Sequence record: OQ848593.1
Direction: 5' to 3' (one strand)
From: Pseudomonas phage Pa_WF01
Length of the DNA: 64,000 nt
Of this stretch, positions 1 through 64,000 are shown one piece after another. Positions within the stretch are counted from its first letter, which is position 1. Each line of letters begins with the position of its first letter. Below the pieces are notes generated by a model, which saw only the letters and a program-made list of their open reading frames with translations, did not search any database and was not told the origin of the DNA. A program made the translations under genes and the position numbers.

Positions 1-1286
1 ACAGCCGTCTGCACCTTGTTCTTGGTGCTCGCCGGACCCTTGTGCACCACGATGCTGGAGCCACGGTGACCGGTGATCTCCACATGGTAGGCCGGTTCGC
101 TGTGCTGACCCGACAGAGCAGCTCCCAGCATGCGGGAAGCTTCCTTGATGTCGGTCATGCTGCGGTTGGCCTTCAGTGCACGCATGGCTTCGTCCGGCAG
201 TTCGAAGAGGATGTGGTAGGCGCGGACACGCATCTTGTTCGCGTCGTAGGACGGGACGGCGATCACGTCTTCCGGGGCCACCTTGGCCAGCACACACACG
301 TTGCCGCTGAAGCTGCCCAGGTACTGACGGCGAGCCACATGCAAGCCATTAGAGCACTCGTTGCGGCGATCCGGGTCCACGAGGGACTCGTTCATGCACA
401 CCAGAGTACTGACGCCTTGCGGCACCTTCTGCGAGTGGATGTCACGGTAGGAGAACTCCTTGTGGTCATCCGGGCCGCCTTTCAACAGCAGCTTGTAGAT
501 CACGATGCAACCATCATCGGCGATGGGGAGATCCCCACGTTCGATGAAGCGCATCAGATCTTGCACGCTGTGGCTGCGCTTGGCAGATACGGCACCAGCC
601 CGGCGAAGGAAGTTCTCGATGCCGACAGTGCTGCCCTTGGCTTTCGACTGAACAGCTGCGGTAAGCTGGGTCTTGAGCTTCTGAGCATCCGGCACGATGG
701 TTCCCTGGTCGGTCACGGCGATGATGGTGTCACCTTCGCCCACGTCATCATCCGGGTCTTCCGACTCTACGCCGTCTTCGCTGAGGTTCTCCAGGTCTGC
801 GGAACTGAACTGCGGGGCAGATGCCGGTACAGCGTGGGCCAGGATGTCATCCACAGCCTTGGCCAGTGCGGGATCCTTGATGGTGACCTTTTCGACCACC
901 TCTTCCACTACACCCTGCCCAGCATCCGCGTCCGGTGCGCAGTCGCCAGGAACCGCGCCAGCGGTGACGGGAGCGACGGGAGCAGCTGGCTCGGATGCGG
1001 AAGCTGCCGAGAAGAACTCTGCGACCTTCTTCTTCGCCACGCGGAAGAACCGCATGATGCCGCCGGACTTCTTCTCGGCGGCTTCGTAGACGTTGTTGAT
1101 GACCAGCAGGTCTTCGGAGTAGTCCACTTCACCACCCTGGCTCAGGATGGGGACGTACTTCTCGACGAAGATGGCGACACGGGGATCGCCTTGGGGGATA
1201 CGGATCTGCTCGGCAGACCCTTTCACGTACAACGTCAGGTACCTTTCGTCAAGGACAGCACCTACGACAGTTACTTTGTTGCTCAT
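1..1286 (-). CDS. rIIB-like protein (putative); the gene's 3-prime end lies beyond the window start
   Basis: Minus-strand reading frame open to the window edge. ATG at 1284-1286 is preceded by AAGGAGAAACCA. It lies immediately downstream of the rIIA-like gene, matching the T4/N4 rIIA-rIIB order. The call rests on synteny only; no diagnostic motif was seen. Confidence 0.4.
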   Translation of the reverse strand, partial: MSNKVTVVGAVLDERYLTLYVKGSAEQIRIPQGDPRVAIFVEKYVPILSQGGEVDYSEDLLVINNVYEAAEKKSGGIMRFFRVAKKKVAEFFSAASASEPAAPVAPVTAGAVPGDCAPDADAGQGVVEEVVEKVTIKDPALAKAVDDILAHAVPASAPQFSSADLENLSEDGVESEDPDDDVGEGDTIIAVTDQGTIVPDAQKLKTQLTAAVQSKAKGSTVGIENFLRRAGAVSAKRSHSVQDLMRFIERGDLPIADDGCIVIYKLLLKGGPDDHKEFSYRDIHSQKVPQGVSTLVCMNESLVDPDRRNECSNGLHVARRQYLGSFSGNVCVLAKVAPEDVIAVPSYDANKMRVRAYHILFELPDEAMRALKANRSMTDIKEASRMLGAALSGQHSEPAYHVEITGHRGSSIVVHKGPASTKNKVQTA

Positions 1287-1297
1287 TGGTTTCTCCT

Positions 1298-3814
1298 TCA
1301 GCCACGAATAGCTGTTTTCAGTAGTTTGACTGCCGTGGTGACAGTCTTCTTATCGCCGAGTGCACGCCGCACTTCCGAGGTATTCAGAAGAGCTACTATG
1401 GGTGCTTCAGAGATCTTCTTCAGCATTTCCAGCACTTTCTTGTCGCCCGGAATTGCCTTGATCTTCTTGCCCAGTGCCTCCAAGGATTCCTTCTGCTCCT
1501 GTGTGAAGAAGCGGGAGTCCATGGAGTAGACCGTGGTGAGCAATTCTTCAGCCGCAGGATCTTCAGGCTCCGGCAGTTTGAATACCTTACGGCACTCTTC
1601 CACCTGCATCATCTTCCTGATGAGATCAACGTATTCCGGGTCTTTCGCAGCATCCAACAACAAGGTGTAGCGAAGAGAGCAAGCCTTGCTGAACTCAGGT
1701 TTTTCAACCTCTTCCAGGAGCTTTACCAGCAGGAAGTCACGGGCACTTTTGACGCCCTTCTTCTCCATGTTGGCTTCTTGGGTTTCGGTGTACACAACTG
1801 CGCCCACATCGCCGAAATTCTTCAGCAGGTAGGCCGAGCACACCTTGTCCAAACCACGTACACACTTGCGGGTGTAGTAGTCGCTCTTGGTGGGGAGACG
1901 CACGTAGTAGGAGGGATTCTCCACCCGAGCTACAGATTCCGTCCTTGCCATCTCCAGGGAGAAGATGCCGCTGCTATGGCAAGCCGAGAGCATCGGATAT
2001 CCCTTCTTCCTTGGCTTGGACACGACTGGGGCAGCACCGGTCTTCGAGTCGTACTCGATTACCTCAGCTTCCTTGGTCAGGTCCAGTACTTCCCAGCCCT
2101 TCAGAGTACTCAGGGCTTTCCTGGCTTCCTCCACCTTCTTCATGCTACGCGGAACCACGTAAGCGATGAGGGCGTCGTCTGCACTGTAACCGCCTACCCA
2201 CTCGTCGAGATCCTCCACACGGCTATGGATGTCACGACGGCTGTGCGTCAGGACAATACAGCGGCGGAACAGCGGCACATAGGACATCGGATTCTTCGAC
2301 CAGTACGAAACCAACGGATACCCATTGTGGTTGTTGTAGTTCCGAACAGAATCCCCGTTGTGCAGGTGACGCCCAGCGCCGTACCAGATCAGCCTAGTGG
2401 GGCACAGCCCTTCTTCGTGGATCAGCGGCAACAGCTTGGATACCAGGTGCTTCTGCCCCCACTTGCGTACTGCCAGTGCCTGCCAGGAATCCTTGCGGAA
2501 CTTCGTGAGGTTCTCGAAGGTGGCACTAACGTAGTGATGGTGGGCAGATGCCATCCCAACCTTCTTCATCAGCCGGATGAGTGAAGGGTACAGGGTGTTT
2601 CCTTGGTTTCGCGGCTGCTTTCCTATGAGGGAAAGCTGTTGCAGCAGGGTCTTGAAGTTCTCCTTTTCATCCCGGCTATTCGAATGGTACAGCTGGCTCA
2701 AGCCAACCTCTTCCATGGTAGACATGAGTCCCTTGGTGGCCAGCCTGGACCCCTTCATGGAACTTACGAGCACGCGGTTAGCCGTTACTTCTTCAGGCCG
2801 CATCATACTGCCTGCCCTGGCTTGCACCAGTTCTTCACAGGACTTCGCCAGGATGTCGCTGCGTTCCTTGTTGATGTTCCGCGTTTCACGGAGGAACTTG
2901 TTGAGCAGCTGAAGAAGAGTCTTGCGGGTGTGGTCTTCCATGGACAGCGCTTCCCGAGACGGTGTGATCGACACCGAGTTCGGTTTGGCCTGGAGCACCA
3001 GCACGTTGACGTTGCCCGGCAGAGAGTTCACGAACTTGTGCACAGGATCGTACACCTCGGCGATGAACTCATCCCGCTCTACGGGGTAGATGACATCGCC
3101 ATAGCGGACACAGATGATGTGGCCGTTGTATTCGAGCACCTGCTCGGTAGCGATGGACCAGTCCTTGGTTACCTGGGAGAAGGGCAGAGTGGGCAGCTTC
3201 ACCCCGTTGAAGTTGGCCAGCATTTCGGCGTTGGCCACGATACGGCGAATCAGCGTACCGAATCGACGTACGTCTTCGTTCTTGATATTGATCCGTACTT
3301 CCAGACCGGTCTGGTCGGTAGGGATATCGGTCACCACCGGGGTGATGGCAGGACGGCCACCGTTCTGGATGGAAGCCTTCTGCATGCGGTAGACGTTGGT
3401 CTTTCCTTCGTGGTGAATGGTCACCTGGAAGTTGTCCACGTAGGCGAAGGGGGACTTGCACCCCAAACCAAAGCCGCCAGTCTGGGAACCGTCGTGCTTC
3501 TTGGTGGAGCCGCCGTAGACACCGTAAATGGTGCCCACGTCGTCGGGATGGATACCAGGTCCGAAGTCACGGATGACGAATTCGTCGTCCTTGAGGGTGA
3601 TCTCGACTGGGGTCTCTTTCTCGATGCCTACCATCTTGTGGGCATCGTAGGCGTTGCAGAGAGTTTCCCGGACGACGGCAAGAATCTTGTCCGTGTACAG
3701 GGAACTCGACAGAACTTGGAAGAAGGCCGGGTCATCACTGATGCCCATGGAAATTGCTTGCTTGCCGCCGATCACAACGTGAGTGGCGTAGTCTTTCTGA
3801 TGAGTTACCTGCAT
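1298..3814 (-). CDS. rIIA: rIIA-like protein with N-terminal GHKL/histidine-kinase-like ATPase fold
   Basis: 838 aa. An HATPase-like glycine-rich block is present (DFGPGIHPDDVG..GGFGLGCKSPFA). Size and domain order match T4 rIIA and N4 rIIA-like proteins. Confidence 0.6.
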   Translation of the reverse strand: MQVTHQKDYATHVVIGGKQAISMGISDDPAFFQVLSSSLYTDKILAVVRETLCNAYDAHKMVGIEKETPVEITLKDDEFVIRDFGPGIHPDDVGTIYGVYGGSTKKHDGSQTGGFGLGCKSPFAYVDNFQVTIHHEGKTNVYRMQKASIQNGGRPAITPVVTDIPTDQTGLEVRINIKNEDVRRFGTLIRRIVANAEMLANFNGVKLPTLPFSQVTKDWSIATEQVLEYNGHIICVRYGDVIYPVERDEFIAEVYDPVHKFVNSLPGNVNVLVLQAKPNSVSITPSREALSMEDHTRKTLLQLLNKFLRETRNINKERSDILAKSCEELVQARAGSMMRPEEVTANRVLVSSMKGSRLATKGLMSTMEEVGLSQLYHSNSRDEKENFKTLLQQLSLIGKQPRNQGNTLYPSLIRLMKKVGMASAHHHYVSATFENLTKFRKDSWQALAVRKWGQKHLVSKLLPLIHEEGLCPTRLIWYGAGRHLHNGDSVRNYNNHNGYPLVSYWSKNPMSYVPLFRRCIVLTHSRRDIHSRVEDLDEWVGGYSADDALIAYVVPRSMKKVEEARKALSTLKGWEVLDLTKEAEVIEYDSKTGAAPVVSKPRKKGYPMLSACHSSGIFSLEMARTESVARVENPSYYVRLPTKSDYYTRKCVRGLDKVCSAYLLKNFGDVGAVVYTETQEANMEKKGVKSARDFLLVKLLEEVEKPEFSKACSLRYTLLLDAAKDPEYVDLIRKMMQVEECRKVFKLPEPEDPAAEELLTTVYSMDSRFFTQEQKESLEALGKKIKAIPGDKKVLEMLKKISEAPIVALLNTSEVRRALGDKKTVTTAVKLLKTAIRG

Positions 3815-3817
3815 GGA

Positions 3818-4162
3818 TTACTCCTTGGACTTGGCGCGTTTAGCGCGACGTTTCTGATTGGTGAGGTGAGTGACCATCTCCAGATGAGCGGGGTTGCAGC
3901 ACAACCGTTGTCCGCAGAGATGGTCGATCTGTTTCTTACCCGGCACGTAGCCGAAGTAGTTGGTGAACATGACGATGTGGACGGCCACTGTCTGGCCGTC
4001 CAGGCTCATTCGCCCGTAACCACCGCCCCTGCCCGTACCCGAATCCGGGCCTTGCCAGAGGTGGCAGGGGCTGGGTTTTCCGTCGAGGATGAAGCCCGTG
4101 TCTTCGACTTTGCAGCGGGCTTCGATTCTCTCCCGGATTTCTTTCCTGCGTCCTTCGAACAC
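3818..4162 (-). CDS. HNH homing endonuclease (HNH_3 type)
   Basis: 114 aa with the pattern CHLWQG..GYGRMS..G..AH..IDHLCGQRLCCNPAHLE. GTG start preceded by AAGGAGTAGCTCC. Confidence 0.8.
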   Translation of the reverse strand: MFEGRRKEIRERIEARCKVEDTGFILDGKPSPCHLWQGPDSGTGRGGGYGRMSLDGQTVAVHIVMFTNYFGYVPGKKQIDHLCGQRLCCNPAHLEMVTHLTNQKRRAKRAKSKE

Positions 4163-4404
4163 GGAGCTACTCCTTTGATGTGGGACATCAGTTTCTTCTT
4201 CGGCATCATCCGGTTCTCTGCCCGGAAGATGTCGTACTCTTTTTCGGACACCTGCTCATACCCTTCGGGCACAGGCAGTTGTCCCATGGTCCAGGTGTGG
4301 GTCATGCGAGTCACACGGTTGACGAAGAAATACCGTCCGTTGACAGGCGCATGACCCAACTTTCCTGGAGTCCAATCAGCTTTCAGTTTGGCTTTCTTCG
4401 CCAT
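4006..4404 (-). CDS. hypothetical protein whose 3-prime 156 nt overlap the HNH gene in another frame
   Basis: ATG at 4404 is preceded by AAGGAGTAATC. The first ~80 aa look protein-like. The C-terminal third is low-complexity read-through across the HNH gene. Confidence 0.35.
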   Translation of the reverse strand: MAKKAKLKADWTPGKLGHAPVNGRYFFVNRVTRMTHTWTMGQLPVPEGYEQVSEKEYDIFRAENRMMPKKKLMSHIKGVAPCSKDAGKKSGRESKPAAKSKTRASSSTENPAPATSGKARIRVRAGAVVTGE

Positions 4405-4406
4405 GA

Positions 4407-4607
4407 TTACTCCTTATGCAGCACGTACATGCCTTTGATGTCGGTGCCCAAGATGTAACCCTTGGGCACTGTTGGTTTCCCATAGACAGCCTTGCCGGAA
4501 GCGATAGCAGCCTCAGCTTCTTCGATACCTCCGAAGTGCTTGATCATATGGTTGAAGGAAGCCCAGTAGGACTTCCGGTCAGTTAGCGAGCAGGGTTTTC
4601 GAGACAA
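4407..4607 (-). CDS. hypothetical protein
   Basis: 66-aa ORF co-directional with its neighbours and tightly packed between them. Confidence 0.4.
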   Translation of the reverse strand: MSRKPCSLTDRKSYWASFNHMIKHFGGIEEAEAAIASGKAVYGKPTVPKGYILGTDIKGMYVLHKE

Positions 4608-5049
4608 CGTAGTGACCCCCGTGTTCGGTGATAAGGGAGTCCAGGGTGCTCCAACTCATGGCTTTCACATTGCCCATGGCCAGCACTGTCATCCCCTCGG
4701 GTTCATCGTGATCATCCCGGTACATCACGAGATGAACACCATGAGTTGCGATCATTTCTGCACAGCGTACGCAAGGTGCCCGAGTGATCCATAGGACAGA
4801 ATTGTCCAGGGGTACACCAGAGCGGGATGCCCAAGCCAAGATGTTGTGCTCGGCGTGGATAACCCCGTAGGGAGTGGTTTTGAAGCGGGTCTCTTCCCGA
4901 AGGTACTCGCCGTTCTCGCAACAGTTGTCGGTTCCAGGCATGGTGCCGTTCCACCCAGTGAAGAGGGCACCGGTCGTAGTGACCAGCACCCCTCCAACTT
5001 GATGGCGTTCAGCTACACTCTGCTTGGCCGCATTCGTCGCTATCGACAT
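4579..5049 (-). CDS. dCMP deaminase (cytidine/deoxycytidylate deaminase family)
   Basis: Zinc-binding motifs HAEHNIL and PCVRCAEMI are present. Start set at MSIATN, preceded by CAGGAGACTGTAC. The longer ORF-track start lacks an RBS. Confidence 0.8.
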   Translation of the reverse strand: MSIATNAAKQSVAERHQVGGVLVTTTGALFTGWNGTMPGTDNCCENGEYLREETRFKTTPYGVIHAEHNILAWASRSGVPLDNSVLWITRAPCVRCAEMIATHGVHLVMYRDDHDEPEGMTVLAMGNVKAMSWSTLDSLITEHGGHYVVSKTLLAN

Positions 5050-5074
5050 GTACAGTCTCCTGTACTTCATCGAC

Positions 5075-5233
5075 CTAGGGTCCGGGGCTTTCAGCACTGT
5101 TGATACCTCTCGCAAAGTCGCAGGCAGCCCAAAGGCCGCCGCATTCATGGACGAGCACACCGTCCTTACGCACGGCTATTACGCCTTGCGACACGGTGAT
5201 CTCGTGGTCGTTTACCCAGCAGGTACTTGTCAC
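5075..5233 (-). CDS. possible small ORF (52 aa) with GTG start overlapping the DNA polymerase stop (GTGA)
   Basis: AAGGAGAAATCTGC sits immediately 5-prime of the GTG. The ORF is below the ORF-track size cutoff and there is no similarity evidence. Confidence 0.25.
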   Translation of the reverse strand: MTSTCWVNDHEITVSQGVIAVRKDGVLVHECGGLWAACDFARGINSAESPGP

Positions 5234-7848
5234 GCAGATTTCTCCTTCAGTGCAGCAGCATGCTCACGGCACTGTTCAATGAGACGTTCCTTGGTGATGG
5301 GATAGTCCAGGGTGCAGGCTTCACGCCAGCTGGGCCAGAAAATGTCCAGGTTGGCACCCAGAGGAACCCGCTTGTCATTGATCTTGGGGTCTTCCTGCCA
5401 CGCCATGCACTTGCAGAGCGTGTTGTTGACCCACACAGTGACATCAGGATCGTCCGGCCACATCACGTAGATCGCATCGTGGATCAGAGAGATAATCTCT
5501 ACCTTCAGCTTGTAGGGACTGGCCAGTAGCAGCTTGCGGAATTCCACAGCAGCACGGTTGGTCAGTAGACCCCAGGATTGGCCGGACACTGCGTTACCCG
5601 CACTACGGGATTCAGCAGCGGCCTCCTTGGGAGTCGCCTTCAAGCCAAGCATGGTGGACCCCAATAGCGGCGTTCTCAGCCGCAGGTTGAAGGCCAGTTC
5701 CACGTAGCCCGTCTTGGTTGCTTTGTCGATCTCACCAGCCACCCACTCATTGCTTACGCGATAGAGCTTGTTGTAGTTGGTTTCGATCTCCTGGGCTTCT
5801 TCATCCGAGAAACCTACCTGCCGCACCAGACCCATCCAACTGCCCCCATACTGGAGCAGGAAGTGTGGAGTCTTGGCTTTGCTTCGCAGGTCTGGGTAGA
5901 CCTTCTGGATCGAGTTGATGGAGTCAACCGTGTCTACGATCCCCTCGCACTTGTCCGGCCAGAACGCAAAGGTACGCATCGAGTGGCCATCGTAGCCATC
6001 GGTGTACACCTTGATTTTGTTCGGGTCTTGAGTGAGCAGGGCGTTGATCCGGTCTTCTAGTGCAGCGAAGTCCGCCCCTCCGAAGAGGAAGCCGGGCGGT
6101 GCACAGAAGAGAGACTTCACCAGCTTGCCGTAGGTCGAGCCAGCCGGAAGGTTTTGCAGGTTGGGATCAGACGAGGACAGCCGTCCAGAGATGGTTCCCC
6201 CAAGGTTGAAGGAGCCATGCAGGTACATCATTCCGTCCGCCTTCATTCGACCCGCCTTGAAGGCTGGCATGAAAGCAGAGATGACCTTCTCTACGGCACC
6301 CAAGTCCATCAGAGCCTGGATGAGATCCTTGTACGGTTCCGCCTTGATGTGGTTCAGCAGCTTCTTCAGCGTACCCCCACTGGTGGAGGGTTGCTTGGTC
6401 GCCGTCACGTCCAGTACAGGAAGGTATAGGACTTCATGCAGCAGACGAGCCACTTGTGGACCAGAGTTGGGGTTGAACCGAATGTGCGAAAACTTGCTCA
6501 GCGGATGCTGGATAGTCTTCAGCTTGGCATTGGCCTTTTCCATCTCACTGGTTTGGATCAGTACCTCTACCCTGGCGACTGCGGGATGGCTCATCACAGT
6601 GTTGTGGTACCCGTCCCGCAGGCTATTCAGTTCAGTATTGACCTCTGCGATCTTCTTCGGATCCATGGGCATGCCCACGAGTTCCATCTGAATAATCAGG
6701 TCCAAGCTGTCCTTGAACAGGCCGTGGTAGAGAGCTTCCTGCTGGTCTTGCACCATGATGGGGTAATACTTGTTCTTCACCCATACGGTCGTCACCGCAT
6801 CCACCGCGTTGTACTTCATGAGATCTTCCAGCTGAATCAGCCGGATGTCCTTGATCTCGTCCTGAGCCCAGTTACCCGCATGCTCCTGCCCCAGGTCTTT
6901 CAGGGAGTAGCTGACATCAGCGGTTGAGTTCAGTGCGAGGTACGCGATGATCTTGGTGTCGTCCATCCGTGGAGTCATGATCTCCAAGCCACGGTGCATG
7001 CCCTCTTTGTCGAGGTCATGCTCCATGAATAGGGTGTAGATCAGAACCTTCACGTCATGGTTTGCACGGTGGTAGATGATTCGCCCAGGGTACTCGGTGA
7101 AGAACCACTTGAGCACTTCCCGCATCTCTGCGTTCGGCTCGTAGTAACCGTGGTGCTTGTTCTCGTCCTGGATCATCTCCCTGTAGTCACACTGGATCTG
7201 CACAGCATCGTGCTCGTTCCAGGCGAAGCCAATGGTGGCAATGCCGGAGTCGAACATGCTGAGACTGAAGCCTTCGATGTCACAGGATATCTCCGGCTTG
7301 TCCATGAGCCTGGACAGAGCTTCCCTGGCTTGACTGACATGGCCCCGGTAGATGTACGTGACATTGTGCAGCAGGTCAGATCCGACAGGCCGATACACGC
7401 CATTGGCATGGTCAACGATGGCTTTGAAGCCACGGCTTAGCTTGTGCATCTGCCCTGGATCGAACAACAGCACCTGATGGTTTACGCCCGGAGTCACCAG
7501 GTACCCAGGATCGTAGCCAGCAGGGGGCGACAGGTTGCCGAAGTCGGCGTCCGTCTTCCGCTTGGTCCACTCCTTGAAGTACTTGGAGTCAGCCACGTAG
7601 GCATACTGGACTCCGAGATCCCGCAGTAGCTGGTCGCGATCCTTGATGCACTCCTTGATCGCCTTGGCAGATACCTTCTTGCCCTCGTAATCCAGTGAGA
7701 TCACGATGACATTCTTGCGGGGAACACCAAGCCCTTCCAGCTGCTTGATGTAGGTGGATTCAGCGGCTGACCGACTCACCGCTGCCTCCTTGATCAGGAT
7801 AGCCACAGGGTAGCTATCCTGTTCTTCCCAGGTGATGTACTTCATCAC
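5230..7848 (-). CDS. DNA polymerase, family A, with 3-5 exonuclease domain
   Basis: 872 aa. Exo I motif DIEGFSL. Pol motif A ADFAALEDRI, motif B KTPHFLLQYGG, motif C HDAIYV. Confidence 0.9.
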   Translation of the reverse strand: MMKYITWEEQDSYPVAILIKEAAVSRSAAESTYIKQLEGLGVPRKNVIVISLDYEGKKVSAKAIKECIKDRDQLLRDLGVQYAYVADSKYFKEWTKRKTDADFGNLSPPAGYDPGYLVTPGVNHQVLLFDPGQMHKLSRGFKAIVDHANGVYRPVGSDLLHNVTYIYRGHVSQAREALSRLMDKPEISCDIEGFSLSMFDSGIATIGFAWNEHDAVQIQCDYREMIQDENKHHGYYEPNAEMREVLKWFFTEYPGRIIYHRANHDVKVLIYTLFMEHDLDKEGMHRGLEIMTPRMDDTKIIAYLALNSTADVSYSLKDLGQEHAGNWAQDEIKDIRLIQLEDLMKYNAVDAVTTVWVKNKYYPIMVQDQQEALYHGLFKDSLDLIIQMELVGMPMDPKKIAEVNTELNSLRDGYHNTVMSHPAVARVEVLIQTSEMEKANAKLKTIQHPLSKFSHIRFNPNSGPQVARLLHEVLYLPVLDVTATKQPSTSGGTLKKLLNHIKAEPYKDLIQALMDLGAVEKVISAFMPAFKAGRMKADGMMYLHGSFNLGGTISGRLSSSDPNLQNLPAGSTYGKLVKSLFCAPPGFLFGGADFAALEDRINALLTQDPNKIKVYTDGYDGHSMRTFAFWPDKCEGIVDTVDSINSIQKVYPDLRSKAKTPHFLLQYGGSWMGLVRQVGFSDEEAQEIETNYNKLYRVSNEWVAGEIDKATKTGYVELAFNLRLRTPLLGSTMLGLKATPKEAAAESRSAGNAVSGQSWGLLTNRAAVEFRKLLLASPYKLKVEIISLIHDAIYVMWPDDPDVTVWVNNTLCKCMAWQEDPKINDKRVPLGANLDIFWPSWREACTLDYPITKERLIEQCREHAAALKEKSA

Positions 7849-8375
7849 AGTCCTCCTAGTACAAGGTTAATCCCAACACGGGTGCAGAGCTTATCCCAAC
7901 CCGCTTGGTTTGAACCTATGGGACTTTCGGTCGGGAATTCCACCCCTTCCACCGGCAAGCCAAAGTGCTCATAGACCCTCTTCAGAGGCTCCCGTAAACC
8001 ACTTGGGAACATCTTGAGGTACTCCGACGGTTCGTCAGATTTGTTGAGCACTTGGCTGATGAACGTGAGCACAGAGTCACGCTCGTCGGATAACACCGGG
8101 TCGTACTCTGCCAACAGACTGTCAACGAGTACTCGGTTGCTACGACTCAGCCTGGGAAAGTAGCGGAAGTTGGGCTTCTCTCCAGGGATCATGAAGTTGC
8201 GTCCACGATGGCAGAACGCCCGGATGCCATCACCTCGGGCTACAGCATCCGCGATGATCAGTTCGTTCATCCGCTCCTGGAAAGCCTTCCTCACCGGAGC
8301 ATAGAGGAAGTGATCCAAGCAGTCCTTCACTGCCCTCTTGAAGATCAGGAACTCCGGGGTTCTCGCTTGCATCAC
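7845..8375 (-). CDS. hypothetical protein
   Basis: 176-aa ORF between the helicase and polymerase genes, overlapping its neighbours by 4 nt on each side. Confidence 0.5.
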   Translation of the reverse strand: MMQARTPEFLIFKRAVKDCLDHFLYAPVRKAFQERMNELIIADAVARGDGIRAFCHRGRNFMIPGEKPNFRYFPRLSRSNRVLVDSLLAEYDPVLSDERDSVLTFISQVLNKSDEPSEYLKMFPSGLREPLKRVYEHFGLPVEGVEFPTESPIGSNQAGWDKLCTRVGINLVLGGL

Positions 8376-9709
8376 ATGTCTCCTGTCATGACCACCCGTC
8401 TACGTGCTCGGCTGAAGCCAACATAAAGAAGGCGTGCCAGGGCGTTCGGGCGGTGTACCTTGCCACAGATGTTGTCCAGGTCGATGAACACCGTATCGTA
8501 GGTGGAGCCCTGCGACTTGTTCACGGTGCACGAGAAGGCAGGCCGAAGGTCTACCCAGTTCTGGTCGATCAGCTGAAGGATCTTGTAATCCTCTTCTTTC
8601 CGAGCCAGCTTCTCCCGGTCCTTGCGGTCCTTGAGGGACTTGGGCAGGAAGAAGCTGCTGTTGTGGTGCATCAGCTTCACGAGGTAGCCGTCCACGTCAA
8701 ACTCTCTGGTTGGACGAATGTCTTCGATCACCACCTCGGATCCGTTGGACAGCTGGGCATGCTTGTTGATGACGGCTTCGTTCACCAGCATCTTCTGACC
8801 TACCTGCGGATCGCTGGAGCCAAGCAGCAGTTGGGAGAAGTGCTTGTTGTACTCGGTCACACAGGCATTGGTGTAAGCCAATACCTTGGTGCTGCCGTGC
8901 ACCTGGGGGTTCTGGAAGGCTTCTTCCGCCATCTCTACGAACTTGTCCCGTGGTACATGGATCAGCTGGTCACCGTCCAACTGGATCTTCGGCCACTCAC
9001 CCGTCTTCACCGTGTGGCGGAAAGCGTTGCAGAGGTCCAACAGGGGACCACTGTTCTGCCGCTTGACCTCGGTCAGTTCCACCACGATGTCCTTCATGGC
9101 GAAGGCAGGCATGATGTTGGTACCGACCGGAGTCAGCTGGCAATCGTCGCCGACGAAGATGAATTTGCAGCAGTCCGTTCTGTCGAAGCAGAACTGGAGC
9201 AGCGCAGGGTCGATGTAGCTGGCTTCGTCCACCACGATCAGGCAACGGAACGGAATGTCGAAGTTGCGGATGGGCATCAGTTCGCTCTTGCCCGTCTTGT
9301 AGTCGGTGCGGAGACGAAGGCCCAATGCCCGGTGGATGGTCTTGACCTCGTGGTTGAACTCCTTCATGGCCACCGCCAGAGCATCACATGCTTGGTTTGT
9401 GGTGGCTGTCAGCAGGGGTTCGAACGGCTCGAAGTTGTCGTCCAGGGTAGACAGGGCGCGATCCAGAGTCTCCATCTCGTCTAGGATTCGACGAATCAGA
9501 GTGGACTTGCCAGTTCCTGACCAGCCCTTGAGGACCATAACCTGGGCGTCGGGGTTGGTGTAGAAGTTGATGAAGGTCTGAAACCCGGCTTCCTGGCCGG
9601 GCGTCAGCACGAAGGGAGCAGGCTTGTCTACTCCTTCGGATCGAACAGGATCACTTGCCCGTACGGGGCTGTCCAGTTCGATTTCCTGTTGTACGGGTGT
9701 ATCAACCAT
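8372..9709 (-). CDS. Dda/RecD-like SF1 DNA helicase
   Basis: Walker A GWSGTGKST, Walker B VVDEASYI, motifs KSQGSTYDTVFIDL and VGFSRAR. AGGAG lies 10 nt upstream of the ATG. Confidence 0.8.
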   Translation of the reverse strand: MVDTPVQQEIELDSPVRASDPVRSEGVDKPAPFVLTPGQEAGFQTFINFYTNPDAQVMVLKGWSGTGKSTLIRRILDEMETLDRALSTLDDNFEPFEPLLTATTNQACDALAVAMKEFNHEVKTIHRALGLRLRTDYKTGKSELMPIRNFDIPFRCLIVVDEASYIDPALLQFCFDRTDCCKFIFVGDDCQLTPVGTNIMPAFAMKDIVVELTEVKRQNSGPLLDLCNAFRHTVKTGEWPKIQLDGDQLIHVPRDKFVEMAEEAFQNPQVHGSTKVLAYTNACVTEYNKHFSQLLLGSSDPQVGQKMLVNEAVINKHAQLSNGSEVVIEDIRPTREFDVDGYLVKLMHHNSSFFLPKSLKDRKDREKLARKEEDYKILQLIDQNWVDLRPAFSCTVNKSQGSTYDTVFIDLDNICGKVHRPNALARLLYVGFSRARRRVVMTGDM

Positions 9710-10857
9710 AGAATTGGTACTCCTGGGTTGTCGTTGTAGTGGTGAAACTCCCCATCAGAGAACACCACCAATGCATGGGGTTTGTTCTCTGCGGCCCACT
9801 TCATCACCGGGGCGATGGAGGTGCCACCTCGCCCCCTCAACTCTATGTTCATGAGGGCATTGAGGTTGGGGACCGTATCCACCGAACGGATGGAAGCGTC
9901 GAACTGGATGATATCCAGTTGTGTTGGTTTCAGCGTGACGAAGATGTTGGCGATCTCCGACAGGTAACGACGGATCTCTTCGTTGCTGACCGATGCCGAC
10001 AGGTCCATTGCGATGGCAATCCGAAGGAGTGCCTTACCGCGACGAGACGGCAGGTAGTACCGGTTGATCAACCGGCGGTTGGGACGTGCCCAAGTGAAGC
10101 CACCACGCTTGACCACCTGGAAGAACTGACGCAGCAGGTGAGGCAGGGGCAGCTTCGGGAACATCAGGCTGTCGATGAACACCTGCACTTCCCCTGGGAT
10201 GGAGCCAGGGTTGCCATTGGCACGGGCAGCAGTAGCAGCACTGAGGATCAGATCGTTGATGGCTCCCTGGATCTCCGTCTCGGACATGGGGGTACCATCG
10301 TCCTTGGTCGGTGCAGGCCGGGAGATGTCATCGAACGGCACCGGGTTACCACTGCCGCTATTTCCCTGCATTGGTGAAGACAAGCCACCACCACCTTGGG
10401 TCTGCTGCTCCTGATAGAGGGCAGCGTAGACATCCTCGGTGGACATGTCGGCGAACTTCGGATCGCACACCCAGTTGCACTTGGCACCAGTCCTGTAGTC
10501 CGTCCAGGAAATGGGACCGTACCCACAAGCCAACAAGTTGTTGTTGATCACGTGGTCCCCTGCGATGTTGTACATCTTGGGGTCACGGTCACCCATACGG
10601 ACTTTACCGATGTGATGCCGCCAGACGTGTTCGATCTCGTGGAGGATCACGGCCTTTCGGCTCGTTTCATCCAGGGACATGAAGAACTTGGGATCGATGA
10701 ACATGGTCACGCCGTCAATGGCAGCAGTACCCATGCCCTCTTCCCACACGTACTTCAGACCCATCATGATGTTGGCGTAGAAACTCACCTTGGAGTCTCC
10801 GATGATGCGAATCTTCGCCTTGGAAAGGGCGATGTCTTCAGCAGAACGATCACTCAT
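9628..10857 (-). CDS. VWA-domain protein with N-terminal HExxH putative metallopeptidase-like domain (DUF2201-type MoxR partner)
   Basis: 409 aa. HEIEHVWRHH motif in the N-terminal half. The C-terminal half has a VWA-like layout (DLSASVS..SDGEF). It sits downstream of the MoxR ATPase. Confidence 0.65.
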   Translation of the reverse strand: MSDRSAEDIALSKAKIRIIGDSKVSFYANIMMGLKYVWEEGMGTAAIDGVTMFIDPKFFMSLDETSRKAVILHEIEHVWRHHIGKVRMGDRDPKMYNIAGDHVINNNLLACGYGPISWTDYRTGAKCNWVCDPKFADMSTEDVYAALYQEQQTQGGGGLSSPMQGNSGSGNPVPFDDISRPAPTKDDGTPMSETEIQGAINDLILSAATAARANGNPGSIPGEVQVFIDSLMFPKLPLPHLLRQFFQVVKRGGFTWARPNRRLINRYYLPSRRGKALLRIAIAMDLSASVSNEEIRRYLSEIANIFVTLKPTQLDIIQFDASIRSVDTVPNLNALMNIELRGRGGTSIAPVMKWAAENKPHALVVFSDGEFHHYNDNPGVPILWLIHPYNRKSNWTAPYGQVILFDPKE

Positions 10858-11375
10858 TACTCACCTCCGATGATGGCCATCGCCTTAGCGAACTTGCACC
10901 ACTCAACTTGATTGTGGGTTTCAGGTATTAAGGAAACAACAGCCAGAGACTGGGCCACGAAAACTTCTTCTTCGTCAAAAATCCAGTGACCATTTAGTGG
11001 ATTGGTTATTCTTATTAGCTCCACCACTTCATTAATTGAAGCTGCGGTACCACCTAGTCGAGAGTAACTCAGGTTGTATTGGCTTTCACTATTACGGCAG
11101 TGACCCACATAAAGACCAGGTGTTACATATGAGCCGTCTGGGGGCTTAACGGTAACTACGTACGGACAAAATTCAGATGCTAGTTTTTCTAGTACTGATT
11201 TAGTACCGAGCTTGATCCCGTTCTGGATATCTTTTTCATAAATGCTAACTCTCCAGCCTTCGAATTCTCCAGTGAGTAGTCGATTGGGGGAGTCGCTGTT
11301 TGCATACTCGTCAACTATTGCTTGACCTGTGAGGTCTTCTTGACGAACCATAAAAAGTTCCCATCGACCACTCAC
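10857..11375 (-). CDS. hypothetical protein encoded on a low-GC insert between the MoxR ATPase and the VWA gene
   Basis: GTG start with AGGAGAATCCA upstream, directly after the MoxR stop. Roughly 42 % GC against about 57 % flanks. No recognisable motif. Confidence 0.5.
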   Translation of the reverse strand: MSGRWELFMVRQEDLTGQAIVDEYANSDSPNRLLTGEFEGWRVSIYEKDIQNGIKLGTKSVLEKLASEFCPYVVTVKPPDGSYVTPGLYVGHCRNSESQYNLSYSRLGGTAASINEVVELIRITNPLNGHWIFDEEEVFVAQSLAVVSLIPETHNQVEWCKFAKAMAIIGGE

Positions 11376-11386
11376 TGGATTCTCCT

Positions 11387-12457
11387 TTAGAACATGTTCA
11401 GGTTCTTCTTCACCCACTCCGAGATACGCGGATTCTGGATGAGACCCTTGTTGCGCTGGCAAGCCATACGCAGGGTGATCACCATGTGGTCCGGGTTGAA
11501 CCGGTCGAGGAAGATCAGGATCTTCTCGATGTTGTCCACCTTGGCGTTCTCGGCCAGCATCGAACACATGGCGAACATCAGACCCGGTTCATCCTTCGGC
11601 ACATGGATAGTGCTCGGGGAAGTCAGGATCTCTTCCAGGCTCGGCAAGCGACCGAAGTAGGCCAGGAACGACTTGAAGTCGGTGGCCACGGTACCGATGA
11701 TGCCCATGGCAGCGGCGAGGTTCAGCATGTCGTCCAGAGCGCGGGGATTCTGCTCCGGGGACATCTTCAGGAACCACTTCGAGAAGTCTTCCCAGGTACG
11801 CGGACACGCATAGACCCGACCGCTGTTCTGCGGATCGAAGGTGTAGAACGCACGGGGACTGAACTCCAGGAATGCCTGCACCTTGGTGGCGATGCCCAAC
11901 TTGGGGGCCACGATTTGAAGCCAGCGCTTCAGGTCATTACGGACCACGATGTGGTGCAGACGACTGATGAGAGCCGACGACATCGGGTTGACGATGGCAC
12001 CGTCGGTTTCCAGGTTACCAGCACCCATGACCAGGCACTTCGGATGGAGATCCTCGTTACCGATCTGACGATCCAGGATCAGCTTGTAAGCCGCCGCCTG
12101 GCGGTCATCGTCGGCACTGGTCAACTCGTCGAGGAACAGGAGCCAACCAGCGAAGGGTTCCCTGGTTTCGGGGTTGATGGGCAACTCGTCGCCGACCAGG
12201 GGGAACTGCTCGAATACCTGGAACTTGGCACGATCACCGGAGAGGTTCGGCAGGCCGTTGAGGTCAGCCGGGTCCATCTGGGTGAGGCGCAGGTCGATGA
12301 GCTTCAGGTTGTTTTCCTTGGCGATCTGCCGGGCCACCGCCGACTTACCGATGCCCGGCGAACCGTGGATCATCGGCTTGAGGCCGGCTCGCAGGAAGCT
12401 TTCGGCGATGAACTTGGCGTCGAAAATGGATACTTCTTGTTCCTGGGGGAAGTACAT
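11387..12457 (-). CDS. MoxR-like AAA+ ATPase
   Basis: 356 aa. Walker A GSPGIGKS, Walker B LLFLDELT. Architecture is MoxR-like, with the VWA partner downstream. Confidence 0.8.
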   Translation of the reverse strand: MYFPQEQEVSIFDAKFIAESFLRAGLKPMIHGSPGIGKSAVARQIAKENNLKLIDLRLTQMDPADLNGLPNLSGDRAKFQVFEQFPLVGDELPINPETREPFAGWLLFLDELTSADDDRQAAAYKLILDRQIGNEDLHPKCLVMGAGNLETDGAIVNPMSSALISRLHHIVVRNDLKRWLQIVAPKLGIATKVQAFLEFSPRAFYTFDPQNSGRVYACPRTWEDFSKWFLKMSPEQNPRALDDMLNLAAAMGIIGTVATDFKSFLAYFGRLPSLEEILTSPSTIHVPKDEPGLMFAMCSMLAENAKVDNIEKILIFLDRFNPDHMVITLRMACQRNKGLIQNPRISEWVKKNLNMF

Positions 12458-12488
12458 GGTGAACTCCTAAACAGTTGATTTGATTGGT

Positions 12489-12731
12489 TTAAGCCTTGGC
12501 TACTACGTCTTTCGGGTGTTCCCGGAAAGCGTGCAGCCGACCGCTGATGTGCCAGCATTCGGGCTTGGCGGTGTTGTTGACCCTGGTGTAGCTGCCACGA
12601 GCGTCGAAGGTCAGCATGGAGTAGCCTTCGGGACGCTCGGTGACAGTGAAGATCACCACGCGGGAACCATCACGAGTGACGTAGTTCCCAGGGCGGTCGA
12701 TGAGAACAGGTAGGTCTTGCAGCTTGCTCAT
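12489..12731 (-). CDS. hypothetical protein (80 aa)
   Basis: ATG overlaps the upstream TGA (ATGA) and is preceded by GGGAGG. The longer ORF-track start overlaps the ClpX-like gene. Confidence 0.45.
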   Translation of the reverse strand: MSKLQDLPVLIDRPGNYVTRDGSRVVIFTVTERPEGYSMLTFDARGSYTRVNNTAKPECWHISGRLHAFREHPKDVVAKA

Positions 12732-13561
12732 TTCAGCCTCCCGGTGCTGAAGTCGAGGGTACGGGCGAATTCCTTCTTGCCCGCTTGGGGCTTGGAGTCT
12801 TCGCCGGCGTTGATGTAGTACTGGTGGATCAAGGTGTTGATCAAGCGGACGCCAATGTTGCTGTCGGGATACTGGCGGCCGATCTCCTTGATCAGCCATT
12901 TCTCGGCCTTCTTGTGGTCTTCCTTCGGGAAGAGAGAGCGGTAGTTCGCCCACAGTTCCGACTCCTTGAGGTACTGGACCATCGCCTCCAGAGTCGGTTT
13001 CTCCAGGTTGTAGACCAATCCAGTACGACCGATGAACTCGGTCTTGACGCCGCACTTCAGCAGTTCGGTGGCGTCCATGTTCTCCTGGCCGTTGAACGCA
13101 CCGGCGAAGATGAACAGGGATCGCTCGACGCTGACCGTGTTGTACTTGCCGTAGTCGCCGAAGGTCTGGGTGGTACTGCCCTCCAGCACACGCAGGAACT
13201 CGTTCTGCACGCCGATGCTGATCTCGTTGGCATGGCTGTCGTTGGAATTACCAGAGAGGAACAGCTTGTCCATCTCGTCGCAGAATACGACGTTGGGGAC
13301 ATTGCCGAGGGTAGCCAGTGGGGCCAGTGCCTTACTCAGGCTCAGGCCGGAGTAGCCTTCCTTGGTCAGCGATGCACAGTTGACCTCGGTCATGGGCAGC
13401 ATGATGTCCAGGCGATTGCACTGGTCCATGATGTTGAAGGACTTGCCCGAACCAGAAGGGCCGGTCAACCAGAAGTGAGGACGAATCTCGCCTTCGGACG
13501 CTTTGAAGATGAGCAGGATCTTGCCGATCCGCTCGATTGTTTTTTCATTGGCTTGGGACAC
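12728..13561 (-). CDS. ClpX-like AAA+ unfoldase ATPase module lacking the zinc-binding N-domain and the IGF loop region
   Basis: 277 aa. Aligns by eye to ClpX blocks: GPSGSGKS.., LTKEGYSG versus LTEAGYVG, VVFCDEMDKL versus VYIDEIDKI, VQNEFLRVLEGS, LFIFAGAF, TEFIGR. Confidence 0.65.
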   Translation of the reverse strand: MSQANEKTIERIGKILLIFKASEGEIRPHFWLTGPSGSGKSFNIMDQCNRLDIMLPMTEVNCASLTKEGYSGLSLSKALAPLATLGNVPNVVFCDEMDKLFLSGNSNDSHANEISIGVQNEFLRVLEGSTTQTFGDYGKYNTVSVERSLFIFAGAFNGQENMDATELLKCGVKTEFIGRTGLVYNLEKPTLEAMVQYLKESELWANYRSLFPKEDHKKAEKWLIKEIGRQYPDSNIGVRLINTLIHQYYINAGEDSKPQAGKKEFARTLDFSTGRLK

Positions 13562-13619
13562 TGGTTAGTCTCCTTTAAACGGGAAGATTAATAAATCTGG
13601 GAATGCATAACCCCAAATA

Positions 13620-13805
13620 TTACTCGGAAGGGGTCCACTCACCTACAAAGAGTAGAAGGGTATTGTGATACCCCATCATGGCTCGCATGAAGTCATGATG
13701 ACTGCCCCCAGGAAGCAGATGTCTTGCTTCTTCGAGGGCTTCTTTTAAGGAACTGTGGGTTGGGTAGAGCTTCTGCTCTACCGGACTGAAATCACTGAAA
13801 TACAT
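13620..13805 (-). CDS. hypothetical protein (61 aa) on a low-GC island
   Basis: ORF co-oriented with neighbours in an AT-richer stretch. Confidence 0.35.
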   Translation of the reverse strand: MYFSDFSPVEQKLYPTHSSLKEALEEARHLLPGGSHHDFMRAMMGYHNTLLLFVGEWTPSE

Positions 13806-13813
13806 TTAAACTC

Positions 13814-14044
13814 CTAGTAAAAAAAGCCATACTTGAGGAGGTCTTTAATACCCCTCCAAACTGACTTGGTAATCCTAAAAACCACAACCAGAAAAATAAG
13901 AGGCAATCCGATAGGCCATAAAATTCCTAACGCTGCTGAGCGGTCATCCTCAAGGCCACCGAAAAGTGCGTAATCCACGATTACAGCTGTTATGATAGCT
14001 GCCGCAAAGTAGGACGCTATCAATACCGCAATGGTACCTAACAT
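13814..14044 (-). CDS. small membrane protein (2 predicted TM helices)
   Basis: Start at MLGTIAV, preceded by AAGGAGACAACTT. Hydrophobic segments are evident. Confidence 0.45.
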   Translation of the reverse strand: MLGTIAVLIASYFAAAIITAVIVDYALFGGLEDDRSAALGILWPIGLPLIFLVVVFRITKSVWRGIKDLLKYGFFY

Positions 14045-14264
14045 AAGTTGTCTCCTTGGTTTAATACACACAGTAGAATGCCGACAGTTACTCAGTGACT
14101 GCATCCTGTGCAGTTTGGAAACTCGGCATTCTCTTTATGTACTAATAGTCTGACTAGACTGTCTCGCCTTATGCGACGCTATGCGCAGGGAGTCGTTTAA
14201 AGGATTAACGCTAATGCATGTCTCTTGCTCCTAAACCAATAAAAGAATGAACAAACAGGACAAG

Positions 14265-14281
14265 AGCGTACGGAGTACGCT
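14265..14281. repeat. perfect hairpin AGCGTAC-GGA-GTACGCT, copy 1
   Basis: Identical 17-mer at 17038-17054. Overlaps the stop codon of the - strand gene 14280..14504. Confidence 0.7.
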
Positions 14282-14504
14282 AATGAATAACCTGTTCTCC
14301 TGTGAGGTACATCATCCCATCTGTACCGAAGCGGCCCGCCAGCCAACCTCGGAAGAACCCATGAATCAAAGGGTTGTCAGCGTAGTCTCCGAGACGGCTA
14401 CGCTTACTCGCCAGTTCTTCAGGGGTGATGATTACCCCGGCGAAGGACCACACACAGTGGCGGTACTCTTCTTCAAATTCCTTTCGCAGTTCGTCGCTGA
14501 TCAC
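14280..14504 (-). CDS. hypothetical protein (74 aa) with GTG start overlapping the upstream stop (GTGA)
   Basis: The ORF-track version starts 66 nt earlier inside the upstream gene. GTGA coupling recurs elsewhere in this genome. Confidence 0.4.
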   Translation of the reverse strand: MISDELRKEFEEEYRHCVWSFAGVIITPEELASKRSRLGDYADNPLIHGFFRGWLAGRFGTDGMMYLTGEQVIH

Positions 14505-15016
14505 TTCAGCATAGAACGCAGGTTGTTCAGCAGTGCCTCGCCACCCTTCAGGGACTGGACGTACAAGCACGCATCGTAGACGGTTTCGTCCAGGCCATGC
14601 TTCTGAACATGCTCCTTGCCGAAGCCGAGGGCATCCAGTAGTTCAGCCAGCTTGTTGCTCATCTGGGTGACCACCGCATCTTTCAGGATGGTGGTGGTCT
14701 GGTCGTCTCCCTTCTTCACCTCGAATTGGGCGACAGCTTCCCCAGAGTCCATCATACCCTGGATGTTCTGGCCGGTGAGCAGTACGTCGCTCTGGTGTAG
14801 ACGACCCGGTTGCATGACCGGACACTTGACCTTGTTGGCTTCCCGTAACAGCGTTTCAACCTGACCGCTGAGGTTTTCCACCATCTTGTTGGTTGCATCG
14901 ATATCTTCGAGGAGGATATCTCGCTTGTTGTTGAGAACTTCTACCCGACGACGCAATCTCTGCATCTTGCCCTTCATGGCAGAGATCTCGTATTGAAACT
15001 TGTCTTCGCTCATCAT
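14501..15016 (-). CDS. coiled-coil hypothetical protein
   Basis: Start MMSEDK overlaps the upstream stop. Heptad-rich sequence. Confidence 0.5.
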   Translation of the reverse strand: MMSEDKFQYEISAMKGKMQRLRRRVEVLNNKRDILLEDIDATNKMVENLSGQVETLLREANKVKCPVMQPGRLHQSDVLLTGQNIQGMMDSGEAVAQFEVKKGDDQTTTILKDAVVTQMSNKLAELLDALGFGKEHVQKHGLDETVYDACLYVQSLKGGEALLNNLRSMLK

Positions 15017-15576
15017 CACTTGTTCACCCCGTAGAGTTGGAAATGGTCGTTCAGTTCGGTGTAGCGGCGGCCATGCTTGTCGATCACAGCGATCTCGAAG
15101 CAGGCATTGCCACACCAGTTGCGGTGGATGGCGGTACCGAGCTCTTCGATTGTGACCTTCTTCCTGACACGTTCACCCGGCTCCCCTGGAAGCATTACCA
15201 GGGTGCCGCCGATGTTCTGCTTGGTGCAGAACTTCACATGGTCGTGCGTTACCTGGGCATGGATCAACTGCCATGCACCGGCAGTTAAGGGATGACGTAC
15301 CCACTCCATGCCTTTCACGTACACCACATGGTTGACCACATTGACGCCGACACGATCATTGCGCACGATGAAGCCATGACGCACATAGAAGAAGGAGCCC
15401 TTCAGGGCGCTGTACAGCTTTCCTACAGACAAGCCAGTGATGTAACCGGTCTGCTGGTGTCCCCAATTGTCGTGGTAGGTGAACTCCACCAGCTTGCCGT
15501 CAGCCAGGAAGTACAGGCAGCGCTCGATGGGAACTTCTATGGGTTTACCGCGCTGAAACCAGGTGATCTTTTCCAT
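15016..15576 (-). CDS. hypothetical protein
   Basis: 186-aa ORF packed head-to-tail with neighbours. Confidence 0.5.
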   Translation of the reverse strand: MEKITWFQRGKPIEVPIERCLYFLADGKLVEFTYHDNWGHQQTGYITGLSVGKLYSALKGSFFYVRHGFIVRNDRVGVNVVNHVVYVKGMEWVRHPLTAGAWQLIHAQVTHDHVKFCTKQNIGGTLVMLPGEPGERVRKKVTIEELGTAIHRNWCGNACFEIAVIDKHGRRYTELNDHFQLYGVNK

Positions 15577-16130
15577 CAGCGCTTACCCTTGACCAGACGA
15601 CGATGAGCCTTCGTCAGGTTCTCGCAGGAACGCAGCAGCAGATGGGGATTGTTGCTCCGCTGGAAGTTGGTGTACTCACGCATGACAGCATGTACTAGGG
15701 TGTCCATGGTCAGTTCGGCATCGCTACGGCGCTGCTTGCGAACCTTGTCCTTGAGGATCTCGATCTCCTTCTTGGCTTCAGCCAGCTGCTTTTCCAGGCC
15801 GGTGTCCACAGGCTCGAAGACTGTCTCTTCCACGACGAGTACGGGAACTGTTTCCTGGTCTCCATGGAATGGCTTGGCGAGTTCAGAGATCTTCTTGTCA
15901 CGGGCCTCTACCGCCTTCTTCAGATCCTTGATCTGGTTCTGGAGACGGTAGTTGTCGCTCTGGGTACGCGCATATAGACGACGGTTAACACGCGCTTCTT
16001 CCCGCGCTTCCCGAATTTTGTTATCCATTACATCTATGATTTGATCTTTTCGCTGTACTACCGTCTCATGGTTTTCAATCAGGCTGGTCACTTTTTCATC
16101 GAAACGCTTGCGGGAAACGAATGGGATCAT
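15576..16130 (-). CDS. coiled-coil hypothetical protein
   Basis: 184 aa, rich in K/E/R heptads. Confidence 0.5.
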   Translation of the reverse strand: MIPFVSRKRFDEKVTSLIENHETVVQRKDQIIDVMDNKIREAREEARVNRRLYARTQSDNYRLQNQIKDLKKAVEARDKKISELAKPFHGDQETVPVLVVEETVFEPVDTGLEKQLAEAKKEIEILKDKVRKQRRSDAELTMDTLVHAVMREYTNFQRSNNPHLLLRSCENLTKAHRRLVKGKR

Positions 16131-16753
16131 TGGAGTTCTCCATCTAGATATACCTGAAGGAACTTTCCATTCAGGGTGTATTTGAGTTGAAGTGTGCTGC
16201 CCTCGTAAGCACGTACATGAAGATTCCGTACACGCATATAGATGTCGTACATGAGGTCAGCAACAGCGAAGTTGTCAGGGTATTTTCTACGGGCTGCCCT
16301 GTACCCAACACGAAGCCAATCCATAGCGGTACTTGCCGCTTCCTGGATCACCTTCCTTGCCACTGGTTTAGAGAGATACTGAACTTCTCTTTCTATGGCT
16401 TCTTCGACAAGCTTACGAAGAAGCGAGAGGAACTCTTCCTCTTCATCTCCCAGCTTGAAACGCTTGCCTACGTTGTCGATGAGAAAGTCATTCTCGATGA
16501 TGAACATGGTGATGTCGTAGTACATCACCTGCTCAGGACGGGGTTCTGAGCCTGGGAAGCGACTCCACCAAGCAGTTTCACCACGAAGCCACCACATAGC
16601 ACCGAAGGCCCGCAACTCCGCTTCTAGACCTTCAGTACTGTCGATGTGCTCGAACGAGTCATGGATGACTGTCAATGGATCTCCTGGCTCGAAGGTATGC
16701 ATATCCTCCATGAGCCAGCCGCCATCCTCGAAGACGAAGTTACGGACTTGCAT
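16127..16753 (-). CDS. hypothetical protein
   Basis: 208-aa ORF. Confidence 0.5.
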   Translation of the reverse strand: MQVRNFVFEDGGWLMEDMHTFEPGDPLTVIHDSFEHIDSTEGLEAELRAFGAMWWLRGETAWWSRFPGSEPRPEQVMYYDITMFIIENDFLIDNVGKRFKLGDEEEEFLSLLRKLVEEAIEREVQYLSKPVARKVIQEAASTAMDWLRVGYRAARRKYPDNFAVADLMYDIYMRVRNLHVRAYEGSTLQLKYTLNGKFLQVYLDGELQ

Positions 16754-16756
16754 GGC

Positions 16757-16981
16757 TTAGCTCCCGACGTGAGCGTTCAACTTCTGGAGTTCCTCGTAGA
16801 TGCCGTAGCCCAGGAACCAGAAACCGAAGGTCATACCGATGCCGACAGCAGCGCCCAGCATTACCAGCAGGGCCACGAGGCCGTTGTAGACTGTCAAGGC
16901 GGCGACTGCCACGACTACGAAGACCAGGACAGCAGCGATCCAAGCCATGGTGTCCAGGAATTTCAGGTACGATTTGCGCAT
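16757..16981 (-). CDS. small membrane protein (2 TM)
   Basis: 74 aa, strongly hydrophobic. Follows the hairpin at 17038-17054. Confidence 0.5.
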   Translation of the reverse strand: MRKSYLKFLDTMAWIAAVLVFVVVAVAALTVYNGLVALLVMLGAAVGIGMTFGFWFLGYGIYEELQKLNAHVGS

Positions 16982-17037
16982 GGTGTTACTCCTTCTTCAA
17001 TTGAATGAACTCACTGGAAATCAGCGAAAATGCAAAA

Positions 17038-17054
17038 AGCGTACGGAGTACGCT
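17038..17054 (-). terminator. hairpin AGCGTAC-GGA-GTACGCT followed on the - strand by TTTTTGCATTTT, copy 2
   Basis: Lies directly after the stop of 17054..17206. Looks like an intrinsic terminator, but the GGA loop also resembles an N4 vRNAP promoter hairpin. Confidence 0.55.
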
Positions 17055-17206
17055 CAACCCCTGTTCTTCACAATGCACTCTCCATGGGCATAGAAGAGAT
17101 TGAGGTAGAACTTGGGAGACTCTCCGAACTTCTTGGACCTCTCTTCTGCACTGGGGACCAGTACTATTGGCTTACCACAGTACTTGCATAGCCTGTGTTT
17201 ACTCAT
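17054..17206 (-). CDS. small zinc-ribbon-like protein (CxxC..HGEC)
   Basis: Start MSKHRL, preceded by GAGGGGAGCTTAGAAACC. Stop is followed by a hairpin plus T-run on the - strand. Confidence 0.4.
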   Translation of the reverse strand: MSKHRLCKYCGKPIVLVPSAEERSKKFGESPKFYLNLFYAHGECIVKNRG

Positions 17207-17220
17207 GGTTTCTAAGCTCC

Positions 17221-17258
17221 CCTCAAAAAAATAAGCGCCCGATCCCATTTCTGGGATC
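17221..17258 (-). terminator. GATCCCA-GAAA-TGGGATC hairpin, then GGGCGCTTA and T7 on the - strand
   Basis: Stem-loop with GNRA-type loop. The 9-nt spacer before the T-run is atypical. Confidence 0.35.
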
Positions 17259-17279
17259 AGGCAAATTCAGGTTCATGGA

Positions 17280-17294
17280 GCGTCTGGAAGACGC
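17280..17294. promoter_or_regulatory. hairpin GCGTCT-GGA-AGACGC (6-bp stem, GGA loop) immediately downstream of the RNAP II gene
   Basis: Perfect inverted repeat with the same loop triplet as the 17-mer hairpins. Confidence 0.4.
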
Positions 17295-17303
17295 CCACTC
17301 ACC

Positions 17304-18305
17304 TCAAGACAGCGCATACTCGCTTTCACGGATCAGTTCAGACAGGTTGTGGATCGACCGGTCGTAGCTGACATGGCTTCCAGTGATCTGGTGAACGATG
17401 TCGTCGAGGACGTTGCTGTCGGCCAGTTCGGCGAAGATGTTGATGTAGTGCTGGCGCATCTCGTTGCAGAAGTTCGGGTGGCACTTGAACTCATCGTGCA
17501 CGGTGACCAGTTCGAAGGGTTCGTGGACCCGCATGGTGTCCCACAGGGCACACAGAGCTTCCAGGTGGTCAGTCTCCAGCTGACGCACGTTGACAGCGTT
17601 GATGTGGTTGAAGATCACTGCATCGACCATGTTGGTGCGGTCGTACAGGTCTTCGTAGACAGCCAGCTTGGCGTCCCTGGCGACCTCGGCTTCGCACTTG
17701 CCAGAGTGACGGTCCATCAGTTCACCCCAAACCAACTGCATTACCTTGGTGATGGCTTCACGATCGTAGTTGCAACGACGGTGCATGGAACGAAGCACGT
17801 AGGCGTCGATGGAGTGGATGATGTTGGCAGCGTTCTTCACAGCACGCTCTACACCGCAGTCCTGCTTGTAGATGTACTCGAAGCTTGCACCATCCATCTC
17901 GTCCACTTCCACCCGAGTCTCGAACACGTCTACCGACTTGACTATGGAGTGGAAGTTGTCCGGCAGCACCCAGGAGTGCTTCATGGCGTAGGGCTGCCAA
18001 GTGTTGATCAGGTCATCCCGCATCTCGTTGGCGATGGGAGCTACCATCTCCACGCCTTGGTAGAAGGCTTCCAGTTCAGGAGTGTCCTCACCGAACAGGT
18101 TCTTCGGCTCAGCCTTCGAGCCATAGAAGTGAGTCATGGTTGCAGTCTTGATGTCCGACCGCTTGATCTCCCCTACCGACTCACCCAGGTGGGTGGAGGC
18201 AGCAGTGGTGACCAGGCTGTAGGCATCCTGACGGAAGCCAGTGTTGATGAGGTTGGTGGCTTGGGCACCAGATTCACAGCCACCCAGGGCCGACATTATC
18301 TGCAT
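17304..18305 (-). CDS. phage RNA polymerase II, C-terminal (catalytic palm) subunit, T7-like, N4 gp16-like
   Basis: Motif B-like MTHFYGSK and motif C VHDEF. 333 aa fits the N4 heterodimeric RNAP II. Confidence 0.7.
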   Translation of the reverse strand: MQIMSALGGCESGAQATNLINTGFRQDAYSLVTTAASTHLGESVGEIKRSDIKTATMTHFYGSKAEPKNLFGEDTPELEAFYQGVEMVAPIANEMRDDLINTWQPYAMKHSWVLPDNFHSIVKSVDVFETRVEVDEMDGASFEYIYKQDCGVERAVKNAANIIHSIDAYVLRSMHRRCNYDREAITKVMQLVWGELMDRHSGKCEAEVARDAKLAVYEDLYDRTNMVDAVIFNHINAVNVRQLETDHLEALCALWDTMRVHEPFELVTVHDEFKCHPNFCNEMRQHYINIFAELADSNVLDDIVHQITGSHVSYDRSIHNLSELIRESEYALS

Positions 18306-18327
18306 CGCTTGTTTTCACAGAAGGTCG

Positions 18328-18996
18328 TTAATCTTCTGCCGTGTCAGCAGGACGTGGGAGATTTCCAAATATCCAACCTTTCAAAGGTTTCGTCGGTGCA
18401 GGTTTGTGCTGATTGCACTCCCGCATGCGATTGGCTATTTGATGTTCCTTAAGTCCCAAAGTAGGTGCTACATCTTTCTTGGTTTGATCGTGGATTTCTA
18501 CGTAAACCCCTTCTGGGGTCACGTAGTACCAAGGCTGGAATGCTGTATTTGAGGTACCAGCATGGCCCTTGTCTTTGCACTTAGTTCCACGAATCTTTTC
18601 AGCCGTCGCTGCATGAGCAACAATCATCGCTGGGGTGCGATTACCACTATAGCGACGGCTGAAAGTTTTACCTGCTTCAGTACGATCCACACTGATGCCT
18701 TTGTTCCAGCTGACGGAACCATGGCAGTCATGCGTTGCAACACGCTGGTTGTACCAGTTGGGTGACGCAACACAGTTGTGTTCTTCGATGTAACTCCGTT
18801 CGAAGTCCATCAACTCTTGGCGAGTATTGAAGGTTCTCAAGATGGTTTTCACAGGCGGGTTGTCTTTTCGGTCCACCGGTAAGCCCCTACCAGATCCGAG
18901 ATACGTGGTATCTAATTCTGGCGGTAGCTTGCACGAGCGGGCACCTATGTAGTACATCCCGTCTGCGAAAGTAAGCAAGTAAGCGTAGTGGTTCAT
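18328..18996 (-). CDS. GIY-YIG homing endonuclease
   Basis: YAYLLTFADGMYYIGARS..YLGSG with a downstream R/E/N set. ATG preceded by AGGAGGTCAC. Located in a low-GC stretch. Confidence 0.7.
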   Translation of the reverse strand: MNHYAYLLTFADGMYYIGARSCKLPPELDTTYLGSGRGLPVDRKDNPPVKTILRTFNTRQELMDFERSYIEEHNCVASPNWYNQRVATHDCHGSVSWNKGISVDRTEAGKTFSRRYSGNRTPAMIVAHAATAEKIRGTKCKDKGHAGTSNTAFQPWYYVTPEGVYVEIHDQTKKDVAPTLGLKEHQIANRMRECNQHKPAPTKPLKGWIFGNLPRPADTAED

Positions 18997-19302
18997 GTGA
19001 CCTCCTAGTTGTTCTGGAGTGCATATGTTACCACGCCCTACTGACACTGCTGTGAATTTCTCCACAGGCAAGACTATATCTTCACCCCAGAAGGGTGCTT
19101 CCCATTTCCACCCACTTGGGTGTACGGCCTAAGCCTAGTCGTTGAACCTTCTCCCATACGGAGCTTGGCTGCTGATTGCCCAATCCACACACTTTTCAAA
19201 CCTTCGCTTTGCCTTTCGGCTCGCAGTGGTAGCGTGGCTCTAAGGGGTTCCCAGCAATTAAGGAAGTGATCGACATGGATTGCTCCATGAAGGGGCTAGA
19301 AA

Positions 19303-19545
19303 TCAACCCGAGCAGCAGGCATCCAGCCCTACGAGGTGGCCAACAGGCTCACCACGCTGAGCAGCACGGATGGCCATGACAGCCTTGAGGTACTGCGGTC
19401 GAGTCTTCTCGTTGCACTCCAGATTCTCCAGGTTGTCGAAGTTGTCGTAGCACCATTGGATGCGCTGTTCGAAGAGCCATTTGTCATGGCCCATTTGGTT
19501 TGCAGCGTCGATCAGAAGGTATTCGAAAGCGGTGTAAGGGGTCAT
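19303..19545 (-). CDS. hypothetical protein
   Basis: 80-aa ORF on the low-GC island. Confidence 0.4.
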   Translation of the reverse strand: MTPYTAFEYLLIDAANQMGHDKWLFEQRIQWCYDNFDNLENLECNEKTRPQYLKAVMAIRAAQRGEPVGHLVGLDACCSG

Positions 19546-19579
19546 GGTTGAGTTCCCATTAAACGAAGGTTGGTTATTA

Positions 19580-19864
19580 CTAGAGGCCGTATACGGTCAA
19601 CAGTGCTTGAAGTTCTTTAGGTATATCTTGGGTATACACCACAGGTGTAAGGTTCCCGGAATTGTCATCAGGTCCAAAGTAGAACCAGTAAGTAGTACTT
19701 CCATACTGCACAGACAGTCTGAGTAACACTAATTCACGCTTCAATTCTCCTTTCAGGTTGGCTTGATAGTGTGCTTGGTCTGACACTAGCCTGCTGTTTT
19801 CATCCGCGAACAGCTGCCACTCACCTTCCACGGTCCAAGCTGCTATGTTCAATGGTTTGCTCAT
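19580..19864 (-). CDS. hypothetical protein
   Basis: 94-aa ORF on the low-GC island. Confidence 0.4.
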   Translation of the reverse strand: MSKPLNIAAWTVEGEWQLFADENSRLVSDQAHYQANLKGELKRELVLLRLSVQYGSTTYWFYFGPDDNSGNLTPVVYTQDIPKELQALLTVYGL

Positions 19865-20138
19865 CGAGATCTATACCCCATATAACAGCCATGCCTATTA
19901 ATACAGCCGGCGGTTTGGTTAGCCTACTCCAGTCACTGATGTAAGTACCACCGCCTTTTACTTTGGTGGCCCACTTATACCTGAAAGAGCCTTTGTCACT
20001 GATGTAGCGGACTACCTTATTACCCTTTTCTATGTGCTGTATGGTTGCTTTCTCCCATGCTTGTTCTTTGTATCTTGAATCTGAGTACTCTTCGTAGTTC
20101 CAGCAATCACCGTCATGAATGAACAGGTACACAGCCAT
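19821..20138 (-). CDS. hypothetical protein, shares a C-terminal IIWG(I/L)D motif with the next gene
   Basis: 105-aa ORF. Shared C-terminal motif suggests paralogy with 20144..20419. Confidence 0.4.
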   Translation of the reverse strand: MAVYLFIHDGDCWNYEEYSDSRYKEQAWEKATIQHIEKGNKVVRYISDKGSFRYKWATKVKGGGTYISDWSRLTKPPAVLIGMAVIWGIDLDEQTIEHSSLDRGR

Positions 20139-20143
20139 CGGTT

Positions 20144-20419
20144 TTACCTCAGTAGTCTATCGAGTCCCCAGATTATTATCATTGCCTTGAGTTCTTCTGG
20201 TAGTTCATGGAAGCTTTCAAGCTTGTTCCTTTCAGTCATCGTAACCTTGTACCAGCTATTAGAAGCCAAGTAATTGAAGGTTATACAGTTATATCTTCGA
20301 TCTTCTTTGGTTGGATCAATGAAATCCCCAACCAGATCCAATATCGAACTGTGAACCGTGTAGGCCCAAATACCGTCCTTCTCCTGAAACGAATAGTGTG
20401 ACATTAATAACTCCTTCAT
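20144..20419 (-). CDS. hypothetical protein, paralog-like of 19821..20138
   Basis: 91-aa ORF whose C-terminus reads AMIIIWGLD. Confidence 0.4.
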   Translation of the reverse strand: MKELLMSHYSFQEKDGIWAYTVHSSILDLVGDFIDPTKEDRRYNCITFNYLASNSWYKVTMTERNKLESFHELPEELKAMIIIWGLDRLLR

Positions 20420-21348
20420 TTGATCTTCAAGTGTTCGGGTACACCAGTGACTACCTTCTTGTTGGCCAAGTCGAGCATGGCTTTCTTGTAAGGAGACCCC
20501 TGGGTACTGATGTGGTAGCCCTGTGCATACACACGACCGCGCTTGTCGTACTTGTGCAGGAGATAGAACCGATTACCTTGCTGAACCATAAGCTTGTACA
20601 TCTCATGCGACTCAGAGACGAACCTGTACCAGTCGTCTTTCTTGTCCTGCGTATCCAAGTACTTGTGGGACTCTTCTTCTACGGTGCTCAAGAACTCAGT
20701 GTTCAGGCACAACTCAACAGCGTTCATCTTGTCCAGCACATCGAGACAGATGTCTTCGTTGTGGTGGTTGTTGTTCAGGATAAGGGATTCCTTCTCCAGA
20801 GTAAGATGAAGTTTCGACTTGTTCCCAGTGAGCTTGGATGGTTTGCACACCATAGGAGGAAGGTACATAGCTCGCTCAACAGCATGTTGAAGCTTCTCCG
20901 GTAGTTGAATGTTAGAGATGACCTTGTATGTACCATACTTGGACACCTGCTCAATGTCGTACACGTCAAGCTCAGCCAGCACTGCAACCATCTCAGCGAT
21001 GGTCTTGATGCTGTCAGCCTTGTCGTCGAAGCCAAGTACACCAGCTAGCTTGGCTGTGAAGCTGATGAACATGTCCGGTACCTGACAGTACGCAGACGCT
21101 ACGATAATCTCGAACACAATGTGCTCAAGGTCCAGGTTACGAACAGTCTCCATACGAAGGTTCTTGGAGGCATAGCTGTACTCAGTGGTGCGATACTTCT
21201 CCAACAGTGCTATTCCCTGCTCCATCAGTGCAGGAAGGTCTTCGTCACCGCGAATGAACTCACGGATGTACCCGTCAATGTGCGCCCGAGCAAAGCGGTA
21301 CTCATTGGCGCGTTGCATATCTTCGGGCAGCATGTGGGTAATGGTCAT
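20416..21348 (-). CDS. phage RNA polymerase II, N-terminal subunit, T7-like, N4 gp15-like
   Basis: Block DKRGRVYAQGYHISTQGSPYKKAMLDLA matches T7 RNAP DWRGRVYAVSMFNPQGNDMTKGLLTLA. ATG at MTITHM, preceded by AAGGAATCGTTCC. Confidence 0.7.
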   Translation of the reverse strand: MTITHMLPEDMQRANEYRFARAHIDGYIREFIRGDEDLPALMEQGIALLEKYRTTEYSYASKNLRMETVRNLDLEHIVFEIIVASAYCQVPDMFISFTAKLAGVLGFDDKADSIKTIAEMVAVLAELDVYDIEQVSKYGTYKVISNIQLPEKLQHAVERAMYLPPMVCKPSKLTGNKSKLHLTLEKESLILNNNHHNEDICLDVLDKMNAVELCLNTEFLSTVEEESHKYLDTQDKKDDWYRFVSESHEMYKLMVQQGNRFYLLHKYDKRGRVYAQGYHISTQGSPYKKAMLDLANKKVVTGVPEHLKIK

Positions 21349-21359
21349 GGAACGATTCC

Positions 21360-21710
21360 TTAATCGAACAGAAGTGATTGGGCGATGATCTCTCGTGGCA
21401 CTAGCTTCTCTGAAATAGGTGAGAAGAGTCCGTTGTAGCCGTGCCACTGGCCTTTGTACTTGACGTAGACCTGGGTGAACGGATCAATGTAGCTCCTGAT
21501 ACGGGTATGTATGATCCCAGTAGCCACATTGATCATCTCTTTACGGGTCACCTTCTCTGTCAGACCATCAAAGATGTACAGGAAGGTCTCTCCCTTCTGT
21601 AGGGACAATTGCACCGACATGGTTCTGTAGTTGTCCGCTAGTTTTTGCTCCATCTTCTGCATGTCGATGGTGACTTTCTGCGATCCTCGTAGACCCTTCT
21701 CTACTCTCAT
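21360..21710 (-). CDS. hypothetical protein
   Basis: Start MRVEKG, preceded by GAAGGAGTTCTACGC. Confidence 0.4.
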   Translation of the reverse strand: MRVEKGLRGSQKVTIDMQKMEQKLADNYRTMSVQLSLQKGETFLYIFDGLTEKVTRKEMINVATGIIHTRIRSYIDPFTQVYVKYKGQWHGYNGLFSPISEKLVPREIIAQSLLFD

Positions 21711-21742
21711 GCGTAGAACTCCTTCGATGTGAAGCCATCCCT

Positions 21743-22183
21743 TTAGGGACGGCTCCAGATGGTTACGTTGTCCGGCAGACGGGCAAGGATGTCCTTGATC
21801 AGCCACCAGGGTTCACCTTGTCCAGGCTGCTCCAGATGGTACTGACGGGTTGGGTTCTCCTGTGCACGCCACATCAGCTGGGTGGTGCTGGTGCTGACAC
21901 ACCCCAGGTCAGTCGGATCACGGTAGTGACGCCTGTCCTGGAACACACCTACCTTGGATTGGCAGCGGCACCCGAAGATGCCACCAGCCCCTCCATTCTC
22001 AGCGATGTACTGCCCCACGCTGGTCTGAATACCAGCATCGGGGAAGCGGGCTACCAGTTCAGCAGCCATACCAGCAGTCATGACTACTGCCCCGGTGGAG
22101 GTGATGGTGCTGTTGCTCAGCACGATGAAGTGATCAGCCTTGTCGAAGGCTTCCCACATGTTCCCTACTACGAACTGTGGCAT
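21743..22183 (-). CDS. macro-domain-like protein (putative ADP-ribose binding/processing)
   Basis: GNMWEAFDKADHFIVLSNSTITSTGAVVMTAGMAAEL parallels the macro block GDIT..DAIVNAAN..L..GGGV..AI..AG. Divergent; not searched against a database. Confidence 0.4.
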   Translation of the reverse strand: MPQFVVGNMWEAFDKADHFIVLSNSTITSTGAVVMTAGMAAELVARFPDAGIQTSVGQYIAENGGAGGIFGCRCQSKVGVFQDRRHYRDPTDLGCVSTSTTQLMWRAQENPTRQYHLEQPGQGEPWWLIKDILARLPDNVTIWSRP

Positions 22184-22434
22184 TACAGGAGATCCCCCAT
22201 GCGGATGATTCCATCACAGCAGTCAGGGGACTGCTTGGTCAGGACGATGTGGTTGTTGACGTGGCTGTACTGGAACATCCAGCGGTGACCCTCATCTTGG
22301 TCGAGTACGGTCAGCTGCTTGAGCAGATGCTTCAGCTGCACTTCACGCAGTGCGTCGATGAGAGTATCCCCGTCGGCAACGAACAGTCCGTTCTCATCAC
22401 GGATCACTACACGCTTCAGATAGGTACGAGTCAT
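22183..22434 (-). CDS. hypothetical protein
   Basis: Start overlaps the upstream stop. 83 aa. Confidence 0.4.
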   Translation of the reverse strand: MTRTYLKRVVIRDENGLFVADGDTLIDALREVQLKHLLKQLTVLDQDEGHRWMFQYSHVNNHIVLTKQSPDCCDGIIRMGDLL

Positions 22435-22835
22435 TACATAGTCCCCCAGTACTTGGTGGTTGGTTTGAGCCAGGAAGTCCAAGCAGTGTCGAAGTAGCAG
22501 TTGTCGGGTGCATCCCTGAACAGCGGAGCTATCTCGCTGTCCTTGAAGCCAGCAAGCCCACAGCCAATGCGTGTCACCTGGAAGCGCATGTAGAAGTGCT
22601 CCCTGGCGAAGTCCATGAACCGTTGTGCGGCCTGGGCTACGTCACTGATGGGGCAGGTGACCAACAGCCCCTTCTGTCCACGGTGCTTGGTGGGCAGGGC
22701 ATAAGCCATACCAGTCGGCCCCTCACCCACGCCAAGCTCAGCACCCTTGTTTAAGCGAGCGTACTTGGCTGCACCTGCCCCATGGATGCCAGCGGTGTTA
22801 CTGCCAAACACGAAGATCATTTGGTTGGTGTCCAT
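22434..22835 (-). CDS. SLOG/DprA-LOG-like Rossmann-fold nucleotide-binding protein (putative)
   Basis: N-terminal IFVFGSNTAGIHGAGAAKYA resembles the beta-strand/Gly-loop/helix signature of DprA/LOG/SLOG families. Confidence 0.35.
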   Translation of the reverse strand: MDTNQMIFVFGSNTAGIHGAGAAKYARLNKGAELGVGEGPTGMAYALPTKHRGQKGLLVTCPISDVAQAAQRFMDFAREHFYMRFQVTRIGCGLAGFKDSEIAPLFRDAPDNCYFDTAWTSWLKPTTKYWGTM

Positions 22836-23128
22836 CAGTTGAAGCCTCCGAACTTGTTACGTGGGCCTTTGCCCAGGTGGTTGGTTTCATGGTTTCGCAG
22901 CGGCATCTCCCACTTGGGACAACGCTTGGACTTCTTCACCGGCTTGGGCAGTTGGTCCATAATGTGGGCCATCACCCGTTCTTCCAGCACGGTCATGTCT
23001 ATGTACACCGTGTCTATCCTTCTGCCGGAATACTTGCGTACTTCCAGGTGCTTGGTCAGGTACTCACGGTCCATGACCAGACGACCAGTTGGAGTACCCC
23101 CACAGGGTGTTTTAGGGTCAGTTGGCAT
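22835..23128 (-). CDS. hypothetical protein with basic Cys-containing C-terminus
   Basis: GGAGAAACTAT precedes the ATG. Confidence 0.4.
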   Translation of the reverse strand: MPTDPKTPCGGTPTGRLVMDREYLTKHLEVRKYSGRRIDTVYIDMTVLEERVMAHIMDQLPKPVKKSKRCPKWEMPLRNHETNHLGKGPRNKFGGFN

Positions 23129-23201
23129 ATAGTTTCTCCAGCCGAAAAGTGCCGATTCCAGACTTTTACTTCATCGTCAGGAAACCAGATGAGTTTCATT
23201 G

Positions 23202-23213
23202 GTTTGATCAAAC
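23202..23213. promoter_or_regulatory. perfect 12-bp palindrome GTTTGATCAAAC (contains GATC) in the intergenic region upstream of 22835..23128
   Basis: Direct reading. Confidence 0.4.
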
Positions 23214-23258
23214 TGACCAGCTTGGGCGGTCCTCTCGACTGACCCAAACCGATAGTCT

Positions 23259-23304
23259 AAAAAAGCAGCCCACACCCTACTCAGGATCGAGTGAGGGTGT
23301 GGGC
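23259..23304 (-). terminator. intrinsic terminator: 11-bp stem GCCCACACCCT/AGGGTGTGGGC plus T6 on the - strand
   Basis: Lies directly after the stop of 23313..23603. Confidence 0.6.
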
Positions 23305-23312
23305 GGACGCTC

Positions 23313-23603
23313 TTACAGGTCCAGCTGAAGCTCGGACTTGTCACGCACGACGCGGAAGGACAGGATCAGGCGCGAGCGCAGGTTCTCGATGCGCTTGACC
23401 AGATCCTTGTCGTCCTTGGCTTCGGCCAGGTACTCGTGCAGCTGTGCTTCGACGGCTTCGCTCAGGCGCAGCGGAATGCCATTGCCCAGGCGAACCGGAT
23501 CACCGCCACGGGTGCCGATGGAGATGTTGATGAAGCTGGCAGCACGGGTGTCGTCGGACTGAGCAGCGGTGTTGGTACGAGCGTTGGATTTCTTGAGTGC
23601 CAT
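23313..23603 (-). CDS. hypothetical early protein in an isolated transcription unit
   Basis: 96-aa ORF bracketed by a hairpin upstream and a strong terminator downstream. Confidence 0.45.
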   Translation of the reverse strand: MALKKSNARTNTAAQSDDTRAASFINISIGTRGGDPVRLGNGIPLRLSEAVEAQLHEYLAEAKDDKDLVKRIENLRSRLILSFRVVRDKSELQLDL

Positions 23604-23694
23604 GATTCAGGTTCCTTGTAGGGAGAGGTAGTAGATTCAGATCAGAAGTGGTTCAGCCAGAAGGCCATTACACAGGCGTAGCCTGCTCTTGCTC

Positions 23695-23880
23695 TTACAC
23701 CCAATGGGGTTCGTCGGACAGATCTTTGTCCCAGTCAGCCCAGTGGTTCAGCACGTCTTCTTCAGTCACCGCAGACATGCCAATGGCATGCAGTTCGCGT
23801 GCAACGCTCTCGGCGTCCAGGCATTCACGATAGCCACGGTCGAGGATGGAGGTAGCTTTGCGGGTGTTCAGAACGATCAT
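23695..23880 (-). CDS. hypothetical protein (61 aa)
   Basis: Start MIVLN, preceded by TTAGGAATTTCATC. Confidence 0.35.
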   Translation of the reverse strand: MIVLNTRKATSILDRGYRECLDAESVARELHAIGMSAVTEEDVLNHWADWDKDLSDEPHWV

Positions 23881-23952
23881 GATGAAATTCCTAAGTAAAC
23901 AGTGAGTTGAGATGGTTTGGATTACCACCCCATGGCCGTAGGCCATGAGTAC

Positions 23953-24174
23953 TTACAGCAGACCAACCAAGTTGAAGAAGATGCACACTGCCCCAATCAG
24001 GGCGAACATCCCAGAGAAGGTCAGTACGTGCATCACAAGGATGTCGATCACCAGACCCATCCAGGTCTGTTGCATGGTGTAGTTGTTGCTGGACCACTTC
24101 ATGTAGCCGTTCAGGACGGCCACAGACGAAGCTATGTACAGGCACAACAGGATGAGGATTTCTACGTCAGTCAC
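23953..24174 (-). CDS. small membrane protein
   Basis: GTG start overlaps the upstream TGA (GTGA) and is preceded by GGAGGTTTGCT. Confidence 0.45.
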   Translation of the reverse strand: MTDVEILILLCLYIASSVAVLNGYMKWSSNNYTMQQTWMGLVIDILVMHVLTFSGMFALIGAVCIFFNLVGLL

Positions 24175-24404
24175 AGCAAACCTCCAGCGAAGAAGATGAA
24201 GAGGGGACCACAGCCTGCGAACAGCAGGCCCAGGCCACAGATAGCAATGATCCAGGCATGGGTTCTCTGTATGCACAGGTCATGGCGACGGGAGACACTC
24301 AGGGGAAACCTGAGCATCTCGTTGATCACCCACTGCCTGTGCAGGCCGATCACCAGCATGGACAGACCAACAGCGAACAGCAGGAACATGATGAGTACGA
24401 TCAC
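24171..24404 (-). CDS. small membrane protein
   Basis: GTG start overlaps the upstream TGA and is preceded by GGGGGAATACCT. Confidence 0.45.
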   Translation of the reverse strand: MIVLIMFLLFAVGLSMLVIGLHRQWVINEMLRFPLSVSRRHDLCIQRTHAWIIAICGLGLLFAGCGPLFIFFAGGLL

Positions 24405-24619
24405 AGGTATTCCCCCACGAGGAAGAAGAGGTAGGCACACACCCAGGTAGCCACTCCGTACAGGACGGTAGCTACCGCAGCGGTACCACGGTTACCACGA
24501 CCGGTCTCACAGCGTACCCAGGTCTCCGCAGCCCATACGAGCATGCGGAGGAAGGACAACACAGTGGGAACGACCAGCAGCAGTACGGCGATGACGGCCA
24601 ACAGTTGAACGATGGTCAT
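24401..24619 (-). CDS. small membrane protein
   Basis: Start MTIVQLLAV, preceded by AAGGAGTCCATC. Confidence 0.45.
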   Translation of the reverse strand: MTIVQLLAVIAVLLLVVPTVLSFLRMLVWAAETWVRCETGRGNRGTAAVATVLYGVATWVCAYLFFLVGEYL

Positions 24620-24638
24620 GATGGACTCCTTGGTTTTA

Positions 24639-24842
24639 CTAGGCGACGTGGAAGAGGAAGTTGATTGCAGTGACCCAGACAGCTGCCCAGAACACGTTCC
24701 AGACAAGACCTACTACGGCAGCTACCTTCTCTGCCCCTGGCAGTAGGAACAGTGCACCGAAGGAGGCCAGAGAGGCCAGGCACTTGACCATGAAGAAGTA
24801 GGCACAGATGGCGATGAGGACGAAGCAAGCGATAGCTACCAT
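24639..24842 (-). CDS. small membrane protein
   Basis: 67 aa, almost entirely hydrophobic. Confidence 0.45.
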   Translation of the reverse strand: MVAIACFVLIAICAYFFMVKCLASLASFGALFLLPGAEKVAAVVGLVWNVFWAAVWVTAINFLFHVA

Positions 24843-24845
24843 GAG

Positions 24846-25142
24846 TTAGATCTCCAGGGTTGTTGGTTTGGTTTTGAGACGGTTGGTGCAGGCACCAGGA
24901 AGGTCTTTGTTGACCTCTGTCCAATGCCAGTGCTTGAGGTTGAGCCGACGACGCTGAAGGATCGCAGTCTTCAGGCTCTTGGCGGTGTACTCATCACCAC
25001 ACATGACTACGTGGGTGAGTACAGTGTTCGGGCAGTCCATGTTGATCAAGGTCACCCGTACACGGAAGCCAGTCAGCTTTCCAGTAGTAGGGATGATCTT
25101 GATGTCGAATAGACGGCCAGTGAGATTAAGGTTGGTGCTCAT
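24846..25142 (-). CDS. hypothetical protein (98 aa)
   Basis: Start MSTNLNL, preceded by AAAAGGAACACCC. The longer ORF-track N-terminus is low-complexity and lacks an RBS. Confidence 0.45.
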   Translation of the reverse strand: MSTNLNLTGRLFDIKIIPTTGKLTGFRVRVTLINMDCPNTVLTHVVMCGDEYTAKSLKTAILQRRRLNLKHWHWTEVNKDLPGACTNRLKTKPTTLEI

Positions 25143-25434
25143 GGGTGTTCCTTTTGATGAGGTCGTAGTAGGCCCAGGCATAGAACTGAACCCAGTTCTC
25201 TTCTGAGTCGTCCAAGCCCGCTCGTTCCAGTAGGCCGAGTACAGAGTCAGATCCGCGGAAGTGCAGTTTCTCCCACAACCAGTTCTTGAAGGACCGGTAC
25301 TCATCCCAAGTGATTGGAGGGCCAACTACCACTCCATTTGCCAGGTCACTCAGGACGAAACACATGTAAGTTTCCCCTCTGTTGGCTTGTTGCCATTCCA
25401 GGCCAATCTTGATCAGTTCAGCAATGGTTCTCAT
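25126..25434 (-). CDS. hypothetical protein
   Basis: 102-aa ORF. Confidence 0.45.
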   Translation of the reverse strand: MRTIAELIKIGLEWQQANRGETYMCFVLSDLANGVVVGPPITWDEYRSFKNWLWEKLHFRGSDSVLGLLERAGLDDSEENWVQFYAWAYYDLIKRNTHEHQP

Positions 25435-25437
25435 GGA

Positions 25438-25686
25438 TCAGATCCTCACGTCAGCAAAGCCAATTGGGTCAGCGGGACAGCCCCGCTCATTGCAGAAGTC
25501 TGCGTACTCTTGGTCCAGTTTGTTCCAGACACGCTGGAACTCTTCCATGGATTGGATGGGACTGAAGCCATGCTGGATCAACAGGAACAGACACTGGTCA
25601 TACTGGAAATCCCTTGCCCAGCACTGGCACGCGATGTCATAAACGGTGATATTACGGACACGTTTGATACGAGCGTACTTGTACAT
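25438..25686 (-). CDS. hypothetical Cys-rich small protein
   Basis: 82 aa with several CxxC-like pairs. Confidence 0.4.
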   Translation of the reverse strand: MYKYARIKRVRNITVYDIACQCWARDFQYDQCLFLLIQHGFSPIQSMEEFQRVWNKLDQEYADFCNERGCPADPIGFADVRI

Positions 25687-25928
25687 CAGTTGTTCTCCTT
25701 GGTTTCGGTGAGGTCCAGACGAGCAATGACTACTTCCACATCCTCTGCCCCTTCATAGGGAATGCGGTAGAAGATGCGGATGTCCTTGTCACTGGGACTA
25801 CAGTTGAAGGTGATGAAGTGCTTGGCTTCACCGAAGGTATGGACACGGTTGGTTTGATAGTTGACACCATCACGAGTGAAGCCTACGAAGCAGACTTCCT
25901 CTGCCATCTTACGGTCTAGCGGAGTCAT
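25686..25928 (-). CDS. hypothetical protein
   Basis: 80-aa ORF. Confidence 0.4.
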   Translation of the reverse strand: MTPLDRKMAEEVCFVGFTRDGVNYQTNRVHTFGEAKHFITFNCSPSDKDIRIFYRIPYEGAEDVEVVIARLDLTETKENN

Positions 25929-26167
25929 ACAATGATGTTCCCGTAGTGGTTGAAGTAAGCGAGGATCACCTCACAGCCTTCTGTCTCAGACATGTAGGAG
26001 AGACGGATGCCAGTGTCAGTGAGCTTGCAGTGGATGCGGATGTAGTCACGCATCTCTTCCAAGCTGTTGATGACAGGTGACTTGACCAGTTCACCATTGG
26101 TCATCTTCAGCACGTGACAGCTGTTGGTACGGATTACGTTCTTGAGGGTCAGCGTAATGAGGGACAT
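25925..26167 (-). CDS. hypothetical protein
   Basis: 80-aa ORF. Confidence 0.4.
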   Translation of the reverse strand: MSLITLTLKNVIRTNSCHVLKMTNGELVKSPVINSLEEMRDYIRIHCKLTDTGIRLSYMSETEGCEVILAYFNHYGNIIV

Positions 26168-26181
26168 GGTAATGCTTCCTG

Positions 26182-26373
26182 TCAGAAGGGTTCGAAGGTG
26201 ATTACATCGCCATCAGGGTTGAACAGGAGGATGCTAGACCACAGACCCTCATCTCCTTTGCACATGGCAGTTGCCTTGATACGAGCATGGTCATCAGAGT
26301 CAGCATGGAACTCATGCTCGACGGAGTTAATGCCTCTGTTGATGTACATCAGGGTGTAGATGTTCTGGTCCAT
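26182..26373 (-). CDS. hypothetical protein; first gene after a ~400-nt non-coding region
   Basis: 63-aa ORF. Confidence 0.4.
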   Translation of the reverse strand: MDQNIYTLMYINRGINSVEHEFHADSDDHARIKATAMCKGDEGLWSSILLFNPDGDVITFEPF

Positions 26374-26540
26374 GGTTGATACCTATAGAGGACTATGAAG
26401 TAAGTACAGAATCGAATACCACTCCATCACCGAAGGTGTAGAGGAACATCAGACACTACCCAAGTAGAGATAGGGATACGGTGTGTATCGTGTAGATGGG
26501 AAAGTGATGACAAGGTATAGGGTTGAGAAAGGTAGAGATG

Positions 26541-26600
26541 ATGAGGATAGACAATGTAGTTGAATGCACTGCACCACCCCACTATCTCCCCTATCCTCAT
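26541..26600. repeat. 10-bp inverted repeat ATGAGGATAG...CTATCCTCAT separated by 40 nt
   Basis: Direct reading, inside a non-coding region. Confidence 0.5.
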
Positions 26601-26688
26601 ACACACGAGAGACGAGTTACTGTCAGGTGAAGAGTAATCTCACAGAGAGTATCCCTTCCTTCCTACAACCTACTGTCCCTGAGAGAGA

Positions 26689-26727
26689 TGTGTGCTTTGT
26701 GTGTGCTCTTGATCTTATGTGTGCTCT
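26689..26727. repeat. three direct copies of TGTGTGCT(T/C)T spaced 11 and 18 nt apart
   Basis: Direct reading, inside the 400-nt non-coding region. Confidence 0.55.
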
Positions 26728-26765
26728 GAAAAGGTAAGCCCCCACTCCGTGTTAGGGAGTGAGGG
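26727..26765 (-). terminator. imperfect 10-bp stem hairpin with CTTACCTTTTC tail after gene 26779..27033
   Basis: Inverted repeat CCCCCACTCC...GGAGTGAGGG with one mismatch. Confidence 0.4.
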
Positions 26766-26778
26766 ACTTGGGGTAGGG

Positions 26779-27033
26779 TTAAGCCTTGGCCTTGGTACGT
26801 TCCTTGCGGACAGACTCGACAGCTTCGGTGAGACCCTTCTCCTGAAGTTCCTGAGCGTTCTCGATGTTGAGCAGTGCGATGGCTTGTTCGCGTTGCAGAC
26901 GAGCCTTGTTGTTGAAGTGAGCAGACTCTTCTTCAGCCCACTCGGTTACGTTCTCGGCAGCCTTGGTCAGGTTAGTGACAGCACGGAACATGGATTCCAG
27001 CATAGCGAAGAATTGGTTGAGAGCTTTGAACAT
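26779..27033 (-). CDS. hypothetical protein flanked by two large non-coding regions
   Basis: 84 aa. Stop is followed on the - strand by an imperfect 10-bp-stem hairpin. Confidence 0.45.
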   Translation of the reverse strand: MFKALNQFFAMLESMFRAVTNLTKAAENVTEWAEEESAHFNNKARLQREQAIALLNIENAQELQEKGLTEAVESVRKERTKAKA

Positions 27034-27364
27034 GGTAGTACTCCAGAGTAGTGAGATGTTGATGTGAGGACAGGATTAATCCACAGCACAGCCGAAGGCT
27101 TCTCTTGTTCTAGAAGTACAGACAGTTGATTGGGTAGAAGGAGAGTTAAACAAGGTGGGGTAGGTAGCGCGGGAATTCCAAAACTCAAGAGGTACCGGGG
27201 GGGATAACCGGATTTGGAGAGCCGCAGACTGAAGTACTGAATCCGTACTTAGCTAAACGAAAATCCCTCAGATCCGCGATAGCTGAATCCAGACTTCTAT
27301 GATGAAAATCCCTACAACCCAAATCACTTCCATCTCCCCAAACCAATCCCTTTCCCCCTAGCTC

Positions 27365-27449
27365 CCATAACCCATAGCTGAGGTTAAGTCGCCAAGCACC
27401 GAGCGCAGCGAGGTGGGCAGGATGACTGGTCCGAAGCTATGGGTTATGG
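27365..27449. promoter_or_regulatory. element A: 15-bp inverted repeat CCATAACCCATAGCT/AGCTATGGGTTATGG enclosing a 55-nt loop that carries GAGCGCAGCGAGG (27401..27413)
   Basis: Direct reading. The same 13-mer recurs at B and C in the same orientation, also inside inverted repeats. Confidence 0.55.
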
Positions 27450-27496
27450 ATACCTGTGGATATCTATAGCCAAGTTATCCACAGGATATACACACT

Positions 27497-28147
27497 CTAC
27501 TCCTTACCTTGGATGTAGAAGTGGATGTCCTTCCAGGAATCCTTGAAGGTCTTGAACTTGACTGGTGCTACGAAGGTCAAGCCAGTGGTCAGGTTGGTAG
27601 TAACACCGGTGAACAAACCAGTAGCCTCAGCCCAATAGACCTCCAGTCTGAAGTTCCTTACCTGATCACGTTGGGTCAGTACTCCAAGGTTCTCCTTCAG
27701 TAGCAGAGGAGCCTTGACCCAATCCCTTGCATCACGGAAGACAGGATCGAAGTCTGCATCCATGAAGGTACTCTCCATTCTGAGTGTCGTACCTCGGATG
27801 GTACCTACCCAGTAGAACAAGCCATCCTTCTTAACGATATCAGCCTGCTTACGAGAACCACGACTGGCAACCCTGCACAGGAAACTCTCCCTGTTCTCTT
27901 CAGTAGAGGTAGCCTTAAGCTTGTCCTCCAGTTCTTTTACCTTGGCTTCCAGTTCAGCTATCTTCTTCTCTGCTGGGTTGTTAGGTACTACATCAAACAG
28001 TTCAGCGTACTCAGCCAGCTTGACGTAAACCAAGCCAGTGTTGTCATCTCCTGCATTGTTGATGTACTCATGCCAGGAGATACCAAGGTCGATCTCTACC
28101 AGTTCTTGCCCTGGTAGTTTGATGTTCAGTACTGCTTTGTTGTTCAT
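27497..28147 (-). CDS. hypothetical coiled-coil protein (216 aa)
   Basis: Start MNNKAV, preceded by GCGAGGCTTAGACTCA. Confidence 0.5.
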   Translation of the reverse strand: MNNKAVLNIKLPGQELVEIDLGISWHEYINNAGDDNTGLVYVKLAEYAELFDVVPNNPAEKKIAELEAKVKELEDKLKATSTEENRESFLCRVASRGSRKQADIVKKDGLFYWVGTIRGTTLRMESTFMDADFDPVFRDARDWVKAPLLLKENLGVLTQRDQVRNFRLEVYWAEATGLFTGVTTNLTTGLTFVAPVKFKTFKDSWKDIHFYIQGKE

Positions 28148-28200
28148 TGAGTCTAAGCCTCGCGCGCGTTGAGGTGGGGAGTAGGGAAGCCTCGCGCCTG

Positions 28201-28229
28201 CGGCCCGAGTCAACCCCGAGCGGAGCGAG
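28201..28229. promoter_or_regulatory. element B: GTCAACCCC-GAGCGGAGCGA-GGGGTTGAC (9-bp stem) carrying GAGCGGAGCGAGG, followed by CGAGG-GTAATT-CCTCG
   Basis: Lies ~55-80 nt upstream of the start of 27497..28147. Direct repeat AAGCCTCGCGC x2 sits just downstream (lower coordinates, 28148-28187). Confidence 0.55.
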
Positions 28230-28290
28230 GGGTTGACGAGGGTAATTCCTCGTGGTACCCTTGGTATTACTCACCCACGGGGGATTACCT

Positions 28291-28311
28291 ATATATTATA
28301 TAGGGGGGAGA
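28291..28311 (-). promoter_or_regulatory. AT-rich TATATATTATATA-GGGGGG motif (reads CCCCCCTATATAATATATA on the - strand)
   Basis: Contains TATAAT-like hexamers. A similar motif is at 63748..63762, also upstream of - strand genes. Confidence 0.4.
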
Positions 28312-28313
28312 AG

Positions 28314-28337
28314 GAGGCTTACGGGCCTCCTTTTTTG
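28314..28337 (+). terminator. GGAGGC-TTACGG-GCCTCC hairpin plus T6; may act in both directions because an A-run precedes it on the other strand
   Basis: Stem-loop with T-run. Lies after - strand gene 28349..28657 and before the TATATATTATATA element. Confidence 0.5.
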
Positions 28338-28348
28338 TGCCTGGAATA

Positions 28349-28657
28349 CTACCGTTGGTCGGGAAGATGACCGATGGTTACACCCGGTGGGTACCGGAAG
28401 GTAGGGGTGCTTTGCTTCTTCAACCGGGCTACCTCCTGCTCCAGATCGTGGATCTTCTTCTTGAGGATGGCTTCCTCGGTGGCAGGAAACTGGGCAGTGA
28501 TGGACACCTGTGCCGCGAGCAACTCCTGTAGGTAGCTGTACTGGGCTGACGATGCCATCGCCTGCCAGAGTTCAGGTGCCAAGGAAGAGTCGATGTAGAA
28601 GGTCTGTCCCTGGATGGTCAAGACGAACCGCATCATCCCAGTAGTGTTGAGTTCCAT
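28349..28657 (-). CDS. hypothetical protein
   Basis: Start MELNTTG, preceded by TGGAGGTTCT. Confidence 0.4.
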   Translation of the reverse strand: MELNTTGMMRFVLTIQGQTFYIDSSLAPELWQAMASSAQYSYLQELLAAQVSITAQFPATEEAILKKKIHDLEQEVARLKKQSTPTFRYPPGVTIGHLPDQR

Positions 28658-28908
28658 AGAACCTCCAATGCAAGCATGGCTCCGTACAGGTTCATCGGTA
28701 CCATGGGTGCGAAGATGATGAAGGCGAAGACAGGCTTGTCCCGCCATTCGGGTGAGTACCTGGTCACGTCGATCGCCGTCCATAGCAGGAGGGCGAAGAG
28801 GAAGTGCAACAGGTGGAAGAGCCAGAGGTGTTCCTCGCTTGCTGGCTTGGGTACATACAAGGACCAGACCAGAGCGAAGATCAGGTTGGACACCCAGTCT
28901 GCTTTCAT
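28633..28908 (-). CDS. small membrane protein
   Basis: 91 aa with hydrophobic segments. Confidence 0.4.
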   Translation of the reverse strand: MKADWVSNLIFALVWSLYVPKPASEEHLWLFHLLHFLFALLLWTAIDVTRYSPEWRDKPVFAFIIFAPMVPMNLYGAMLALEVLWNSTLLG

Positions 28909-29117
28909 TGGTTTGGCCCCGCAGTGAAGAGTACTCGTGAGTGAGTGACGTTCAGAACAGAGATGCCAGTCTCCCTTCGTATCAGATTGAGGATCTGAGC
29001 TACAGTAGAGGAGAAGTCATCCTGTACTTCACTGAGTGAGTAGGGGATCTCCACCTTGTGAAGGGAAGTCTTCCCGTTCTTCAGCTTCATCTGTACATGT
29101 GCATAGCTGATGTCCAT
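28905..29117 (-). CDS. hypothetical protein
   Basis: 70-aa ORF with stop-start overlaps on both sides. Confidence 0.4.
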   Translation of the reverse strand: MDISYAHVQMKLKNGKTSLHKVEIPYSLSEVQDDFSSTVAQILNLIRRETGISVLNVTHSRVLFTAGPNQ

Positions 29118-29548
29118 TACAGCTTACCTTCCTGGAGTTGGTGGATGCCGTAGCTGTAGAGAAGCTCAGCTACTTTCTCCGACTGCTCGTATCCCTTGTT
29201 ACGGAGCATCACTGTCATCTCTTCTACCTGCACCAGCTTGAGTACACGATCAACCGGGCACTCTGCATAGCAGAGATGGTTGGGGTCTACCAGGGCATGG
29301 AAGAGGTCGCCGTCTTCATTGATACTGTGGACTGCGATCAGAGGGATGTTCCCCTTCTCGGTGTACTGGATGCACAGACCCATGACGATCACTTGGCTTC
29401 CTGCACCGAGGGCCAGTTTTCTTCCAGTGTCCGGGTTGTGAGTGAGGGTGTCCCTCAAAAGGAATACCTTGGTGCCACACTCCACTCGTGCGTTACGGGA
29501 CATGAGTTCCCCGTTCACGATGTGGCGGGCATAGGGTTCTAGTTGCAT
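29117..29548 (-). CDS. hypothetical protein, first gene of the - strand block and divergent from the late operon
   Basis: AAGGAGTAAACC precedes the ATG. Confidence 0.5.
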   Translation of the reverse strand: MQLEPYARHIVNGELMSRNARVECGTKVFLLRDTLTHNPDTGRKLALGAGSQVIVMGLCIQYTEKGNIPLIAVHSINEDGDLFHALVDPNHLCYAECPVDRVLKLVQVEEMTVMLRNKGYEQSEKVAELLYSYGIHQLQEGKL

Positions 29549-29614
29549 GGTTTACTCCTTGGTTTGTACGTTGTGTTATCCTCGGCACAACCTATAGACA
29601 ACCGAGGTACTAAG

Positions 29615-30339
29615 ATGACTACCACCCCCGCCACTACTGCTCAGCCTGGGATGTTGACGGTAGATGAGTTCCGCTCTGTGCTACCTGACAAGATGAAGAA
29701 GTCCATCTCCCCGGAAGTACTGAAGACACTCAATGACATGCTGTCCGATCCTGACATGGCGGAAGCCTTCAGGGACAACATCATTGGGTACACCCATGTG
29801 ATGAAGGAAGGTAAGTTCAAGCTGGACAACTACCTCCATGCTTCGAAGTACGTGACCTATAAGCTGATGGGGTTGAACAACACCGAGGCTTACACCCGTA
29901 CCTTCCCCACCAAGATCCAGCGGTGGACCCAACAGGGTGTGGCCAACAAGGACATGGCCAGCTACATCACCAGCTACAACAAGTCCAAGCTGGTGAACCT
30001 CATCCTGGAGCAGGCGCTGATCCCATGCCATGTGCTCAACGCTGACATCAAGCAGAAGGCAATCAACCATCTGTTTCACCTGATGCAGAACGCACAGTCG
30101 GAGAAGGTCCAGCAGGAATCGGCCAACAGTCTGCTCACTCACCTGAAGTCGCCGGAGAAGACTGAACTGAAGATCGATGTCTCTGACCGTGCAGCTGATG
30201 CCATCGACATCATGCGGCAGAACGCTGAAGCACTGGCCCGTCTCCAGCAGGAGATGATCGCAGGCAAGCAGATGTCGGCGAAGGATGTGGCTGAACGCAG
30301 CATGGACTTCGGTGAAGTCATCGAAGGGGAGCTTGCCTA

Positions 30340-30340
<1 letters not shown>
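29615..30340 (+). CDS. putative terminase small subunit
   Basis: Lies immediately upstream of the large terminase. Start MTTTPA, preceded by GAGGTACTAAG. Call rests on position only. Confidence 0.4.
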
Positions 30341-32723
<2,383 letters not shown>

Positions 32724-32727
32724 GGGT

Positions 32728-32757
32728 GAGGGGACCAGGACGGTCCCCTCTTTTTTT
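32728..32757 (+). terminator. GAGGGGACC-AGGAC-GGTCCCCTC plus T7 at the convergent junction terminase-module / dUTPase-module
   Basis: 9-bp stem with T-run. The stop of the - strand gene lies within the T-run. Confidence 0.65.
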
Positions 32758-33055
32758 ATGCCTGGATTTCCTTGAAGCGGACAGCGCCGAAGTCGGCAGA
32801 CCAGCCTTCGATGGAACCTTCTTCGTTGACGAAGATCCATTCGCCGGCCTTCACGTCCAGGGTGGCACCCTCGTTGAAGTTGCTGAGGGAGTAGACACGT
32901 TCGCCATCAGCGTTGTCGCCGAAGGCTGCCGTGATGAAGGGGAAGGTGCTGAGCATTTCTTGCAGAGCCTGGACGTTCTGCTCGTGGTCTTCACTTACCT
33001 GCCAGCCCTTGAACTTGAGGGGCTTGGCGTGTTCGTACTCTTTGATCAGTTGCAT
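32756..33055 (-). CDS. hypothetical protein
   Basis: 99-aa ORF co-transcribed with dUTPase, antisense to the late operon. Confidence 0.45.
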   Translation of the reverse strand: MQLIKEYEHAKPLKFKGWQVSEDHEQNVQALQEMLSTFPFITAAFGDNADGERVYSLSNFNEGATLDVKAGEWIFVNEEGSIEGWSADFGAVRFKEIQA

Positions 33056-33058
33056 GGG

Positions 33059-33478
33059 TTATTCCCCAGTAGAGCCGAAGCCGCCTTCACCACGATTGGT
33101 TTCGGACAGTTCTTCGACGAGTTGAAGTTCGGGTGTAGCCACCGGAACGATGAGCATCTGAAGCACACGGTTACCGGCTTCCCAGTGGAATGGTTCGCGG
33201 TCGGTGGAGACTACAGCTACCCACTCCCCACGATAGTCGGAGTCGATCACTCCGCAGGTGTTACGCAGGCGAAGACCTGCTTTACTTCCCGTACCCGAGC
33301 GAGGCAGCAGTAAGGCTACATGCCCTTCCGGTACAGCAGCAGAGAAGCCCAGCTTTACCTTGGTTGGTTGGTTTGGGTAAGCCACACCACCTTCCGGCAT
33401 GAAGATGTCGTACCCGCCTGCGGTATCACTGGCACGCACGGGCATGGTAAAGTTCGGACTCAGTTGTTTAATTTCCAA
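33059..33478 (-). CDS. dut: dUTP diphosphatase
   Basis: dUTPase motifs GYDIF, RSG..GVIDSDYRGE and RGEGGFGSTG. Confidence 0.85.
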   Translation of the reverse strand: MEIKQLSPNFTMPVRASDTAGGYDIFMPEGGVAYPNQPTKVKLGFSAAVPEGHVALLLPRSGTGSKAGLRLRNTCGVIDSDYRGEWVAVVSTDREPFHWEAGNRVLQMLIVPVATPELQLVEELSETNRGEGGFGSTGE

Positions 33479-33500
33479 GATTCTTACCTCATTGGTTTGA

Positions 33501-35693
<2,193 letters not shown>

Positions 35694-35708
35694 TTAACTT
35701 CTCTATAG

Positions 35709-35733
35709 TTGGTTCACCTTTACGGTGAACCAA
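35709..35733 (+). terminator. TTGGTTCACC-TTTAC-GGTGAACCAA hairpin after the portal gene
   Basis: 10-bp perfect stem. No clean T-run follows (CACCCCTTTAC). Confidence 0.4.
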
Positions 35734-35762
35734 CACCCCTTTACTTGACAGGATTTGCAAAG

Positions 35763-36101
35763 ATGAACGAAGAACACGCTATTCAGATCACCCGGAAGAA
35801 CGCTGAGAAGTTCGTCCGGTTGCGTGACGCAATGCTGCGTTTGCACAAGAACCGGGACTTCCAGGCGCTGATCCTCAACGACTTCCTCAAGGACAACGCT
35901 GCACGTCTGGTCCTGCTCAAGGCGGACAAGAACATGGAATCCCCCGAGATGCAGGCTCGCATCATCCGTGAGATCGATGCGGTCGGCGCTCTGCACACCT
36001 ACTTCCAGCTGATCGGCGTACGTGGCGACGAAGCTGAACAGGCCATCAAGGACTGTGACGCTGAACTCGAACGTGTCCGTGAAGAGGAGGATGAAGAGTA
36101 A
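35763..36101 (+). CDS. hypothetical head-module protein
   Basis: Start MNEEHA. The ORF-track N-terminus reads through a terminator hairpin. Confidence 0.4.
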   Translation: MNEEHAIQITRKNAEKFVRLRDAMLRLHKNRDFQALILNDFLKDNAARLVLLKADKNMESPEMQARIIREIDAVGALHTYFQLIGVRGDEAEQAIKDCDAELERVREEEDEE

Positions 36102-37291
36102 TGGCTGACTTCCTCGAAATGAGTGACGACGATCTGCCCGAGTTCTACGAAGTAGAAGAGCAGACTCGCTCCGAGCAAGAAGAACCCGAGCAGGAACAAC
36201 TGGACGACGAGCAAGTTGAAGACGCCGGCCAGGAAGAAGAGCCTGCTGACGAAGAGCAGGAAGAAGAACAGAAGGAGGAACAAGATCCTCTCAACTCGCC
36301 GGACGATGAACTCGGCGATCTTCCTGCGGAAGAGAAACCGACTGAAGAAAAGTCGGGGCAGGAAGAAGAAGACGGCGACAAGGAAGAGTCGGAAGATACT
36401 CCGGCTGAAGAAGAACCTGAATCCAAGAAGTCCGAGGCTACCAAGCAAGAGGTAGATCCTGCTGACTTCATGGCGAAGATCACTGCACCGTTCAAAGCGA
36501 ATGGCCGTGATCTCCAGGTCAAGACGCCGGAAGAGGCTATCCGTCTGATGCAGATGGGTGCCAACTACAACCACAAGATGTCCGCGCTCAAGCCTAACTT
36601 GCACATGATGCGTCAACTGGATGAAGCTGGTTTGCTGAACCCGGAGACTATCGCCAATGTGGTTGATCTTCTCAAACACAAGAAACCTGAAGCCATCGCT
36701 AAGTTGGCTAAAGATGCCGGTGTAGATCCGCTCGACTTGGATGAGAAGAGTGTTGCGGATTACAAACCGACTGCTGTACCATTCAACCAAGTTCGTGAGG
36801 CACTGGACGAACAACTCGATTCCATCGAGCACAGTCCATCCTACAACCGAGTGGTTACTACGCTGGGCAAGTTGGATAAAACTTCTCAGAAGTTGGTTTC
36901 CGAACATCCTCAAGTCATCGGCTACTTCGAACAGCACATGACCAATGGGGTATTCGACCGAATCGACTCCGAGATCCAGCGCCGTAAGGCATTCGGCACG
37001 ATCACTGATAGTACCCCGTACCTGCACGCATATAAGGCGGTTGGGGATGAGCTTCAGGCTCAAGGTGCATTCGACGATTTGGCTCAAGCCTCGGCCACTG
37101 AAAGCCAACGTAAAGCACCCGCTGAACCGGTGAAGCGAGTCACCACCCGCACCAAGGCACAGGAAGCGGCTGTGAAAGAAAAACGTCGGGCTGCTGCTCC
37201 GACCAAAACTGTAGCTGGAAAGGCTAAGCCCGCCCAGTTCGATCCCCTAGCGATGTCGGACGAAGAGTTCGAGAAGCTGGGCTTCAACTAA
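36101..37291 (+). CDS. scaffolding protein (putative)
   Basis: Extremely acidic N-terminal 120 aa (E/D/Q-rich). Lies immediately upstream of the capsid gene. Confidence 0.55.
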   Translation: MADFLEMSDDDLPEFYEVEEQTRSEQEEPEQEQLDDEQVEDAGQEEEPADEEQEEEQKEEQDPLNSPDDELGDLPAEEKPTEEKSGQEEEDGDKEESEDTPAEEEPESKKSEATKQEVDPADFMAKITAPFKANGRDLQVKTPEEAIRLMQMGANYNHKMSALKPNLHMMRQLDEAGLLNPETIANVVDLLKHKKPEAIAKLAKDAGVDPLDLDEKSVADYKPTAVPFNQVREALDEQLDSIEHSPSYNRVVTTLGKLDKTSQKLVSEHPQVIGYFEQHMTNGVFDRIDSEIQRRKAFGTITDSTPYLHAYKAVGDELQAQGAFDDLAQASATESQRKAPAEPVKRVTTRTKAQEAAVKEKRRAAAPTKTVAGKAKPAQFDPLAMSDEEFEKLGFN

Positions 37292-37325
37292 GCAATCCCT
37301 GAAACTGGAATAAGGAAAACATCTC

Positions 37326-38525
37326 ATGGCCGGTCCTGTAGATAACATCAAGCCGATGAAGTACAACGACCCCGCGAACGGGGTAGAGTCTTCCATCGGT
37401 CCTCAGATCCATACTCGCTACTGGTACAAGCGTGCGCTCATCGACGCCGCCAAGGAAGCCTACTTCGGTCAGCTGGCCGATACCTTCTCGATGCCGAAGA
37501 ACTACGGCAAAGAGATCGTGCGACTGCACTACATCCCGCTGCTCGACGACCGCAACGTGAACGACCAGGGCATCGACGCTTCCGGCGCTACCATCGCCAA
37601 CGGCAACCTCTACGGTTCGAGCCGTGACGTGGGCAACATCACTGCGAAAATGCCGACCCTCACCGAGATCGGCGGTCGTGTGAACCGTGTTGGTTTCAAG
37701 CGTGTCGAGATCAAGGGCAAGCTGGAGAAGTACGGCTTCTTCCGCGAGTACACCCAAGAGCAACTCGACTTCGACAGCGACCCGGCGATGGAAGGTCACG
37801 TCACCACCGAAATGGTGAAGGGCGCGAACGAGATCACCGAAGACCTGCTCCAGATCGACCTGCTCAACTCGGCCGGCACCGTCCGTTATCCGGGCGCTGC
37901 AACCTCCGACGCTGAAGTCGACTCCACCACCGAGGTCACCTACGACTCGCTGATGCGTCTGCGTCTGGACCTGGACAACGCGCGTGCTCCGACCAAGATC
38001 AAGATGATCACCGGTACCCGCATGATCGACACCCGCACCGTGGGTAACGCTCGTGCTCTGTACGTGGGTTCGGATCTGGTTCCGACCATCGAAGCCATGA
38101 AGGACAACCACGGCAACCCGGCCTTCATCCCCATCGAGAAGTACGCTGCCGGTGGTGCCACTATGCACGGCGAAGTCGGCCAGCTGGGTCGCTTCCGTGT
38201 CATCGTCAACCCGCAGATGATGCACTGGGCCGGCGTCGGCAAAGCCGTGGACCCGAACGACCAGGTTCCGATGCACGAGTCGGGCGGCAAGTACAGCGTC
38301 TTCCCGATGCTGTGTGTGGCTTCCGAGGCGTTCACCACTGTCGGTTTCGCTACCGATGGCAAGAACGTCAAGTTCAAGATCATCACCAAGCGTCCTGGCG
38401 AAGCCACTGCCGACCGCAGTGACCCGTACGGCGAGATGGGCTTCATGTCCATCAAGTGGTACTACGGCTTCATGGTGTTCCGCCCCGAGTGGATCGCCCT
38501 GCTGAAGACCGTGGCACGCCTGTAA
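37326..38525 (+). CDS. major capsid protein
   Basis: 399 aa. Followed by a strong hairpin terminator. Size and position match N4 gp56. Confidence 0.7.
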   Translation: MAGPVDNIKPMKYNDPANGVESSIGPQIHTRYWYKRALIDAAKEAYFGQLADTFSMPKNYGKEIVRLHYIPLLDDRNVNDQGIDASGATIANGNLYGSSRDVGNITAKMPTLTEIGGRVNRVGFKRVEIKGKLEKYGFFREYTQEQLDFDSDPAMEGHVTTEMVKGANEITEDLLQIDLLNSAGTVRYPGAATSDAEVDSTTEVTYDSLMRLRLDLDNARAPTKIKMITGTRMIDTRTVGNARALYVGSDLVPTIEAMKDNHGNPAFIPIEKYAAGGATMHGEVGQLGRFRVIVNPQMMHWAGVGKAVDPNDQVPMHESGGKYSVFPMLCVASEAFTTVGFATDGKNVKFKIITKRPGEATADRSDPYGEMGFMSIKWYYGFMVFRPEWIALLKTVARL

Positions 38526-38533
38526 CTAGGCAT

Positions 38534-38560
38534 GGGGGAGGGTAACCTCCCCCTCTTAAC
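38534..38560 (+). terminator. GGGGGAGG-GTAA-CCTCCCCC hairpin after the major capsid gene
   Basis: 8-bp GC stem with pyrimidine/T-rich tail. Confidence 0.55.
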
Positions 38561-38581
38561 TCTTACCCTGGAGAATCACCC

Positions 38582-39247
38582 ATGTCCCTCGACGAACTGC
38601 AAAACCTGAGTGAAGCACCGCTGGAATCCCCGGATACCCGTTCCGAGTTGGAAGTCCTGCAAGAAAAAGCTACTGCCCTGGGCATCTCTTTCCGCTCCAA
38701 TACCGGCGTGGAAAAGCTGCGTGAAAAGATCAATGCCGTCCTGAACGACGAAGCTGTCGGCGACGAGGAAGAAGACGAAGCCACCGAAGCTACCTCGTCC
38801 ATCCCGAAGCCGTCCGCCGAAGCTGGTGCAGCTGCCCTCAAGGCCGCCGAAGCACCGCGTCCGAAGACCGAAGGTGAACTGCGTCGTGATCGCCGGCTGG
38901 CTGCGCATCGTCTGATCCGCTGCCGCATCACCTGCCACAACCCGAACAAGAACGACTGGGATGCCGAGTACTTCAGCATCGGCAACGACGAGATCGGTAC
39001 GATCCGCCGTCTGGTTCCGTACGAGGTGGACTGGCATGTGCCGGAAGCCCTGCTGAACTTCATCAAGTCCAAGCAGTACCAGCACTTCTACACGGTTACC
39101 GAGCAGACCCCGATGGGTCCGCAGAAGGTACGCCGGTCGAAGTCGGTACGTGAATTCTCCGTGGAGATCCTGCCGCAGCTGAGCGAGGATGAACTCGAAT
39201 CCCTCCGCAAGCAGCAGGCAGTCAACGGTTCCTTCAAGGAGGACTAA
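38582..39247 (+). CDS. virion structural protein (putative)
   Basis: Follows the major capsid protein in the late operon. Confidence 0.35.
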   Translation: MSLDELQNLSEAPLESPDTRSELEVLQEKATALGISFRSNTGVEKLREKINAVLNDEAVGDEEEDEATEATSSIPKPSAEAGAAALKAAEAPRPKTEGELRRDRRLAAHRLIRCRITCHNPNKNDWDAEYFSIGNDEIGTIRRLVPYEVDWHVPEALLNFIKSKQYQHFYTVTEQTPMGPQKVRRSKSVREFSVEILPQLSEDELESLRKQQAVNGSFKED

Positions 39248-42942
<3,695 letters not shown>

Positions 42943-42943
<1 letters not shown>

Positions 42944-44508
42944 TGGCCCAAGAGATCACTTGGCGTAATATTGGTGCAACGGTAAGTCCTGGCAGTGCAT
43001 CTTCGATGTCTGCTGGGACTACCGGTGTCCAACAAGCACTTGGTGCACTGGGTGACATCATCTCCCGTCAACAGGAGATGAACGTCAACAATGCCAAGTT
43101 GCAGCGTGAAGCCAACACGCAAAGCTATCTGGACCAGGTGGCAGCATCCACCCTGGAACAACTCAGCAACGCAGACTATCGCAGTGGCTTGGAGGCCCAA
43201 CGTGATGCGATGGGGATGAACCTGGATCGTGCTGCTACCCGAGATGCGATCACCAAGCAGATCAGTGCTCAGCAGAACCAAGCGGCTGCTACTCAGAAGT
43301 TCGACGATATGCAGGCTGAAGTAGGTCAACGTGGCATCGTAGACCAGCTTCGTACCCTGGCAGCTGAAGGTCGTGCTGGCGAAGTCAACCAGATCTTGGC
43401 TGAGCAACAGCTGATCAACGAGGGCGAGATCCGCAAGGAACTCACCGGTGTGCAGGATGCTATCCAGAATCGGCAGTACCGGGCAGCTGGTGAACAGCGT
43501 GCACAGGCAGCGGCCAACCGGGCAGCTGAAGCACACTCCCTCTCCATGGCTGCTGGTCGGGAGAACCTGGCTTTCACTCGTGAGCAGCGTGATGAACTAC
43601 GCCGTGATCGAGATGAGGCGAAGCTGGTTTCGGGAACCATCGCTACTACCTTCCAGGACTACGACGAGTCTCGGCAGGCACAGAGCGAGATCATGCGGAT
43701 CGTGGGCAAGGAAGTCGGTATGCCTACCGATGACCAGGGCATGCCCGACATGAGCCGTGCTTCGCAAGACCAACTTGATGCCTTCAGCAATGCGCTGAAC
43801 GAAGCTGGTGTGCAAGCCAATACCTCTGCTACCGAGCGGCGGAATGCTGCACTCAAGTCTCTCGTGGATGCCGGGGTAAGTTCGAAGGGTATCGCTCAGG
43901 CCAAGCAAGAGATGGAACTCCGAGAATCCCTGGAGGGTCTGGCTCCGCAAGATCGCACGAAGGTTGAAGCAACCATCGGTGCGGTTAACGCAGAACTGGA
44001 TACCCTGCAACGGACGGCTACCGAGGACTACGAACGGGAAGTTGCACGCAACCCGTTTGTCGAGCCTGACAAGGATCCGCTGGGTTCGGTCAACAAGATC
44101 GTAGACAAGGCTGTGAAGTCTGGTTTCGGCTGGGAAGGTGACCGCCAGGATCTGAACAACATGCTCGTGGACTTCGCCACCAACGGCATCAAGCTACCGG
44201 ACGGACGTACTGCTGTGGTTCCGTCGAAGCTGTTGGAACAGGCGTTCAATACCACGAACACTTGGCTGTTCAAGAATGCCAGTGACGTGGAGAAACGGAT
44301 CATCGAACTCATGACCACTGATGGCATGACTCAGATGCGAGAAGACGCTCCGACCATTCGGGAAAACTTCCTGAAAACCGTGTCGGACATCGCCAACCAA
44401 AAACGGTCGAATGCCGTTAAGGTAACTCGCTCGGCAGAACGGGAAAAGGGTGTTACCATGGACCCGACCGATGATCTAACTTTTGCACTACGAGGGAGGA
44501 AACGATAG
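42943..44508 (+). CDS. coiled-coil virion protein (N4 gp51-like position)
   Basis: 521 aa, Q/A/E-rich. Lies immediately upstream of the vRNAP gene. Confidence 0.4.
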
Positions 44509-47500
44509 ATGGCTGATTTCGACTTGGATCAATTCCTGTCGGATCGTCAAGAGGCGAATGCCGGGGCTACCCCGGCATTCGACGCTCTGGACTTTGCCAG
44601 TGCGGGCCTGGACATGAAGGGTTCGCAGAAGGCTTACGACCTCGACGGCATCCGCGAGCGCAAAAAGCGCAACGTGGAAGAATCCCTCATCGGCAAGATG
44701 GGTATCACCCCTGGTGCTGCTGGCACTGAGATCCTCAACGCTGCTGCTTCCTTCGTATCCGGTACTGGCCGTGCTCTCGGCGACGTGATTGCTCTGCCGA
44801 TCAACGCTGCTGCTGACATGGGTCAGGCTGGCGTAACCAACGAAGCCATCGAAGCCTACAACCGCTACGTCTCCGGCCAGATGCAGGAAGGCGATGAAGC
44901 CATCCTGAGCCAGACTGCTGCCGGTGACGACGGTGTTCCCCAGACCATGCTGCAACGTATGCAAGGTGTGGACGAACTCCGCAAGCTTTCTACCAACGTG
45001 GACAAGTTCTTCGATTGGTCGAGCATCGTAGACACTACTCGCCGTGACCAACTGAGCGACGACATCGCTGATGCGACTGCTGGTGGCGTAGAACGTCTCC
45101 GCAATGCAGGTGAGTCCTTCAGCCGTGGCGAGATTCTGGATGGCTTGGTGCAAGGTGCACTCGGTGTTGGCCAGACCGCTGCTACCGCTATCGGTGCATC
45201 GGCAACCAACCCGCTGGCAGTCGGCGAGTACACTGTGGAAAACGCTCCGCAGATGCTGGCCTATGCCGCTAACCCTGTGCTGGGTGCTGCTACCAACGTG
45301 GGCTACGCCTCGGATGAATACCGTGAAGGCATCACCGAGTACCAGGCTGAGAACCAAGGCCAGCTGCCGGATGCTGACGATCGTCTGAAGATGGGTCTTG
45401 CTGCTGCTTCTCTGGCAGTAGCTGAGCAGGTAGCCGATGCTGGCATCCTGCGTGGTATCCGTGGTGAAGGTGGTGGTTTGATCCGCTCTACTCTTGGTTC
45501 CAGCGCTCGTGAAGGCGTGACCGAGGGTTACCAAACCTGGGGTGAGAACGTTGCTCACCTGAAAGACACCAGCCTGGAAGAGATCGTCGAAGCTGCAACC
45601 ATCGGTGCTGCTGTCGGCGGAACCATGAACATCGGTGGCCGTGCTGCTGTAGGTGCCCGCTCTGGTGCTACCCGTGCTGAGGCTGCTTTGGCTTCGCGTG
45701 AAGCTGTGAATGCTGCCCGTGAAACCGGCGACATCTCTGCCCTGACCGATGTGACCTCGGAGTCCTATAACCCTGCTGGTGCAGTGGTAGTTCTCCAGGA
45801 ACAAGTCATGGCTGACGGTGTGACCCAAGAGGTCAAGGACCGTGCCCTGGAGCAGGCTGACACCATCGAGCAGGAAGCTGCCCAGCGTGTATCTCAGCTG
45901 GAGCAGGAACAAGTACTGTTCAGCGAAGAAGGTCTGGCCAAGGTAGAGCAAGCCATCGAACAACGTGAGCAGGCCAAGCAAGGTGCTGATGAAGCTACCG
46001 TTGCTCGCCTGGACGAAGAACTGGCCAACCTGAGCGGCGTACGTGAGCAGATCCTCAACGTCACCCCCGAGCAACGCCAAGCTCAAGCCAAGGAACTGAA
46101 GGATGCCCAGCAGGTACTGACCGCTACCCGTGACGCCATCAAGCGTTTCCAAGTGGAAGCCGCTCCGAAGGCTGCCGAGGTAGAGACCTTGGTTCAGGAA
46201 GCTGCTGTACAACCGGAAGCCTCCGAGCGTCTGGTCACCCTGACCATGATCAACCCGGATGCACTGAGCCTGGAGCAGGTGGATGCTCTGGTAGCTGACA
46301 CCAGCAATACTCTGACCACTGAGCAGCGTGCATCCCTGCGTAGCTTCAGCGAAGCACAGGTTGCACTCAACGAACTCAAGGGTCTGAGCGGTGTTCGCAC
46401 TGACATCGAGACTGGTGGTGATGGCTTCAAAGGTCTGTCCCAGTACCGTAACGCTGTGCGTATGGCCCTGATGAACGGCAACGAAGAAGCTGCTGCTGGT
46501 CAGGTAGACCAACTGCGTGCTTTTGCTGACAGTCGTGTGGCGAAGTTCAACGCCATTGATGCTGCGTACCAGCAAGTCAAAGGTACCGATAACTCCATCC
46601 GTATCGTACGTGATGAAGCCGGTAACTGGACCGAGGCACCGGAGTCCATGACTGCACGCCAACTGAAGTCGGCTGGTGGTCTGGAGATCTCAGCCCGTTC
46701 CTTCAAGCTGCGTGATGCTGTAGCACTGGAAGCCACTGCACTGTCCCGCTCGGCTGAGTCTCTGGGTGAACTGGTCAAGGCCGGTCCTATTGCTCGTCCG
46801 GCCCCTGTGGTACAAGAAGCTGCCCCCGTACAGGAAGCGCCTGTACAGGTGGCTGAAGAGGTGGCCCCGGTAGAGGCGCCTATCGCTCAGGTCACTGAAG
46901 ATGTCCCAGTCAGTGAAGCCGAGTCGATCCAGGCAGAACCTTCTACCGAGGCCGAAACTGGTGAACTCACGGCTGTCCGTGAGGGTGAAGCTGTGCGTGG
47001 TCAGGAAGTTGCCGCCGAGAACTACCAGACTACCAACCTGGTTTCCGCCTTCTTCCAGCAGTCCCCGGCTCGCAATGACGGTGACACTCAGAAGCCTCTG
47101 GTAGCAGTCAAAGACTTCGCTACCAAGATCCGCACTGGTGAAGGTCGCATGGCTGAGTTCGCTGGTGTGAAGAGCTTCACCGGCCAGCAACAGTCCGCCA
47201 TCAAGCAGTTCATGAAGTTCCAGCGTGCTGCCAAGCCGATCATCGAGCGTACGCTGAAGCCATACACCTCGAAGACCAGCGATGCCAGCCGCTACTACTT
47301 CCGTGACTACGCTCAGTTCCTGGTGAACGCTGACGGTACTCTGGACGAGAACCTGGCCACTGCCATTGCCTACGGTGCGTACGACTGGGCTATCGATGCG
47401 GCCAACAACCTGGTCAACACCGATGCCGGTATCAATGCCATCCTGGGCAAGGACTCCGATGATGAAGTCTCCCCTGCTGCCTATGCAGTCCTGGGCAACG

Positions 47501-50500
47501 TAGGTACTCGACAGGCCACCGCAGCTTCCCAGCTGGGTGCCAAGATCGTTGATGTCCTTGGTTTGGAAGTCCTGCCGAATGCTCCTGTGAACGAGCGTGC
47601 ACGTCTGGAAGCTTCCCTGGGTGAGCATGCCTTGGCTCTTCTGGTGAAGATGGGCGTGGCGAAGATCACCACTGTCAGCGACGCCAAGCTGAAGTCCCTG
47701 ATGGACTCCAATGAACCGGCCAACCCCCGCGTCAAGCACTACTTCCTGACCCCGGTCAGTGAGCGTGTAGACGGCAAGCTGGTTCCGGGTGCAGTTGCTC
47801 GCCAGATCCGTGAAGCCAATACCGGTAGCCAGTCCATCCTGGCCAAGCTGTTCGGTTCGACTGAAGGTCAGACTGAGCCGAGCTTCACTCCTGTGCCCTT
47901 CACCCAGAAGAACGCCAAGCGTACTCAGCAGCCTGTTCCCAAGGAACTGGCCAAGATCCTGGACGACGCAGGTAAGCGTCCCATGCGTCTTCGCCAGGAC
48001 ATGTACCAAGTGTGGGGCAACCTGTCCGAGAACGCATTGGCCACCATCGCTGGTGCTGTAGACATCGAAGGCGGGTTCGTACACAAGGCCAACCGTGCTG
48101 GCACTCAAGCCAAGAACGATGGTCTGGTACGTCAGATCGACAACTTCAACGAGTTCTTCGGCCGCATCCAAGAGGTTTCTGACCTTGGTTTGGAGCAGCC
48201 GCTGTACTTCGACCGGAGCGTGTGGAAGCCTCAGCGTGTTGGTTTGACTGCCAACATGATCAACCCGCAGACCAGCAAAGTGCATCGTCACATGCTGGCA
48301 ATGGAAGGCTGGGAGAACACCATCAATCTGTCCAACAAGGCAGAGATGGATAGCTTCAAGCTTCGCGTACTGGAGTCCTTCGGTGTGAAGACCGAGGGCA
48401 ACAACACTTCGAAAGTGCTGGCCAAGTACGACAGCAAGGTGAACACCCCGGCGATCCAGGCTGGTGTATCTGCCCTGGCTGAGATCCTCCGTGGTGAGGC
48501 CCAAGACACTGTGGCCAACGAGTCCGCAATCCTGGCAGCCGTAGCCGAAGCTGGTGAGAAGTTCTTCAGCTTGGATGGCTTGGTAGCACTGGCTCAAGAG
48601 AAGATCGCCCGTGATAACGGTGCTGAGTCCTTCACTACCCAGCTGCTCGGCGAAGTGGACGGTGTGACCAACGGTCCTATGCTGTCCCTGCTGATGTCTG
48701 GTGCCAAGGGTTTTGACACTCTGAACCAGGGTGGTTTCTTCAGCCTGGAAGATCCGTACACCCAGTTCAACGACTACAAGGCACAGGGCAACCTGGACCT
48801 GTACGAGGGCACCATCAAGGCTGTGCTGGACCGTCTGGGCAATGAACCGCTGCTGTCCTCTGTGGAAGTCATCACTGGTGTGCTGACCAACGAGGAAGGC
48901 GGTGTATCGTCCAAGGGCCGTAACGTCATCAAGAAGCCCCTGACCGCAATGATGTTTGGTTCCAACACCAAGACTGCTGTCAGCGGTATGGCTGATGCCT
49001 TCATCGAAACCATCTACTCCAAGATGGAAGACGCTGCCAATGCTGGTGACCAAGCTGCCCTGTCCAAGGTGATCTCTGCTGTAAACAGCCTGATCGCCTC
49101 GAAGAACAGAGACAAGCGTCAGCTGTGGCCTACCGACATGGGCTTCGAGCAAGCACTGAATACCGTCTACTCTCCGGTCCAGCAGACTGCCATCAAGGCA
49201 GCCTTCTACGACCTGCTGGGTAGCAAGGTAGAGAGTGCCCTGAACGACACCTACGAGGTATTCATCGCTCGCCGGGACACCATCAACAAGACTGCGAACA
49301 TGGCTTTCCAGATGTACGAAGCTGTCTTCCAGGCTCGTCGTGATGAGCTATTGGCTTCGGCCAACCTGCCTCGTGGCAATGATGGCCAGCCTTTCGCTGA
49401 CCTCACTCGTGCCCAGATCGACCAGATCCGTAACGAGTTGAAGGACATGGAGCCGATCCTGCACACCGCTTTCTCGAAAGCCAGCGGTGACTTGGATTCT
49501 GGGATGCTGATGGCGAAGACCCGCCGTGAACTGAACGACTCTCCCCTGTACCGCTCGGAAGTCCACTTCGCTGAACCTCTGGAGTTCACCGATGAGGAAG
49601 GCCGCAAGCAGTCTGTGAAGAGCTTCCGTGCCAGTGGCATGACCACCGTCAACGAAGGTCCGGGTGTAGCTCCGTTCATCACTGCTACTCACGCAGGTGA
49701 CTCGTTCATCTCCCACAATGCACTGATGGGCGAAGATGTCCTGAACATCCACGATGCTCACGGTGTGGGCGTACTGGGTATGGATGCTGCTGGTCAGCGT
49801 CTGAACGAACAGACCTTCAAGCTGATGCTGAATTACTCGGCAGCCAGTGAGATGGTTTCGACCTTCGAGCGTACCCTCGCTGGCTTCAGCAAGTGGGTAC
49901 AGGATCCGCAGGTTGCACGTCAGTTCGGCAAGTACCTGGAAAGCCAGAAGACTACCGTCTCCACTCAGCTGGCCAGCATCCGTCACGTCGCTGAACAGGC
50001 TGACACCGACAAGCTGAACATGCTGGCCAACATGCGTGCAGTGGGTCAGTACGCCACTGATGGCGGTAGTTACATCGTCACCGATGCTGACCGTGCTGCT
50101 GCTGTGAAGGCCCGTGAAGAGATCGGTAGCACCTTCAACCCTGAAGCGGAAACGATGGCTGATGCTATCGACGCTCAGCTGAAGGCTACTCCGCGTGAAG
50201 CCAAGCCCGCTGCTCGTAAGCCTCTGCGCAATGACTCGGTACAGTCCCTGGCTCCGGCTACTACGCTGAACACCATGGACCGCACCAAGGCTGAAGGTCA
50301 GCTGCAACAGGACATTCAGCAGGTAGCCCAGGTGATGAAGAAGTCCAACCTGAGCTTGGAGTCTGCCAAGGAAGTCCTGCCGGAAGATCGTGCTGCTGAA
50401 GTGGTCCAGGCCGTTCAACAGAACAGCCGTGCCAAGACCTCGGTATGGGGTGAACTGGGTCAGCCGGTAATTCCGTCTGACCAAGCACTGGTGGATCTAC

Positions 50501-53500
50501 TTACCGAAACCAATGACCTGACCACTCGTGGTCTGGCTGAGGCTCTGATAGCCCGCACCAACGATCCTTTCCGTAAGCAGGTGCTTCGTGCTGCTCTACG
50601 GTCCATCCGTGAAGATGTACCGGTCAAGCTGGTCACCTCTACCACTGGCCCTGACGGTGCAGTTGGTGAGGGTGTGAGCAAGGCTCGTGGTTGGTACGCA
50701 ACCCGTGGCAACTTCGAGGCTCTCTACGTGAAGAGTCCTGAGTTCGTAGAGTCTGGCATCACTGAAGAGATGCTGACCCATGAACTGCTGCACGTTAGCC
50801 TGGGTCGTACCATCCAGCGCGAACTGGACAAGAAACAATCCAATGCCAACTACGACTCTGCTACTTGGCGTATGGTCAATGACCTGGAGATGATCCGTGC
50901 TCGTGCCAGCGACATGCTGAGCAAGAACGGTGGCTTGTCTTCCAAATACGCCAACGCTGTCTCGAACGTGCATGAGCTTGTCAGCTGGGGCATGACCAAC
51001 CAAGGCTTCCAGGAAGAAGTCCTGAAGAAGTTGGAGATGCCTGCTGGTAAGCGTGACGCTGGTTTCACTGACGGGCTGCTGCGGTTCATTCGTAACCTGA
51101 CTGCCCTGCTGTTCCGTGACACCAAGCCGTCCGATACCAATGCCATGGCTTTGGTGATCAGCAATACCTCTGGCTTGTTCGCCGAAGCTGCTGCACAGAT
51201 GGCCAAGCGTAGCGACCTGACCTTGAAGTACGAGGACGCTGTAGATCAGGTCAACGCGATGAGCAGTGAACAGATCTTCAATGCCCTGGAGAGCGAGAAG
51301 ACCCCGCTTACCGAGGCTCATAGCAACAAGCTGAAGTCTGTCCTGAACAGCATCGTCACCGAACTTTACGGTCCCATGGGTGCATTCCGCAACGAGGTTG
51401 CTCGTGGTCAAGCACTGACCACCACTGATGCTGTCCTGAAGGCTCTGGACACTGGCCGCCTGCCCTTCGCCTCTCAGGCATTGGCTTCGGCGTTCATTAT
51501 CAGCCCGCAGGAAGCCTACGTGCTGGAACAGGTTGAGGCTACTGTGGCCACCACCCTGAACAGCAACGATGGAATCTTCATCCGCAGTAGCCTGGAGAAC
51601 CTCTGGCGTGAAGCCAAGGATCGCCTGACTGCTAAGGACTTCTTCGCTGGTGATTGGGACCAAGCCACCCAAGCAGAGAAGGATGTGGCACAGGAGAAGT
51701 ACAACTTCCTGTTCCGTCCTGAGCGTGTTGGTTCCCGTAGTGACTACCTGAGCCGCTTTGCTGCCCTGGGTGTAGCGAGCCAAGAAGTAGCGAACCTGCT
51801 TCAGTTCACTACCCGTAGCAGCGAGAAGTCCTTGGCTGGTATGCCACTGGCTACTCGTCTGGTTGAGATGTTCCGCCGTCTGCTTACCCGCCTGGGTCAG
51901 CTGCACGACAAGACTCGTCCTGGTGAGGTGGCTGAGAGCCGACTGTTCACCCTGGTGGATCGTCTGGTGGATATCGAAGCCAAGCGTCGTGGCCGTCTGG
52001 CTGACCAGAAAGTGGGTGCCCTGGACCAGGTGGAAACTGCCCTGGCGAACACTGGTGAAGCCATCAAGGACAACCTGAACCGGATCGCTGAATCTACCTT
52101 CTTCACTCAGTCGAGCAGCCCCTTTGTTCGGGTAGCTGGCAAGACCATAAGCACCATCACCAATGAGCGTGTTGGCTTGGTCCTGGACGGTATCACTCGC
52201 ATCCGTGACAACGCTTTCAAGAGCCAACACGGCATGGCTATGCAGGTAGTGAACGAGATGCGTGGTGCACACGAGGGTAATCTCGCTGCACACACTCTGT
52301 TCAAGCAAGCCAAGTCCAACGAGATGGCTCGTAAACAGCACATCGAGTACACCGCTGCGATGATCAATGAAGGCTTCAAGGACAATGGCCAGTACCTGAG
52401 CACTGAAGACCGTGCTGCTCTGACCAAAGGTTTCCTGCGTACCAACATGGGTAACCTTCGTGAAGCCCTGGGTATGGATCGGTTGAAGGAAGTCCTTCTG
52501 GACAATGGCGAATTCGCCAATCTCCGCAAAGACCTCGAAGACCAACTGCTGGCATTGCCGAACGGTCAATATTTCCTGGGTGCTGTGAAGGATCTGGCTT
52601 ACCACCGTGTGATTGGTGGCAACGTAAGCCCGAACCTGATGCTGAACAGTGCGAACATCGCAGACATGCTCGGTACCAAGCGTGTGCTCCAGTCCTCCAA
52701 GGCAGATCGTGCGAAAGCCATCGAACTGCTGGACCAGCTGCAAGCTGTCTATGGGTGGGAGTACTCTGGTTCCCAGGTGAAGAGCCGCGCCCGTGAAGTG
52801 CTGAAGACCGAATCCAACCGTACCGATGGCAACGGTGTGGATCTGATCCTGGCCATGCACCATGGCTTGGGTAAGCGCTCCAAGGATGCCCTGTTCCAAG
52901 GCACCGAACGTCTGTACACCGATGGTTATGTACCGGACATCTTCGACTCCAAGATCGAAGTGCTGGCCGTAGACCGCAGTGACCTGCCCTACTTCCAGAA
53001 GCGTGGCTACGCTGTTGCTGGTGACGTGCAGGTAGACCAACGTGCTGGTCTGGAATCCGACAAGGTTCTGGTGACCCGTCGTGGTAGTGGTCAGGTTGGC
53101 TTGCTGACTGGTGCGATGAGCTACACCGGTGTGCATGCTCGTGGTACCAAGGTGGACCGTCAGGCTACCAACATGCTGTCGTCCGCTCCGGGAACTGCGA
53201 AGAACGCCATCACTACCATCAAGCGCAACATTGCACAGGATGTGAGTGACATGTTCCTGCGTGATCGTTCCTACGATCCTCGCCAGCAGAAGCCTGGCCG
53301 AGTATCTCCTGTGGTGAACCCGAATGGAGCCATCGTGGACTACCGCTATACCATGACTGAACACAACCGTGACAGTCTGCTGGATCGTGATAACTCCATG
53401 GAACAGGTGCTTGGTACTCTTGCAGGTCAGATCGTGGACAAGGTTGACTCCGCAATCCAGAACGCTGACGTTGTTCGTGCTATGTACGACCAGTTCCGCG

Positions 53501-54705
53501 AGGATTACGCCAACCGTCCCAGCAGCTACCTGGTAGTAGGCAAGGACAGCACTGATCCGCAACTGCTTGAGTTGTACCAACTGCTGCCGGAGAGCACTAA
53601 ACGTGAGATCCGTAAGACTTGGGGTAGCGACAACATGCAGATCCCTGCTGATCAGCTGAACATGATCATGGGTTACCGCAAGTACAGTCTGACTACTCCG
53701 TTTGGTTTGGCAGAAGACGAACGCAACATTGCCGAGAAGGTACTAGTTCGTGTTGCTGAAGCCATCCTGGGAGAGAAAGCTGCACTTCGCATTGGTCGTG
53801 CTGAGGATGTGATGCAGGAACTGGTCCGTGAAGCCAAGGACATCCTGGTAATCAAGAACATCACCACTCTAGTAGGCAACATTGTGTCGAACATGACTCT
53901 GTTGGCTTGGGAAGGTGTTGGCTTGACTGAGGGTGTACGTGCTCATGCTACCGGCATCAAGGCTGCTCTCCAGTATCGTCAGGACAACAAGAAGCTTATC
54001 CAGCTTCAGCGTGCACTCGACGTTGGTTATCTGCCCTCCGGTGAGCAAGCTGTTCGTGATGAGATCGCTGTGCTGATGGATCGCCTGAGTCGCAACCCGA
54101 TCAAGCCGCTGGTAGATGCTGGACTGATGCCGACCATCGTAGAAGATGTGGAAGCTAATGACTCGCAGTACAGCTACAAGTCTCTGCTCCAGAAGAAGGC
54201 TGAGAAGTACACCAGTAAGCTGCCGAAGTTGGTTCGGGACATTGGTCGTCAGGTCTACATGACTCACGACACTGCTGTGTACAAGTTCCTGAGCCAAACC
54301 ACTCAGCTGAGTGACCTGGTTGCTCGTTACGCTCTGTATGAGCACCTGACTACTCGTGCGAAGGATCCGCTGAGTAAAGCTGATGCACTGCGTCAGGCTG
54401 AAGAATCGTTCATCAACTACGACTTGCCTTCTGGCCGTGGTCTTCAGTTCATGAACGACATGGGTCTGGTGATGTTCACCAAGTACTATCTGCGTGTGCA
54501 GAAGGTGATCGCTCGCTTGATCCGTCAGAAGCCTGCTCGTGCACTGGCTCTGGTTGCTGCCAACTACTTTGTGAGTGGCTTGCAGTCGGTAATGGATAGC
54601 TCTTGGATCAACCGGATTGGGCACAACCCGTTCCAGTCTGGTCCGTGGTCCTGGCCATCCAGCTTGAGCGAACTACCAGGTATCAAAGGTCTGATGAACC
54701 TGTAA
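44509..54705 (+). CDS. virion-encapsidated RNA polymerase (vRNAP), N4 gp50-like
   Basis: Single 3398-aa ORF. A central T7-like RNAP region carries a motif-C-like NIHDAHGVG and a motif-B-like K..MMFGSNTK. A giant single gene of this size is diagnostic of N4-like phages. Confidence 0.9.
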   Translation: MADFDLDQFLSDRQEANAGATPAFDALDFASAGLDMKGSQKAYDLDGIRERKKRNVEESLIGKMGITPGAAGTEILNAAASFVSGTGRALGDVIALPINAAADMGQAGVTNEAIEAYNRYVSGQMQEGDEAILSQTAAGDDGVPQTMLQRMQGVDELRKLSTNVDKFFDWSSIVDTTRRDQLSDDIADATAGGVERLRNAGESFSRGEILDGLVQGALGVGQTAATAIGASATNPLAVGEYTVENAPQMLAYAANPVLGAATNVGYASDEYREGITEYQAENQGQLPDADDRLKMGLAAASLAVAEQVADAGILRGIRGEGGGLIRSTLGSSAREGVTEGYQTWGENVAHLKDTSLEEIVEAATIGAAVGGTMNIGGRAAVGARSGATRAEAALASREAVNAARETGDISALTDVTSESYNPAGAVVVLQEQVMADGVTQEVKDRALEQADTIEQEAAQRVSQLEQEQVLFSEEGLAKVEQAIEQREQAKQGADEATVARLDEELANLSGVREQILNVTPEQRQAQAKELKDAQQVLTATRDAIKRFQVEAAPKAAEVETLVQEAAVQPEASERLVTLTMINPDALSLEQVDALVADTSNTLTTEQRASLRSFSEAQVALNELKGLSGVRTDIETGGDGFKGLSQYRNAVRMALMNGNEEAAAGQVDQLRAFADSRVAKFNAIDAAYQQVKGTDNSIRIVRDEAGNWTEAPESMTARQLKSAGGLEISARSFKLRDAVALEATALSRSAESLGELVKAGPIARPAPVVQEAAPVQEAPVQVAEEVAPVEAPIAQVTEDVPVSEAESIQAEPSTEAETGELTAVREGEAVRGQEVAAENYQTTNLVSAFFQQSPARNDGDTQKPLVAVKDFATKIRTGEGRMAEFAGVKSFTGQQQSAIKQFMKFQRAAKPIIERTLKPYTSKTSDASRYYFRDYAQFLVNADGTLDENLATAIAYGAYDWAIDAANNLVNTDAGINAILGKDSDDEVSPAAYAVLGNVGTRQATAASQLGAKIVDVLGLEVLPNAPVNERARLEASLGEHALALLVKMGVAKITTVSDAKLKSLMDSNEPANPRVKHYFLTPVSERVDGKLVPGAVARQIREANTGSQSILAKLFGSTEGQTEPSFTPVPFTQKNAKRTQQPVPKELAKILDDAGKRPMRLRQDMYQVWGNLSENALATIAGAVDIEGGFVHKANRAGTQAKNDGLVRQIDNFNEFFGRIQEVSDLGLEQPLYFDRSVWKPQRVGLTANMINPQTSKVHRHMLAMEGWENTINLSNKAEMDSFKLRVLESFGVKTEGNNTSKVLAKYDSKVNTPAIQAGVSALAEILRGEAQDTVANESAILAAVAEAGEKFFSLDGLVALAQEKIARDNGAESFTTQLLGEVDGVTNGPMLSLLMSGAKGFDTLNQGGFFSLEDPYTQFNDYKAQGNLDLYEGTIKAVLDRLGNEPLLSSVEVITGVLTNEEGGVSSKGRNVIKKPLTAMMFGSNTKTAVSGMADAFIETIYSKMEDAANAGDQAALSKVISAVNSLIASKNRDKRQLWPTDMGFEQALNTVYSPVQQTAIKAAFYDLLGSKVESALNDTYEVFIARRDTINKTANMAFQMYEAVFQARRDELLASANLPRGNDGQPFADLTRAQIDQIRNELKDMEPILHTAFSKASGDLDSGMLMAKTRRELNDSPLYRSEVHFAEPLEFTDEEGRKQSVKSFRASGMTTVNEGPGVAPFITATHAGDSFISHNALMGEDVLNIHDAHGVGVLGMDAAGQRLNEQTFKLMLNYSAASEMVSTFERTLAGFSKWVQDPQVARQFGKYLESQKTTVSTQLASIRHVAEQADTDKLNMLANMRAVGQYATDGGSYIVTDADRAAAVKAREEIGSTFNPEAETMADAIDAQLKATPREAKPAARKPLRNDSVQSLAPATTLNTMDRTKAEGQLQQDIQQVAQVMKKSNLSLESAKEVLPEDRAAEVVQAVQQNSRAKTSVWGELGQPVIPSDQALVDLLTETNDLTTRGLAEALIARTNDPFRKQVLRAALRSIREDVPVKLVTSTTGPDGAVGEGVSKARGWYATRGNFEALYVKSPEFVESGITEEMLTHELLHVSLGRTIQRELDKKQSNANYDSATWRMVNDLEMIRARASDMLSKNGGLSSKYANAVSNVHELVSWGMTNQGFQEEVLKKLEMPAGKRDAGFTDGLLRFIRNLTALLFRDTKPSDTNAMALVISNTSGLFAEAAAQMAKRSDLTLKYEDAVDQVNAMSSEQIFNALESEKTPLTEAHSNKLKSVLNSIVTELYGPMGAFRNEVARGQALTTTDAVLKALDTGRLPFASQALASAFIISPQEAYVLEQVEATVATTLNSNDGIFIRSSLENLWREAKDRLTAKDFFAGDWDQATQAEKDVAQEKYNFLFRPERVGSRSDYLSRFAALGVASQEVANLLQFTTRSSEKSLAGMPLATRLVEMFRRLLTRLGQLHDKTRPGEVAESRLFTLVDRLVDIEAKRRGRLADQKVGALDQVETALANTGEAIKDNLNRIAESTFFTQSSSPFVRVAGKTISTITNERVGLVLDGITRIRDNAFKSQHGMAMQVVNEMRGAHEGNLAAHTLFKQAKSNEMARKQHIEYTAAMINEGFKDNGQYLSTEDRAALTKGFLRTNMGNLREALGMDRLKEVLLDNGEFANLRKDLEDQLLALPNGQYFLGAVKDLAYHRVIGGNVSPNLMLNSANIADMLGTKRVLQSSKADRAKAIELLDQLQAVYGWEYSGSQVKSRAREVLKTESNRTDGNGVDLILAMHHGLGKRSKDALFQGTERLYTDGYVPDIFDSKIEVLAVDRSDLPYFQKRGYAVAGDVQVDQRAGLESDKVLVTRRGSGQVGLLTGAMSYTGVHARGTKVDRQATNMLSSAPGTAKNAITTIKRNIAQDVSDMFLRDRSYDPRQQKPGRVSPVVNPNGAIVDYRYTMTEHNRDSLLDRDNSMEQVLGTLAGQIVDKVDSAIQNADVVRAMYDQFREDYANRPSSYLVVGKDSTDPQLLELYQLLPESTKREIRKTWGSDNMQIPADQLNMIMGYRKYSLTTPFGLAEDERNIAEKVLVRVAEAILGEKAALRIGRAEDVMQELVREAKDILVIKNITTLVGNIVSNMTLLAWEGVGLTEGVRAHATGIKAALQYRQDNKKLIQLQRALDVGYLPSGEQAVRDEIAVLMDRLSRNPIKPLVDAGLMPTIVEDVEANDSQYSYKSLLQKKAEKYTSKLPKLVRDIGRQVYMTHDTAVYKFLSQTTQLSDLVARYALYEHLTTRAKDPLSKADALRQAEESFINYDLPSGRGLQFMNDMGLVMFTKYYLRVQKVIARLIRQKPARALALVAANYFVSGLQSVMDSSWINRIGHNPFQSGPWSWPSSLSELPGIKGLMNL

Positions 54706-54713
54706 TGAAGAAA

Positions 54714-54733
54714 GGGGGAGCTATTGCTCCCCC
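54714..54733. terminator. GGGGGAGC-TATT-GCTCCCCC hairpin at the convergent junction vRNAP / - strand block
   Basis: 8-bp stem 9 nt after the vRNAP stop. It contains the stop codon of the - strand gene. Confidence 0.5.
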
Positions 54734-54924
54734 TCCTTCTTCCTGCTGAAGCAATACTTCAGCCATTCCCATCCTACCCAGCAGAGGATGAGTAGCACGA
54801 TGAACAGTGCTACTACCACGCCGAGTATTCTGAAGATCCAGCTGAATACGAAGCCAATGAACAGAATGCCAATCACGGCTCCTGCTAGTGCTCCAGCGCC
54901 GAACAATCCTTTCAGGACTCCCAT
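54721..54924 (-). CDS. small membrane protein, possibly holin-like
   Basis: Two TM helices plus a charged C-terminus. TAAGGAGTCCGT precedes the ATG. No endolysin was recognised nearby. Confidence 0.35.
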   Translation of the reverse strand: MGVLKGLFGAGALAGAVIGILFIGFVFSWIFRILGVVVALFIVLLILCWVGWEWLKYCFSRKKEGEQ

Positions 54925-54933
54925 ACGGACTCC

Positions 54934-55251
54934 TTACTTCTTGTCGAGGAAGGCCATACCTTTCTGCACAACTTCTTGTGCCAGGGCAGGATCTTGTACC
55001 GCAGCCGCATAGGACATGAGGTACTGGATGTGGATGTTCTCGCCCTTCTCGCCGAGAGCAGCGCGAGTCATCACACCGTTGGGCAAGCTGGCAGACCAGT
55101 ACAGCGGGATGCTGTGCTCGTTGGCCAGTCGCAGGGCTTCATCCAGGAGAGCCTTCAGGCTCGGCGGGATGTCGGATTCGTAGTTGCTACCACGAAGGCT
55201 GTGCTGTACGCCCTGGCGCTTGGCTTCTACTACCGCATCTACCAAGCTCAT
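54934..55251 (-). CDS. hypothetical protein
   Basis: AAGAAGGCGGCCGA precedes the ATG, and the ATG overlaps the upstream stop (ATGA). Confidence 0.45.
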   Translation of the reverse strand: MSLVDAVVEAKRQGVQHSLRGSNYESDIPPSLKALLDEALRLANEHSIPLYWSASLPNGVMTRAALGEKGENIHIQYLMSYAAAVQDPALAQEVVQKGMAFLDKK

Positions 55252-55484
55252 TCGGCCGCCTTCTTGATCTCGTTGATGTTCTCGTTACCTACCGCACGGA
55301 AAGCGCGGAGGAAGCGGTCGGTTTCCTGCTTCAGGGCAGCGTCGAACATTTCCAGGGTAGCCATACCGTCGTCGGTGGCATTGTCCCGGAGGGTGTTCGT
55401 CAGCTTGTTGCGCATTTCGATGAGGGATAGCACACGGGTGACGTGCATGTTTTTCAGCATGCACGCTTTGCTCAAATCGCCCAT
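55248..55484 (-). CDS. hypothetical protein (78 aa)
   Basis: Start MGDLSKA, preceded by AGAAGGAACTTCACT. Confidence 0.4.
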   Translation of the reverse strand: MGDLSKACMLKNMHVTRVLSLIEMRNKLTNTLRDNATDDGMATLEMFDAALKQETDRFLRAFRAVGNENINEIKKAAE

Positions 55485-55614
55485 AGTGAAGTTCCTTCTG
55501 GTTGGGTGTAAGGGATGGAGTGCTCTGGTCTGGACCCCATTGCGGGGTGGTGGGTGTACCCGTTGCAACGGGCCAGAGCACTCCCTTATGCCTACTGGTT
55601 CAATAGACATAAGA

Positions 55615-55637
55615 AAGCCAGCTGGGGTAGCTGGCTT
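55615..55637. other. hairpin AAGCCAGCT-GGGGT-AGCTGGCTT in a 280-nt gap
   Basis: 9-bp perfect stem. Confidence 0.4.
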
Positions 55638-55784
55638 GGTCTACAGTGGCATCAGTTAAGGGAGGTGGTAAACGGCCCCTTGGATCGAGGGGGGACAAGG
55701 GGGACTTGGTAGTGGTATCCAGGGGCCGATGAGGTGGTAAGAGGTTGTCTCCACTTCATGGTTCTCAACTTACAGGAGGCTGAC

Positions 55785-55940
55785 ATGGCAGTCAACACTA
55801 AAAAGAGTCCGCCTACCCGTAACCATTACGAGAACTTCAGAAAAGGAATGAAGGTAGTGACGTATCAGCGGACAAAAGGGAATGCTCTTTTTACTGTGGA
55901 CTGTGATCCTGCGGAGGCTGTTGGCCTTCACGCATGCTGA
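55785..55940 (+). CDS. possible small antisense-oriented ORF (51 aa)
   Basis: CAGGAGGCTGAC precedes the ATG. Lies in a 280-nt gap between - strand genes. Confidence 0.3.
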   Translation: MAVNTKKSPPTRNHYENFRKGMKVVTYQRTKGNALFTVDCDPAEAVGLHAC

Positions 55941-56295
55941 AGCCAGAGATCCGACCGTTACGGTAGTCTGCTGCTTCCACCGAACCAGTGGGGTACGGGT
56001 TGTCTTTCTCGGAGTTCTCCAAGCCAGCACGCACACCTTCGAGGTATGCAACGGTGGCATCCATTCCGGGACGGAACGGCGGGTTGAACTCTGCTTCGGT
56101 CATGGTTCCCAGGAAGGAGACGCTGAGCATGATCGAGTTGGCACCGATACCGCTACGCTCCTTGATCTGAGCGATGAGGGGTACGGTGAAGTCGTGGCTC
56201 TTGCCCTGCTCGAAAGCATGGATGGCCGACTGAAATACGGTGCCTACGCCTGTGGGTGCAGCGAAGGCCAGGAGGTAGTACGACTTGGCTTTCAT
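55891..56295 (-). CDS. hypothetical protein
   Basis: GGAGTAAACC precedes the ATG. Confidence 0.45.
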   Translation of the reverse strand: MKAKSYYLLAFAAPTGVGTVFQSAIHAFEQGKSHDFTVPLIAQIKERSGIGANSIMLSVSFLGTMTEAEFNPPFRPGMDATVAYLEGVRAGLENSEKDNPYPTGSVEAADYRNGRISGFSMREGQQPPQDHSPQ

Positions 56296-56352
56296 GGTTT
56301 ACTCCGGTAGAGACAGCCCCCTGTTACGGGGGCTATCGGCCTGGAAGAGGTG

Positions 56353-56790
56353 TTAGCTGAAGAGGCTACCACCGGTGCTGGCCGGGGCTGCTTGTTCGGC
56401 TGCCGGCTCTTCTTCCTTGGCTTCCACCTCGGTAGCCGGTTCCGGCTCTTCGGTGGCTACTTCGACCGGCGCTTCTTCGCTTGCCTTGGATTCGGCAACG
56501 GCAGCTGCCAGGCCGGCGGCCGCTTCGGTGTTGACGACTTTCTTCTCGGCCTTCTTCGGCTTCTCGGCCACTTCCGCAACCTGCGGTTCGGTAGCGACCG
56601 GTGCCTTGGTGCCGACCAGGCTGGCTACGGCCAGTTCCGGTACTTCGACGAAGGCCACGATGCCGCCGTCGCCCTTGCGGGTGGTCTGGAAGGAGATGGT
56701 CAGCTGGGAAGCGTCGGCTTTCAGGCCGTTGGCGGTCAGGTAGGTAGCGATGCCAGCGGCGACTTCGGCTTGTTGCAGTTCGATTTTCAT
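56353..56790 (-). CDS. hypothetical protein: structured N-terminus plus long A/E/P/K-rich linker ending in SLFS
   Basis: AAAGGAACCAAG precedes the ATG. Its C-terminal ..GGSLFS matches the tail of the SSB-like protein. Confidence 0.5.
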   Translation of the reverse strand: MKIELQQAEVAAGIATYLTANGLKADASQLTISFQTTRKGDGGIVAFVEVPELAVASLVGTKAPVATEPQVAEVAEKPKKAEKKVVNTEAAAGLAAAVAESKASEEAPVEVATEEPEPATEVEAKEEEPAAEQAAPASTGGSLFS

Positions 56791-56801
56791 CTTGGTTCCT
56801 T

Positions 56802-57362
56802 TTAAGTGAGCATGGCCAGGGCCAGCTTGAAATCATTGTGATGGAAGACCCCATACTCGGCTGCTGCACAGGCATCCGCCATGTGCTCAGCCCGACTGGC
56901 GATCACTTCCCCTTTCGGGGTCATGGGCCAATTGAGATGGGGGTATTTCTTGACTGCCCATTCGATCATGGCCTCCTTCGAAGCGGTCTTCGAATTACAA
57001 GCCATGACCTTCAGGTCAGTTGGAGTGAGCAGGTGGAAGGGCTTGCCGCTTGCTCTCACGGCAGAGAGGATCCCAATGCACATGCCGTAGCTTTTCATGG
57101 CTGCGGCAGACTGGGATCCTACAGGCACTTCCACGAATATTACGTTGGCTTCCTTGATCACCTCCATGACTCTGGTGGTGATCTCGGTAGACCGGTTCAA
57201 GTCATCGCTGTTGACGCGAATCTGCTTGTCCTTGGTCTTGGAAGTCTTGATGACTTCGATATGCCGTAGGCTGAGGGTGTTGGAGGTTGTGTCGTACTGA
57301 CCGCAGGCTAGACCCCAGTTGCTCATGCTGGGGTCCATGCCGACTACGTTCAGTCTTGCCAT
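56802..57362 (-). CDS. RuvC-like Holliday junction resolvase
   Basis: RuvC-like blocks MARLNVVGMDPS.., EVPVGSQSAAAMKSYG and AEHMADACAAAEYG. Confidence 0.65.
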   Translation of the reverse strand: MARLNVVGMDPSMSNWGLACGQYDTTSNTLSLRHIEVIKTSKTKDKQIRVNSDDLNRSTEITTRVMEVIKEANVIFVEVPVGSQSAAAMKSYGMCIGILSAVRASGKPFHLLTPTDLKVMACNSKTASKEAMIEWAVKKYPHLNWPMTPKGEVIASRAEHMADACAAAEYGVFHHNDFKLALAMLT

Positions 57363-57793
57363 TGCTTCAGCCGCTCTTCGAGGATCTCGATGAGGTTACG
57401 CTGAGCAGTCTCCTGCTGTTCCAGGAGGCTGTAGGCGTACTCCGGGATGTCCACGGCAGCATCAGTATGCAGCAGGTTGGACAACCTTTCTTGCCGCTCA
57501 CGAAGCTCCTGGAGTTCCAGTTTCAGCCGTTCCCGTGCACCCATTCTCCGCTTGTGCAGCTTCTGCATGAGTTCGTAGCCGGCGAACTTCCACACCTCGT
57601 CTTCAGCGTTACGACGAGCGATCTCGATTCCGATCTCGGCATCGAATTCATCGGGGTCCACACAGGATGACTGCCCGGTGACCGTCCAGCCGTTGACCAG
57701 GGTAAGCTGGCATACGGTGGTCAGGCCGCTGGGAAGGATCGTGAAAGACTCTTCCACGATCATGTTCTTCACGTCTTGCGGGTTGACTTTCAT
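57350..57793 (-). CDS. hypothetical protein
   Basis: 147-aa ORF. Confidence 0.45.
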   Translation of the reverse strand: MKVNPQDVKNMIVEESFTILPSGLTTVCQLTLVNGWTVTGQSSCVDPDEFDAEIGIEIARRNAEDEVWKFAGYELMQKLHKRRMGARERLKLELQELRERQERLSNLLHTDAAVDIPEYAYSLLEQQETAQRNLIEILEERLKQWQD

Positions 57794-58155
57794 TCGCTAC
57801 CTCCAAGTAGCTCCAGCTGTTTTCTCAGCCGGGTGATCTCTTCCCGTAGCTTCTTGGTTTCCTGGTAGGCAAACCAAGATGTCCCCTTGCTATAGCTTGC
57901 CATGATGGTCTTCACTTCTTCGGGGGTCAGTACGGTGAGCTTGATGTCGGAATTGGGTTCACAGAACATCGAACCGTCATCCCAATCGAAGCCAGGAACC
58001 ACACTTAGCACATCCACAGATGGCCTCGCCCCGACAGTTCCGGGGCGAAGGACAGGGATGCGTAAGGTGTGGTCCAGCAACCGTTCGCGTTGTTGCGGGT
58101 TCGTGCAGTAGCTCAACTGCCGCTTCAACGAATCGAGCAGTTCCCGGACCTTCAT
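57790..58155 (-). CDS. hypothetical protein
   Basis: 121-aa ORF. Confidence 0.45.
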   Translation of the reverse strand: MKVRELLDSLKRQLSYCTNPQQRERLLDHTLRIPVLRPGTVGARPSVDVLSVVPGFDWDDGSMFCEPNSDIKLTVLTPEEVKTIMASYSKGTSWFAYQETKKLREEITRLRKQLELLGGSE

Positions 58156-58158
58156 GGC

Positions 58159-58905
58159 TTAGCTGAACAGGCTTGCGGGCTTACCGCCACCTGCTTGGCC
58201 GCCAGCCGGTGCAGGACGACCGGAGGCTGCGCCGCCACCAGCGACCTTCTTGGACTTGTCGCGGACGGTGCCAGCCTTGGCTTCTTTCCACTTGTCGAAG
58301 AACTCGGGTTCAGCCTTGGCACGGGCTTCGTTCAGGGTCTTCTTGGTGCCGAAGTGGAAGACCGCCGCCACGTCGTTGGATTCGCGGGTTTCCGACGAAT
58401 CTTCGTACTGGCCGGTGGCTTCGTTCTTGACGCGCTTGTTCTCGATGATCTTCTCCAGGGCCAGGTAGATGTCCTTGCCGGTCAGGTCGGTGAGGACCGG
58501 AACCTGCTTGGGTACTTCGGCCTTGGCGTCGAAGTCGTAGATCTTCAGGGTGCGCTGTTCCGGCACACAGGCCGCCAGTTCTTTTTCGGCGGTCATGAGG
58601 CAGATGGCGTTGACGATGTTGAAGCCCGGTAGATAGTGCTTCTCGCCTTCGGCGTTCACGTAGTAGTTGTTCTGGCCTTTTTCCTTGTTGCTGGTCACGT
58701 ACTGCTGAATCTTCAGCTTGCGACCGGTGCCGTGCTCTTCGAACTCGAAGTTCACTGCCAGTGCGCCCCCGGAGGATTCGGAGCCGTAGGCGGCCAGGAT
58801 CTTGAAGGCGTAGATGTCGGTGTCGAAGATGCGGCTGCCGCCACCGATGCTGTCCTTGGCTTCCTTGATGTCGCTGTTGTTGCTGGTGCTGAGGTTACCG
58901 AACAT
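58159..58905 (-). CDS. single-stranded DNA-binding protein (N4 gp45-like, putative)
   Basis: 248 aa with a Gly-rich disordered tail ending in PASLFS. AAAGGAAACAGCACT precedes the ATG. Position next to the AAA_24-like and primase genes matches N4. Confidence 0.5.
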   Translation of the reverse strand: MFGNLSTSNNSDIKEAKDSIGGGSRIFDTDIYAFKILAAYGSESSGGALAVNFEFEEHGTGRKLKIQQYVTSNKEKGQNNYYVNAEGEKHYLPGFNIVNAICLMTAEKELAACVPEQRTLKIYDFDAKAEVPKQVPVLTDLTGKDIYLALEKIIENKRVKNEATGQYEDSSETRESNDVAAVFHFGTKKTLNEARAKAEPEFFDKWKEAKAGTVRDKSKKVAGGGAASGRPAPAGGQAGGGKPASLFS

Positions 58906-58931
58906 AGTGCTGTTTCCTTTCGATGCGTGAA

Positions 58932-59666
58932 TCAGTTGTAGTACCAGTCCAGATGGTCAAGAACCTTCTGGATGTCGTTGTCGATGTAGGTCTGCTCGTG
59001 CGTCCACATACCCATGGGACCACGAATGCGCTCACCGACAGTTTCCTTGGTGATCTGCGTCTGGAAGACGTGCTTGTAGCCAAGCATTTCCTCCTGCGGC
59101 GTGATCTCCAAGAGCTTGTTGTTCTCCTTGAACGGCTCCAGCTTCCCGAGTTCTACCTTCTTGGTGGAGATCACCGTGGAGAAGTAGGACTCAATGCCGT
59201 TGTTCTTCAAGGCGCCCTTGACCGGAACGCACACGTCCATGGCCATGGTTGCCTTGTTGTACTCTTCCTTGGTGTGAGCCAGGAAGATCACCTTGCAGGG
59301 ACTGCTGGCAACCTTCTGTTGCATCAGATCCTTGAAGAACTGCTGGAAATCCATCCACGCAGCTTGCCCGTTGGCAGCCCGGTAGATGTACTGGGACTCG
59401 TACATGTCCAGCAGGTAGGTGAGGGTGTCGATGATGATGGTGTGGGCTTCTACCTTTCCCTCCACCACTGCATCGAAGACAGTGGGGATCTGGTAGGGAT
59501 CGGTCACCGTCCGCTCGATGAAGCGAGACTTGAACGGCAGCCGCTTACCGGCTTCGCAGTTCAGGTAGATGACCTTCTCCGGCTCCCGGAGATTCCGCAG
59601 ACAAGCAGACTTGCCAGTAGCGGACAGACCGGAAACCAAGACCAGATGGTCGTTCACTTGCGTCAT
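58932..59666 (-). CDS. AAA_24/Sak4-like P-loop ATPase
   Basis: Walker A GLSATGKS and Walker B IIIDTL. Start at MTQVND, preceded by GGAGTCAATC; the ORF-track start lies 12 nt upstream. Confidence 0.55.
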   Translation of the reverse strand: MTQVNDHLVLVSGLSATGKSACLRNLREPEKVIYLNCEAGKRLPFKSRFIERTVTDPYQIPTVFDAVVEGKVEAHTIIIDTLTYLLDMYESQYIYRAANGQAAWMDFQQFFKDLMQQKVASSPCKVIFLAHTKEEYNKATMAMDVCVPVKGALKNNGIESYFSTVISTKKVELGKLEPFKENNKLLEITPQEEMLGYKHVFQTQITKETVGERIRGPMGMWTHEQTYIDNDIQKVLDHLDWYYN

Positions 59667-59714
59667 GATTGACTCCATGTTGGAAGCGAAAGGGTGCCGG
59701 AGGCACCCCTAAGC

Positions 59715-61886
59715 TCAGTTGCCGTTGGCCCCGGCTTTCTTGGCTACAGAGACCATGATGGTGGAAGCGATCTCGATCTCCGTCAGCTTGTCAGCCATCT
59801 TCGAGTTGAGTTCGTTCACCTTGCCGTGGATTGCGTTGACGCTGAAGCCAGCATCCAGAAGGATCATCGCGTAGCGGAGCAACATGTTGTTCCTGTTGCC
59901 GTCGCCGGTGTTGTTGATTACCCAACGCTCCAGCTTGTCCATGGACGCTTGGTCCTTCAGGTTACGCCGACGTTCTTCATCCTTGGTGGTCTTCGGAATG
60001 AAGGGCAGTGCGTCGAACAACTCACCGTCCAGATACTCGTAGTGACCGGCGTGAGACAGCCACTTGCGAGCACGCTGACCGACGCCATCGTCCACCTCGA
60101 AAGGCAGGGATTCGATGACGGCGTTGTAGAACTCCTTGTACTCCTTGGCGTCCATCTTCAGGGTGTAGTTCAGCGGCAGGATGATACGGAAGCGATCACC
60201 GTTGCCGTCCGTCTGATGGCGTTTCGTGGTGTACAGAAGAGCCTTGTAGCCCTTCAGGAATTCCTTGGCCGTGGACAGCTTGCACCCATGGTCAATGTCG
60301 ATCACCAGCAGGTTGAAACCAACCCGGCAGTTCTCTTCATTGCGGTGACCCTTACGCTCTTCTCCACCATTGAGGTGGTGGTTGATCCAGTGGATGCCAT
60401 TGGCTTGGGTCATCTTCCACAGGTCATCCCAAGTAGCGAGATCGTTGAAGTAGCCGTACGCGATGTCCTGCGAGTAGGCCACGATCATGCTCTTGTCATG
60501 GATGTCGGTGGCTTGGAGTGCTTCCCCACGGAGGAACATGATGTCCTGCTCGTAGGTCTTCTTGATGATGATGTTGTTCTTGTAGCCCCAGGCAGTAGCC
60601 ATCACCAGCATGTCGTCTTTCTGCTGACGTGAGCCACGGTAGAACGGGAGATCTTCATCCAGTTCAGCCACGGTGGTTTCCGCGTTGGTGGCAGCCAGGT
60701 ACTTCGCCAGCTTCACGTAGGGACGATCCCTGGTCATGAGCATGTCGAAGCACTCACCCGATTCCTCGGCAACCTTGATGGCCGCATAGAGGTGATCCAT
60801 GGTGAGTACCGGCGAGTCGTCCACGAAAGCATAGGCACCTGCCAGCTTGAGAGCCTTGAAGTACCGGTGCGTCACTTCTGCTTTCTTGGCTTCCTGGTGT
60901 TCCGGTAAGCCTGCTGCGATCTTCTCGCACTTGAGCTTGTACTCGATGGACAGCAGAGCGGTGTCCTTGTCCATGGTGAGCACGCGACGCATGTTGCTTG
61001 CGTCTGCCAGACGTTCCAGATCATCGCAGAGATCTTCGATGAAGGTAGAGGTGGAGTTCTTCGTCATGAGGTCGTAGACCTCTTCTGGAGTCATGTCCAC
61101 CTTCTTGCCTTCACCAGCCATACCGAAGAAACAGCGTCGAGCATAGCCAGTCTCCAACAACTCCATCAGCTGGTCCTCGGTCTTGCCGCCGTCCAGCAGC
61201 TTACCGGGAGTACCGAAAGCCATGAGGTTGGTGGGAGTGCGGCCGATGATCTCTTCGCCTCTAAGGTTGTCGTTGGTGTTCTTGACCAGTTTCTGCTTGA
61301 CCGAACCCACGTCGAACAGTTCAAGGAACGTCGGCATGATCTCGGTCATGGCAGGCAGGTTCAAGCCAATCTCATCGACGACGAGGTTGACTGCACCAGC
61401 ATTGGCCATCAGCAGCTTGTGACGCATCTGCTTGACGGCTGGGCCAGTGCCCGAGTCGAAGTCGTACAGCAGGGGGCCGAGAGACTTGAACTCCTTACGG
61501 ACAGCTTCCTGCTCGTCGGGCAGTTCGGACCCCTTTCGGATGTGGCGCTTGAACGCCAGATCGTCGAGGTGCTTCTCGGCTGCGGTGTCGAAGGTTTCCA
61601 TGAACCGATGGCGGAAGCCATAGGTAATCTGGTCCTCCATCACCTTCGTGGAGAAACCCTTACCTGCACCCGAAGGCATCAGGTTGAGGGCGTACATGTT
61701 GACCGGAATCTCGCCGCGTTCGTGAGTCTTGATGTGGCAACGCATGTGCGCTGCCATCATCGAGAACTGGAAGCCAACCAAGATCCTGAAGAACTTGTGG
61801 TTCTTGGATTGGGTCTTCTCGCACAGAATTTCGACGATGCGTTCCGAGGTCGGGTGGTGTTGCATTTCCTCGTACTTGAGCATCAC
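59715..61886 (-). CDS. DNA primase with N-terminal P-loop ATPase domain
   Basis: 723 aa. N-terminal Walker A LMPSGAGKG and Walker B LVVDEIG. C-terminal primase-like LLVIDIDHG..ALLYTTKRHQ..DRFRIILPLN. Confidence 0.6.
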   Translation of the reverse strand: MMLKYEEMQHHPTSERIVEILCEKTQSKNHKFFRILVGFQFSMMAAHMRCHIKTHERGEIPVNMYALNLMPSGAGKGFSTKVMEDQITYGFRHRFMETFDTAAEKHLDDLAFKRHIRKGSELPDEQEAVRKEFKSLGPLLYDFDSGTGPAVKQMRHKLLMANAGAVNLVVDEIGLNLPAMTEIMPTFLELFDVGSVKQKLVKNTNDNLRGEEIIGRTPTNLMAFGTPGKLLDGGKTEDQLMELLETGYARRCFFGMAGEGKKVDMTPEEVYDLMTKNSTSTFIEDLCDDLERLADASNMRRVLTMDKDTALLSIEYKLKCEKIAAGLPEHQEAKKAEVTHRYFKALKLAGAYAFVDDSPVLTMDHLYAAIKVAEESGECFDMLMTRDRPYVKLAKYLAATNAETTVAELDEDLPFYRGSRQQKDDMLVMATAWGYKNNIIIKKTYEQDIMFLRGEALQATDIHDKSMIVAYSQDIAYGYFNDLATWDDLWKMTQANGIHWINHHLNGGEERKGHRNEENCRVGFNLLVIDIDHGCKLSTAKEFLKGYKALLYTTKRHQTDGNGDRFRIILPLNYTLKMDAKEYKEFYNAVIESLPFEVDDGVGQRARKWLSHAGHYEYLDGELFDALPFIPKTTKDEERRRNLKDQASMDKLERWVINNTGDGNRNNMLLRYAMILLDAGFSVNAIHGKVNELNSKMADKLTEIEIASTIMVSVAKKAGANGN

Positions 61887-61897
61887 TTACTCCAGGT

Positions 61898-62908
61898 TTA
61901 TACGATGAGGTCGCCCTTGGCGATGAGCATGTCCTTCTGCGTACACAGTAGGTATGCCGGGCAGTAGAGACAGGCTTTCACTTGGCCAGGGATGGTCTTC
62001 ACTACGCCAACGTTCCCGTCCTTGGCACGGTGAGCCATGGCTTCCGACAGGCTGTCGAAGTTCTTGGTGCTGCGAGCACCCTTCTGGTCAGCCTTGGCGG
62101 GGTCACGATAGTACTTGTACACCGGCTGGCTACGCCATAGCTCTTCGTCGCTGCACAGGGGCAGATCCGATTCAGGGGTATCCTTGAGGGACATCAACCA
62201 CTTCACCCTGTTGGTGATCCACTCTTCCGTCTCGGCGATGGGCATCAGGTTGAATACCTTCGAAGCCACACGGCTCTGAGGGTAGTCCTTGTTCTGCTTC
62301 GCCATGAACTTCTGCCAATCCGTGAAGATGAAGTGGATTCGCATGGTGTCCTTGGTGATCAGCCCAGGATTGAGCGCACGGTAGATCGATCCTTGCAGGA
62401 TGTAGTCGTTGTCCTTCGAGTCCTTGATGTAGCTGAAGGTGGTAGTGGACTTGAAGTCTTCCACCTGGCCGTCTGCTACGAAGTCGTACTTGCCGGATAC
62501 CATTACTCCTGCGTACTCCTTCTTGGATCTCTGCTCCATGTAGACGGTGATAGCAGGCTGCTCGTTGGCTTCGTTGAACGCCTTGAGTTCCGCCTCGGTG
62601 GGATTCACCAGCACACGTTTAGCAACGCTTGCAGGGATGCCTAGGGCATCCAGTGCCCGGTCCTTGTTCACGGTCCAAGCCTTCTCGATGGAGTCGTGAA
62701 TCGCCGCTCCCATGCGGTTGGCGATCATGCCCTCGATATCGGCCATGGAGTCGGATGGCTTGATCCGACGAGCCAGTACAACCTGCCTGATTGGTTTCAG
62801 CAGGGTGGTGGCCGACAGCCCTGCTTCGCTGTAGTCGTAGTAGTCCGAAGCCAGCCATAAAGCCATGGCCATCGGGATACCCGTCTGGTTGGTGTAGATC
62901 TGGCCCAT
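61898..62908 (-). CDS. PD-(D/E)XK / Cas4-like exonuclease with C-terminal Cys cluster
   Basis: C-terminal CLYCPAYLLC. Start MGQIYT, preceded by GGAGAGGACGACTGAC; the ORF-track start is a TTG 30 nt upstream. Confidence 0.5.
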   Translation of the reverse strand: MGQIYTNQTGIPMAMALWLASDYYDYSEAGLSATTLLKPIRQVVLARRIKPSDSMADIEGMIANRMGAAIHDSIEKAWTVNKDRALDALGIPASVAKRVLVNPTEAELKAFNEANEQPAITVYMEQRSKKEYAGVMVSGKYDFVADGQVEDFKSTTTFSYIKDSKDNDYILQGSIYRALNPGLITKDTMRIHFIFTDWQKFMAKQNKDYPQSRVASKVFNLMPIAETEEWITNRVKWLMSLKDTPESDLPLCSDEELWRSQPVYKYYRDPAKADQKGARSTKNFDSLSEAMAHRAKDGNVGVVKTIPGQVKACLYCPAYLLCTQKDMLIAKGDLIV

Positions 62909-62909
62909 G

Positions 62910-63284
62910 TCAGTCGTCCTCTCCTGCGTTGTCTTCAAGCCAACGGTTGAGGGTATCCCTGGCTTCTTTCACGTCTTGCCAGAGGCTCTTGCCACCACTG
63001 CGTTGGCCGGGTGCCATCAGCTTCTTGCGAGCATGGTCCAGGGCACCGGACGGATCCAGTTCACCCAGGGGGAACAGCATGTTGATCCGGTACACGTCGA
63101 GGTACTTCCAGGTACGGGGGATCGGACGCTGGTAGCGGTTCAGGGGTGCAGCATCAAACTTAGCCACCCTTCCTTTGACCTTCATCGGCATCATCTGATG
63201 AAGCTTCTTGCAGTCCACGCAGGGCTGTCCCTGTGGGTGTTGTGCATTGCACACGGGATGAGGCGAGTCGAAAAAATCACTCAT
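62910..63284 (-). CDS. hypothetical zinc-binding protein
   Basis: Start MSDFFD overlaps the upstream stop (ATGA). Contains CNAQHPQGQPCVDC. Confidence 0.4.
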   Translation of the reverse strand: MSDFFDSPHPVCNAQHPQGQPCVDCKKLHQMMPMKVKGRVAKFDAAPLNRYQRPIPRTWKYLDVYRINMLFPLGELDPSGALDHARKKLMAPGQRSGGKSLWQDVKEARDTLNRWLEDNAGEDD

Positions 63285-63709
63285 TGGCTTGCTCCAAAGT
63301 ATCGGTTGAGGTGGAACACGGCTAGCTTGACTGCTGCCATGTAGCGAAGCGCTTGTCGCTTCTCCAAAGCCATGCCACCCATGAGCAGGTCGTAGCACAG
63401 CTGAGGTTCTTGTAGCAGGACGAACAGACGTGCAGCCGACAACGGCCTCTGGGAGCCCTCTGTGGCCGATGCGATGCCCGAGAGGATGTCCTCTACCCCT
63501 CGATCCGAAAACGCATCAGGAAGCCCCTGCAAGCGTTTTGCGTGGGGGTTGGTAAACCAACGAGTCCGTGGTCCTCCTATCGATCTACGATCCAAGCCAT
63601 GAAACCGGATGGTGTCAGTACGAGCCTTGCCCAGCTGAGCCAGGAGATTCGGCATGGAGTCGATGGGGAAGTCATTGAAGGGTACGTCCTCAGCGGTGAG
63701 TTTTTCCAT
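63281..63709 (-). CDS. hypothetical protein, first gene of this - strand transcription unit
   Basis: AACCAGGAGGTTTTC precedes the ATG. Confidence 0.5.
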   Translation of the reverse strand: MEKLTAEDVPFNDFPIDSMPNLLAQLGKARTDTIRFHGLDRRSIGGPRTRWFTNPHAKRLQGLPDAFSDRGVEDILSGIASATEGSQRPLSAARLFVLLQEPQLCYDLLMGGMALEKRQALRYMAAVKLAVFHLNRYFGASQ

Positions 63710-63747
63710 GAAAACCTCCTGGTTAAAAAATGACCACGAAAGTGTCT

Positions 63748-63762
63748 TATATATAATAGGGG
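63748..63762 (-). promoter_or_regulatory. TATATATAATA-GGGG motif ~40 nt upstream of the gene starting at 63709
   Basis: Related to the 28291 motif, with the same orientation relative to downstream genes. Confidence 0.4.
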
Positions 63763-63858
63763 ACTCTCACCCCTCTTCTTTCGAAGGGGTTCGCCCCTGG
63801 AAGGGGCCGTCCCAGGGCGACCACTAGCGCTCACCCTCCCCCTTCTCCATCCAGGGAA

Positions 63859-63931
63859 GGGGTCAGGTGAAGTGGTCGCCCGAGGAGCGAGCGCAGCGAG
63901 GCCCGCAAGGGATGACCCGTAACCTGACCCC
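63859..63931. promoter_or_regulatory. element C: 10-bp inverted repeat GGGGTCAGGT/ACCTGACCCC enclosing a 53-nt loop with GAGCGCAGCGAGG (63889..63901)
   Basis: Same architecture and orientation as element A. Lies upstream of the - strand unit starting at 63709. Confidence 0.55.
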
Positions 63932-63942
63932 TGACCGGGGGA

Positions 63943-63958
63943 AATTGAATATTCAATT
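63943..63958. repeat. perfect 16-bp AT-rich palindrome AATTGAATATTCAATT
   Basis: Direct reading; operator-like dyad. Confidence 0.6.
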
Positions 63959-64000
63959 ATTCCTTCCGCCTATCCACGCATCCACTCCCGTCTCGCTCTG

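Follow-up and report, generated by a model that had tools for sequence, protein, structure and literature searches.

The three GGA-loop hairpins at positions 14265, 17038 and 17280 of the window, the whole 64,000-nt stretch of Pseudomonas phage Pa_WF01 analysed here (sequence record OQ848593.1), are probably N4-type DNA-hairpin promoters read by the phage's own RNA polymerases. The comparison behind this reading combines our own results (sequences, enrichment, strand bias, conservation, synteny and compensatory changes) with start sites mapped by others in phage LUZ7. The hairpin-promoter principle is already established, and the present result is an extension of it, not a discovery.

The window belongs to an N4-like phage of Pseudomonas aeruginosa (Litunavirus) and is reverse-oriented, so that its + strand is the template for early and middle genes. 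The elements discussed are as follows.

14265..14281, - strand: hairpin copy 1, the identical 17-mer; predicted promoter with its nearest G at +12 (14261).
17038..17054, - strand: hairpin copy 2, coding AGCGTAC-TCC-GTACGCT; predicted promoter, LUZ7 PE8 orthologue.
17033, - strand: putative start nucleotide of copy 2, a G at +13 from the loop centre, assigned by homology.
17226..17263, - strand: 12-bp stem-loop (17236-17263) with a T-run (CTTATTTTTTT), of classical intrinsic-terminator shape.
17280..17294, - strand: third hairpin, coding GCGTCT-TCC-AGACGC; LUZ7 PE7 orthologue, 10 nt past the stop of the RNAPII large-subunit gene.
59692..59708, - strand: family hairpin GGGTGCC-TCC-GGCACCC, then TTTCG; LUZ7 PM3/T41 orthologue.
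63793..63807, - strand: family hairpin GCCCCT-TCC-AGGGGC; LUZ7 PM2 orthologue.

The 17-mer AGCGTACGGAGTACGCT (AGCGTAC-GGA-GTACGCT) occurs with 0 mismatches at 14265-14281 and 17038-17054 (+), and GCGTCTGGAAGACGC (GCGTCT-GGA-AGACGC) at 17280-17294, so that the 17/17 identity and the third hairpin given in the preliminary description were recovered as exact matches. At up to three mismatches, 0.11 matches to AGCGTACGGAGTACGCT would be expected by chance, and no further site was found in the window except the palindrome's own reverse hits. All three stems are perfect (7, 7 and 6 bp at 14265, 17038 and 17280), and each 3-nt loop reads GGA on the template (+) strand, with a 5' G, a central purine and a 3' A. 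Perfect 3-nt-loop GGA hairpins with stems of at least 5, 6 and 7 bp number 9, 5 and 3 on the + strand of the window, against a chance expectation of 1.3, 0.39 and 0.07 in 400 first-order Markov shuffles, and the observed counts were reached in 0/400 shuffles. Hairpins of the opposite orientation (TCC on the + strand) number 1, 1 and 0 at the same thresholds. Stems of at least 6 bp define a family of five intergenic hairpins (14265, 17038, 17280, 59692 and 63793), all of which carry TCC on the early/middle coding strand. Looking for further copies, as had been suggested earlier, yielded two related hairpins (59692 and 63793) and no additional exact 17-mer. The early regions of the window and of LUZ7 yielded no TCC-loop hairpin. 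The closing pair is C:G (C-GGA-G) in 14265, 17038 and 59692, and the loop context is T-GGA-A in 17280 and 63793. The nearest G downstream of the loop centre lies at +13 in 17038, 17280 and 59692 and at +12 in 14265, with none at +12 to +15 in 63793. Nearest-neighbour DNA folding did not tell the two strands apart.

The two identical copies sit, as previously described, at stop codons of - strand genes and upstream of small membrane-protein genes: copy 1 shares bases with the TAG stop of ORF 14280..14504/14570(-) and copy 2 with the TGA stop of a 50-aa ORF, 17054..17206(-), and the small hydrophobic proteins are encoded downstream at 13814..14044 and 16757..16981, respectively. The predicted leader from copy 1 to the ATG at 14044 measures 217 nt, and the predicted 5'UTR from copy 2 to the ATG at 16981 measures 52 nt. 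Read along the - strand, copy 2 runs into TTTTTG (TTTTTGCATTTT), which is the T-run already remarked upon; copy 1 is followed by CTTGTCCTGTTTG, which is no good T-run, and the 17280 hairpin has none (TCCATGAACC after the stem). The predicted start of the latter (G 17274 at +13 or A 17273 at +14) lies 11 nt before a strong-looking terminator, the stem-loop at 17236-17263, which lies between the third hairpin and the 50-aa ORF and is homologous in position to LUZ7 T12 (termination efficiency 6-20%). The 59692 hairpin, corresponding to the LIT1 'T7' element, lies between the primase and RecA/Sak4-like genes, with a predicted start at G 59687 and a predicted 5'UTR of 21 nt. The 63793 hairpin occupies the divergent gap that separates the first gene of the replication block (ATG 63709) from a tail-fibre gene on the opposite strand.

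A key question is whether transcripts begin at such hairpins. LUZ7 start sites have been mapped by ONT-cappable-seq (Putzeys 2022; PMC9163698 / bioRxiv 10.1101/2022.03.18.484859 Tables S2/S3), and we re-checked the mapped positions on the LUZ7 sequence. Four of the five family hairpins are positional homologues of LUZ7 hairpins located 14 nt upstream of mapped start sites; positional alignment pairs 17280 with PE7, 17038 with PE8, 59692 with PM3 and 63793 with PM2. The stems differ from those of LUZ7 by compensatory changes at 2 (PE7), 1 (PE8), at least 3 (PM3) and 1 (PM2) pairs, with the TCC loop invariant. The PE7 hairpin (GCGTTC-TCC-GAACGC; primary start site 8259) follows the RNAPII large-subunit gene and is weak (197 RPM), the PE8 hairpin (AGCGTTC-TCC-GAACGCT; primary start site 9543) precedes the orf29 membrane-protein gene, and PM2 has been validated by primer extension. 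The gene downstream of copy 2 is the orthologue of orf29, which PE8 drives. The 5'UTRs predicted here and measured in LUZ7 are 52 vs 53 nt (PE8/orf29), 68 vs 72 nt and 21 vs 20 nt (PM3). On the Watson strand of LUZ7, seven hairpins with a TCC loop reach a stem length of 5 bp or more; a start was mapped at +14/+15 for five of them, and a 3' end was called at only one and at none of the PE7, PE8, PM2 and PM4 hairpins (Putzeys 2022 Tables S2/S3). The earlier proposal of promoter hairpins with virion-RNAP-like architecture outside the classical early region is thus supported by the mapped PE7 and PE8 starts. The pattern that would have spoken for ordinary terminators, namely 3' ends at the hairpins and no initiation nearby, is reversed at these two homologues, which show 5' ends without 3' ends.

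The 17-mer is present in exactly two copies in every complete Litunavirus genome in IMG/VR. In nine Litunavirus genomes, the hairpins and their flanks are invariant and neighbouring positions vary; because of this invariance, all covariation evidence comes from the between-genus comparison of few sites. Littlefix, representing a third genus (RNAPII large subunit 42% identical), contains 12 hairpins with a TCC loop and a stem of 6 bp or longer, all 12 on the early/middle coding strand and one of them in the early region. Three are syntenic, one following the RNAPII large-subunit gene, one following the primase and one in the divergent gap ahead of the replication block, and their stems are unrelated. 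The triloop is fixed across three genera and about 23 sites, and the stems vary freely. Local duplication was considered as the origin of the two copies and rejected, since their identity extends no further than the 17-nt hairpin and the genes on either side are unrelated.

By analogy with LUZ7 and N4, we infer initiation in phage Pa_WF01, the exact +1 positions, the identity of the polymerase and termination, and the following scheme can be proposed. Under negative supercoiling, and aided by an ssDNA-binding protein, the inverted repeat would be extruded, and the template strand would fold into a stem of 6-7 bp with the triloop 5'-GGA-3' at its tip; the counterpart loop of N4 contains a sheared G:A pair and makes direct contact with the polymerase. 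The enzyme binding the hairpin would be an RNA polymerase of the single-subunit type encoded by the phage, and RNA synthesis would begin at a G some 13-14 nt downstream from the loop centre, following a short pyrimidine-rich spacer. The 17280 hairpin would restart transcription just past the RNAPII genes, 17038 would drive the operon of a 2-TM protein and 14265 the next small-membrane-protein operon. When transcribed from upstream, the palindrome would give an RNA hairpin with a U-rich spacer, and 17038 (and 59692) would therefore probably also terminate part of the incoming transcription. Several observations count against promoter function: 14265 has no LUZ7 counterpart and finds its nearest G at +12, 63793 has no G at +12 to +15, the -8G of N4 is absent, the strong-looking terminator lies shortly past the predicted 17280 start and the homologue PE7 is weak, covariation is seen only between genera at few sites, the folding calculation does not separate the strands, 17038 fits a terminator consensus, and the PM3 start next to T41 may mark RNA processing.

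Another important question is which polymerase would read these hairpins. The genes and early promoter hairpins that bear on it are listed below.

17304..18305, - strand: RNAPII large subunit, C-terminal 333 aa (N4 gp16-like), with its stop at 17304.
18328..19071: endonuclease ORF splitting the two parts of the RNAPII large-subunit gene.
19303..19545, - strand: RNAPII large subunit, N-terminal 80 aa, apart from the C-terminal part.
20416..21348, - strand: RNAPII small subunit, 72% identical to LUZ7 gp20.
23313..23603, - strand: homologue of Drc (ssDNA-binding RNAPII cofactor), 38% identity to LUZ7 gp14, E 3e-14.
23673..23685, - strand: early promoter hairpin Pe3, upstream of the Drc homologue; CAGGC-TAC-GCCTG, with TGG at +12..14.
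23931..23947, - strand: early promoter hairpin Pe2, CATGGCC-TAC-GGCCATG, then TGG.
27090..27100, - strand: early promoter hairpin Pe1, AGCC-TTC-GGCT, then TGG.

A further hairpin, at 26428-26438, resembles Pe1. Drc is an ssDNA-binding cofactor of RNAPII (PMC7145618), and both a heterodimeric RNAPII and a Drc homologue are encoded in the window. We lean slightly towards RNAPII with Drc (the LUZ7 'middle' type) over the virion RNAP, because these two components are present, because the TCC class has no member in the early regions of the window and LUZ7 and begins right past the RNAPII large-subunit gene, and because its stems are longer and GC-rich and the class is without the +1G+2G ('TGG') of the TTC/TAC early class. 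The competing assignment concerns only the polymerase within the promoter reading: the injected virion RNA polymerase would use the hairpins as early promoters beyond the classical early region. LUZ7 PE7 and PE8 are indeed seen at 5 min and were labelled early by the LUZ7 authors, and the vRNAP promoters P2 and P3 of N4 combine exactly the template C-GGA-G loop with a G start. Moreover, N4-like DNA entry needs transcription, and distal sites of the same class may look 'middle' through late entry (PMC3715699). However, the strong vRNAP promoters in the early region of the window and LUZ7 all have TTC or TAC loops with TGG and none has a TCC loop; the LUZ7 TCC class starts at +14/15, compared with +12/13 in the early class, without +2G; TCC occurs in the loops of all four LUZ7 promoters whose first appearance is in the middle stage; and PE1 exceeds PE7 and PE8 in strength 20- to 200-fold at 5 min. 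We therefore regard use by the virion enzyme as somewhat unlikely. As a tentative generalization, to which we would give a little less than an even chance, the template GGA triloop hairpin could be a general RNAPII-Drc promoter signal in Pseudomonas Schitoviridae (Litunavirus, Luzseptimavirus and Littlefixvirus), distinct from the virion-RNAP promoters with GAA/GTA loops and TGG; PE7 and PE8 would be the first middle promoters and each element would also be a leaky terminator. If so, the middle region would be divided by combined stop/restart cassettes, and this double role would explain years of annotating promoters as terminators.

Could the hairpins instead be ordinary factor-independent (intrinsic) terminators that act at the RNA level only and share their sequence by coincidence or local homogenisation? 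Every hairpin lies at or just past a stop codon and would give a stable GC-rich RNA hairpin downstream of a gene. At 17038, an 8-bp stem with TTTGCATTTT was called by a terminator consensus scan, and this element and that at 59692 are the predicted terminators T2 and T7 of LIT1 (Ceyssens 2010 Table S2). In LUZ7, T41 (termination efficiency 0.54-0.68) ends 6 nt past the PM3 stem. On the other hand, a T-run accompanies only 1/3 of the hairpins of the present finding (17038) and about 2/5 of the family; 14265, 17280 and 63793 lack it and were not called as terminators, and 63793 has no co-directional upstream gene to terminate. Primary 5' ends, and no detected 3' end, are found at the PE7, PE8, PM2 and PM4 hairpins of LUZ7; an invariant UCC triloop is not needed by terminators, yet it is fixed in three genera and about 23 sites; strand-specific enrichment is not a terminator property; and a separate, truly terminator-shaped element exists at 17236-17263. 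Termination as the sole function is accordingly quite improbable. The dual function considered in the preliminary description receives indirect support, in that 17038 fits the terminator consensus and was listed as LIT1 T2 in 2010 and the LUZ7 PM3 start lies 1 nt after T41; copy 2 is probably a partial intrinsic terminator besides being a candidate promoter.

Finally, the hairpins might be RNA-level protein-binding or processing signals, either UCC-loop hairpins with RNase cleavage about 14 nt downstream or RsmA/CsrA-type sites on the antisense (+) RNA. Rsm/Csr binding sites are built around a GGA in a hairpin loop. The 5' end of LUZ7 PM3 (39375) abuts the 3' end of T41 (39374), which is a cleavage signature; nevertheless, this explanation is very improbable, given that LUZ7 starts were called by 5'-triphosphate enrichment, which excludes processed ends (PMC9163698), that transcripts start downstream of the hairpin and do not contain it, that Rsm sites have 5-6 nt ANGGA loops, not triloops, and that the + strand of the region is hardly transcribed until late. 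An Rfam search returned no match.

LIT1-type phages, several of which serve in phage therapy, have middle promoters that were explicitly reported as not identifiable (PMC9163698). The present analysis offers five candidate promoter sites with predicted start nucleotides in a Litunavirus, and two of these candidates are re-read from published "terminators". A four-site LUZ7 motif is widened to about 23 sites in three genera, with the TCC/GGA triloop as its sole invariant, and it offers a direct and inexpensive way to test promoter recognition by a T7-like split polymerase that works with an ssDNA-binding cofactor. Hairpin plus T-run elements in N4-like genomes should not be taken as terminators by default.

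Compared with known systems, the hairpins share with rho-independent terminators a GC-rich hairpin at a gene end and, at 17038, a U-rich tail, but three of the five family members lack a U-tract. The RNAPII middle promoters of N4 (gp2/gp1-dependent) likewise serve genes past the RNAPII genes and depend on an ssDNA-binding cofactor, as proposed here, but are AT-rich, start with T and have no hairpin (PMC9163698), in contrast to the GC-rich hairpins and G start of the present class. The early promoters P1-P3 of N4 (reviewed in PMC4496689) have the same architecture: on the template strand, a stem of 5-7 bp carries a 3-nt loop made up of a 5' G, a central purine and a 3' A. Coding TCC, i.e., template GGA, is found in P2 (557-573, AAGAAGC-TCC-GCTTCTT) and P3 (4546-4562, AAGCTGC-TCC-GCAGCTT), so the GGA-type loop of P2 named in the preliminary description was correct and extends to P3; the C-GGA-G of copies 1 and 2 is identical to both. 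A T-tract between stem and +1 and G as the first RNA base (predicted here) are also held in common. Unlike in N4, where the start lies 11 nt from the loop centre and a template -8G is required, the predicted starts here lie at 13-14 nt, the -8 base is A in copies 1 and 2 and C in 17280, and the closing pair is T:A in 17280 and 63793; the -8G is also missing from the accepted early promoters of LIT1 and LUZ7 and is therefore probably an N4-specific contact. The N4 sites all lie in the early region, whereas the TCC class in the window occurs only after the RNAPII genes and may use another polymerase, in contrast to the classical early class with TTC/TAC loops (Pe1-Pe3). The closest match is with PE7, PE8 and PM1-PM4 of LUZ7. 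Differences lie in the stem sequences (compensatory changes), in copy 14265, which LUZ7 lacks, in the nearest G, at +13 (or +12) here and at +14/15 in LUZ7, and in the T-run, which is longer in copy 17038 than in PE8. GC-rich 6-7 bp stems with a TCC coding-strand triloop (GGA on the template) are common to both phages, and our hairpins have the traits that mark the LUZ7-type class, a GC-rich stem of at least 6 bp and coding-strand TCC within a loop of 3-4 nt. A pyrimidine-rich spacer precedes a G start (predicted here), and the sites are syntenic, following the RNAPII large subunit or the primase, or preceding the orf29-like membrane protein or the replication block. In both phages, finally, two near-identical hairpins are paired, the PE7 and PE8 cores of LUZ7 being mutually identical.

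The window comes from a Litunavirus, an N4-like phage of P. aeruginosa (90-96% identity to 71 records, including PASB7, PA26, YH6 and LIT1), and it is given in reverse orientation; therefore, its early and middle genes, mapped from the annotation of relatives, are encoded by the - strand, with the + strand as template. The preliminary description had reported two identical 17-nt GGA-loop hairpins, AGCGTACGGAGTACGCT, and a third GGA-loop hairpin, GCGTCTGGAAGACGC, with the identical copies placed at the stop codons of - strand genes and upstream of small membrane-protein genes, and these details were correct throughout. The two copies match with 0 mismatches, and a search of the window allowing up to three mismatches (0.11 matches expected) revealed no other site; small hydrophobic proteins are encoded after both. 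All three hairpins are perfect inverted repeats around a + strand GGA, with stems of 7, 7 and 6 bp, and their coding-strand loop is TCC.

The loop seen most often in the window's perfect 3-nt-loop hairpins is + strand GGA: nine such hairpins have stems of at least 5 bp, five of at least 6 bp and three of at least 7 bp. The expectations from 400 composition-preserving shuffles were 1.3, 0.39 and 0.07, respectively, and the observed values were reached in none of them; the counts for the loop in the opposite orientation were 1, 1 and 0. The five hairpins with stems of at least 6 bp are all intergenic:

14265-14281, - strand: copy 1 of the 17-mer, overlapping the TAG stop of ORF 14280..14504
17038-17054, - strand: copy 2, overlapping the TGA stop of a 50-aa ORF (17054..17206)
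17280-17294, - strand: third hairpin, with the stop of the large-subunit gene of RNAPII (the phage heterodimeric RNA polymerase) 10 nt before it
59692, - strand: GGGTGCC-TCC-GGCACCC
63793, - strand: GCCCCT-TCC-AGGGGC; in the relative 575P-3, located in the divergent gap before the replication block, without a co-directional upstream gene

In IMG/VR, the exact 17-mer was found in Litunavirus genomes only, with two copies per complete genome. Across 9 Litunavirus genomes, the first three hairpins do not vary, nor do the bases immediately flanking them, in contrast to nearby coding and leader positions. Within-genus covariation is uninformative because these 9 genomes show no hairpin variation and IMG/VR added only 4-5 near-identical genomes. 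Segmental duplication as the origin of the identical copies is ruled out, since the flanking proteins are unrelated and the similarity stops exactly at the 17-mer.

These data raise a key question: are the hairpins promoters or terminators? A literature search for start-site mapping in Litunavirus found nothing; in the sister-genus phage LUZ7, however, primary 5' ends and 3' ends were mapped by ONT-cappable-seq (Putzeys et al. 2022, PMC9163698). The LUZ7 tables were taken from the preprint of that paper and checked against the LUZ7 sequence. Pairwise alignment matched four window hairpins to LUZ7 elements (PE, early promoters; PM, middle promoters; T, 3' ends), as follows:

PE7: start 8259, 14 nt below the loop centre of GCGTTC-TCC-GAACGC, directly after the RNAPII large-subunit gene; matches 17280 (window stem GCGTCT/AGACGC, LUZ7 stem GCGTTC/GAACGC)
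PE8: start 9543, 14 nt below AGCGTTC-TCC-GAACGCT, upstream of orf29; matches 17038 (AGCGTAC/GTACGCT, AGCGTTC/GAACGCT)
PM1: loop GTCC
PM2: GCCCCC-TCC-GGGGGC; matches 63793 (GCCCCT/AGGGGC, GCCCCC/GGGGGC)
PM3/T41: GCCGCT-TCC-AGCGGC; matches 59692 (GGGTGCC/GGCACCC, GCCGCT/AGCGGC)
PM4: ACAACC-TCC-GGTTGT

The loop is unchanged in all four aligned pairs, and stem changes on both arms keep pairing, a between-genus covariation that comprises a handful of compared sites. Leaders predicted from the nearest G (17033, 17274 and 59687) are 52, 68 and 21 nt long, and those measured in LUZ7 are 53, 72 and 20 nt. The membrane protein encoded after copy 2 is an orthologue of LUZ7 orf29 (45% identity, E 1e-20), and both hairpins (17280/PE7 and 17038/PE8) are kept in three further Luzseptimaviruses, although the genes between them differ. 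Copy 1 has no counterpart in LUZ7; its nearest G is at +12, and its leader is long (217 nt). At 63793, no G is present at +12..15. Within LUZ7, TCC lies in the loops of 4/4 middle promoters, with starts at +14/15, and a mapped start was present in five of the seven Watson-strand TCC-loop hairpins with stems of at least 5 bp. A 3' end was called at only one of these seven (PM3, with T41 at 39374, 1 nt before the start, efficiency 0.54-0.68), and none was called by ONT-cappable-seq at the PE7 and PE8 hairpins. The abutting ends at PM3/T41 could reflect processing.

This orthology to mapped start sites supports the promoter reading, and the hairpins are most likely N4-type template-strand hairpin promoters in Litunavirus. 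That the 17-mer is repeated exactly is consistent with protein recognition of both its stem and its loop; in LUZ7, too, PE7 and PE8 have the same 15-nt core. In N4, LUZ7, Littlefix (a distant Pseudomonas phage) and Pa_WF01, a short T/C-rich spacer separates the stem from the initiating G, which is a predicted one in Pa_WF01; because of this spacer, such a promoter resembles a hairpin followed by a T-run, which misled earlier annotation. Ceyssens et al. 2010 (PMC3715699, Suppl. Table S2) annotated two of these elements in LIT1 as factor-independent terminators, GCGTACTCCGTACGCTTTTT as T2 and that at 59692 as T7. The GCC loop given for T7 in the published table, which would break loop invariance, is a transcription error, since the genome (NC_013692, 39591) reads TCC.

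Only the 17038 copy, whose T-run was pointed out in the preliminary description, satisfies a terminator consensus; 14265 and 17280 are unfit as terminators. The promoter and dual-function roles suggested in that description gain support through the LUZ7 orthology; 17038 may well be both promoter and terminator, as PM3/T41 seems to be. The stem-loop plus T-run at 17236-17263 is the counterpart of LUZ7 T12, where only 6-20% of transcripts stop, so a start site just upstream is not contradictory. Second stem-loops (17236-17263 and 63768-63789, - strand) follow the predicted starts of the 17280 and 63793 hairpins within ~10-15 nt, and LUZ7 shares this layout (efficiencies of 6-20% for T12 and 2-35% for T37); they may act as leaky terminators or stabilise 5' ends.

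Rfam gave no match at E<=1 in 13000-18000, and the fold of the 217-nt leader after copy 1 (14045-14261, - strand) is not significantly better than that of shuffles (z = -1.9). This leader contains a Shine-Dalgarno sequence with a two-codon mini-ORF (AGGAG..ATG CAT TAG) and a long imperfect hairpin (~14062-14130). Just before the first gene of the replication block (ATG 63709), the stretch TTATATATAAGAC...TTTCGTG.TCATTTTTTAACCAGGAGG (~63712-63757, - strand) is nearly identical in LUZ7, against an identity of only about 74% in the DNA around it, and may represent a conserved element of regulation or translation. Four further TCC-loop hairpins with 5-bp stems occur on the - strand (379-391, 17150-17162, 56064-76 and 59058-70), at least three of them within coding sequence (rIIB, the 50-aa ORF and a RecA-like gene). 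The 59058 hairpin has CGTCT-TCC-AGACG in common with the 17280 hairpin and is kept in 575P-3. These short hairpins may have arisen by chance or may act as weak internal promoters in the manner of LUZ7 PM1 and PM4.

Another important question is which polymerase reads the hairpins. Both RNAPII subunits and a homologue of Drc, the ssDNA-binding RNAPII cofactor, are encoded in the window, and we lean slightly towards RNAPII-Drc. Reading by the virion RNA polymerase (vRNAP), a somewhat less probable alternative, agrees with the "early" label given to PE7 and PE8 by the LUZ7 authors and with the GGA loops of N4 P2 and P3; however, no hairpin of the TCC class lies in the early region of the window or of LUZ7, and only one does in Littlefix; the class starts directly after the RNAPII genes. 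TCC-class hairpins also have longer, more GC-rich stems than the early class and lack its +2G, and every LUZ7 promoter first seen at the middle stage is among them. The strong LUZ7 early promoters PE1, PE3, PE4 and PE5 have TTC or TAC loops and a GG start at +12/13; this difference in spacing from the TCC class (+14/15) is not transferable as a sign of polymerase identity, since G is present at +13 in both classes of the window.

Of the LIT1 early promoters (PMC3715699), Pe1 has the coding-strand loop TTC, and Pe2 and Pe3 have TAC. Pe1-Pe3 were found in the window at 27090, 23931 and 23673, respectively, with a similar site at 26428, and each of the four has TGG at +12..14 from the loop centre. 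The latter site, an early-type hairpin (26428-26438, - strand, CACC-TTC-GGTG) absent among the three promoters published in 2010, is a candidate fourth vRNAP promoter. The longest perfect 3-nt-loop hairpin of the window, CGAATGCCGGGG-CTA-CCCCGGCATTCG (12 bp, 44555-44581, + strand), lies 46 nt within the 5' end of the vRNAP ORF (44509..54705). The RNAPII large-subunit gene is split (17304-19545, - strand) into C-terminal (17304..18305, 333 aa) and N-terminal (19303..19545, 80 aa) parts; the ORF between them (18328..19071, 247 aa) is annotated as an endonuclease/homing endonuclease in phPLST and VL1, and the gene is unsplit (413 aa) in PASB7 and 575P-3. An essential polymerase gene may here have been interrupted by an intron or a homing endonuclease.

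Littlefix, whose RNAPII large subunit is 42% identical, has TCC as by far its commonest triloop. All 12 of its TCC hairpins have stems of at least 6 bp and lie on the early/middle coding strand; some of them follow the RNAPII large-subunit gene (CGTCAC-TCC-GTGACG) or primase, or occupy the divergent gap that precedes the replication block. The PM4 15-mer is identical at LUZ7 66578-66592 and Littlefix 25640-25654, antisense to different late genes.

N4 vRNAP recognises -11A/G, -10G, -8G and +1C on a template-strand hairpin, in which -10G/-12A form a sheared pair (PMC4496689). The N4 sequence reads AAGAAGC-TCC-GCTTCTT at P2 and AAGCTGC-TCC-GCAGCTT at P3, with a G start at +11; TCC here is GGA on the template, and the GGA-type loop given for P2 in the preliminary description was right. 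The -8G contact, in contrast, is not conserved in the window hairpins. Inspection of the N4 sequence showed no such hairpin after the RNAPII gene gp16; therefore, not all Schitoviridae have a hairpin in the post-RNAPII position. Nearest-neighbour DNA folding gives equal energies for both strands and does not favour the template strand; the special stability ascribed to GNA loops comes from the N4 literature. The hairpins would belong to a known kind, that of the N4 and LUZ7 hairpin promoters, with the Litunavirus set as an addition; this reading turns two elements published as "terminators" into probable promoters and widens the motif to several genera.

Follow-up and report, generated by a model that had tools for sequence, protein, structure and literature searches.

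Putative DarG/TARG1-class macrodomain proteins in an early-region gene cassette of a Pseudomonas Litunavirus

Orphan phage macrodomains are already established as anti-DarTG2 factors. PhiKZ gp104 (AdfM) strips from DNA the ADP-ribose that DarT2 attaches and relieves DarT2 toxicity, and the phage needs it on Pseudomonas aeruginosa carrying DarTG2 (Morgan et al., Cell Rep 2026, PMC13309987). T4 Tk.4, also an AdfM, is conditionally essential on DarTG2 hosts, and its knockout sensitizes T4 (HIDEN-SEQ preprint, 10.1101/2025.11.20.689424). In clinical P. aeruginosa isolates, DarTG2 restricts phages that have no macrodomain antidote (PMC13309987). The catalytic requirements of the class have been mapped in Taq DarG, in which K80A abolishes activity and N22A and G119E severely reduce de-ADP-ribosylation (Jankevicius et al. 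2016, PMC5179494); N23 of PhiKZ AdfM is the counterpart of Taq N22, the Asn that ends the strand before loop 1. In T4 Tk.4 (L011, 6923-7390), Gln was observed in place of the catalytic Lys of DarG and TARG1 (LYTQ versus FPTK), with the Asn, GxG, and loop 2 kept; its sequence suggests either a different mechanism or a lysine that is dispensable for its substrate.

N4-like phages rely on single-stranded promoter hairpins and ssDNA-binding cofactors. Among these cofactors, Drc of LUZ7 is an ssDNA-binding RNA polymerase cofactor and by far the highest-expressed early gene of that phage, and RNAP1 and RNAP2 are early products in both LUZ7 and N4. A search for literature linking Litunavirus, Schitoviridae, or N4 with macrodomains or DarTG found nothing. 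Here, we describe two macrodomain genes, ORF A and ORF B, in a member of Litunavirus, a genus whose phages are widely used candidates for Pseudomonas phage therapy.

Gene order and distribution of the cassette

The window, a 64,000-nucleotide stretch of Pseudomonas phage Pa_WF01 (OQ848593.1), derives from a Litunavirus (Schitoviridae, an N4-like P. aeruginosa phage) with ~95% identity to Pseudomonas phage Pa2. Over the 3.6-kb stretch spanning both genes, identity was 95% to Pa2 and 90 to 95% to ~70 other Litunavirus genomes. The early region of the window lies on the minus strand, and both ORFs proposed there by an initial annotation proved to be real genes on that strand, at exactly the coordinates given and with both quoted peptides present: homologs of ORF A were found in 93 phage records and those of ORF B in 418, and relative to Pa2 the synonymous codon changes exceeded the non-synonymous ones for ORF A (16 versus 7) as well as for ORF B (21 versus 13). 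They are the only macro-like ORFs in the window, and a single ORF separates them, as had been described (Table 1).

Table 1. Genes and RNA features around ORF A and ORF B, in 5'->3' gene order
Feature	Position in window	Strand	Remarks
Drc homolog	23603-23313	-	First in gene order; phrog_6271; PDB 6qlc, E 7.8e-8
RNA hairpin and U-run	23261-23314	-	Immediately 3' of Drc homolog; -34.8 kcal/mol, z -7.3
97-aa ORF	22835-23128	-	PHROG 8775, no function given there; first gene of cassette; stop overlaps ORF B start (TGATG)
ORF B, 133 aa	22434-22835	-	Predicted compact macrodomain; PHROG 2072; NCBIfam A1S_2505_Nterm; N4 gp14 ortholog
83-aa ORF	22183-22434	-	PHROG 7756, no function given there; TAATG overlaps at both ends
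ORF A, 146 aa	21743-22183	-	DarG/AdfM-class macrodomain; PHROG 335, labelled "phosphatase"
116-aa ORF	21360-21710	-	PHROG 8585, no function given there; begins 32 nt past the end of ORF A, ahead of RNAP1
RNAP1	21348-20416	-	Last in listed gene order, after 116-aa ORF

Four genes, from 23128 to 21743, are linked by one-base stop/start overlaps (TGATG, TAATG, and TAATG) and therefore constitute one translationally coupled cassette, in which ORF B is transcribed before ORF A. The hairpin with its U-run probably acts as a terminator or attenuator and sets off the cassette on its upstream side; a simple terminator scan overlooked it because its loop is long. The cassette sits between the Drc homolog and RNAP1/RNAP2, whose counterparts in relatives are early products, which makes early expression likely in the present phage too; the earlier placement of the two genes in an early region fits this synteny. 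None of the three small co-operonic proteins had a match in Pfam, NCBIfam, PADLOC, or PDB sequences. The Drc homolog is called a "toxin" in PHROGs and RefSeq (phrog_6271), a misleading label.

ORF A and ORF B need not occur together. The LUZ7 genome includes ORF A and, directly upstream of it, the homolog of the 83-aa gene (gp018-gp019), but its first 50 kb yielded no ORF B; Littlefix has both types, ~4 kb apart; and N4 has the ORF B type only. A conserved module of the 83-aa gene plus ORF A holds in LUZ7 but fails in Littlefix and phCDa, and was given little weight. Domain fusions in longer family members were likewise set aside, as they carried no Pfam information and one of them, P0160, is an unrelated fn3-repeat protein. 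Two records named "Photobacterium phage TEMp-D1/D2" (PP852687.1 and PP852688.1) contain an ORF A ~96% identical to the P. aeruginosa Litunavirus protein, and the TEMp-D2 record also has ORF B at ~80% identity; a Photobacterium host label is odd for the genus.

Two further observations concern the window at large. Position 1 of the Pa2 genome corresponds to ~27232 of the window, which runs on past that point; either the window is a circular permutation with respect to Pa2 or it extends across genome ends or a terminal repeat. Between RNAP2 and RNAP1, positions 18306-19306 and 19625-20410 gave no megablast alignment to Pa2 except for a 320-bp island, with flanks ~93 to 94% identical to Pa2; this interval looks like a mosaic, variable run of small ORFs.

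Fold and active-site motifs of ORF A and ORF B

ORF A carries the peptide FIVLSNSTITSTGAVVMTAGMAAEL at residues 19-43, in which a divergent macro-domain signature had initially been read. The protein had no significant match in Pfam, NCBIfam, or PADLOC. In PHROGs, it matched phrog_335 (E 6.5e-24), which also matched T4 Tk.4 (E 1.3e-65) and PhiKZ gp104 (E 8.2e-43). The "phosphatase" label of that family goes back to T4 Tk.4, for which an ADP-ribose-1''-phosphatase (A1pp) motif had been noted. An AF2 model (pLDDT 82.9, lowest near loop 2, where residues 121-130 averaged 54) matched M. tuberculosis DarG (structural match score 13.9), T. africanus DarTG (13.8), TARG1 (12.6), and Poa1p (12.2). A word-index search with ORF A returned just 2-9 relatives, while an exhaustive HMMER search returned 733; the family profile, built from 128 sequences, matched M. 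tuberculosis DarG (E 2.4e-12), Taq DarG (E 1.2e-10), and TARG1 (E 3.8e-5). Because the model matches macrodomains and the family profile finds DarG by sequence alone, ORF A is a macrodomain of the DarG/TARG1 class, in line with the "macro-like" label it had been given.

The ORF A family splits in two, and motifs were counted separately in 106 canonical relatives and in the 22 members of the subclade of ORF A, a "short-loop" branch that includes the LUZ7, Littlefix, and phCDa homologs. Nearly all canonical relatives have the Asn of the TTN motif (100/106), the first Gly of loop 1 (VMGxGxA, 104/106), the Lys of FQxK (105/106), and loop 2 (PGIGxGxL, at least 100/106). Corresponding counts in the subclade were 3/22 for the Asn, 0/22 for the Gly, and 3/22 for the Lys (Arg in 11), and its loop 2 is 3-5 residues shorter, with the glycines lost. 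The subclade has conserved residues of its own: Glu118 (95%, Asn in canonical relatives), Lys77 (100%), Gly65, Gly68, and Pro125. In the window, the motifs of ORF A read LSN, VMTAG, FQDR, and PGQGEP. Asn24 is kept, although its subclade has mostly lost it; VMTAG stands in place of VMGxG, so that loop 1 (VMTAGMA) is without its first Gly; R84 in FQDR occupies the position of the catalytic Lys of the [FL]-[PI]-T-K motif (FQxK/FPTK); and loop 2 is cut to PGQGEP, a deletion of 3 to ~5 columns. Given the effects of K80A, N22A, and G119E in Taq DarG, ORF A would be unable to use the textbook DarG/TARG1 mechanism unchanged. Loss of the Lys alone is not proof of inactivity, because T4 Tk.4 also lacks it and is nevertheless protective. 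ORF A may be a hydrolase with altered specificity or a non-catalytic ADP-ribose binder.

ORF B carries IFVFGSNTAGIHGAGAAKYA at residues 7-26, a stretch to which a DprA/LOG/SLOG-type Rossmann signature had been ascribed. By alignment, this supposed signature would instead be the macrodomain Asn plus loop 1: S-N-T-A-G-I-H-G-A-G-A-A aligns gap-free with V-N-C-V-G-V-M-G-K-G-I-A of DarG. ORF B matched NCBIfam NF049995 (A1S_2505_Nterm) with 134.7 bits (E 1.4e-39) against a curated cutoff of 45 bits, and its own PHROG family is phrog_2072, with a weak match to phrog_335 (E 7.5e-4). Structural comparison again ranked DarG at the top (10.3), followed by Alphavirus nsP3 macrodomains (9.7-9.9), T. africanus DarTG (8.7), Poa1p (8.5), and TARG1 (8.2). 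The top 40 included few non-macro entries (aminopeptidases, aminotransferase-type enzymes, and a designed hydrolase), and the top 60 contained no LOG, SLOG, or DprA structure, in agreement with Foldseek. Of the macrodomain and SLOG pair initially proposed, the first member was upheld by comparison of structure models, while the second was replaced by another macrodomain.

In contrast to ORF A, ORF B retains a full set of motifs. Invariant in 56 relatives, and likewise in N4 gp14, are Asn13, Gly19, Gly21, Thr49, Lys50, and G91-C-G-L; N13, GAG, PTK (K50 in LPTK), and GCGLAG (G91-C-G-L-A-G) form a set that N4 gp14 has too. Loop 1 (IHGAGAA) and loop 2 (GCGLAGF) correspond to the diphosphate-binding patterns (M/H)-G-x-G-x-A and G-x-G-x-G-G-L. 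When the family profile was aligned with TARG1 (E 5e-3), Thr49-Lys50 fell on TARG1 Thr83-Lys84, of which Lys84 is catalytic, and GCGL coincided with the GCGLD loop of TARG1. An alignment gap shows that the stretch from helix 1 to the Lys strand is missing, which makes ORF B a compact macrodomain. Because all residues known to matter for DarG/TARG1 catalysis are kept, ORF B is most likely an active ADP-ribosyl hydrolase. These statements on the pockets of both proteins rest on sequence alignment.

Both proteins are thus modelled with a macrodomain fold, a three-layer alpha/beta/alpha arrangement around a mixed beta-sheet, and this fold is visible only through profile-profile and structure comparison. 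Neither reached the gathering threshold of Pfam Macro (PF01661) or related Pfam models, and at E<=0.01 these models matched one of the 128 relatives of ORF A and none of the 56 of ORF B. The signals linking ORF A to DarG (E 2.4e-12) and ORF B to NF049995 (E 1.4e-39) are far above chance. Pairwise BLASTP of ORF A against ORF B gave nothing; comparison of their family profiles by hhalign gave a probability of 97.3% (E 2.4e-11) and paired FQxK with PTK, PGIGxGxL with IGCGLAGF, and LPDNV with APxNC. Judged by these profiles, the two are ancient, distant paralogs. Their folds, motif states, homology, gene order, and distribution are directly established here.

A proposed role in counter-defence and its alternatives

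The account towards which we lean, if only slightly, is that ORF A and ORF B are orphan DarG/TARG1-class macrodomains, distant paralogs in one early coupled cassette, that would strip or neutralize ADP-ribose placed by host defence, with DarT2 acting on ssDNA as the prime candidate. ORF B would be made early and would hydrolyze ADP-ribose adducts by means of the Asn/Lys pocket common to DarG and TARG1; ORF A would do likewise with altered chemistry or specificity, or would bind only. Their target would be an ADP-ribosylating defence of the host, above all the thymidine ADP-ribosylation of ssDNA by DarT2; in favour of DarT2 are the two phage precedents, the common host species, and the DarG-first structural ranking. 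DarT2 exists in P. aeruginosa isolates. We infer the enzymatic activity, the substrate, the early timing, and the counter-defence role of both proteins; an anti-ADP-ribosylation role is plausible and has strong precedents. By our own reasoning, an ssDNA-specific modifier might be especially harmful to N4-like phages, which might explain why gp14-type genes are widespread beside RNAP genes.

Depletion of TNTC, the DarT2 motif, was considered as evidence and rejected as not specific: 1550 occurrences were observed against 2098 +/- 41 expected, but TNTC was the 8th lowest of 64 XNYZ patterns, and the depletion carries no weight because general coding periodicity depletes all XNX-type patterns. 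Across the whole window, all XNX-type gapped tetranucleotides (TNTG, CNCA, GNGC, ANAC, ANAG, TNTC, and others) were 25 to 40% under first-order Markov expectation, and GNAG, GNTG, and CNTC were 30 to 40% over it. This composition is a strong signature of coding periodicity that can mimic motif avoidance.

Alternatives differ mainly in the substrate of ORF B and the activity of ORF A. A rather unlikely one (ALTERNATIVES) holds that ORF B, and possibly ORF A too, is an ADP-ribosyl hydrolase for a substrate other than DarT2-modified DNA, which could be ADP-ribosylated protein or RNA from other host toxins or defences, or else ADP-ribose-1''-phosphate or O-acetyl-ADP-ribose (compare Poa1p, MacroD, and TARG1). 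The fold scores of ORF B do not discriminate in this respect, yet the sole phage macrodomains with experimental data, PhiKZ gp104 and T4 Tk.4, counter DarTG2, DarG is the top structural match of both proteins, and loop 2 of ORF B (GCGLAG) is like that of T. africanus DarG (GCGLGG) and has no equivalent of TARG1 Asp125. A somewhat better, though still doubtful, case can be made that ORF A is a pseudo-enzyme that sponges ADP-ribose or an ADP-ribose-derived immune signal, or binds a host protein, and leaves catalysis to ORF B. The losses of Asn, Gly, Lys, and loop 2 in its subclade point that way, as do the conserved residues that the subclade has gained, the purifying selection on the gene, and the low model confidence around loop 2. 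However, T4 Tk.4 protects against DarTG2 with Gln in place of the Lys, Asn24 is still present in this phage's protein, and with so short a loop 2 ORF A might have no ADP-ribose binding left at all, which would argue against a sponge. A more elaborate version, which we consider improbable, would make ORF A a neo-functionalized "short-loop" AdfM/DarG branch, acting against an ADP-ribose-based defence as a non-hydrolytic sponge or inhibitor, or through different chemistry, with the near-universal N4 gp14-type macrodomain protecting the ssDNA intermediates needed for N4-like transcription (hairpin promoters and Drc- or SSB-coated ssDNA) from ssDNA-specific ADP-ribosylation. The ORF A branch would then have lost the canonical catalytic residues and acquired conserved ones of its own, Glu118 and Lys77.

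It is very unlikely that the macrodomains instead regulate, or give immunity to, an ADP-ribosyltransferase of the phage itself. An arrangement of this kind may occur elsewhere: locus L007 (6001-11703), on a 303-kb contig of GCA_030012885.1, contains an ORF B-family gene (58% identical) and, 30 nt downstream of it in the same orientation, a gene for a 1757-aa polyvalent protein in which Nuc_deoxyri_tr2 and ART-PolyVal domains are combined. The protein after that matches PARP faintly, and in this jumbo-phage-like element the macrodomain and the ART may function as a pair. However, no ADP-ribosyltransferase is annotated in positions 1-59,999 of the Pa2 record, where many genes are hypothetical, and the conserved neighbours in N4-like phages are RNAP1/RNAP2 and not an ART. 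Least of all do we credit the original reading, in which ORF B, beside a macrodomain, is a Rossmann protein of SLOG/LOG/DprA type and acts on nucleotide signals by cleaving or sequestering them; it draws only on the glycine-rich N-terminal motif, superficially like SLOG/LOG loops, and was rejected at the fold level by the structure and profile evidence.

If either ORF A or ORF B is an anti-DarT factor, this would help to predict host range and would also provide a function for N4 gp14, an uncharacterized gene in more than 400 sequenced phage genomes. Of moderate interest are this suggested function for the large N4 gp14 family and the degenerate active site seen in the AdfM-like branch of ORF A, which serves as a natural experiment on the macrodomain residues that counter-defence truly needs.

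Comparison with DarG, AdfM, TARG1, and N4 gp14

DarG, the antitoxin of DarTG2 (PDB 5M31, 5M3E, 5M3I, and 7OMU), was the best structural match of both proteins. ORF B keeps the equivalents of Taq N22, T79-K80, and G117/G119 but not those of K29 and W83; ORF A lacks K80 and an intact 117-121 loop. The GCGLAG of ORF B resembles loop 2 of T. africanus DarG in particular. Both proteins, at 146 and 133 aa, consist of a single domain and are without the C-terminal DarT-binding domain of DarG; no DarT gene was found among their neighbours, and the PADLOC defence models gave no hits there. They are orphan macrodomains, AdfM-like in lacking a darT partner.

AdfM proteins are likewise single-domain, DarG-like phage macrodomains without a DarT-binding domain. 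ORF A shares PHROG 335 with T4 Tk.4 and PhiKZ gp104; the latter, from a phage with the same host species, reaches 47 bits with the profile of the canonical ORF A relatives. Identity between ORF A and gp104 is only 17%, however, and in the ORF A subclade the first Gly of loop 1 and the Lys have disappeared along with some of loop 2. ORF B differs further, in belonging to PHROG 2072 and in being ~30 residues shorter, and the present system has no phage nucleus. Data from PhiKZ AdfM deletion were rejected as a means of judging ORF B, as the jumbo phages with ORF B-type genes are PA5oct-like and not PhiKZ-like. The eukaryotic TARG1/OARD1 and yeast Poa1p (ALC1-like class) act on protein-Glu-ADPr, OAADPr, or ADPr-1''-phosphate, and the position of TARG1 Asp125 is Ala or Gly in the ORF B family.

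On this basis, existing database labels can be corrected: "phosphatase" and "hypothetical," and the "ADP-ribosyltransferase" of some records. In GenBank, a few depositors have already used "macro domain-containing protein" or "ADP-ribosylglycohydrolase" for ORF B orthologs. Others, in Zuri (MK863032.2), RcPeripeteia (OP009284.1), and RcBigEagle (OP009267.1), are called "ssDNA thymidine ADP-ribosyltransferase family protein" or "ADP-ribosyltransferase"; such names seem to be mistakes that give the eraser the name of the writer, probably caused by matches to the fused T. africanus DarTG structure in its macrodomain portion.

N4 gp14 is the closest counterpart of ORF B. Encoded in the early region of N4, directly upstream of RNAP1, it is preceded there by gp12 (DUF4326; L002, 3605-3973) and gp13 (Cys-rich, 61 aa), neither of which has a detectable homolog in the window; the Litunavirus cassette has the unrelated 97-aa and 83-aa genes. 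The two proteins themselves are 47% identical, and ORF B is a clear member of the group of N4 gp14, NF049995 ("A1S_2505 family phage non-structural protein"), and PHROG 2072, with no difference in kind.

Follow-up and report, generated by a model that had tools for sequence, protein, structure and literature searches.

The window analyzed in this study is a stretch of 64,000 nucleotides of Pseudomonas phage Pa_WF01 (sequence record OQ848593.1). It represents a Litunavirus of the LIT1/PEV2 type, presented in reverse complement and with one terminal repeat collapsed. The motif GAGCGSAGCGAGG has exactly three matches in these 64 kb, all of them on the + strand: 27401-27413 (element A), 28218-28230 (element B), and 63889-63901 (element C). 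Each of them is located in non-coding DNA ahead of − strand genes, as was recognized in the original prediction, which gave the exact positions of A and C but placed B 8 nt away, at 28210-28222. Elements A and B occupy the final ~1.2 kb of unique DNA ahead of the right terminal repeat, and A is 133-218 bp from the boundary of that repeat (27232). In LIT1, the corresponding positions are 71757 for A and 70927 for B in a genome of 72544, with the right repeat beginning at 71890; element C and a further element, D, are found mid-genome, at ~35.4 kb. The earlier assignment of A and B to the early region is therefore incorrect, because that region is at the opposite genome end. Relatives for comparison were drawn from GenBank phage records, and conservation was scored by columns across 10 Litunavirus genomes at A and B and across five genomes at C and D. 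A query of IMG/VR with gp90, the gene bracketed by A and B, matched PEV2 and LIT1 only.

Element A (27365..27449, + strand) was delimited by an inverted-repeat search and by folding as an imperfect palindrome of 85 nt with the core hairpin at its apex. Its outer arms, CCATAACCCATAGCT (27365-27379) and AGCTATGGGTTATGG (27435-27449), form a perfect 15-bp repeat that can be prolonged to 26 nt at 81% complementarity, and the inner helices are AGTC/GACT, GCC/GGC, and CACC/GGTG. The core hairpin C-GA-GC-GCA-GC-GA-G, identified from the sequence and by folding, occupies 27400..27412 (+ strand), and its loop center (27406) is C in nine genomes and T in Ps1.JH. A conserved box, CTTGGCGAC, can be read directly from the sequence downstream of A on the − strand (27388..27396). 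G13 and G14, counted from the loop center, are 27393/27392, which would be the predicted initiation site if A were a promoter. Between the gp90 stop codon and A lies an AT-richer conserved inverted repeat, CCTGTGGATATCT / AGTTATCCACAGG (27453..27485), in which 4 of 46 columns are variable. Within A itself, 3 of 86 columns are variable (3.5%; 10 Litunavirus genomes), compared with 38% in the gp90 coding sequence and 48% in the other flank.

Element B (28209..28237, + strand), detected by the same two methods, is a 29-nt hairpin whose stem directly flanks the core GA-GC-GGA-GC-GA, ~70 nt upstream of the gp90 ATG (28147). The 9-bp stem is formed by GTCAACCCC (28209-28217) and GGGGTTGAC (28229-28237). 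Each motif copy had been described as held in the loop of a perfect inverted repeat; the repeats of 15, 9, and 10 bp in A, B, and C are confirmed, but the last two G of the motif in B are part of the stem. This stem has a bulged T in YH6 and Ps1.JH, the loop center is G or T among the genomes, and 2 of 40 columns are variable (5%; 10 genomes). When the copies were aligned by eye, the box CTCGGGCCGC downstream of B (28200..28209, − strand) was recognized as equivalent to the CTYGGnnGAC box, with a shift of 4 nt that results from the longer stem. The alignment also delimits an invariant block on the upstream side of B (28243..28304; 0 of 58 columns variable in 10 genomes), which contains the hairpin CGAGG-N6-CCTCG and a perfect AT-rich palindrome, CCTATATATTATATAGG (28288-28304), that reads TATAAT on the − strand.

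Element C (63851..63939, + strand), also delimited by the inverted-repeat search and folding, is an imperfect palindrome of 89 nt with the motif in its center. Its arms, GGGGTCAGGT (63859-63868) and ACCTGACCCC (63922-63931), match perfectly over 10 bp and are prolonged to 18 nt at 83%. The core hairpin C-GA-GC-GCA-GC-GA-G (63888..63900, + strand; sequence and folding) has a weak local outer stem with G.G and A.C mismatches, and motif position 13 is unconserved, being T in LY218 and deleted in phPLST. The element is variable at 4 of 95 columns (five genomes). Its 44-nt core is present in at least 72 Litunavirus records, with both places (C and D) represented in each record listed. The box CTCGGGCGAC lies downstream of C (63875..63884, − strand), as seen in the sequence, with G13-G15 from the loop center at 63881-63879, and it recurs in D (CTCGGCGGAC) and in the copy found in LUZ7 (CTCGGGGGAC).

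Element D is an inverted copy of the motif located 116 bp from C in the relatives PEV2, LY218, phPLST, and VL1. The window ends inside the D arm and includes the first 32 nt of this element (63969..64000, − strand), which consist of the outer arm CCTATCCACGCA and part of the spacer; the core, CGAGCGCAGCGAG (− strand), would start ~6 bp past the window end. The earlier count of three copies thus holds for the window, all on the + strand, and misses the fourth. In PEV2, D spans 35263-35361 and its core 35304-35316 on the PEV2 + strand. C and D match each other as inverted copies over 33 nt, with 85% complementarity, and are arranged around AATTGAATATTCAATT (63943..63958), a perfect 16-bp AT palindrome at their symmetry center with 0 of 27 columns variable; in LUZ7, a different AT-rich palindrome occupies this place. 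The pair lies directly ahead of the exonuclease/primase/annealase/SSB operon. Their intergenic region is 0-4% variable, compared with 9-32% in the flanking coding sequences, and the whole 390-bp divergent region is almost invariant. The GenBank record of PEV2 lists a small RNA, sRNA_55.1 (35254..35508, "determined through RNA sequencing"), that covers D as well as C, starts at neither, and ends at the next hairpin. Element C had been said to head the primase/SSB operon; it does not do so alone, because the first gene is separated from C by a homologue (63793-63807) of PM2, a LUZ7 middle promoter mapped by experiment, and this homologue weakens the case for C as the promoter of that operon.

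The motif was absent from 100 dinucleotide-preserving shuffles (expected 0.00 vs. 3 observed), and allowing two mismatches in the 64-kb window added just two matches, at chance level. A search beyond the window, which the original prediction had advised, was made in the whole PEV2 genome and returned exactly four copies, all intergenic. Litunavirus genomes have four copies each, of which the window contains A, B, and C, and D is just beyond its end. LUZ7 keeps a single copy (35048-35060) of the D type, and its C-type partner lacks the motif. A relaxed-motif scan of LUZ7, PEV2, and N4 returned nothing beyond chance matches in coding regions, and no additional motif copies were found in N4.

The motif itself is a hairpin, C-GA-GC-GNA-GC-GA-G, composed of two G:C pairs, a GNA triloop, a tandem G.A/A.G mismatch, and a closing pair, and we propose that, in this conserved core, only the purine-rich strand folds in this way. 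Beneath the core, A, C, and D each have an additional long stem that differs from copy to copy. For A and B, folding predicts ((..((...))..)), and the stem beyond the mismatch measures 4 bp in A, 9 bp in B, and ~1-3 bp in C. Relative to shuffles, single-stranded DNA folding gave z = −4.7 for A, −3.5 for C, and −1.65 for B. The folding energies of the two strands (−21.8 vs. −20.9 kcal/mol for A, −21.4 vs. −18.3 for C, and −24.1 vs. −24.8 for D) reveal no clear asymmetry, a result that is uninformative because the nearest-neighbor parameters do not include sheared G.A pairs or GNA loops. The loop center is C, G, or T across genomes and copies. The closing pair covaries, being C:G in Litunavirus and T:A in four Luzseptimavirus genomes, including LUZ7, and the outer stems of A (CACC/GGTG), B (the 9-bp stem), and the LUZ7 copy are unrelated in sequence yet paired.

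The downstream flanking genes use the purine-rich strand as their template in all five cases (A, B, C, D, and the LUZ7 copy); they are the − strand genes at A, B, and C and the tail-fiber operon at the inverted D. A Y-G-G trinucleotide is located at +12..14 from the loop center in A, C, D, and the LUZ7 D-type copy and at 17-19 nt in B, and the CTYGGnnGAC box is conserved at this site. The elements are 3-5% variable, compared with 38-48% in their flanks (42% and 48% in the other non-coding flanks), and they are under strong purifying selection. The outer repeat alone is not diagnostic, because a census of large inverted repeats found comparable ones inside genes as well. A covariance-model search of Rfam 15 gave sub-threshold chance matches only (CRISPR-DR and mir-885). 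Two other candidates were rejected. An intrinsic terminator would not account for the elements, since no T-run follows any copy on either strand and no transcription termination site (TTS) is mapped at the LUZ7 element, and a MITE-like or mobile palindrome is contradicted by outer arms that are unrelated among A, C, D, and LUZ7 and by the absence of flanking duplications.

The N4-like phages are the classic example of promoters that are present solely as extruded DNA hairpins. The N4 promoter hairpins contain GCGAAGC at 99 and GCGGAGC at 568 and 4557, which are the sole hairpin-embedded GCGNAGC heptamers in the N4 genome. The present elements have the same heptamer form, and B has GCGGAGC, as N4 has at 568 and 4557. 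Furthermore, as in the N4 promoters P1-P3 (Glucksmann 1992; Davydova 2007; Gleghorn 2008; reviewed in PMC4496689), the hairpin belongs to the template strand, its 3-nt G-N-A loop is closed by C:G, a template start-site C is found at a fixed distance, and a dependence on non-duplex DNA is implied. The determinants recognized by the N4 virion RNA polymerase (vRNAP) are a purine at −11, −10G, and −8G, together with −9C, −12A, and a sheared G:A in the loop (PMC4496689). Every copy has −8G, −9C, −10G, and −12A. At −11, where N4 needs a purine (PMC4496689), only B has G; the base is C in the other three elements, and some genomes have T. Since A or T occupies this position in the early promoters of Litunavirus too, the N4 purine rule may not transfer. 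The elements also differ from P1-P3 in several respects. The N4 stems are 5-7 bp of Watson-Crick pairs, whereas here two pairs adjoin the loop and a tandem G.A mismatch follows; the start is 11 nt from the loop center in N4 and would be 13 nt here; the present cores are set in a further palindrome of 85-90 nt; and the elements are at the right end and mid-genome, whereas the N4 promoters are at the injected left end.

The proposal that the elements are the three early promoters fails. The LIT1/PEV2 early promoters Pe1-3 predicted by Ceyssens (2010, Table S2) are located elsewhere in the window, at 27094, 23938, and 23678, with a fourth hairpin at 26432. The T-G-G of these four canonical early hairpins has the same spacing as the Y-G-G of the elements, and the LUZ7 early promoters PE1, PE5, PE7, and PE8 have their transcription start sites (TSSs) at +13 from the loop center according to ONT-cappable-seq. 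Homologues of LUZ7/LIT1 hairpin promoters are found elsewhere in the window at 27094, 26432, 23938, 23678, 17286/17045, 14272, 59699, and 63799, of which 63799 and 59699 correspond to mapped LUZ7 middle promoters. Like PE1-PE9 and PM1-PM4 of LUZ7, a member of the same subfamily (Putzeys 2022, bioRxiv Table S2), the elements have a template-strand triloop hairpin and a G start 13-15 nt from the loop center; the middle-class stems of LUZ7 are GC-rich, and B shares the GGA loop of that class. However, all ten mapped LUZ7 hairpins are plain Watson-Crick stems, and none has the tandem G.A. Their template-strand loops are GAA, GTA, or GGA (TTC, TAC, or TCC on the coding strand); PM1 has the 4-nt loop GTCC, and PM2-PM4 have TCC. 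A LUZ7-type middle promoter has been described as a GC-rich hairpin with a stem of at least 6 bp, a loop of 3-4 nt, and a G start at ~14-15 nt (Putzeys 2022). Element B fits this class loosely, with 13 stacked pairs when the G.A pairs are counted, the GGA loop, and a G at +17; in A, C, and D, the loop is GCA and the start would be at +13. The division of GGA loops as middle class and the 13-mer as early class was rejected, because LUZ7 has GGA loops in both classes (PE7, PE8, and PM2-4) and none of these has the motif. The elements are thus neither the canonical early promoters nor homologues of the mapped LUZ7 middle promoters.

The heptamer, the four conserved positions, the template strand, and the Y-G-G spacing support the suggested membership of the N4 hairpin-promoter class. 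In the primary transcriptome of LUZ7, the homologue at 35048-35060 coincides with none of the 46 TSSs mapped by ONT-cappable-seq, in either direction, and with no TTS. The tail-fiber operon of LUZ7 starts instead at the sigma70-like late promoter PL8 (34978), 62 nt beyond the predicted site. These results bear directly on whether the elements are ordinary mRNA promoters, a third hairpin class read by vRNAP or by RNAPII-Drc, with B serving gp90, C adding to the expression of the replication operon, A serving the right terminal repeat (gp01 copy), and D the tail-fiber operon. Such promoters would explain the N4-type core, the strand rule, and the +13 G-G geometry. In addition, the PEV2 record describes gp86-gp90 as "transcribed in middle and late infection", and the right-end genes, which PM4 feeds in LUZ7, would need a local promoter such as B in Litunavirus, where the PM4 hairpin is missing; the middle promoters of LIT1 were not identified, according to Putzeys (2022). 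Nevertheless, we regard this explanation as rather unlikely. Apart from the LUZ7 homologue, at which no TSS is mapped, the Crick-strand TSSs of LUZ7 are all late and mostly sigma70-like, the replication operon already has its PM2-hairpin homologue downstream of C, the PEV2 sRNA annotation does not start at C, and the mapped LUZ7 hairpins lack the tandem G.A.

The missing TSS and TTS at the LUZ7 element would be accounted for if the elements were sites for a phage protein that binds hairpins or cruciforms, such as a switch regulator or a single-stranded DNA-binding cofactor, and that controls neighboring promoters: at C/D, the late tail-fiber vs. the middle replication promoter; at B, that of gp90; and at A, the early promoter Pe1 within the repeat. 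The outer arm of D reaches up to or into the −35 region of the late tail-fiber promoter in Litunavirus and in the genus of LUZ7 alike. The 50 nt upstream of LUZ7 PL8 begin with the arm CCGGTAGGGTATAGGG, with a Litunavirus TATACT at the same distance, and the PL8 spacer has a G-rich tract, GGAGAAGGGGGAG, that is also found downstream of C. The near invariance of the divergent region is also consistent with such control. However, a dimeric regulator that binds duplex DNA is unlikely, since the core is no palindrome in duplex form; the downstream side of A has no nearby conserved promoter (48% variable columns); and the match to the polymerase-recognition heptamer of N4, together with the Y-G-G spacing, would be a coincidence. 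We know of no candidate protein, and we consider this explanation unlikely.

The PEV2 small RNA raises the question of whether the elements act as RNA, with the DNA motif as a template only. They would then be structured domains of noncoding RNAs such as sRNA_55.1, which contains both D and C and ends at a hairpin, or 3′/5′ stabilizing hairpins of read-through transcripts. The long palindromes would also fold as RNA, A and B come after the gp90 stop codon and after gp89, respectively, positions expected of 3′ stabilizers, and the arm change of T:A to T.G in VL1 would be tolerated in RNA. Nevertheless, Watson-strand RNA contains the pyrimidine form C-UC-GC-UGC-GC-UC-G and its U.C mismatches at A, B, and C, but the purine form at D and in LUZ7, and therefore no single RNA motif is conserved. 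Moreover, the elements have no Rfam match and no U-tract, no 3′ or 5′ ends are mapped at the LUZ7 element, and the boundaries of small RNAs from short reads are imprecise, as was noted for LIT1 data (Putzeys 2022). An RNA-level function is therefore quite unlikely in our judgment.

The short distance between A and the terminal-repeat boundary suggests a packaging or terminus signal, which would apply to A only, by analogy with T7 pacB/phiOR. Alternatively, the elements may be inactive recombination "linkers" around exchangeable modules, namely gp90 and the tail fiber: the highly variable gp90 is bracketed by the invariant blocks of A and B, and recombination of Litunavirus tail fibers is documented (PMC9786124). 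However, the same core also appears mid-genome (C and D), a location in which a pac site would do damage; the sequence directly at the repeat boundary varies (48%), with nothing motif-like at either boundary; and linkers would leave the hairpin covariation, the strand rule, and the N4-type core unexplained. We consider both forms of this explanation very improbable.

We tentatively favor, while retaining considerable doubt, the view that the elements are N4-type hairpin signals for a phage polymerase and probably origin or priming "replication promoters". In this view, every motif copy would form the apex of a strand-specific DNA hairpin, and these hairpins would be a small family of N4-promoter-type signals. 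The hairpin, extruded or single-stranded, would be recognized by a single-subunit polymerase of the phage able to read such structures on the template strand, most likely vRNAP, with RNAPII-Drc as the alternative, and RNA would start at the conserved Y-G-G 13 nt away, toward the adjacent genes. These signals form a class apart from the canonical early promoters, from which they are separate in position, and from the mapped LUZ7 promoters with GGA-loop hairpins. Three observations point away from ordinary mRNA promoters and suggest that the products are most likely short non-mRNA transcripts: no mRNA 5′ end is mapped at the LUZ7 homologue, C and D lie in inverted orientation around the AT-rich palindrome AATTGAATATTCAATT before the replication operon, and A and B adjoin AT-rich palindromes near the right repeat. 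This arrangement resembles that of an origin, and the transcripts may prime an internal bidirectional origin and an end-proximal one, as at the T7 primary origin and phiOL/phiOR. vRNAP is reportedly required, on genetic grounds, for N4 replication, as Guinta is said to have found in 1986. The N4 transcription machineries have been implicated in DNA replication (N4 review). A more specific form of this view, in which the elements are dedicated hairpin replication promoters where the polymerase, most likely the virion RNAP, would recognize the GCGNAGC/tandem-GA hairpin on single-stranded or supercoiled DNA and lay primers, with C/D as an internal bidirectional origin and A/B as an end-proximal or packaging-linked one, is possible, and we hold it with greater doubt. 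The alternative already offered in the original prediction, origin or packaging signals or factor-binding sites, is now preferred in part.

Several observations count against the view of hairpin replication promoters. The lack of mapped ends in LUZ7 argues directly against an ordinary promoter, and it fits priming only under the assumption that short or DNA-linked RNAs escape ONT-cappable-seq. The single LUZ7 copy is awkward for a two-armed origin. The span of sRNA_55.1 across D and C, the pyrimidine loop center in A, C, and D, the presence of only two Watson-Crick pairs, the weak stem of C, and the absence of copies from N4 also argue against it.

Replication promoters are known from phage T7, in which phi1.1A/B form the primary origin with an AT-rich region, and phiOL and phiOR are near the genome ends. 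The analogy is that phage-RNAP promoters serve for priming or packaging and not for mRNA, with one site beside an AT-rich segment and replication genes and others just inside the terminal repeats, pointing endward. In contrast to the present elements, the T7 promoters are 23-bp duplexes and not hairpins, and their function has been demonstrated, whereas here it is entirely inferred. Initiation signals in single-stranded DNA offer a second analogy: the origin hairpins of G4/phiX with the d(GCGAAGC) mini-hairpin, Frpo of the F plasmid, and sso of rolling-circle plasmids. These are long imperfect palindromes with a conserved apex, the GCGNAGC mini-hairpin is found in such origins, and they act on one strand and in the single-stranded form only, where they direct primer synthesis. 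They differ in relying on host primase or host RNAP and in belonging to single-stranded DNA replicons, and the homology is limited to the heptamer.

Litunaviruses, including LIT1, PEV2, DEV, and others, are in active therapeutic use. The elements constitute a second, near-invariant family of N4-type hairpins outside the early region, with an unusual tandem-G.A stem and long palindromes of their own, which does not appear in the sole map of primary transcripts for the subfamily, that of LUZ7. Such a family would widen what N4-like polymerases, or another hairpin-reading protein, can recognize, and it provides mutable candidates for the Litunavirus replication origin(s) and for signals near the terminal repeats. 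If the elements are instead ordinary promoters, they would supply the Litunavirus promoters that were not identifiable according to Putzeys (2022). If the replication-promoter reading is true, these would be the first defined origins of the N4-like Pseudomonas phages, and they would provide a mechanistic explanation for the implication of the N4 transcription machinery in DNA replication.

The 64-kb window contains exactly three copies of the 13-mer GAGCG(C/G)AGCGAGG, always on the + strand: element A (27401-27413), element B (28218-28230) and element C (63889-63901). Shuffled versions of the window contained no match, and permitting two mismatches added only two matches, which is the chance level. 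The original prediction of three copies on one strand is therefore upheld, with correct positions for A and C and one 8 nt too low for B, and the perfect inverted repeats that it described have the predicted lengths: 15 bp for A (27365-27379/27435-27449), 9 bp for B (28209-28217/28229-28237) and 10 bp for C (63859-63868/63922-63931). Folded as single-stranded DNA, all three are more stable than shuffled sequences (z = -4.7 for A, -3.5 for C and -1.65 for B).

On the purine-rich strand, the motif forms a small hairpin, C-GA-GC-GNA-GC-GA-G (the core), composed of a closing pair, a tandem G.A/A.G mismatch in the context 5'-Y-GA-R-3', two G:C pairs and a GNA triloop; the folds predicted for A and B, ((..((...))..)), match this pattern exactly. 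The hairpin is supported because its parts vary compatibly: C, G and T all occur at the loop centre among copies and genomes, the closing pair, C:G in Litunavirus, is T:A in LUZ7, Ka3, KPP21 and PA152 (T before GAGCGCAGCGAAG), and the stems beyond the core pair yet differ in sequence (CACC/GGTG in A, GTCAACCCC/GGGGTTGAC in B, GTGTC..GACAC in LUZ7). Homology extends over approximately 45 nt (GTCGCC...core...GCA.GGATGAC) among A, C, the single LUZ7 copy and a fourth copy, D; each is framed by a long outer palindrome, with arms that differ from copy to copy. For A, B, C, D and the LUZ7 copy alike (five of five), the genes on the 5' side of the purine-rich strand use that strand as template. A pyrimidine followed by two Gs, 13 and 14 nt from the loop centre, is conserved inside the box CTYGGnnGAC, which in B is shifted 4 nt behind a longer stem. 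A G-rich tract downstream of C (63836-63848; GGAGAAGGGGGAG on the - strand) has exactly the sequence that separates the -35 and -10 boxes in the mapped LUZ7 late promoter PL8; tracts rich in G are found after A and D as well, an arrangement that suggests that the palindrome and the G-tract are a duplicated unit.

The count of three holds for the window and not for the genome, since relatives carry copy D, inverted and just past the window end, which falls within the outer arm of D (63969-64000). In PEV2, D lies at 35304-35316, on the strand opposite to C and 116 bp away; the two are 33-nt inverted copies, 85% complementary and symmetric about the perfect palindrome AATTGAATATTCAATT, and the layout is identical in LY218, phPLST and VL1. 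A 44-nt probe from C was found in at least 72 Litunavirus records, at two places per listed record, and at one partial place in Luzseptimavirus genomes; unrelated GC-rich phages gave only chance fragments. At the position of C in LUZ7 (35130-35230), a palindrome GTGTC...GACAC keeps its outer arms, its apex has diverged (GGCGCCAGCCGCACGCC) and the motif is absent, so that across genera only the D-type copy, beside the late promoter, is kept. C occupies the 390-bp stretch from which the tail-fibre operon and the gp56/57-exonuclease-primase-Sak4-like-SSB operon diverge; over its whole length, this intergenic stretch has 0-4% variable columns vs 9-32% in the adjacent genes. Sites for a hairpin- or cruciform-binding regulator in this late/middle switch region are a rather improbable explanation.

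The window region aligns at 82-92% identity with 71 N4-like Pseudomonas aeruginosa phages from the genus Litunavirus, among them LIT1, PEV2 and DEV, in reverse complement to the LIT1/PEV2 records. Their 655-bp direct terminal repeat is present in a single copy (26576-27232), which indicates that the assembly was collapsed or circularly permuted; the physical left genome end corresponds to window position ~27232. B corresponds to LIT1 70927-70939 in the gp89/gp90 interval, and A to LIT1 71757-71769 in the interval from gp90 to the right repeat (start 71890). Both therefore lie outside the early region in which they had been placed, within the final ~1.2 kb of unique DNA ahead of the right terminal repeat, with the early region at the opposite genome end. 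Among ten Litunavirus genomes, variable alignment columns account for 3.5% of A, 8.7% of the inverted repeat beside it, 5% of B and 0% of a 58-nt block on its upstream side, vs 38% of the gp90 coding sequence, 42% of its leader and 48% of the DNA that separates A from the repeat boundary. This last stretch, the most variable in the region, is lengthened relative to LIT1/PEV2 by a 45-bp segment, GAAAATCCCT, that is directly duplicated (at 27259 and 27304; 27259-27313). A packaging signal or recombination linker is the reading to which we give least credence. The gene gp90 (27497-28147, - strand; 216 aa), annotated as hypothetical or, in PAP02, as a D-alanyl-D-alanine dipeptidase, is far more variable than its bracketing non-coding blocks, a pattern expected of an exchangeable module. 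The invariant 58-nt block (28243-28304) contains a hairpin CGAGGgtaattCCTCG, three GGTAAT/ATTACC-like repeats and a perfect AT palindrome CCTATATATTATATAGG that reads TATAAT on the - strand; the block could serve gp90 as an operator or as a promoter for host RNAP. The interval from B to the start of gp90 contains a degenerate A-core relative (AAGCCTCGCGCGCGTTGAGGTGGGGAG, 28155-28181; 74% identity to 27394-27420), which is weakly conserved between genomes.

In N4 (70 kb), hairpin-embedded GCGNAGC occurs only at 99, 568 and 4557, each time on the strand from which rightward genes are transcribed (gttgcGAAgcaac, aagaagcGGAgcttctt, aagctgcGGAgcagctt), and no extra copies of the present motif were found in that genome. 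Contacts in N4 are -11 A/G, -10G, -8G and +1C, with a sheared G:A inside the loop (PMC4496689); the core carries -8G, -9C, -10G and -12A in all copies. The elements are not the three early promoters that they had been suggested to be. The predicted early promoters of LIT1/PEV2 (Ceyssens 2010, Table S2) occur elsewhere in the window, on the + strand, as Pe1 (27094, agccGAAggct, inside the terminal repeat), Pe2 (23938, catggccGTAggccatg) and Pe3 (23678, caggcGTAgcctg), together with a fourth hairpin of this kind missing from that list (26432, caccGAAggtg). On the coding strand, all four have T-G-G at +12..14, the spacing of the G-G at the cores, and mapped LUZ7 TSSs lie at +13 (early) and +14/15 (middle); the hairpin promoters among the 46 LUZ7 TSSs are plain Watson-Crick (ONT-cappable-seq preprint, Table S2), and none of the mapped LUZ7 promoters contains the present motif. 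Nor does C on its own head the primase/SSB operon as predicted, since a conserved homologue of the LUZ7 middle promoter PM2 (63793-63807, gcccctGGAaggggc) sits between C and the first gene. This hairpin and the homologues of PM3 (59699) and PE7/PE8 (17286/17045 and 14272) have GGA loops on the template strand and are homologous to mapped LUZ7 promoters; that at 14272 is located at the start of PEV2 sRNA_29.1, and the LIT1 'terminators' T2/T7 are the same hairpins. The structures may thus double as terminators and promoters.

Several observations speak against ordinary promoters, a reading that we consider fairly unlikely. Mapping of the LUZ7 transcriptome placed neither a TTS nor a TSS of either direction at the LUZ7 copy (35048-35060), and the tail-fibre operon beside it starts instead at PL8 (34978), a sigma70-like late promoter whose 50-nt upstream sequence opens with the palindrome's outer arm; Litunavirus has TATACT at the matching distance from D. 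In PEV2, the RNA-seq-defined sRNA_55.1 (35254..35508) covers D as well as C and stops at the PM2-type hairpin, labelled 'terminator' in that record, and N4 lacks extra copies. A structure acting at the RNA level is more doubtful still. Large inverted repeats also occur at 55517-55584 and 55789-55903 (12 bp perfect; 19 nt at 89%), in DNA whose homologues are the orf69-orf70 sRNA cluster of LUZ7 and PEV2 gp67.1, the latter annotated as 'very strongly transcriptionally expressed'.

The sequence comparisons point to a strand-specific DNA hairpin that would be read by a factor recognising N4-type promoter hairpins. To our knowledge, the only known readers of such hairpins are the phage's own single-subunit polymerases, and we tentatively favour the possibility that the elements are polymerase-recognised hairpin signals. 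A priming or 'replication promoter' role is conceivable at lower confidence. We consider an ordinary mRNA promoter less likely than such a role because no transcript end was mapped at the copy in LUZ7, the replication operon already has a separate, conserved promoter of PM2 type, the C/D pair is inverted around an AT palindrome ahead of replication genes, and A and B are end-proximal and adjoin AT palindromes. The transcription machineries of N4 have been implicated in replication (N4 review). No description of the motif was found in accessible papers or records: Ceyssens 2010 gives only Pe1-3, Putzeys 2022 states that the LIT1 middle promoters are unidentified, and the PEV2 record marks the C/D region solely as an sRNA. 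The motif, a candidate N4-type hairpin signal, is restricted to the P. aeruginosa Migulavirinae.

Follow-up and report, generated by a model that had tools for sequence, protein, structure and literature searches.

The C-terminal tip of bacterial single-strand DNA binding proteins (SSBs) is acidic, ends in DDDIPF with a terminal Pro-Phe carboxylate, and acts as a hub that recruits partner proteins. In phage T4, gp43, gp55 and gp33 carry interchangeable, highly similar C-terminal tips on variable linkers (PMC2988020). In T7, the SSB gp2.5 and the helicase-primase gp4 have tails that resemble each other and bind to one and the same basic patch on the DNA polymerase, and the gp4-tail peptide DTDF served as the template for placing the gp2.5 tail (PMC12339929). 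The SSB of HK620, a distant homolog of the phage N4 SSB (N4SSB), needs its last six residues for the loading of Sak4 on SSB-coated ssDNA (PMC5928155). The C-terminal residues of N4SSB are reportedly essential for the activation of late transcription through the β′ subunit of RNA polymerase (RNAP), a role known only for N4 itself; the first-pass annotation of the DNA studied here, which had stated that the N4 SSB C-terminus activates host RNAP, agrees with this review (PMC4496689).

Two further proteins, Bes1 (gp60, RuvC-like) and Bes2 (gp61) of phage Ab09, were named in a June 2026 preprint (bioRxiv 10.64898/2026.06.04.730250). Bes2 gives evasion of Thoeris and CBASS, is not a sponge and is non-essential, being dispensable for growth in the absence of host immunity; the preprint offers no mechanism, and its text mentions no motif, C-terminus or SLF (bioRxiv 10.64898/2026.06.04.730250).

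We analysed a 64,000-nucleotide stretch of Pseudomonas phage Pa_WF01 (OQ848593.1), here called the window, and identified it as an N4-like Pseudomonas phage of the Litunavirus group, similar to LIT1 and Ab09. The first-pass annotation had proposed that two proteins of its replication block share an SSB-style tail. Both open reading frames lie on the minus strand where they had been placed, among the following features:

56353..56790, minus strand: gp47/Bes2-like gene, 145 aa (N4 gp47 family; Ab09 gp61 = Bes2)
56356..56367, minus strand: gp47/Bes2-like tip S-L-F-S, aa 142-145
56368..56634, minus strand: gp47/Bes2-like acidic Ala/Glu/Pro/Val-rich linker, aa 53-141, predicted to be disordered (pLDDT about 45-55)
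56635..56790, minus strand: gp47/Bes2-like N-terminal folded domain, aa 1-52, predicted by AlphaFold with MSA
56802..57362, minus strand: RuvC-like Holliday-junction resolvase (N4 gp46 / Ab09 gp60 'Bes1'; PHROG 159, E 1e-48)
57350..57793, minus strand: Acb4-Sequestin-type fusion (Ab09 gp59 homolog; PF13876, E 1e-23; PF21825, E 2e-11)
57790..58155, minus strand: hypothetical 121-aa protein (Ab09 gp58 homolog; PHROG 6026, no assigned function), tipless cargo
58159..58905, minus strand: SSB gene, 248 aa (N4 gp45 family; LIT1 gp62 / Ab09 gp57)
58162..58173, minus strand: SSB tip S-L-F-S, aa 245-248
58174..58260, minus strand: SSB disordered basic Gly/Ala/Lys/Pro linker, about aa 216-244, of low complexity and variable in homologs
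58932..59678, minus strand: Sak4-like RecA-type ATPase (N4 gp44 family; PF13479 (AAA_24), E 1e-9)

The SSB matches PHROG 743, 'single strand DNA binding protein', over its full length (E 5e-90), is 33% identical to N4 gp45 across the full length (BLASTP, E 9e-38), and has homologs in 457 phage records by tblastn. Its core matched no Pfam family at E≤0.01, and the SSB profile found no relative among the PDB sequences. N4SSB, a homolog of the window protein, is likewise SLF-tailed, and to our knowledge no second N4 protein has been described as sharing its tip. The 145-aa protein, by contrast, is no further SSB-like protein but a member of the N4 gp47/Bes2 family. It is 94% identical to Ab09 gp61 (Bes2) over 145 aa and matches PMBT57 gp47 (BLASTP, E 1e-6), and a jackhmmer search started from it gathered about 62 ORFs, N4 gp47 among them (E 9e-16). 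The family assignment is confirmed by homology over the N-domain, of about 52 aa, with the consensus MQIQLKQ.EI..ALK.YI..QGI.L.GK.V.I.FTAGRK. The family emerged only from iterative searches run on fetched loci; a single-sequence HMMER search with the N-domain against 1.84 billion representatives returned only LIT1 gp66 and one dubious match. A frameshift in the reference annotation of N4 gp47 conceals its tip.

Both proteins have the claimed layout of a folded domain, a disordered linker and a short hydrophobic tip. The SSB terminates in GGQAGGGKPASLFS, and the 145-aa protein in AAPASTGGSLFS after a stretch rich in A/E/P/V/K. Alignments of the SSB to its relatives (tblastn) end at residue 216, and the family motif that includes the tip is K-K-P-x-(S/T)-S-L-F-(A/G/S)-COOH. 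For the 145-aa protein, whose N-terminal domain the first-pass annotation had suggested modelling, AlphaFold with an MSA predicts a small helix and hairpin fold (helix 7-20, strands 31-36 and 44-49; pLDDT 75-86) and disorder in the remainder. A Foldseek search of this model against the PDB gave nothing below E 0.1, and a relation of residues 1-21 to YfiA/RaiA, suggested by a weak sequence match (E 0.02-0.05), was rejected as probably spurious. The Litunavirus gp47-like proteins vary from 126 to 149 aa through indels. The net charge per 32 residues is about +4.6 in SSB linkers and about -6.2 in gp47-like linkers, and with such opposite charges the gp47-like tail is not simply a copy of the SSB tail.

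The tip was conserved throughout both families. Of the distinct tails, 116 of 117 from SSBs and 113 of 119 from gp47-like proteins have the pair [L/I/M/V]-F 1-6 residues before the C-terminus, nearly always as S-L-F, and the remaining tail sequence drifts, as do linker length and charge. The residue frequencies within the tip are S 98%, L 100% and F 100% in SSBs and S 88%, L 92% and F 100% in gp47-like proteins; position -4 holds T (51%), A (17%) or K (8%) in the former and T (42%) or G (20%) in the latter. Across 28 aligned SSBs with 34-57% identity to the window protein, L246 and F247 never vary and S245 shows at least 90% conservation; in an alignment of 33 gp47-like proteins just five columns are invariant, one of them F144. 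All Litunavirus gp47-like homologs (15/15) keep the S-L-F-S tip, and a profile made from the N-domain only retrieved 78 proteins, 71 of them with [SGTN][LIM]F close to the C-terminus.

The ending was also specific to these two families. The window has 489 six-frame ORFs of 40 aa or more, and among them the SSB and gp47-like genes are the only real genes with an SLF ending. A third carrier, the ORF at 23891..24145 on the minus strand, ends in NSLFT and was rejected as non-coding on its un-gene-like amino-acid composition; its LIT1 match (3087-3317) falls inside the annotated gp11/gp12 (3058-3279, 3351-3536) and stops before the tip. When 80 related loci, the window and the reference loci were taken together, 143 of 5786 six-frame ORFs had SLF in their last 9 residues, comprising 81 SSBs and 48 gp47-like proteins (129 together) and 14 others. 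Matches on contigs of 105 kb and 242 kb, considered as SLF-tipped SSBs beyond the N4-like phages, proved to lie in N4-like loci of the usual kind, which include a vRNAP gene. The first-pass annotation had held that its idea would fall if the tails were not conserved in relatives, and they are conserved. This comparative sequence evidence is decisive that the shared tip is real and family-wide in the SSB and gp47-like proteins, and it supports the tip as a conserved functional element of both.

The tips of the two proteins also change together from phage to phage, as in the following cognate pairs:

pVco-7: SSB tip DSPLFP, gp47-like tip DAPLFP
Ruegeria V13: SSB tip KKSSLFDD, gp47-like tip KKSSIFDAE
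Presley: SSB tip KRQFFKR, gp47-like tip RKTVFGKR
PA152: SSB tip SSLFGD, gp47-like tip AGLFGG
N4 species: SSB tip KSLFGKK, gp47-like tip PSLFAGLKR
Zuri: SSB tip KSLFANKK, gp47-like tip PSLFAGLNRPKNS
RHph_N38: SSB tip PSLFGKK, gp47-like tip KKSIFGNAS
Metagenome L084: SSB tip VDIFDD, gp47-like tip IDFDDT

Over 57 unique pairs, the mean similarity of cognate tips was 12.1 against 7.7±0.6 after shuffling, and 0 of 5000 shuffles reached as high a value, in a permutation test that left out the L and F columns and ignored phage kinship. The lengths of the extension after the Phe were likewise associated between the SSB and the gp47-like protein (odds ratio 6.3, p 0.02).

The gene neighbourhood links the gp47-like protein to a Holliday-junction resolvase. 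In the window the gp47-like gene begins 12 nt past the end of the RuvC-like gene. All 40 loci with sufficient DNA downstream contain it, and it directly follows the RuvC-like gene in every locus that holds both (38/38). In the N4-like phages JSF3, V13 and RHph_N38, of Vibrio, Ruegeria and Rhizobium, it forms the C-terminal part of a fusion with a RusA-like resolvase, and the C-terminal halves of the RusA-like fusion PHROGs match stand-alone gp47-like proteins. In pVco-7, a RusA-like ORF adjoins a separate ORF that ends in DAPLFP; its N-terminus resembles the gp47-like domain by eye, and a profile search gave no match. By gene order and sequence, gp46 and gp47 prove to be a core pair across the virus family, with an SSB-type tip on gp47. 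The resolvase adjacency and the RusA-like fusions indicate recombination or replication at least as much as transcription. The Acb4-Sequestin-type gene, for whose Ab09 ortholog the function is taken from the preprint (bioRxiv 10.64898/2026.06.04.730250), is variable cargo between the SSB and the resolvase and stands outside the tip system. The gene immediately upstream of the SSB encodes the Sak4-like ATPase (PHROG 124 'Sak4-like ssDNA annealing protein', E 6e-47), and the order Sak4-like to SSB, in a replication block next to the vRNAP gene, is found in the window and in metagenomic relatives.

We propose, with a probability of about 0.6, that one docking motif seats both the SSB and a detachable tail module of the resolvase, gp47/Bes2, on one common putative partner. 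The motif core, carried on disordered tails, would be S-L-F and then a single small residue before the C-terminus, with a Lys often in front. Since the motif is the sole conserved element of the tails and changes in step in each lineage, both tails may be expected to enter the same pocket of one partner. During recombination-dependent replication, the resolvase would thus be brought or handed to the site where an SSB tail is engaged, either by co-recruitment or by competition with the SSB for the pocket. The earlier suggestion that a second tip carrier could compete for, or co-recruit, the same partner gains strong support from the cognate-tip co-variation as far as a common partner is concerned; RNAP would be one candidate for that partner. 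Our first choice for the partner would be a co-evolving phage protein, namely the adjacent Sak4-like ATPase, the SSB core, or the polymerase or primase; the second choice would be the C-terminal region of host RNAP β′, as reported for N4SSB, and the third the host β clamp. A charge comparison of the Sak4-like proteins in the lineage with acidic tips (L084) showed the loss of three acidic and two basic residues at conserved positions, but no charge reversal. The influence that Bes1 and Bes2 are reported to have on CBASS and Thoeris could, speculatively, be indirect, through faster or cleaner DNA maturation or a shifted timing of late genes, and would then not be signal destruction.

Host targets give other readings of the same tip. 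The SLF tip might bind RNAP β′, with gp47/Bes2 competing or co-activating with the SSB there and so tuning late transcription. N4SSB terminates in AAKSLFGKK, SLF being the sole conserved tail element. Its C-terminal residues are reportedly essential for late activation, and N4SSB contacts a highly conserved C-terminal region of β′ (PMC4496689). Such a target would account for the invariance of SLF across very different hosts, and for phages whose hosts span the α-, β- and γ-proteobacteria, a near-invariant S-L-F is easier to reconcile with a highly conserved host protein (β′ or the clamp) as target than with a phage protein that diverges. A dampening or retiming of late genes would also suit the Bes2 phenotype, the tail fibres, which activate Thoeris II, being among the late products. 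However, there is no obvious reason for a Holliday-junction resolvase module, RusA-fused in three lineages, to dock on RNAP, and lineage-specific co-variation (PLFP, QFF/VF, DIFDD) is unexpected with an almost invariant β′ site, which leaves this reading possible but doubtful. We consider unlikely its extension to a Schitoviridae-wide network of SLF 'handles', in which the SSB and the resolvase (via gp47/Bes2) would alternate on the RNAP β′ late-gene site, tail competition would time replication, junction resolution and late transcription, and the evasion of CBASS and Thoeris would be a by-product.

The tip could instead be a degenerate motif for the host β-sliding clamp, by which both the SSB and the resolvase module would be held on DnaN at phage replication forks. 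S-L-F matches residues 3-5 of QL[S/D]LF, the bacterial consensus (PMC12309361), and the clamp pocket is highly conserved, in agreement with the SLF invariance. The clamp-binding peptide of the RB69 polymerase is KKASLFDMFDF, and the archaeal Hjc resolvase binds PCNA. Clamp motifs often occur at the C-termini of flexible tails, such as QLSLF in PolC, and the Gln of position 1 is, together with positions 4 and 5, one of the three where mutation weakens binding most (PMC12309361). Here this Gln is absent, the first position being held by T, A or G and the second by a polar residue. The variants QFFKR and IDFDD are also unlike clamp motifs, and we regard clamp binding as quite improbable. According to Guinta et al. 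in 1986, N4 replication is reportedly largely independent of host replication proteins. The shared ending might finally be coincidental or compositional, or the two tips might have separate roles, for example as a protease degron, and no partner in common. For the roughly 90 proteins of the window alone, a rough estimate gives about 0.05 expected pairs with an identical C-terminal 4-mer, by which a shared 4-mer is only marginally unlikely and borderline by itself. The similarity of the tail DNA upstream of the SLFS codons does not exceed that of the codon-shuffle control (p 0.15), a result that also gives no support to a duplicated tail or to gene conversion between the genes. Family-wide conservation, confinement to the SSB and gp47-like families and lineage-specific co-variation nevertheless make this reading extremely improbable, and its coincidence version is effectively refuted.

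The Ab09 results bear on the shared docking motif, since Ab09 has the same gene order as the window (SSB, gp58, Acb4-Sequestin, RuvC-like, Bes2). The preprint places these genes in an anti-defence hotspot, whereas our analysis finds in them a core family-wide pair. In a mutant without both Bes1 and Bes2, either one alone rescues (bioRxiv 10.64898/2026.06.04.730250), and so Bes2 cannot be solely an obligate adaptor of Bes1; an adaptor-only model, which we had considered, is weakened by this complementation. The deletion phage Ab09Δ57-61, which grows well (bioRxiv 10.64898/2026.06.04.730250), has a 7-nt microhomology, CCGGCAG, at each deletion end, and its junction predicts an in-frame SSB with the Bes2 tail (…GRPAPAAKQAAPASTGGSLFS). 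Its SSB therefore probably keeps a tip, the tail of Bes2 being swapped on. With this predicted swap, Ab09Δ57-61 does not test tip loss, and its good growth fits interchangeable tips. The interpretation of the mutant thus changes, the SSB tip having probably been retained. Bes2 can be described as a small domain joined by an acidic tether to the very tip that the phage SSB carries, and would be a trans-acting, sometimes fused, tail of the resolvase Bes1, which gives a testable lead to its mechanism. The 30-year-old question of the target of the N4SSB C-terminus is also reopened, with a defined SLF core and a second natural ligand proposed for the same site.

Compared with known systems, the two proteins share with the bacterial SSB-Ct hub the layout of a folded core, a disordered linker and a hydrophobic tip. 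The claim that they mimic the SSB architecture holds for this layout, not for the canonical SSB-Ct, as the tips are mostly non-acidic and the Phe is not last, nor for a copied linker, as the charges are opposite. Positions -7 to -5 of the SSB tails are K-K-P, acidic tips occur only in the rare L084 lineage, and 1-6 residues follow the Phe in every tail examined. HK620 and the window both have an SSB gene beside a Sak4-type ATPase gene, but the HK620 tip is NDYPPF, resembling E. coli DDDIPF, in place of SLF, and no resolvase-linked second tip carrier is described for it (PMC5928155). As in T7, an SSB and a second replication protein have similar tails; those of T7 are acidic with the Phe last, whereas here residues follow the Phe and the SSB tail is basic. 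As in T4, more than one protein of the phage bears nearly the same tip on an unstructured, variable linker; the T4 proteins all dock on one hub, by which replication is coupled to late transcription (PMC2988020). In T4 this hub is a clamp encoded by the phage itself, bound through tips that are hydrophobic and acidic, whereas the tips here mostly have basic flanks and the LIT1 annotation contains no phage clamp; the second tip carrier is a sigma or co-activator in T4 and a resolvase module here. The N4-like phages would be the third phage family, after T4 and T7, with interchangeable C-terminal handles on replication proteins, in this case including the resolvase.

Translation of the window confirmed both C-termini described in the first-pass annotation: the SSB (248 aa, N4 gp45-type) ends in …GGGKPASLFS and the 145-aa protein in …STGGSLFS, and no other real gene with this ending was found in the window. 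An extra ORF ending in NSLFT was rejected as non-coding on the basis of its composition and of its LIT1 match, which falls inside annotated genes and does not reach the tip. A shared ending within a single genome is only mildly improbable, so a comparative test was needed. The two genes belong to a minus-strand replication/recombination block adjoining the gene of a 3398-aa virion RNA polymerase (vRNAP), in a region with 97-98.5% identity to Litunavirus genomes (VB_PaeP_VL1, DL64, LIT1, PEV2 and others). By this identity the phage is a Litunavirus, an N4-like phage of Pseudomonas aeruginosa in the Schitoviridae.

Genes of the replication/recombination block in the window
59715-61886, minus strand: primase
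58932-59678, minus strand: Sak4-like ATPase (PF13479, PHROG 124)
58159-58905, minus strand: SSB (PHROG 743)
57790-58155, minus strand: 121-aa ORF
57350-57793, minus strand: Acb4-Sequestin-type protein, 147 aa (PF13876, N4 gp49 / Sf6 gp66 family, and PF21825, Sequestin)
56802-57362, minus strand: RuvC-like resolvase (PHROG 159)
56353-56790, minus strand: 145-aa protein (PHROG 7564, labelled unknown function)

Relative to LIT1 (NC_013692.1) the window is reverse-complemented and circularly permuted, with early genes on the minus strand at ~1-26 kb and the vRNAP gene on the plus strand at 44509-54705. The 147-aa protein is a homolog of Ab09 gp59, the Acb4-Sequestin cyclic-nucleotide sponge, and its gene is cargo between the SSB and resolvase genes. 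In the GenBank record of Pseudomonas phage Zuri (L098, MK863032.2, 843-3459) the product names in the block seem to have slipped by one gene, with "DNA primase" given to the Sak4-like protein, "DNA repair protein" to the SSB, "ssDNA binding protein" to the RuvC-like protein and "Holliday junction resolvase" to the gp47-like protein.

A direct database search with the 145-aa protein recovered Litunavirus copies only, all 15 with an invariant N-domain and an invariant STGGSLFS and with indels in the linker (protein lengths 126-149 aa). A jackhmmer search started from the N-terminal 64 residues and run on 80 IMG/VR loci surrounding SSB homologs recovered 62 ORFs, N4 gp47 included, nearly all of which end in (T/S/G)-S-L-F-(G/S/N). 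An N-domain-only profile run against a collection of 5.8 billion proteins revealed 78 further proteins; the tip is present in 71, and two of the seven tip-less ones look truncated. F144 is among just five invariant columns of the gp47-like alignment. By these matches the 145-aa protein is N4 gp47-like, and it is 94% identical to Bes2 (Ab09 gp61). The N4 reference gp47 (L003, NC_008720.1, 31678-32112) is tip-less at first sight, its annotation ending in …KPNLLCLQV, with …YRKKRLKNQYKPNLLCLQV standing where the family-typical …EPVQAKPSLFAGLKR is expected. The homopolymer run is one A longer in the same-species phages PMBT57 (L089, 701-1144) and AlfredRasser (L090, 701-1132), whose gp47 ends in …EPVQAKPSLFAGLKR, which indicates that the N4 reference reading is a frameshift, arising from either a sequencing error or a strain mutation.

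Tips are kept family-wide in both proteins. Nearly all of 62 SSB homologs (33-54% identity) end in K-P-x-x-S-L-F plus 1-6 residues, the C-terminus of N4 SSB being AAKSLFGKK; an alignment of 28 SSB homologs has L246 and F247 invariant, S245 at least 90% conserved and the 30 residues before the tip unalignable (Gly/Ala/Lys/Pro). Among distinct tails the motif is present in 116/117 SSBs, with a tip logo (%) of K45 K72 P82 T51 T40 S98 L100 F100 then (A/G/S), and in 113/119 gp47-like proteins, with S88 L92 F100 then (G/S/N). SLF occurs in the last nine residues of 143 of the 5786 six-frame ORFs of the compared loci, namely 81 SSBs, 48 gp47-likes and 14 others. The observation of a shared tip holds up and extends to the whole family. 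Two large ORFs of metagenomic relatives, located downstream of the block and presumed from size and position to be virion RNA polymerases (L040, 13179-15575, minus strand, 798 aa; L078, 9093-17024, minus strand, 2643 aa), end in …GLSLFK, probably part of a folded C-terminus unrelated to the tip; the window vRNAP ends in …GIKGLMNL.

Modelling of the N-domain, which the first-pass annotation had put forward, was carried out by AlphaFold with a 33-sequence alignment and predicted a small fold (pLDDT 75-86) comprising a helix (7-20) and a β-hairpin (31-36, 44-49), a disordered linker and a slight rise in confidence at the tip. The model had no significant PDB fold match, in agreement with a June 2026 preprint that studied the same locus in Ab09 (10.64898/2026.06.04.730250). 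The first 21 residues (56730-56790, minus strand) match profiles of YfiA/RaiA ribosome-associated inhibitors weakly (E 0.02-0.05), probably a chance β-α similarity of the N-terminal strand-helix. SSB linkers are A/G/K-rich with a net charge of about +4.6 per 32 residues, and gp47-like linkers are A/E/V/P-rich with about -6.2; since they differ in composition and charge, the tip is common to both proteins and the tether is not. The window tethers are likewise opposite in charge, basic and Gly/Ala/Lys-rich in the SSB (58174-58260), acidic and Ala/Glu/Pro/Val-rich in the gp47-like protein (56368-56634), and the acidic tether could contact the DNA-binding surface or the basic tail of the SSB. Many metagenomic gp47-likes (loci L028-L080) have in common the linker motifs IPGF(T/S)(D/E) and KP(A/V)L(T/S)VV just after the N-domain; the Litunavirus protein lacks them or has degenerate versions.

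The genetic link between the gp47-like gene and the resolvase is obligatory in the loci compared. Among loci whose DNA runs on for 3.5 kb or more past the SSB, 40/40 contain the gp47-like gene, and it is the very next gene after the RuvC-like one in 38/38 loci that have it, with gaps of -25 to +25 nt in 34 and overlaps in the other four only through longest-ORF calls extending upstream. The stretch from SSB to resolvase measures anywhere between 0.1 and 2 kb and is the seat of cargo such as Acb4-Sequestin. The resolvase of N4-like phages of Vibrio, Ruegeria and Rhizobium is RusA-like in place of RuvC-like, with its C-terminus fused to a gp47-like module of domain, acidic linker and tip (JSF3, 265 aa; V13, 307 aa; RHph_N38, 231 aa). 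The gp47 profile matches V13 residues 146-179, the fusion PHROGs (21721, 14238, 1682, 33948) carry the RusA-like label, and stand-alone gp47-likes (PA152, PMBT57) match their C-terminal halves. In pVco-7 the RusA-like ORF and the ORF right after it, which ends in DAPLFP, are separate; the N-terminus of the second is gp47-like by eye, with no match from PHROGs or the gp47 profile. In the RusA-like lineages a non-homologous resolvase occupies the place of the RuvC-like one and has retained or absorbed the gp47-like module, a classic sign of functional coupling, and gp47/Bes2 is best described as a detachable tail of the resolvase. The linker of the Acinetobacter phage Presley gp47-like protein (L094, 5813-6454) has four internal tip-like K-R-(S/T)-F-G motifs with flanking Lys/Arg, on top of the terminal RKTVFGKR, and the V13 fusion (L093, 4813-5736) has one internal SKNLFGD copy, which suggests multivalent tips in some lineages.

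A departure from SLF in one protein of a phage is matched by a departure in the other.

Tips of the SSB and the gp47-like protein in cognate pairs
Metagenome L084: SSB SDVDIFDD; gp47-like TEIDFDDT
Vibrio pVco-7: SSB DSPLFP; gp47-like DAPLFP
Ruegeria V13: SSB KKSSLFDD; gp47-like KKSSIFDAE
Acinetobacter Presley: SSB KRQFFKR; gp47-like RKTVFGKR
Luzseptimavirus PA152: SSB SSLFGD; gp47-like AGLFGG
P. putida Zuri: SSB KSLFANKK; gp47-like PSLFAGLNRPKNS
Rhizobium RHph_N38: SSB PSLFGKK; gp47-like KKSIFGNAS
N4 species: SSB KSLFGKK; gp47-like PSLFAGLKR

Tip similarity was scored at positions -5 to +4 around the Phe, with the L and F columns excluded. The 57 distinct cognate pairs had a mean of 12.1 versus 7.7±0.6 for shuffled pairings, and 0/5000 shuffles, uncorrected for phage relatedness, were as high as the observed score. 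The lengths of the post-Phe extensions were also associated (odds ratio 6.3, p 0.02, likewise uncorrected for relatedness). Common descent of the phages would not by itself lead two different proteins to look alike, and the co-variation of cognate tips is strong evidence that both would address the same pocket.

Late activation by N4SSB does not require ssDNA binding but does require the C-terminal residues; the protein contacts a conserved β′ C-terminal region (review, PMC4496689). This precedent and the near-invariance of SLF favour RNAP β′ as the partner; the lineage-specific co-variation favours a co-evolving phage protein, candidates being the Sak4-like ATPase, the SSB core or the replisome. 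Loading of Sak4 on SSB-coated DNA by the SSB of HK620, a distant homolog of N4SSB encoded beside Sak4, depends on the final six SSB residues, NDYPPF (PMC5928155). The host clamp is also in play, as the tip matches positions 3-5 of QL[S/D]LF (PMC12309361), but the key Gln is missing from the tips. The earlier proposal that the second tip could compete for, or co-recruit, the partner of the SSB, RNAP in N4, is partly supported: a single pocket is backed, and RNAP is one of several candidate partners. With one partner pocket common to both tips, gp47/Bes2 would deliver or hand over the resolvase where the SSB tail is bound. A role as adaptor only is countered by the finding that Bes1 (the RuvC-like Ab09 gp60) and Bes2 can each rescue the double deletion on their own (10.64898/2026.06.04.730250).

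The Ab09 genes are gp57 (SSB), gp58, gp59 (Acb4-Sequestin), gp60 (Bes1) and gp61 (Bes2); any one of gp59, gp60 and gp61 lets the phage escape type I and type II Thoeris and CBASS II-A again, and Bes1 and Bes2 show no binding or cleavage of the signals. In the authors' view the Bes proteins may help the phage develop, as opposed to inhibiting immunity directly (10.64898/2026.06.04.730250). The words "motif", "C-terminus" and "SLF" are absent from the preprint text, and the literature searched had no mention of Bes proteins outside it. The mutant Ab09Δ57-61 is described as growing well and as carrying a deletion (41,096-42,899) that takes away 51 bp at the 3′ end of the SSB gene and runs on into gp61, most of which is lost (10.64898/2026.06.04.730250). 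We detected a 7-nt microhomology, CCGGCAG, at both deletion ends (41096-41102 and 42899-42905; Ab09, L088, NC_024140.1). A deletion mediated by this microhomology would remove 1803 bp, keep the reading frame and yield SSB…GRPAPAAKQAAPASTGGSLFS, the SSB with the last 16 residues of Bes2 after the shared Pro-Ala; an inclusive reading of the published coordinates (1804 bp) gives a frameshift instead, and the text fits either. Judging from the microhomology, Ab09Δ57-61 probably still has an SLFS-tipped SSB. Under the in-frame reading Ab09Δ57-61 would amount to a natural tail swap; it would be silent on the loss of the tip and would show the tips to be interchangeable.

These data have immediate experimental consequences for Bes2 and N4SSB. 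Shared C-terminal handles are found in T4 and T7, and the tips of T4 are interchangeable (PMC2988020), like the predicted Ab09Δ57-61 swap; the tip sharing of the SSB and the gp47-like protein is this known principle in a new variant form.
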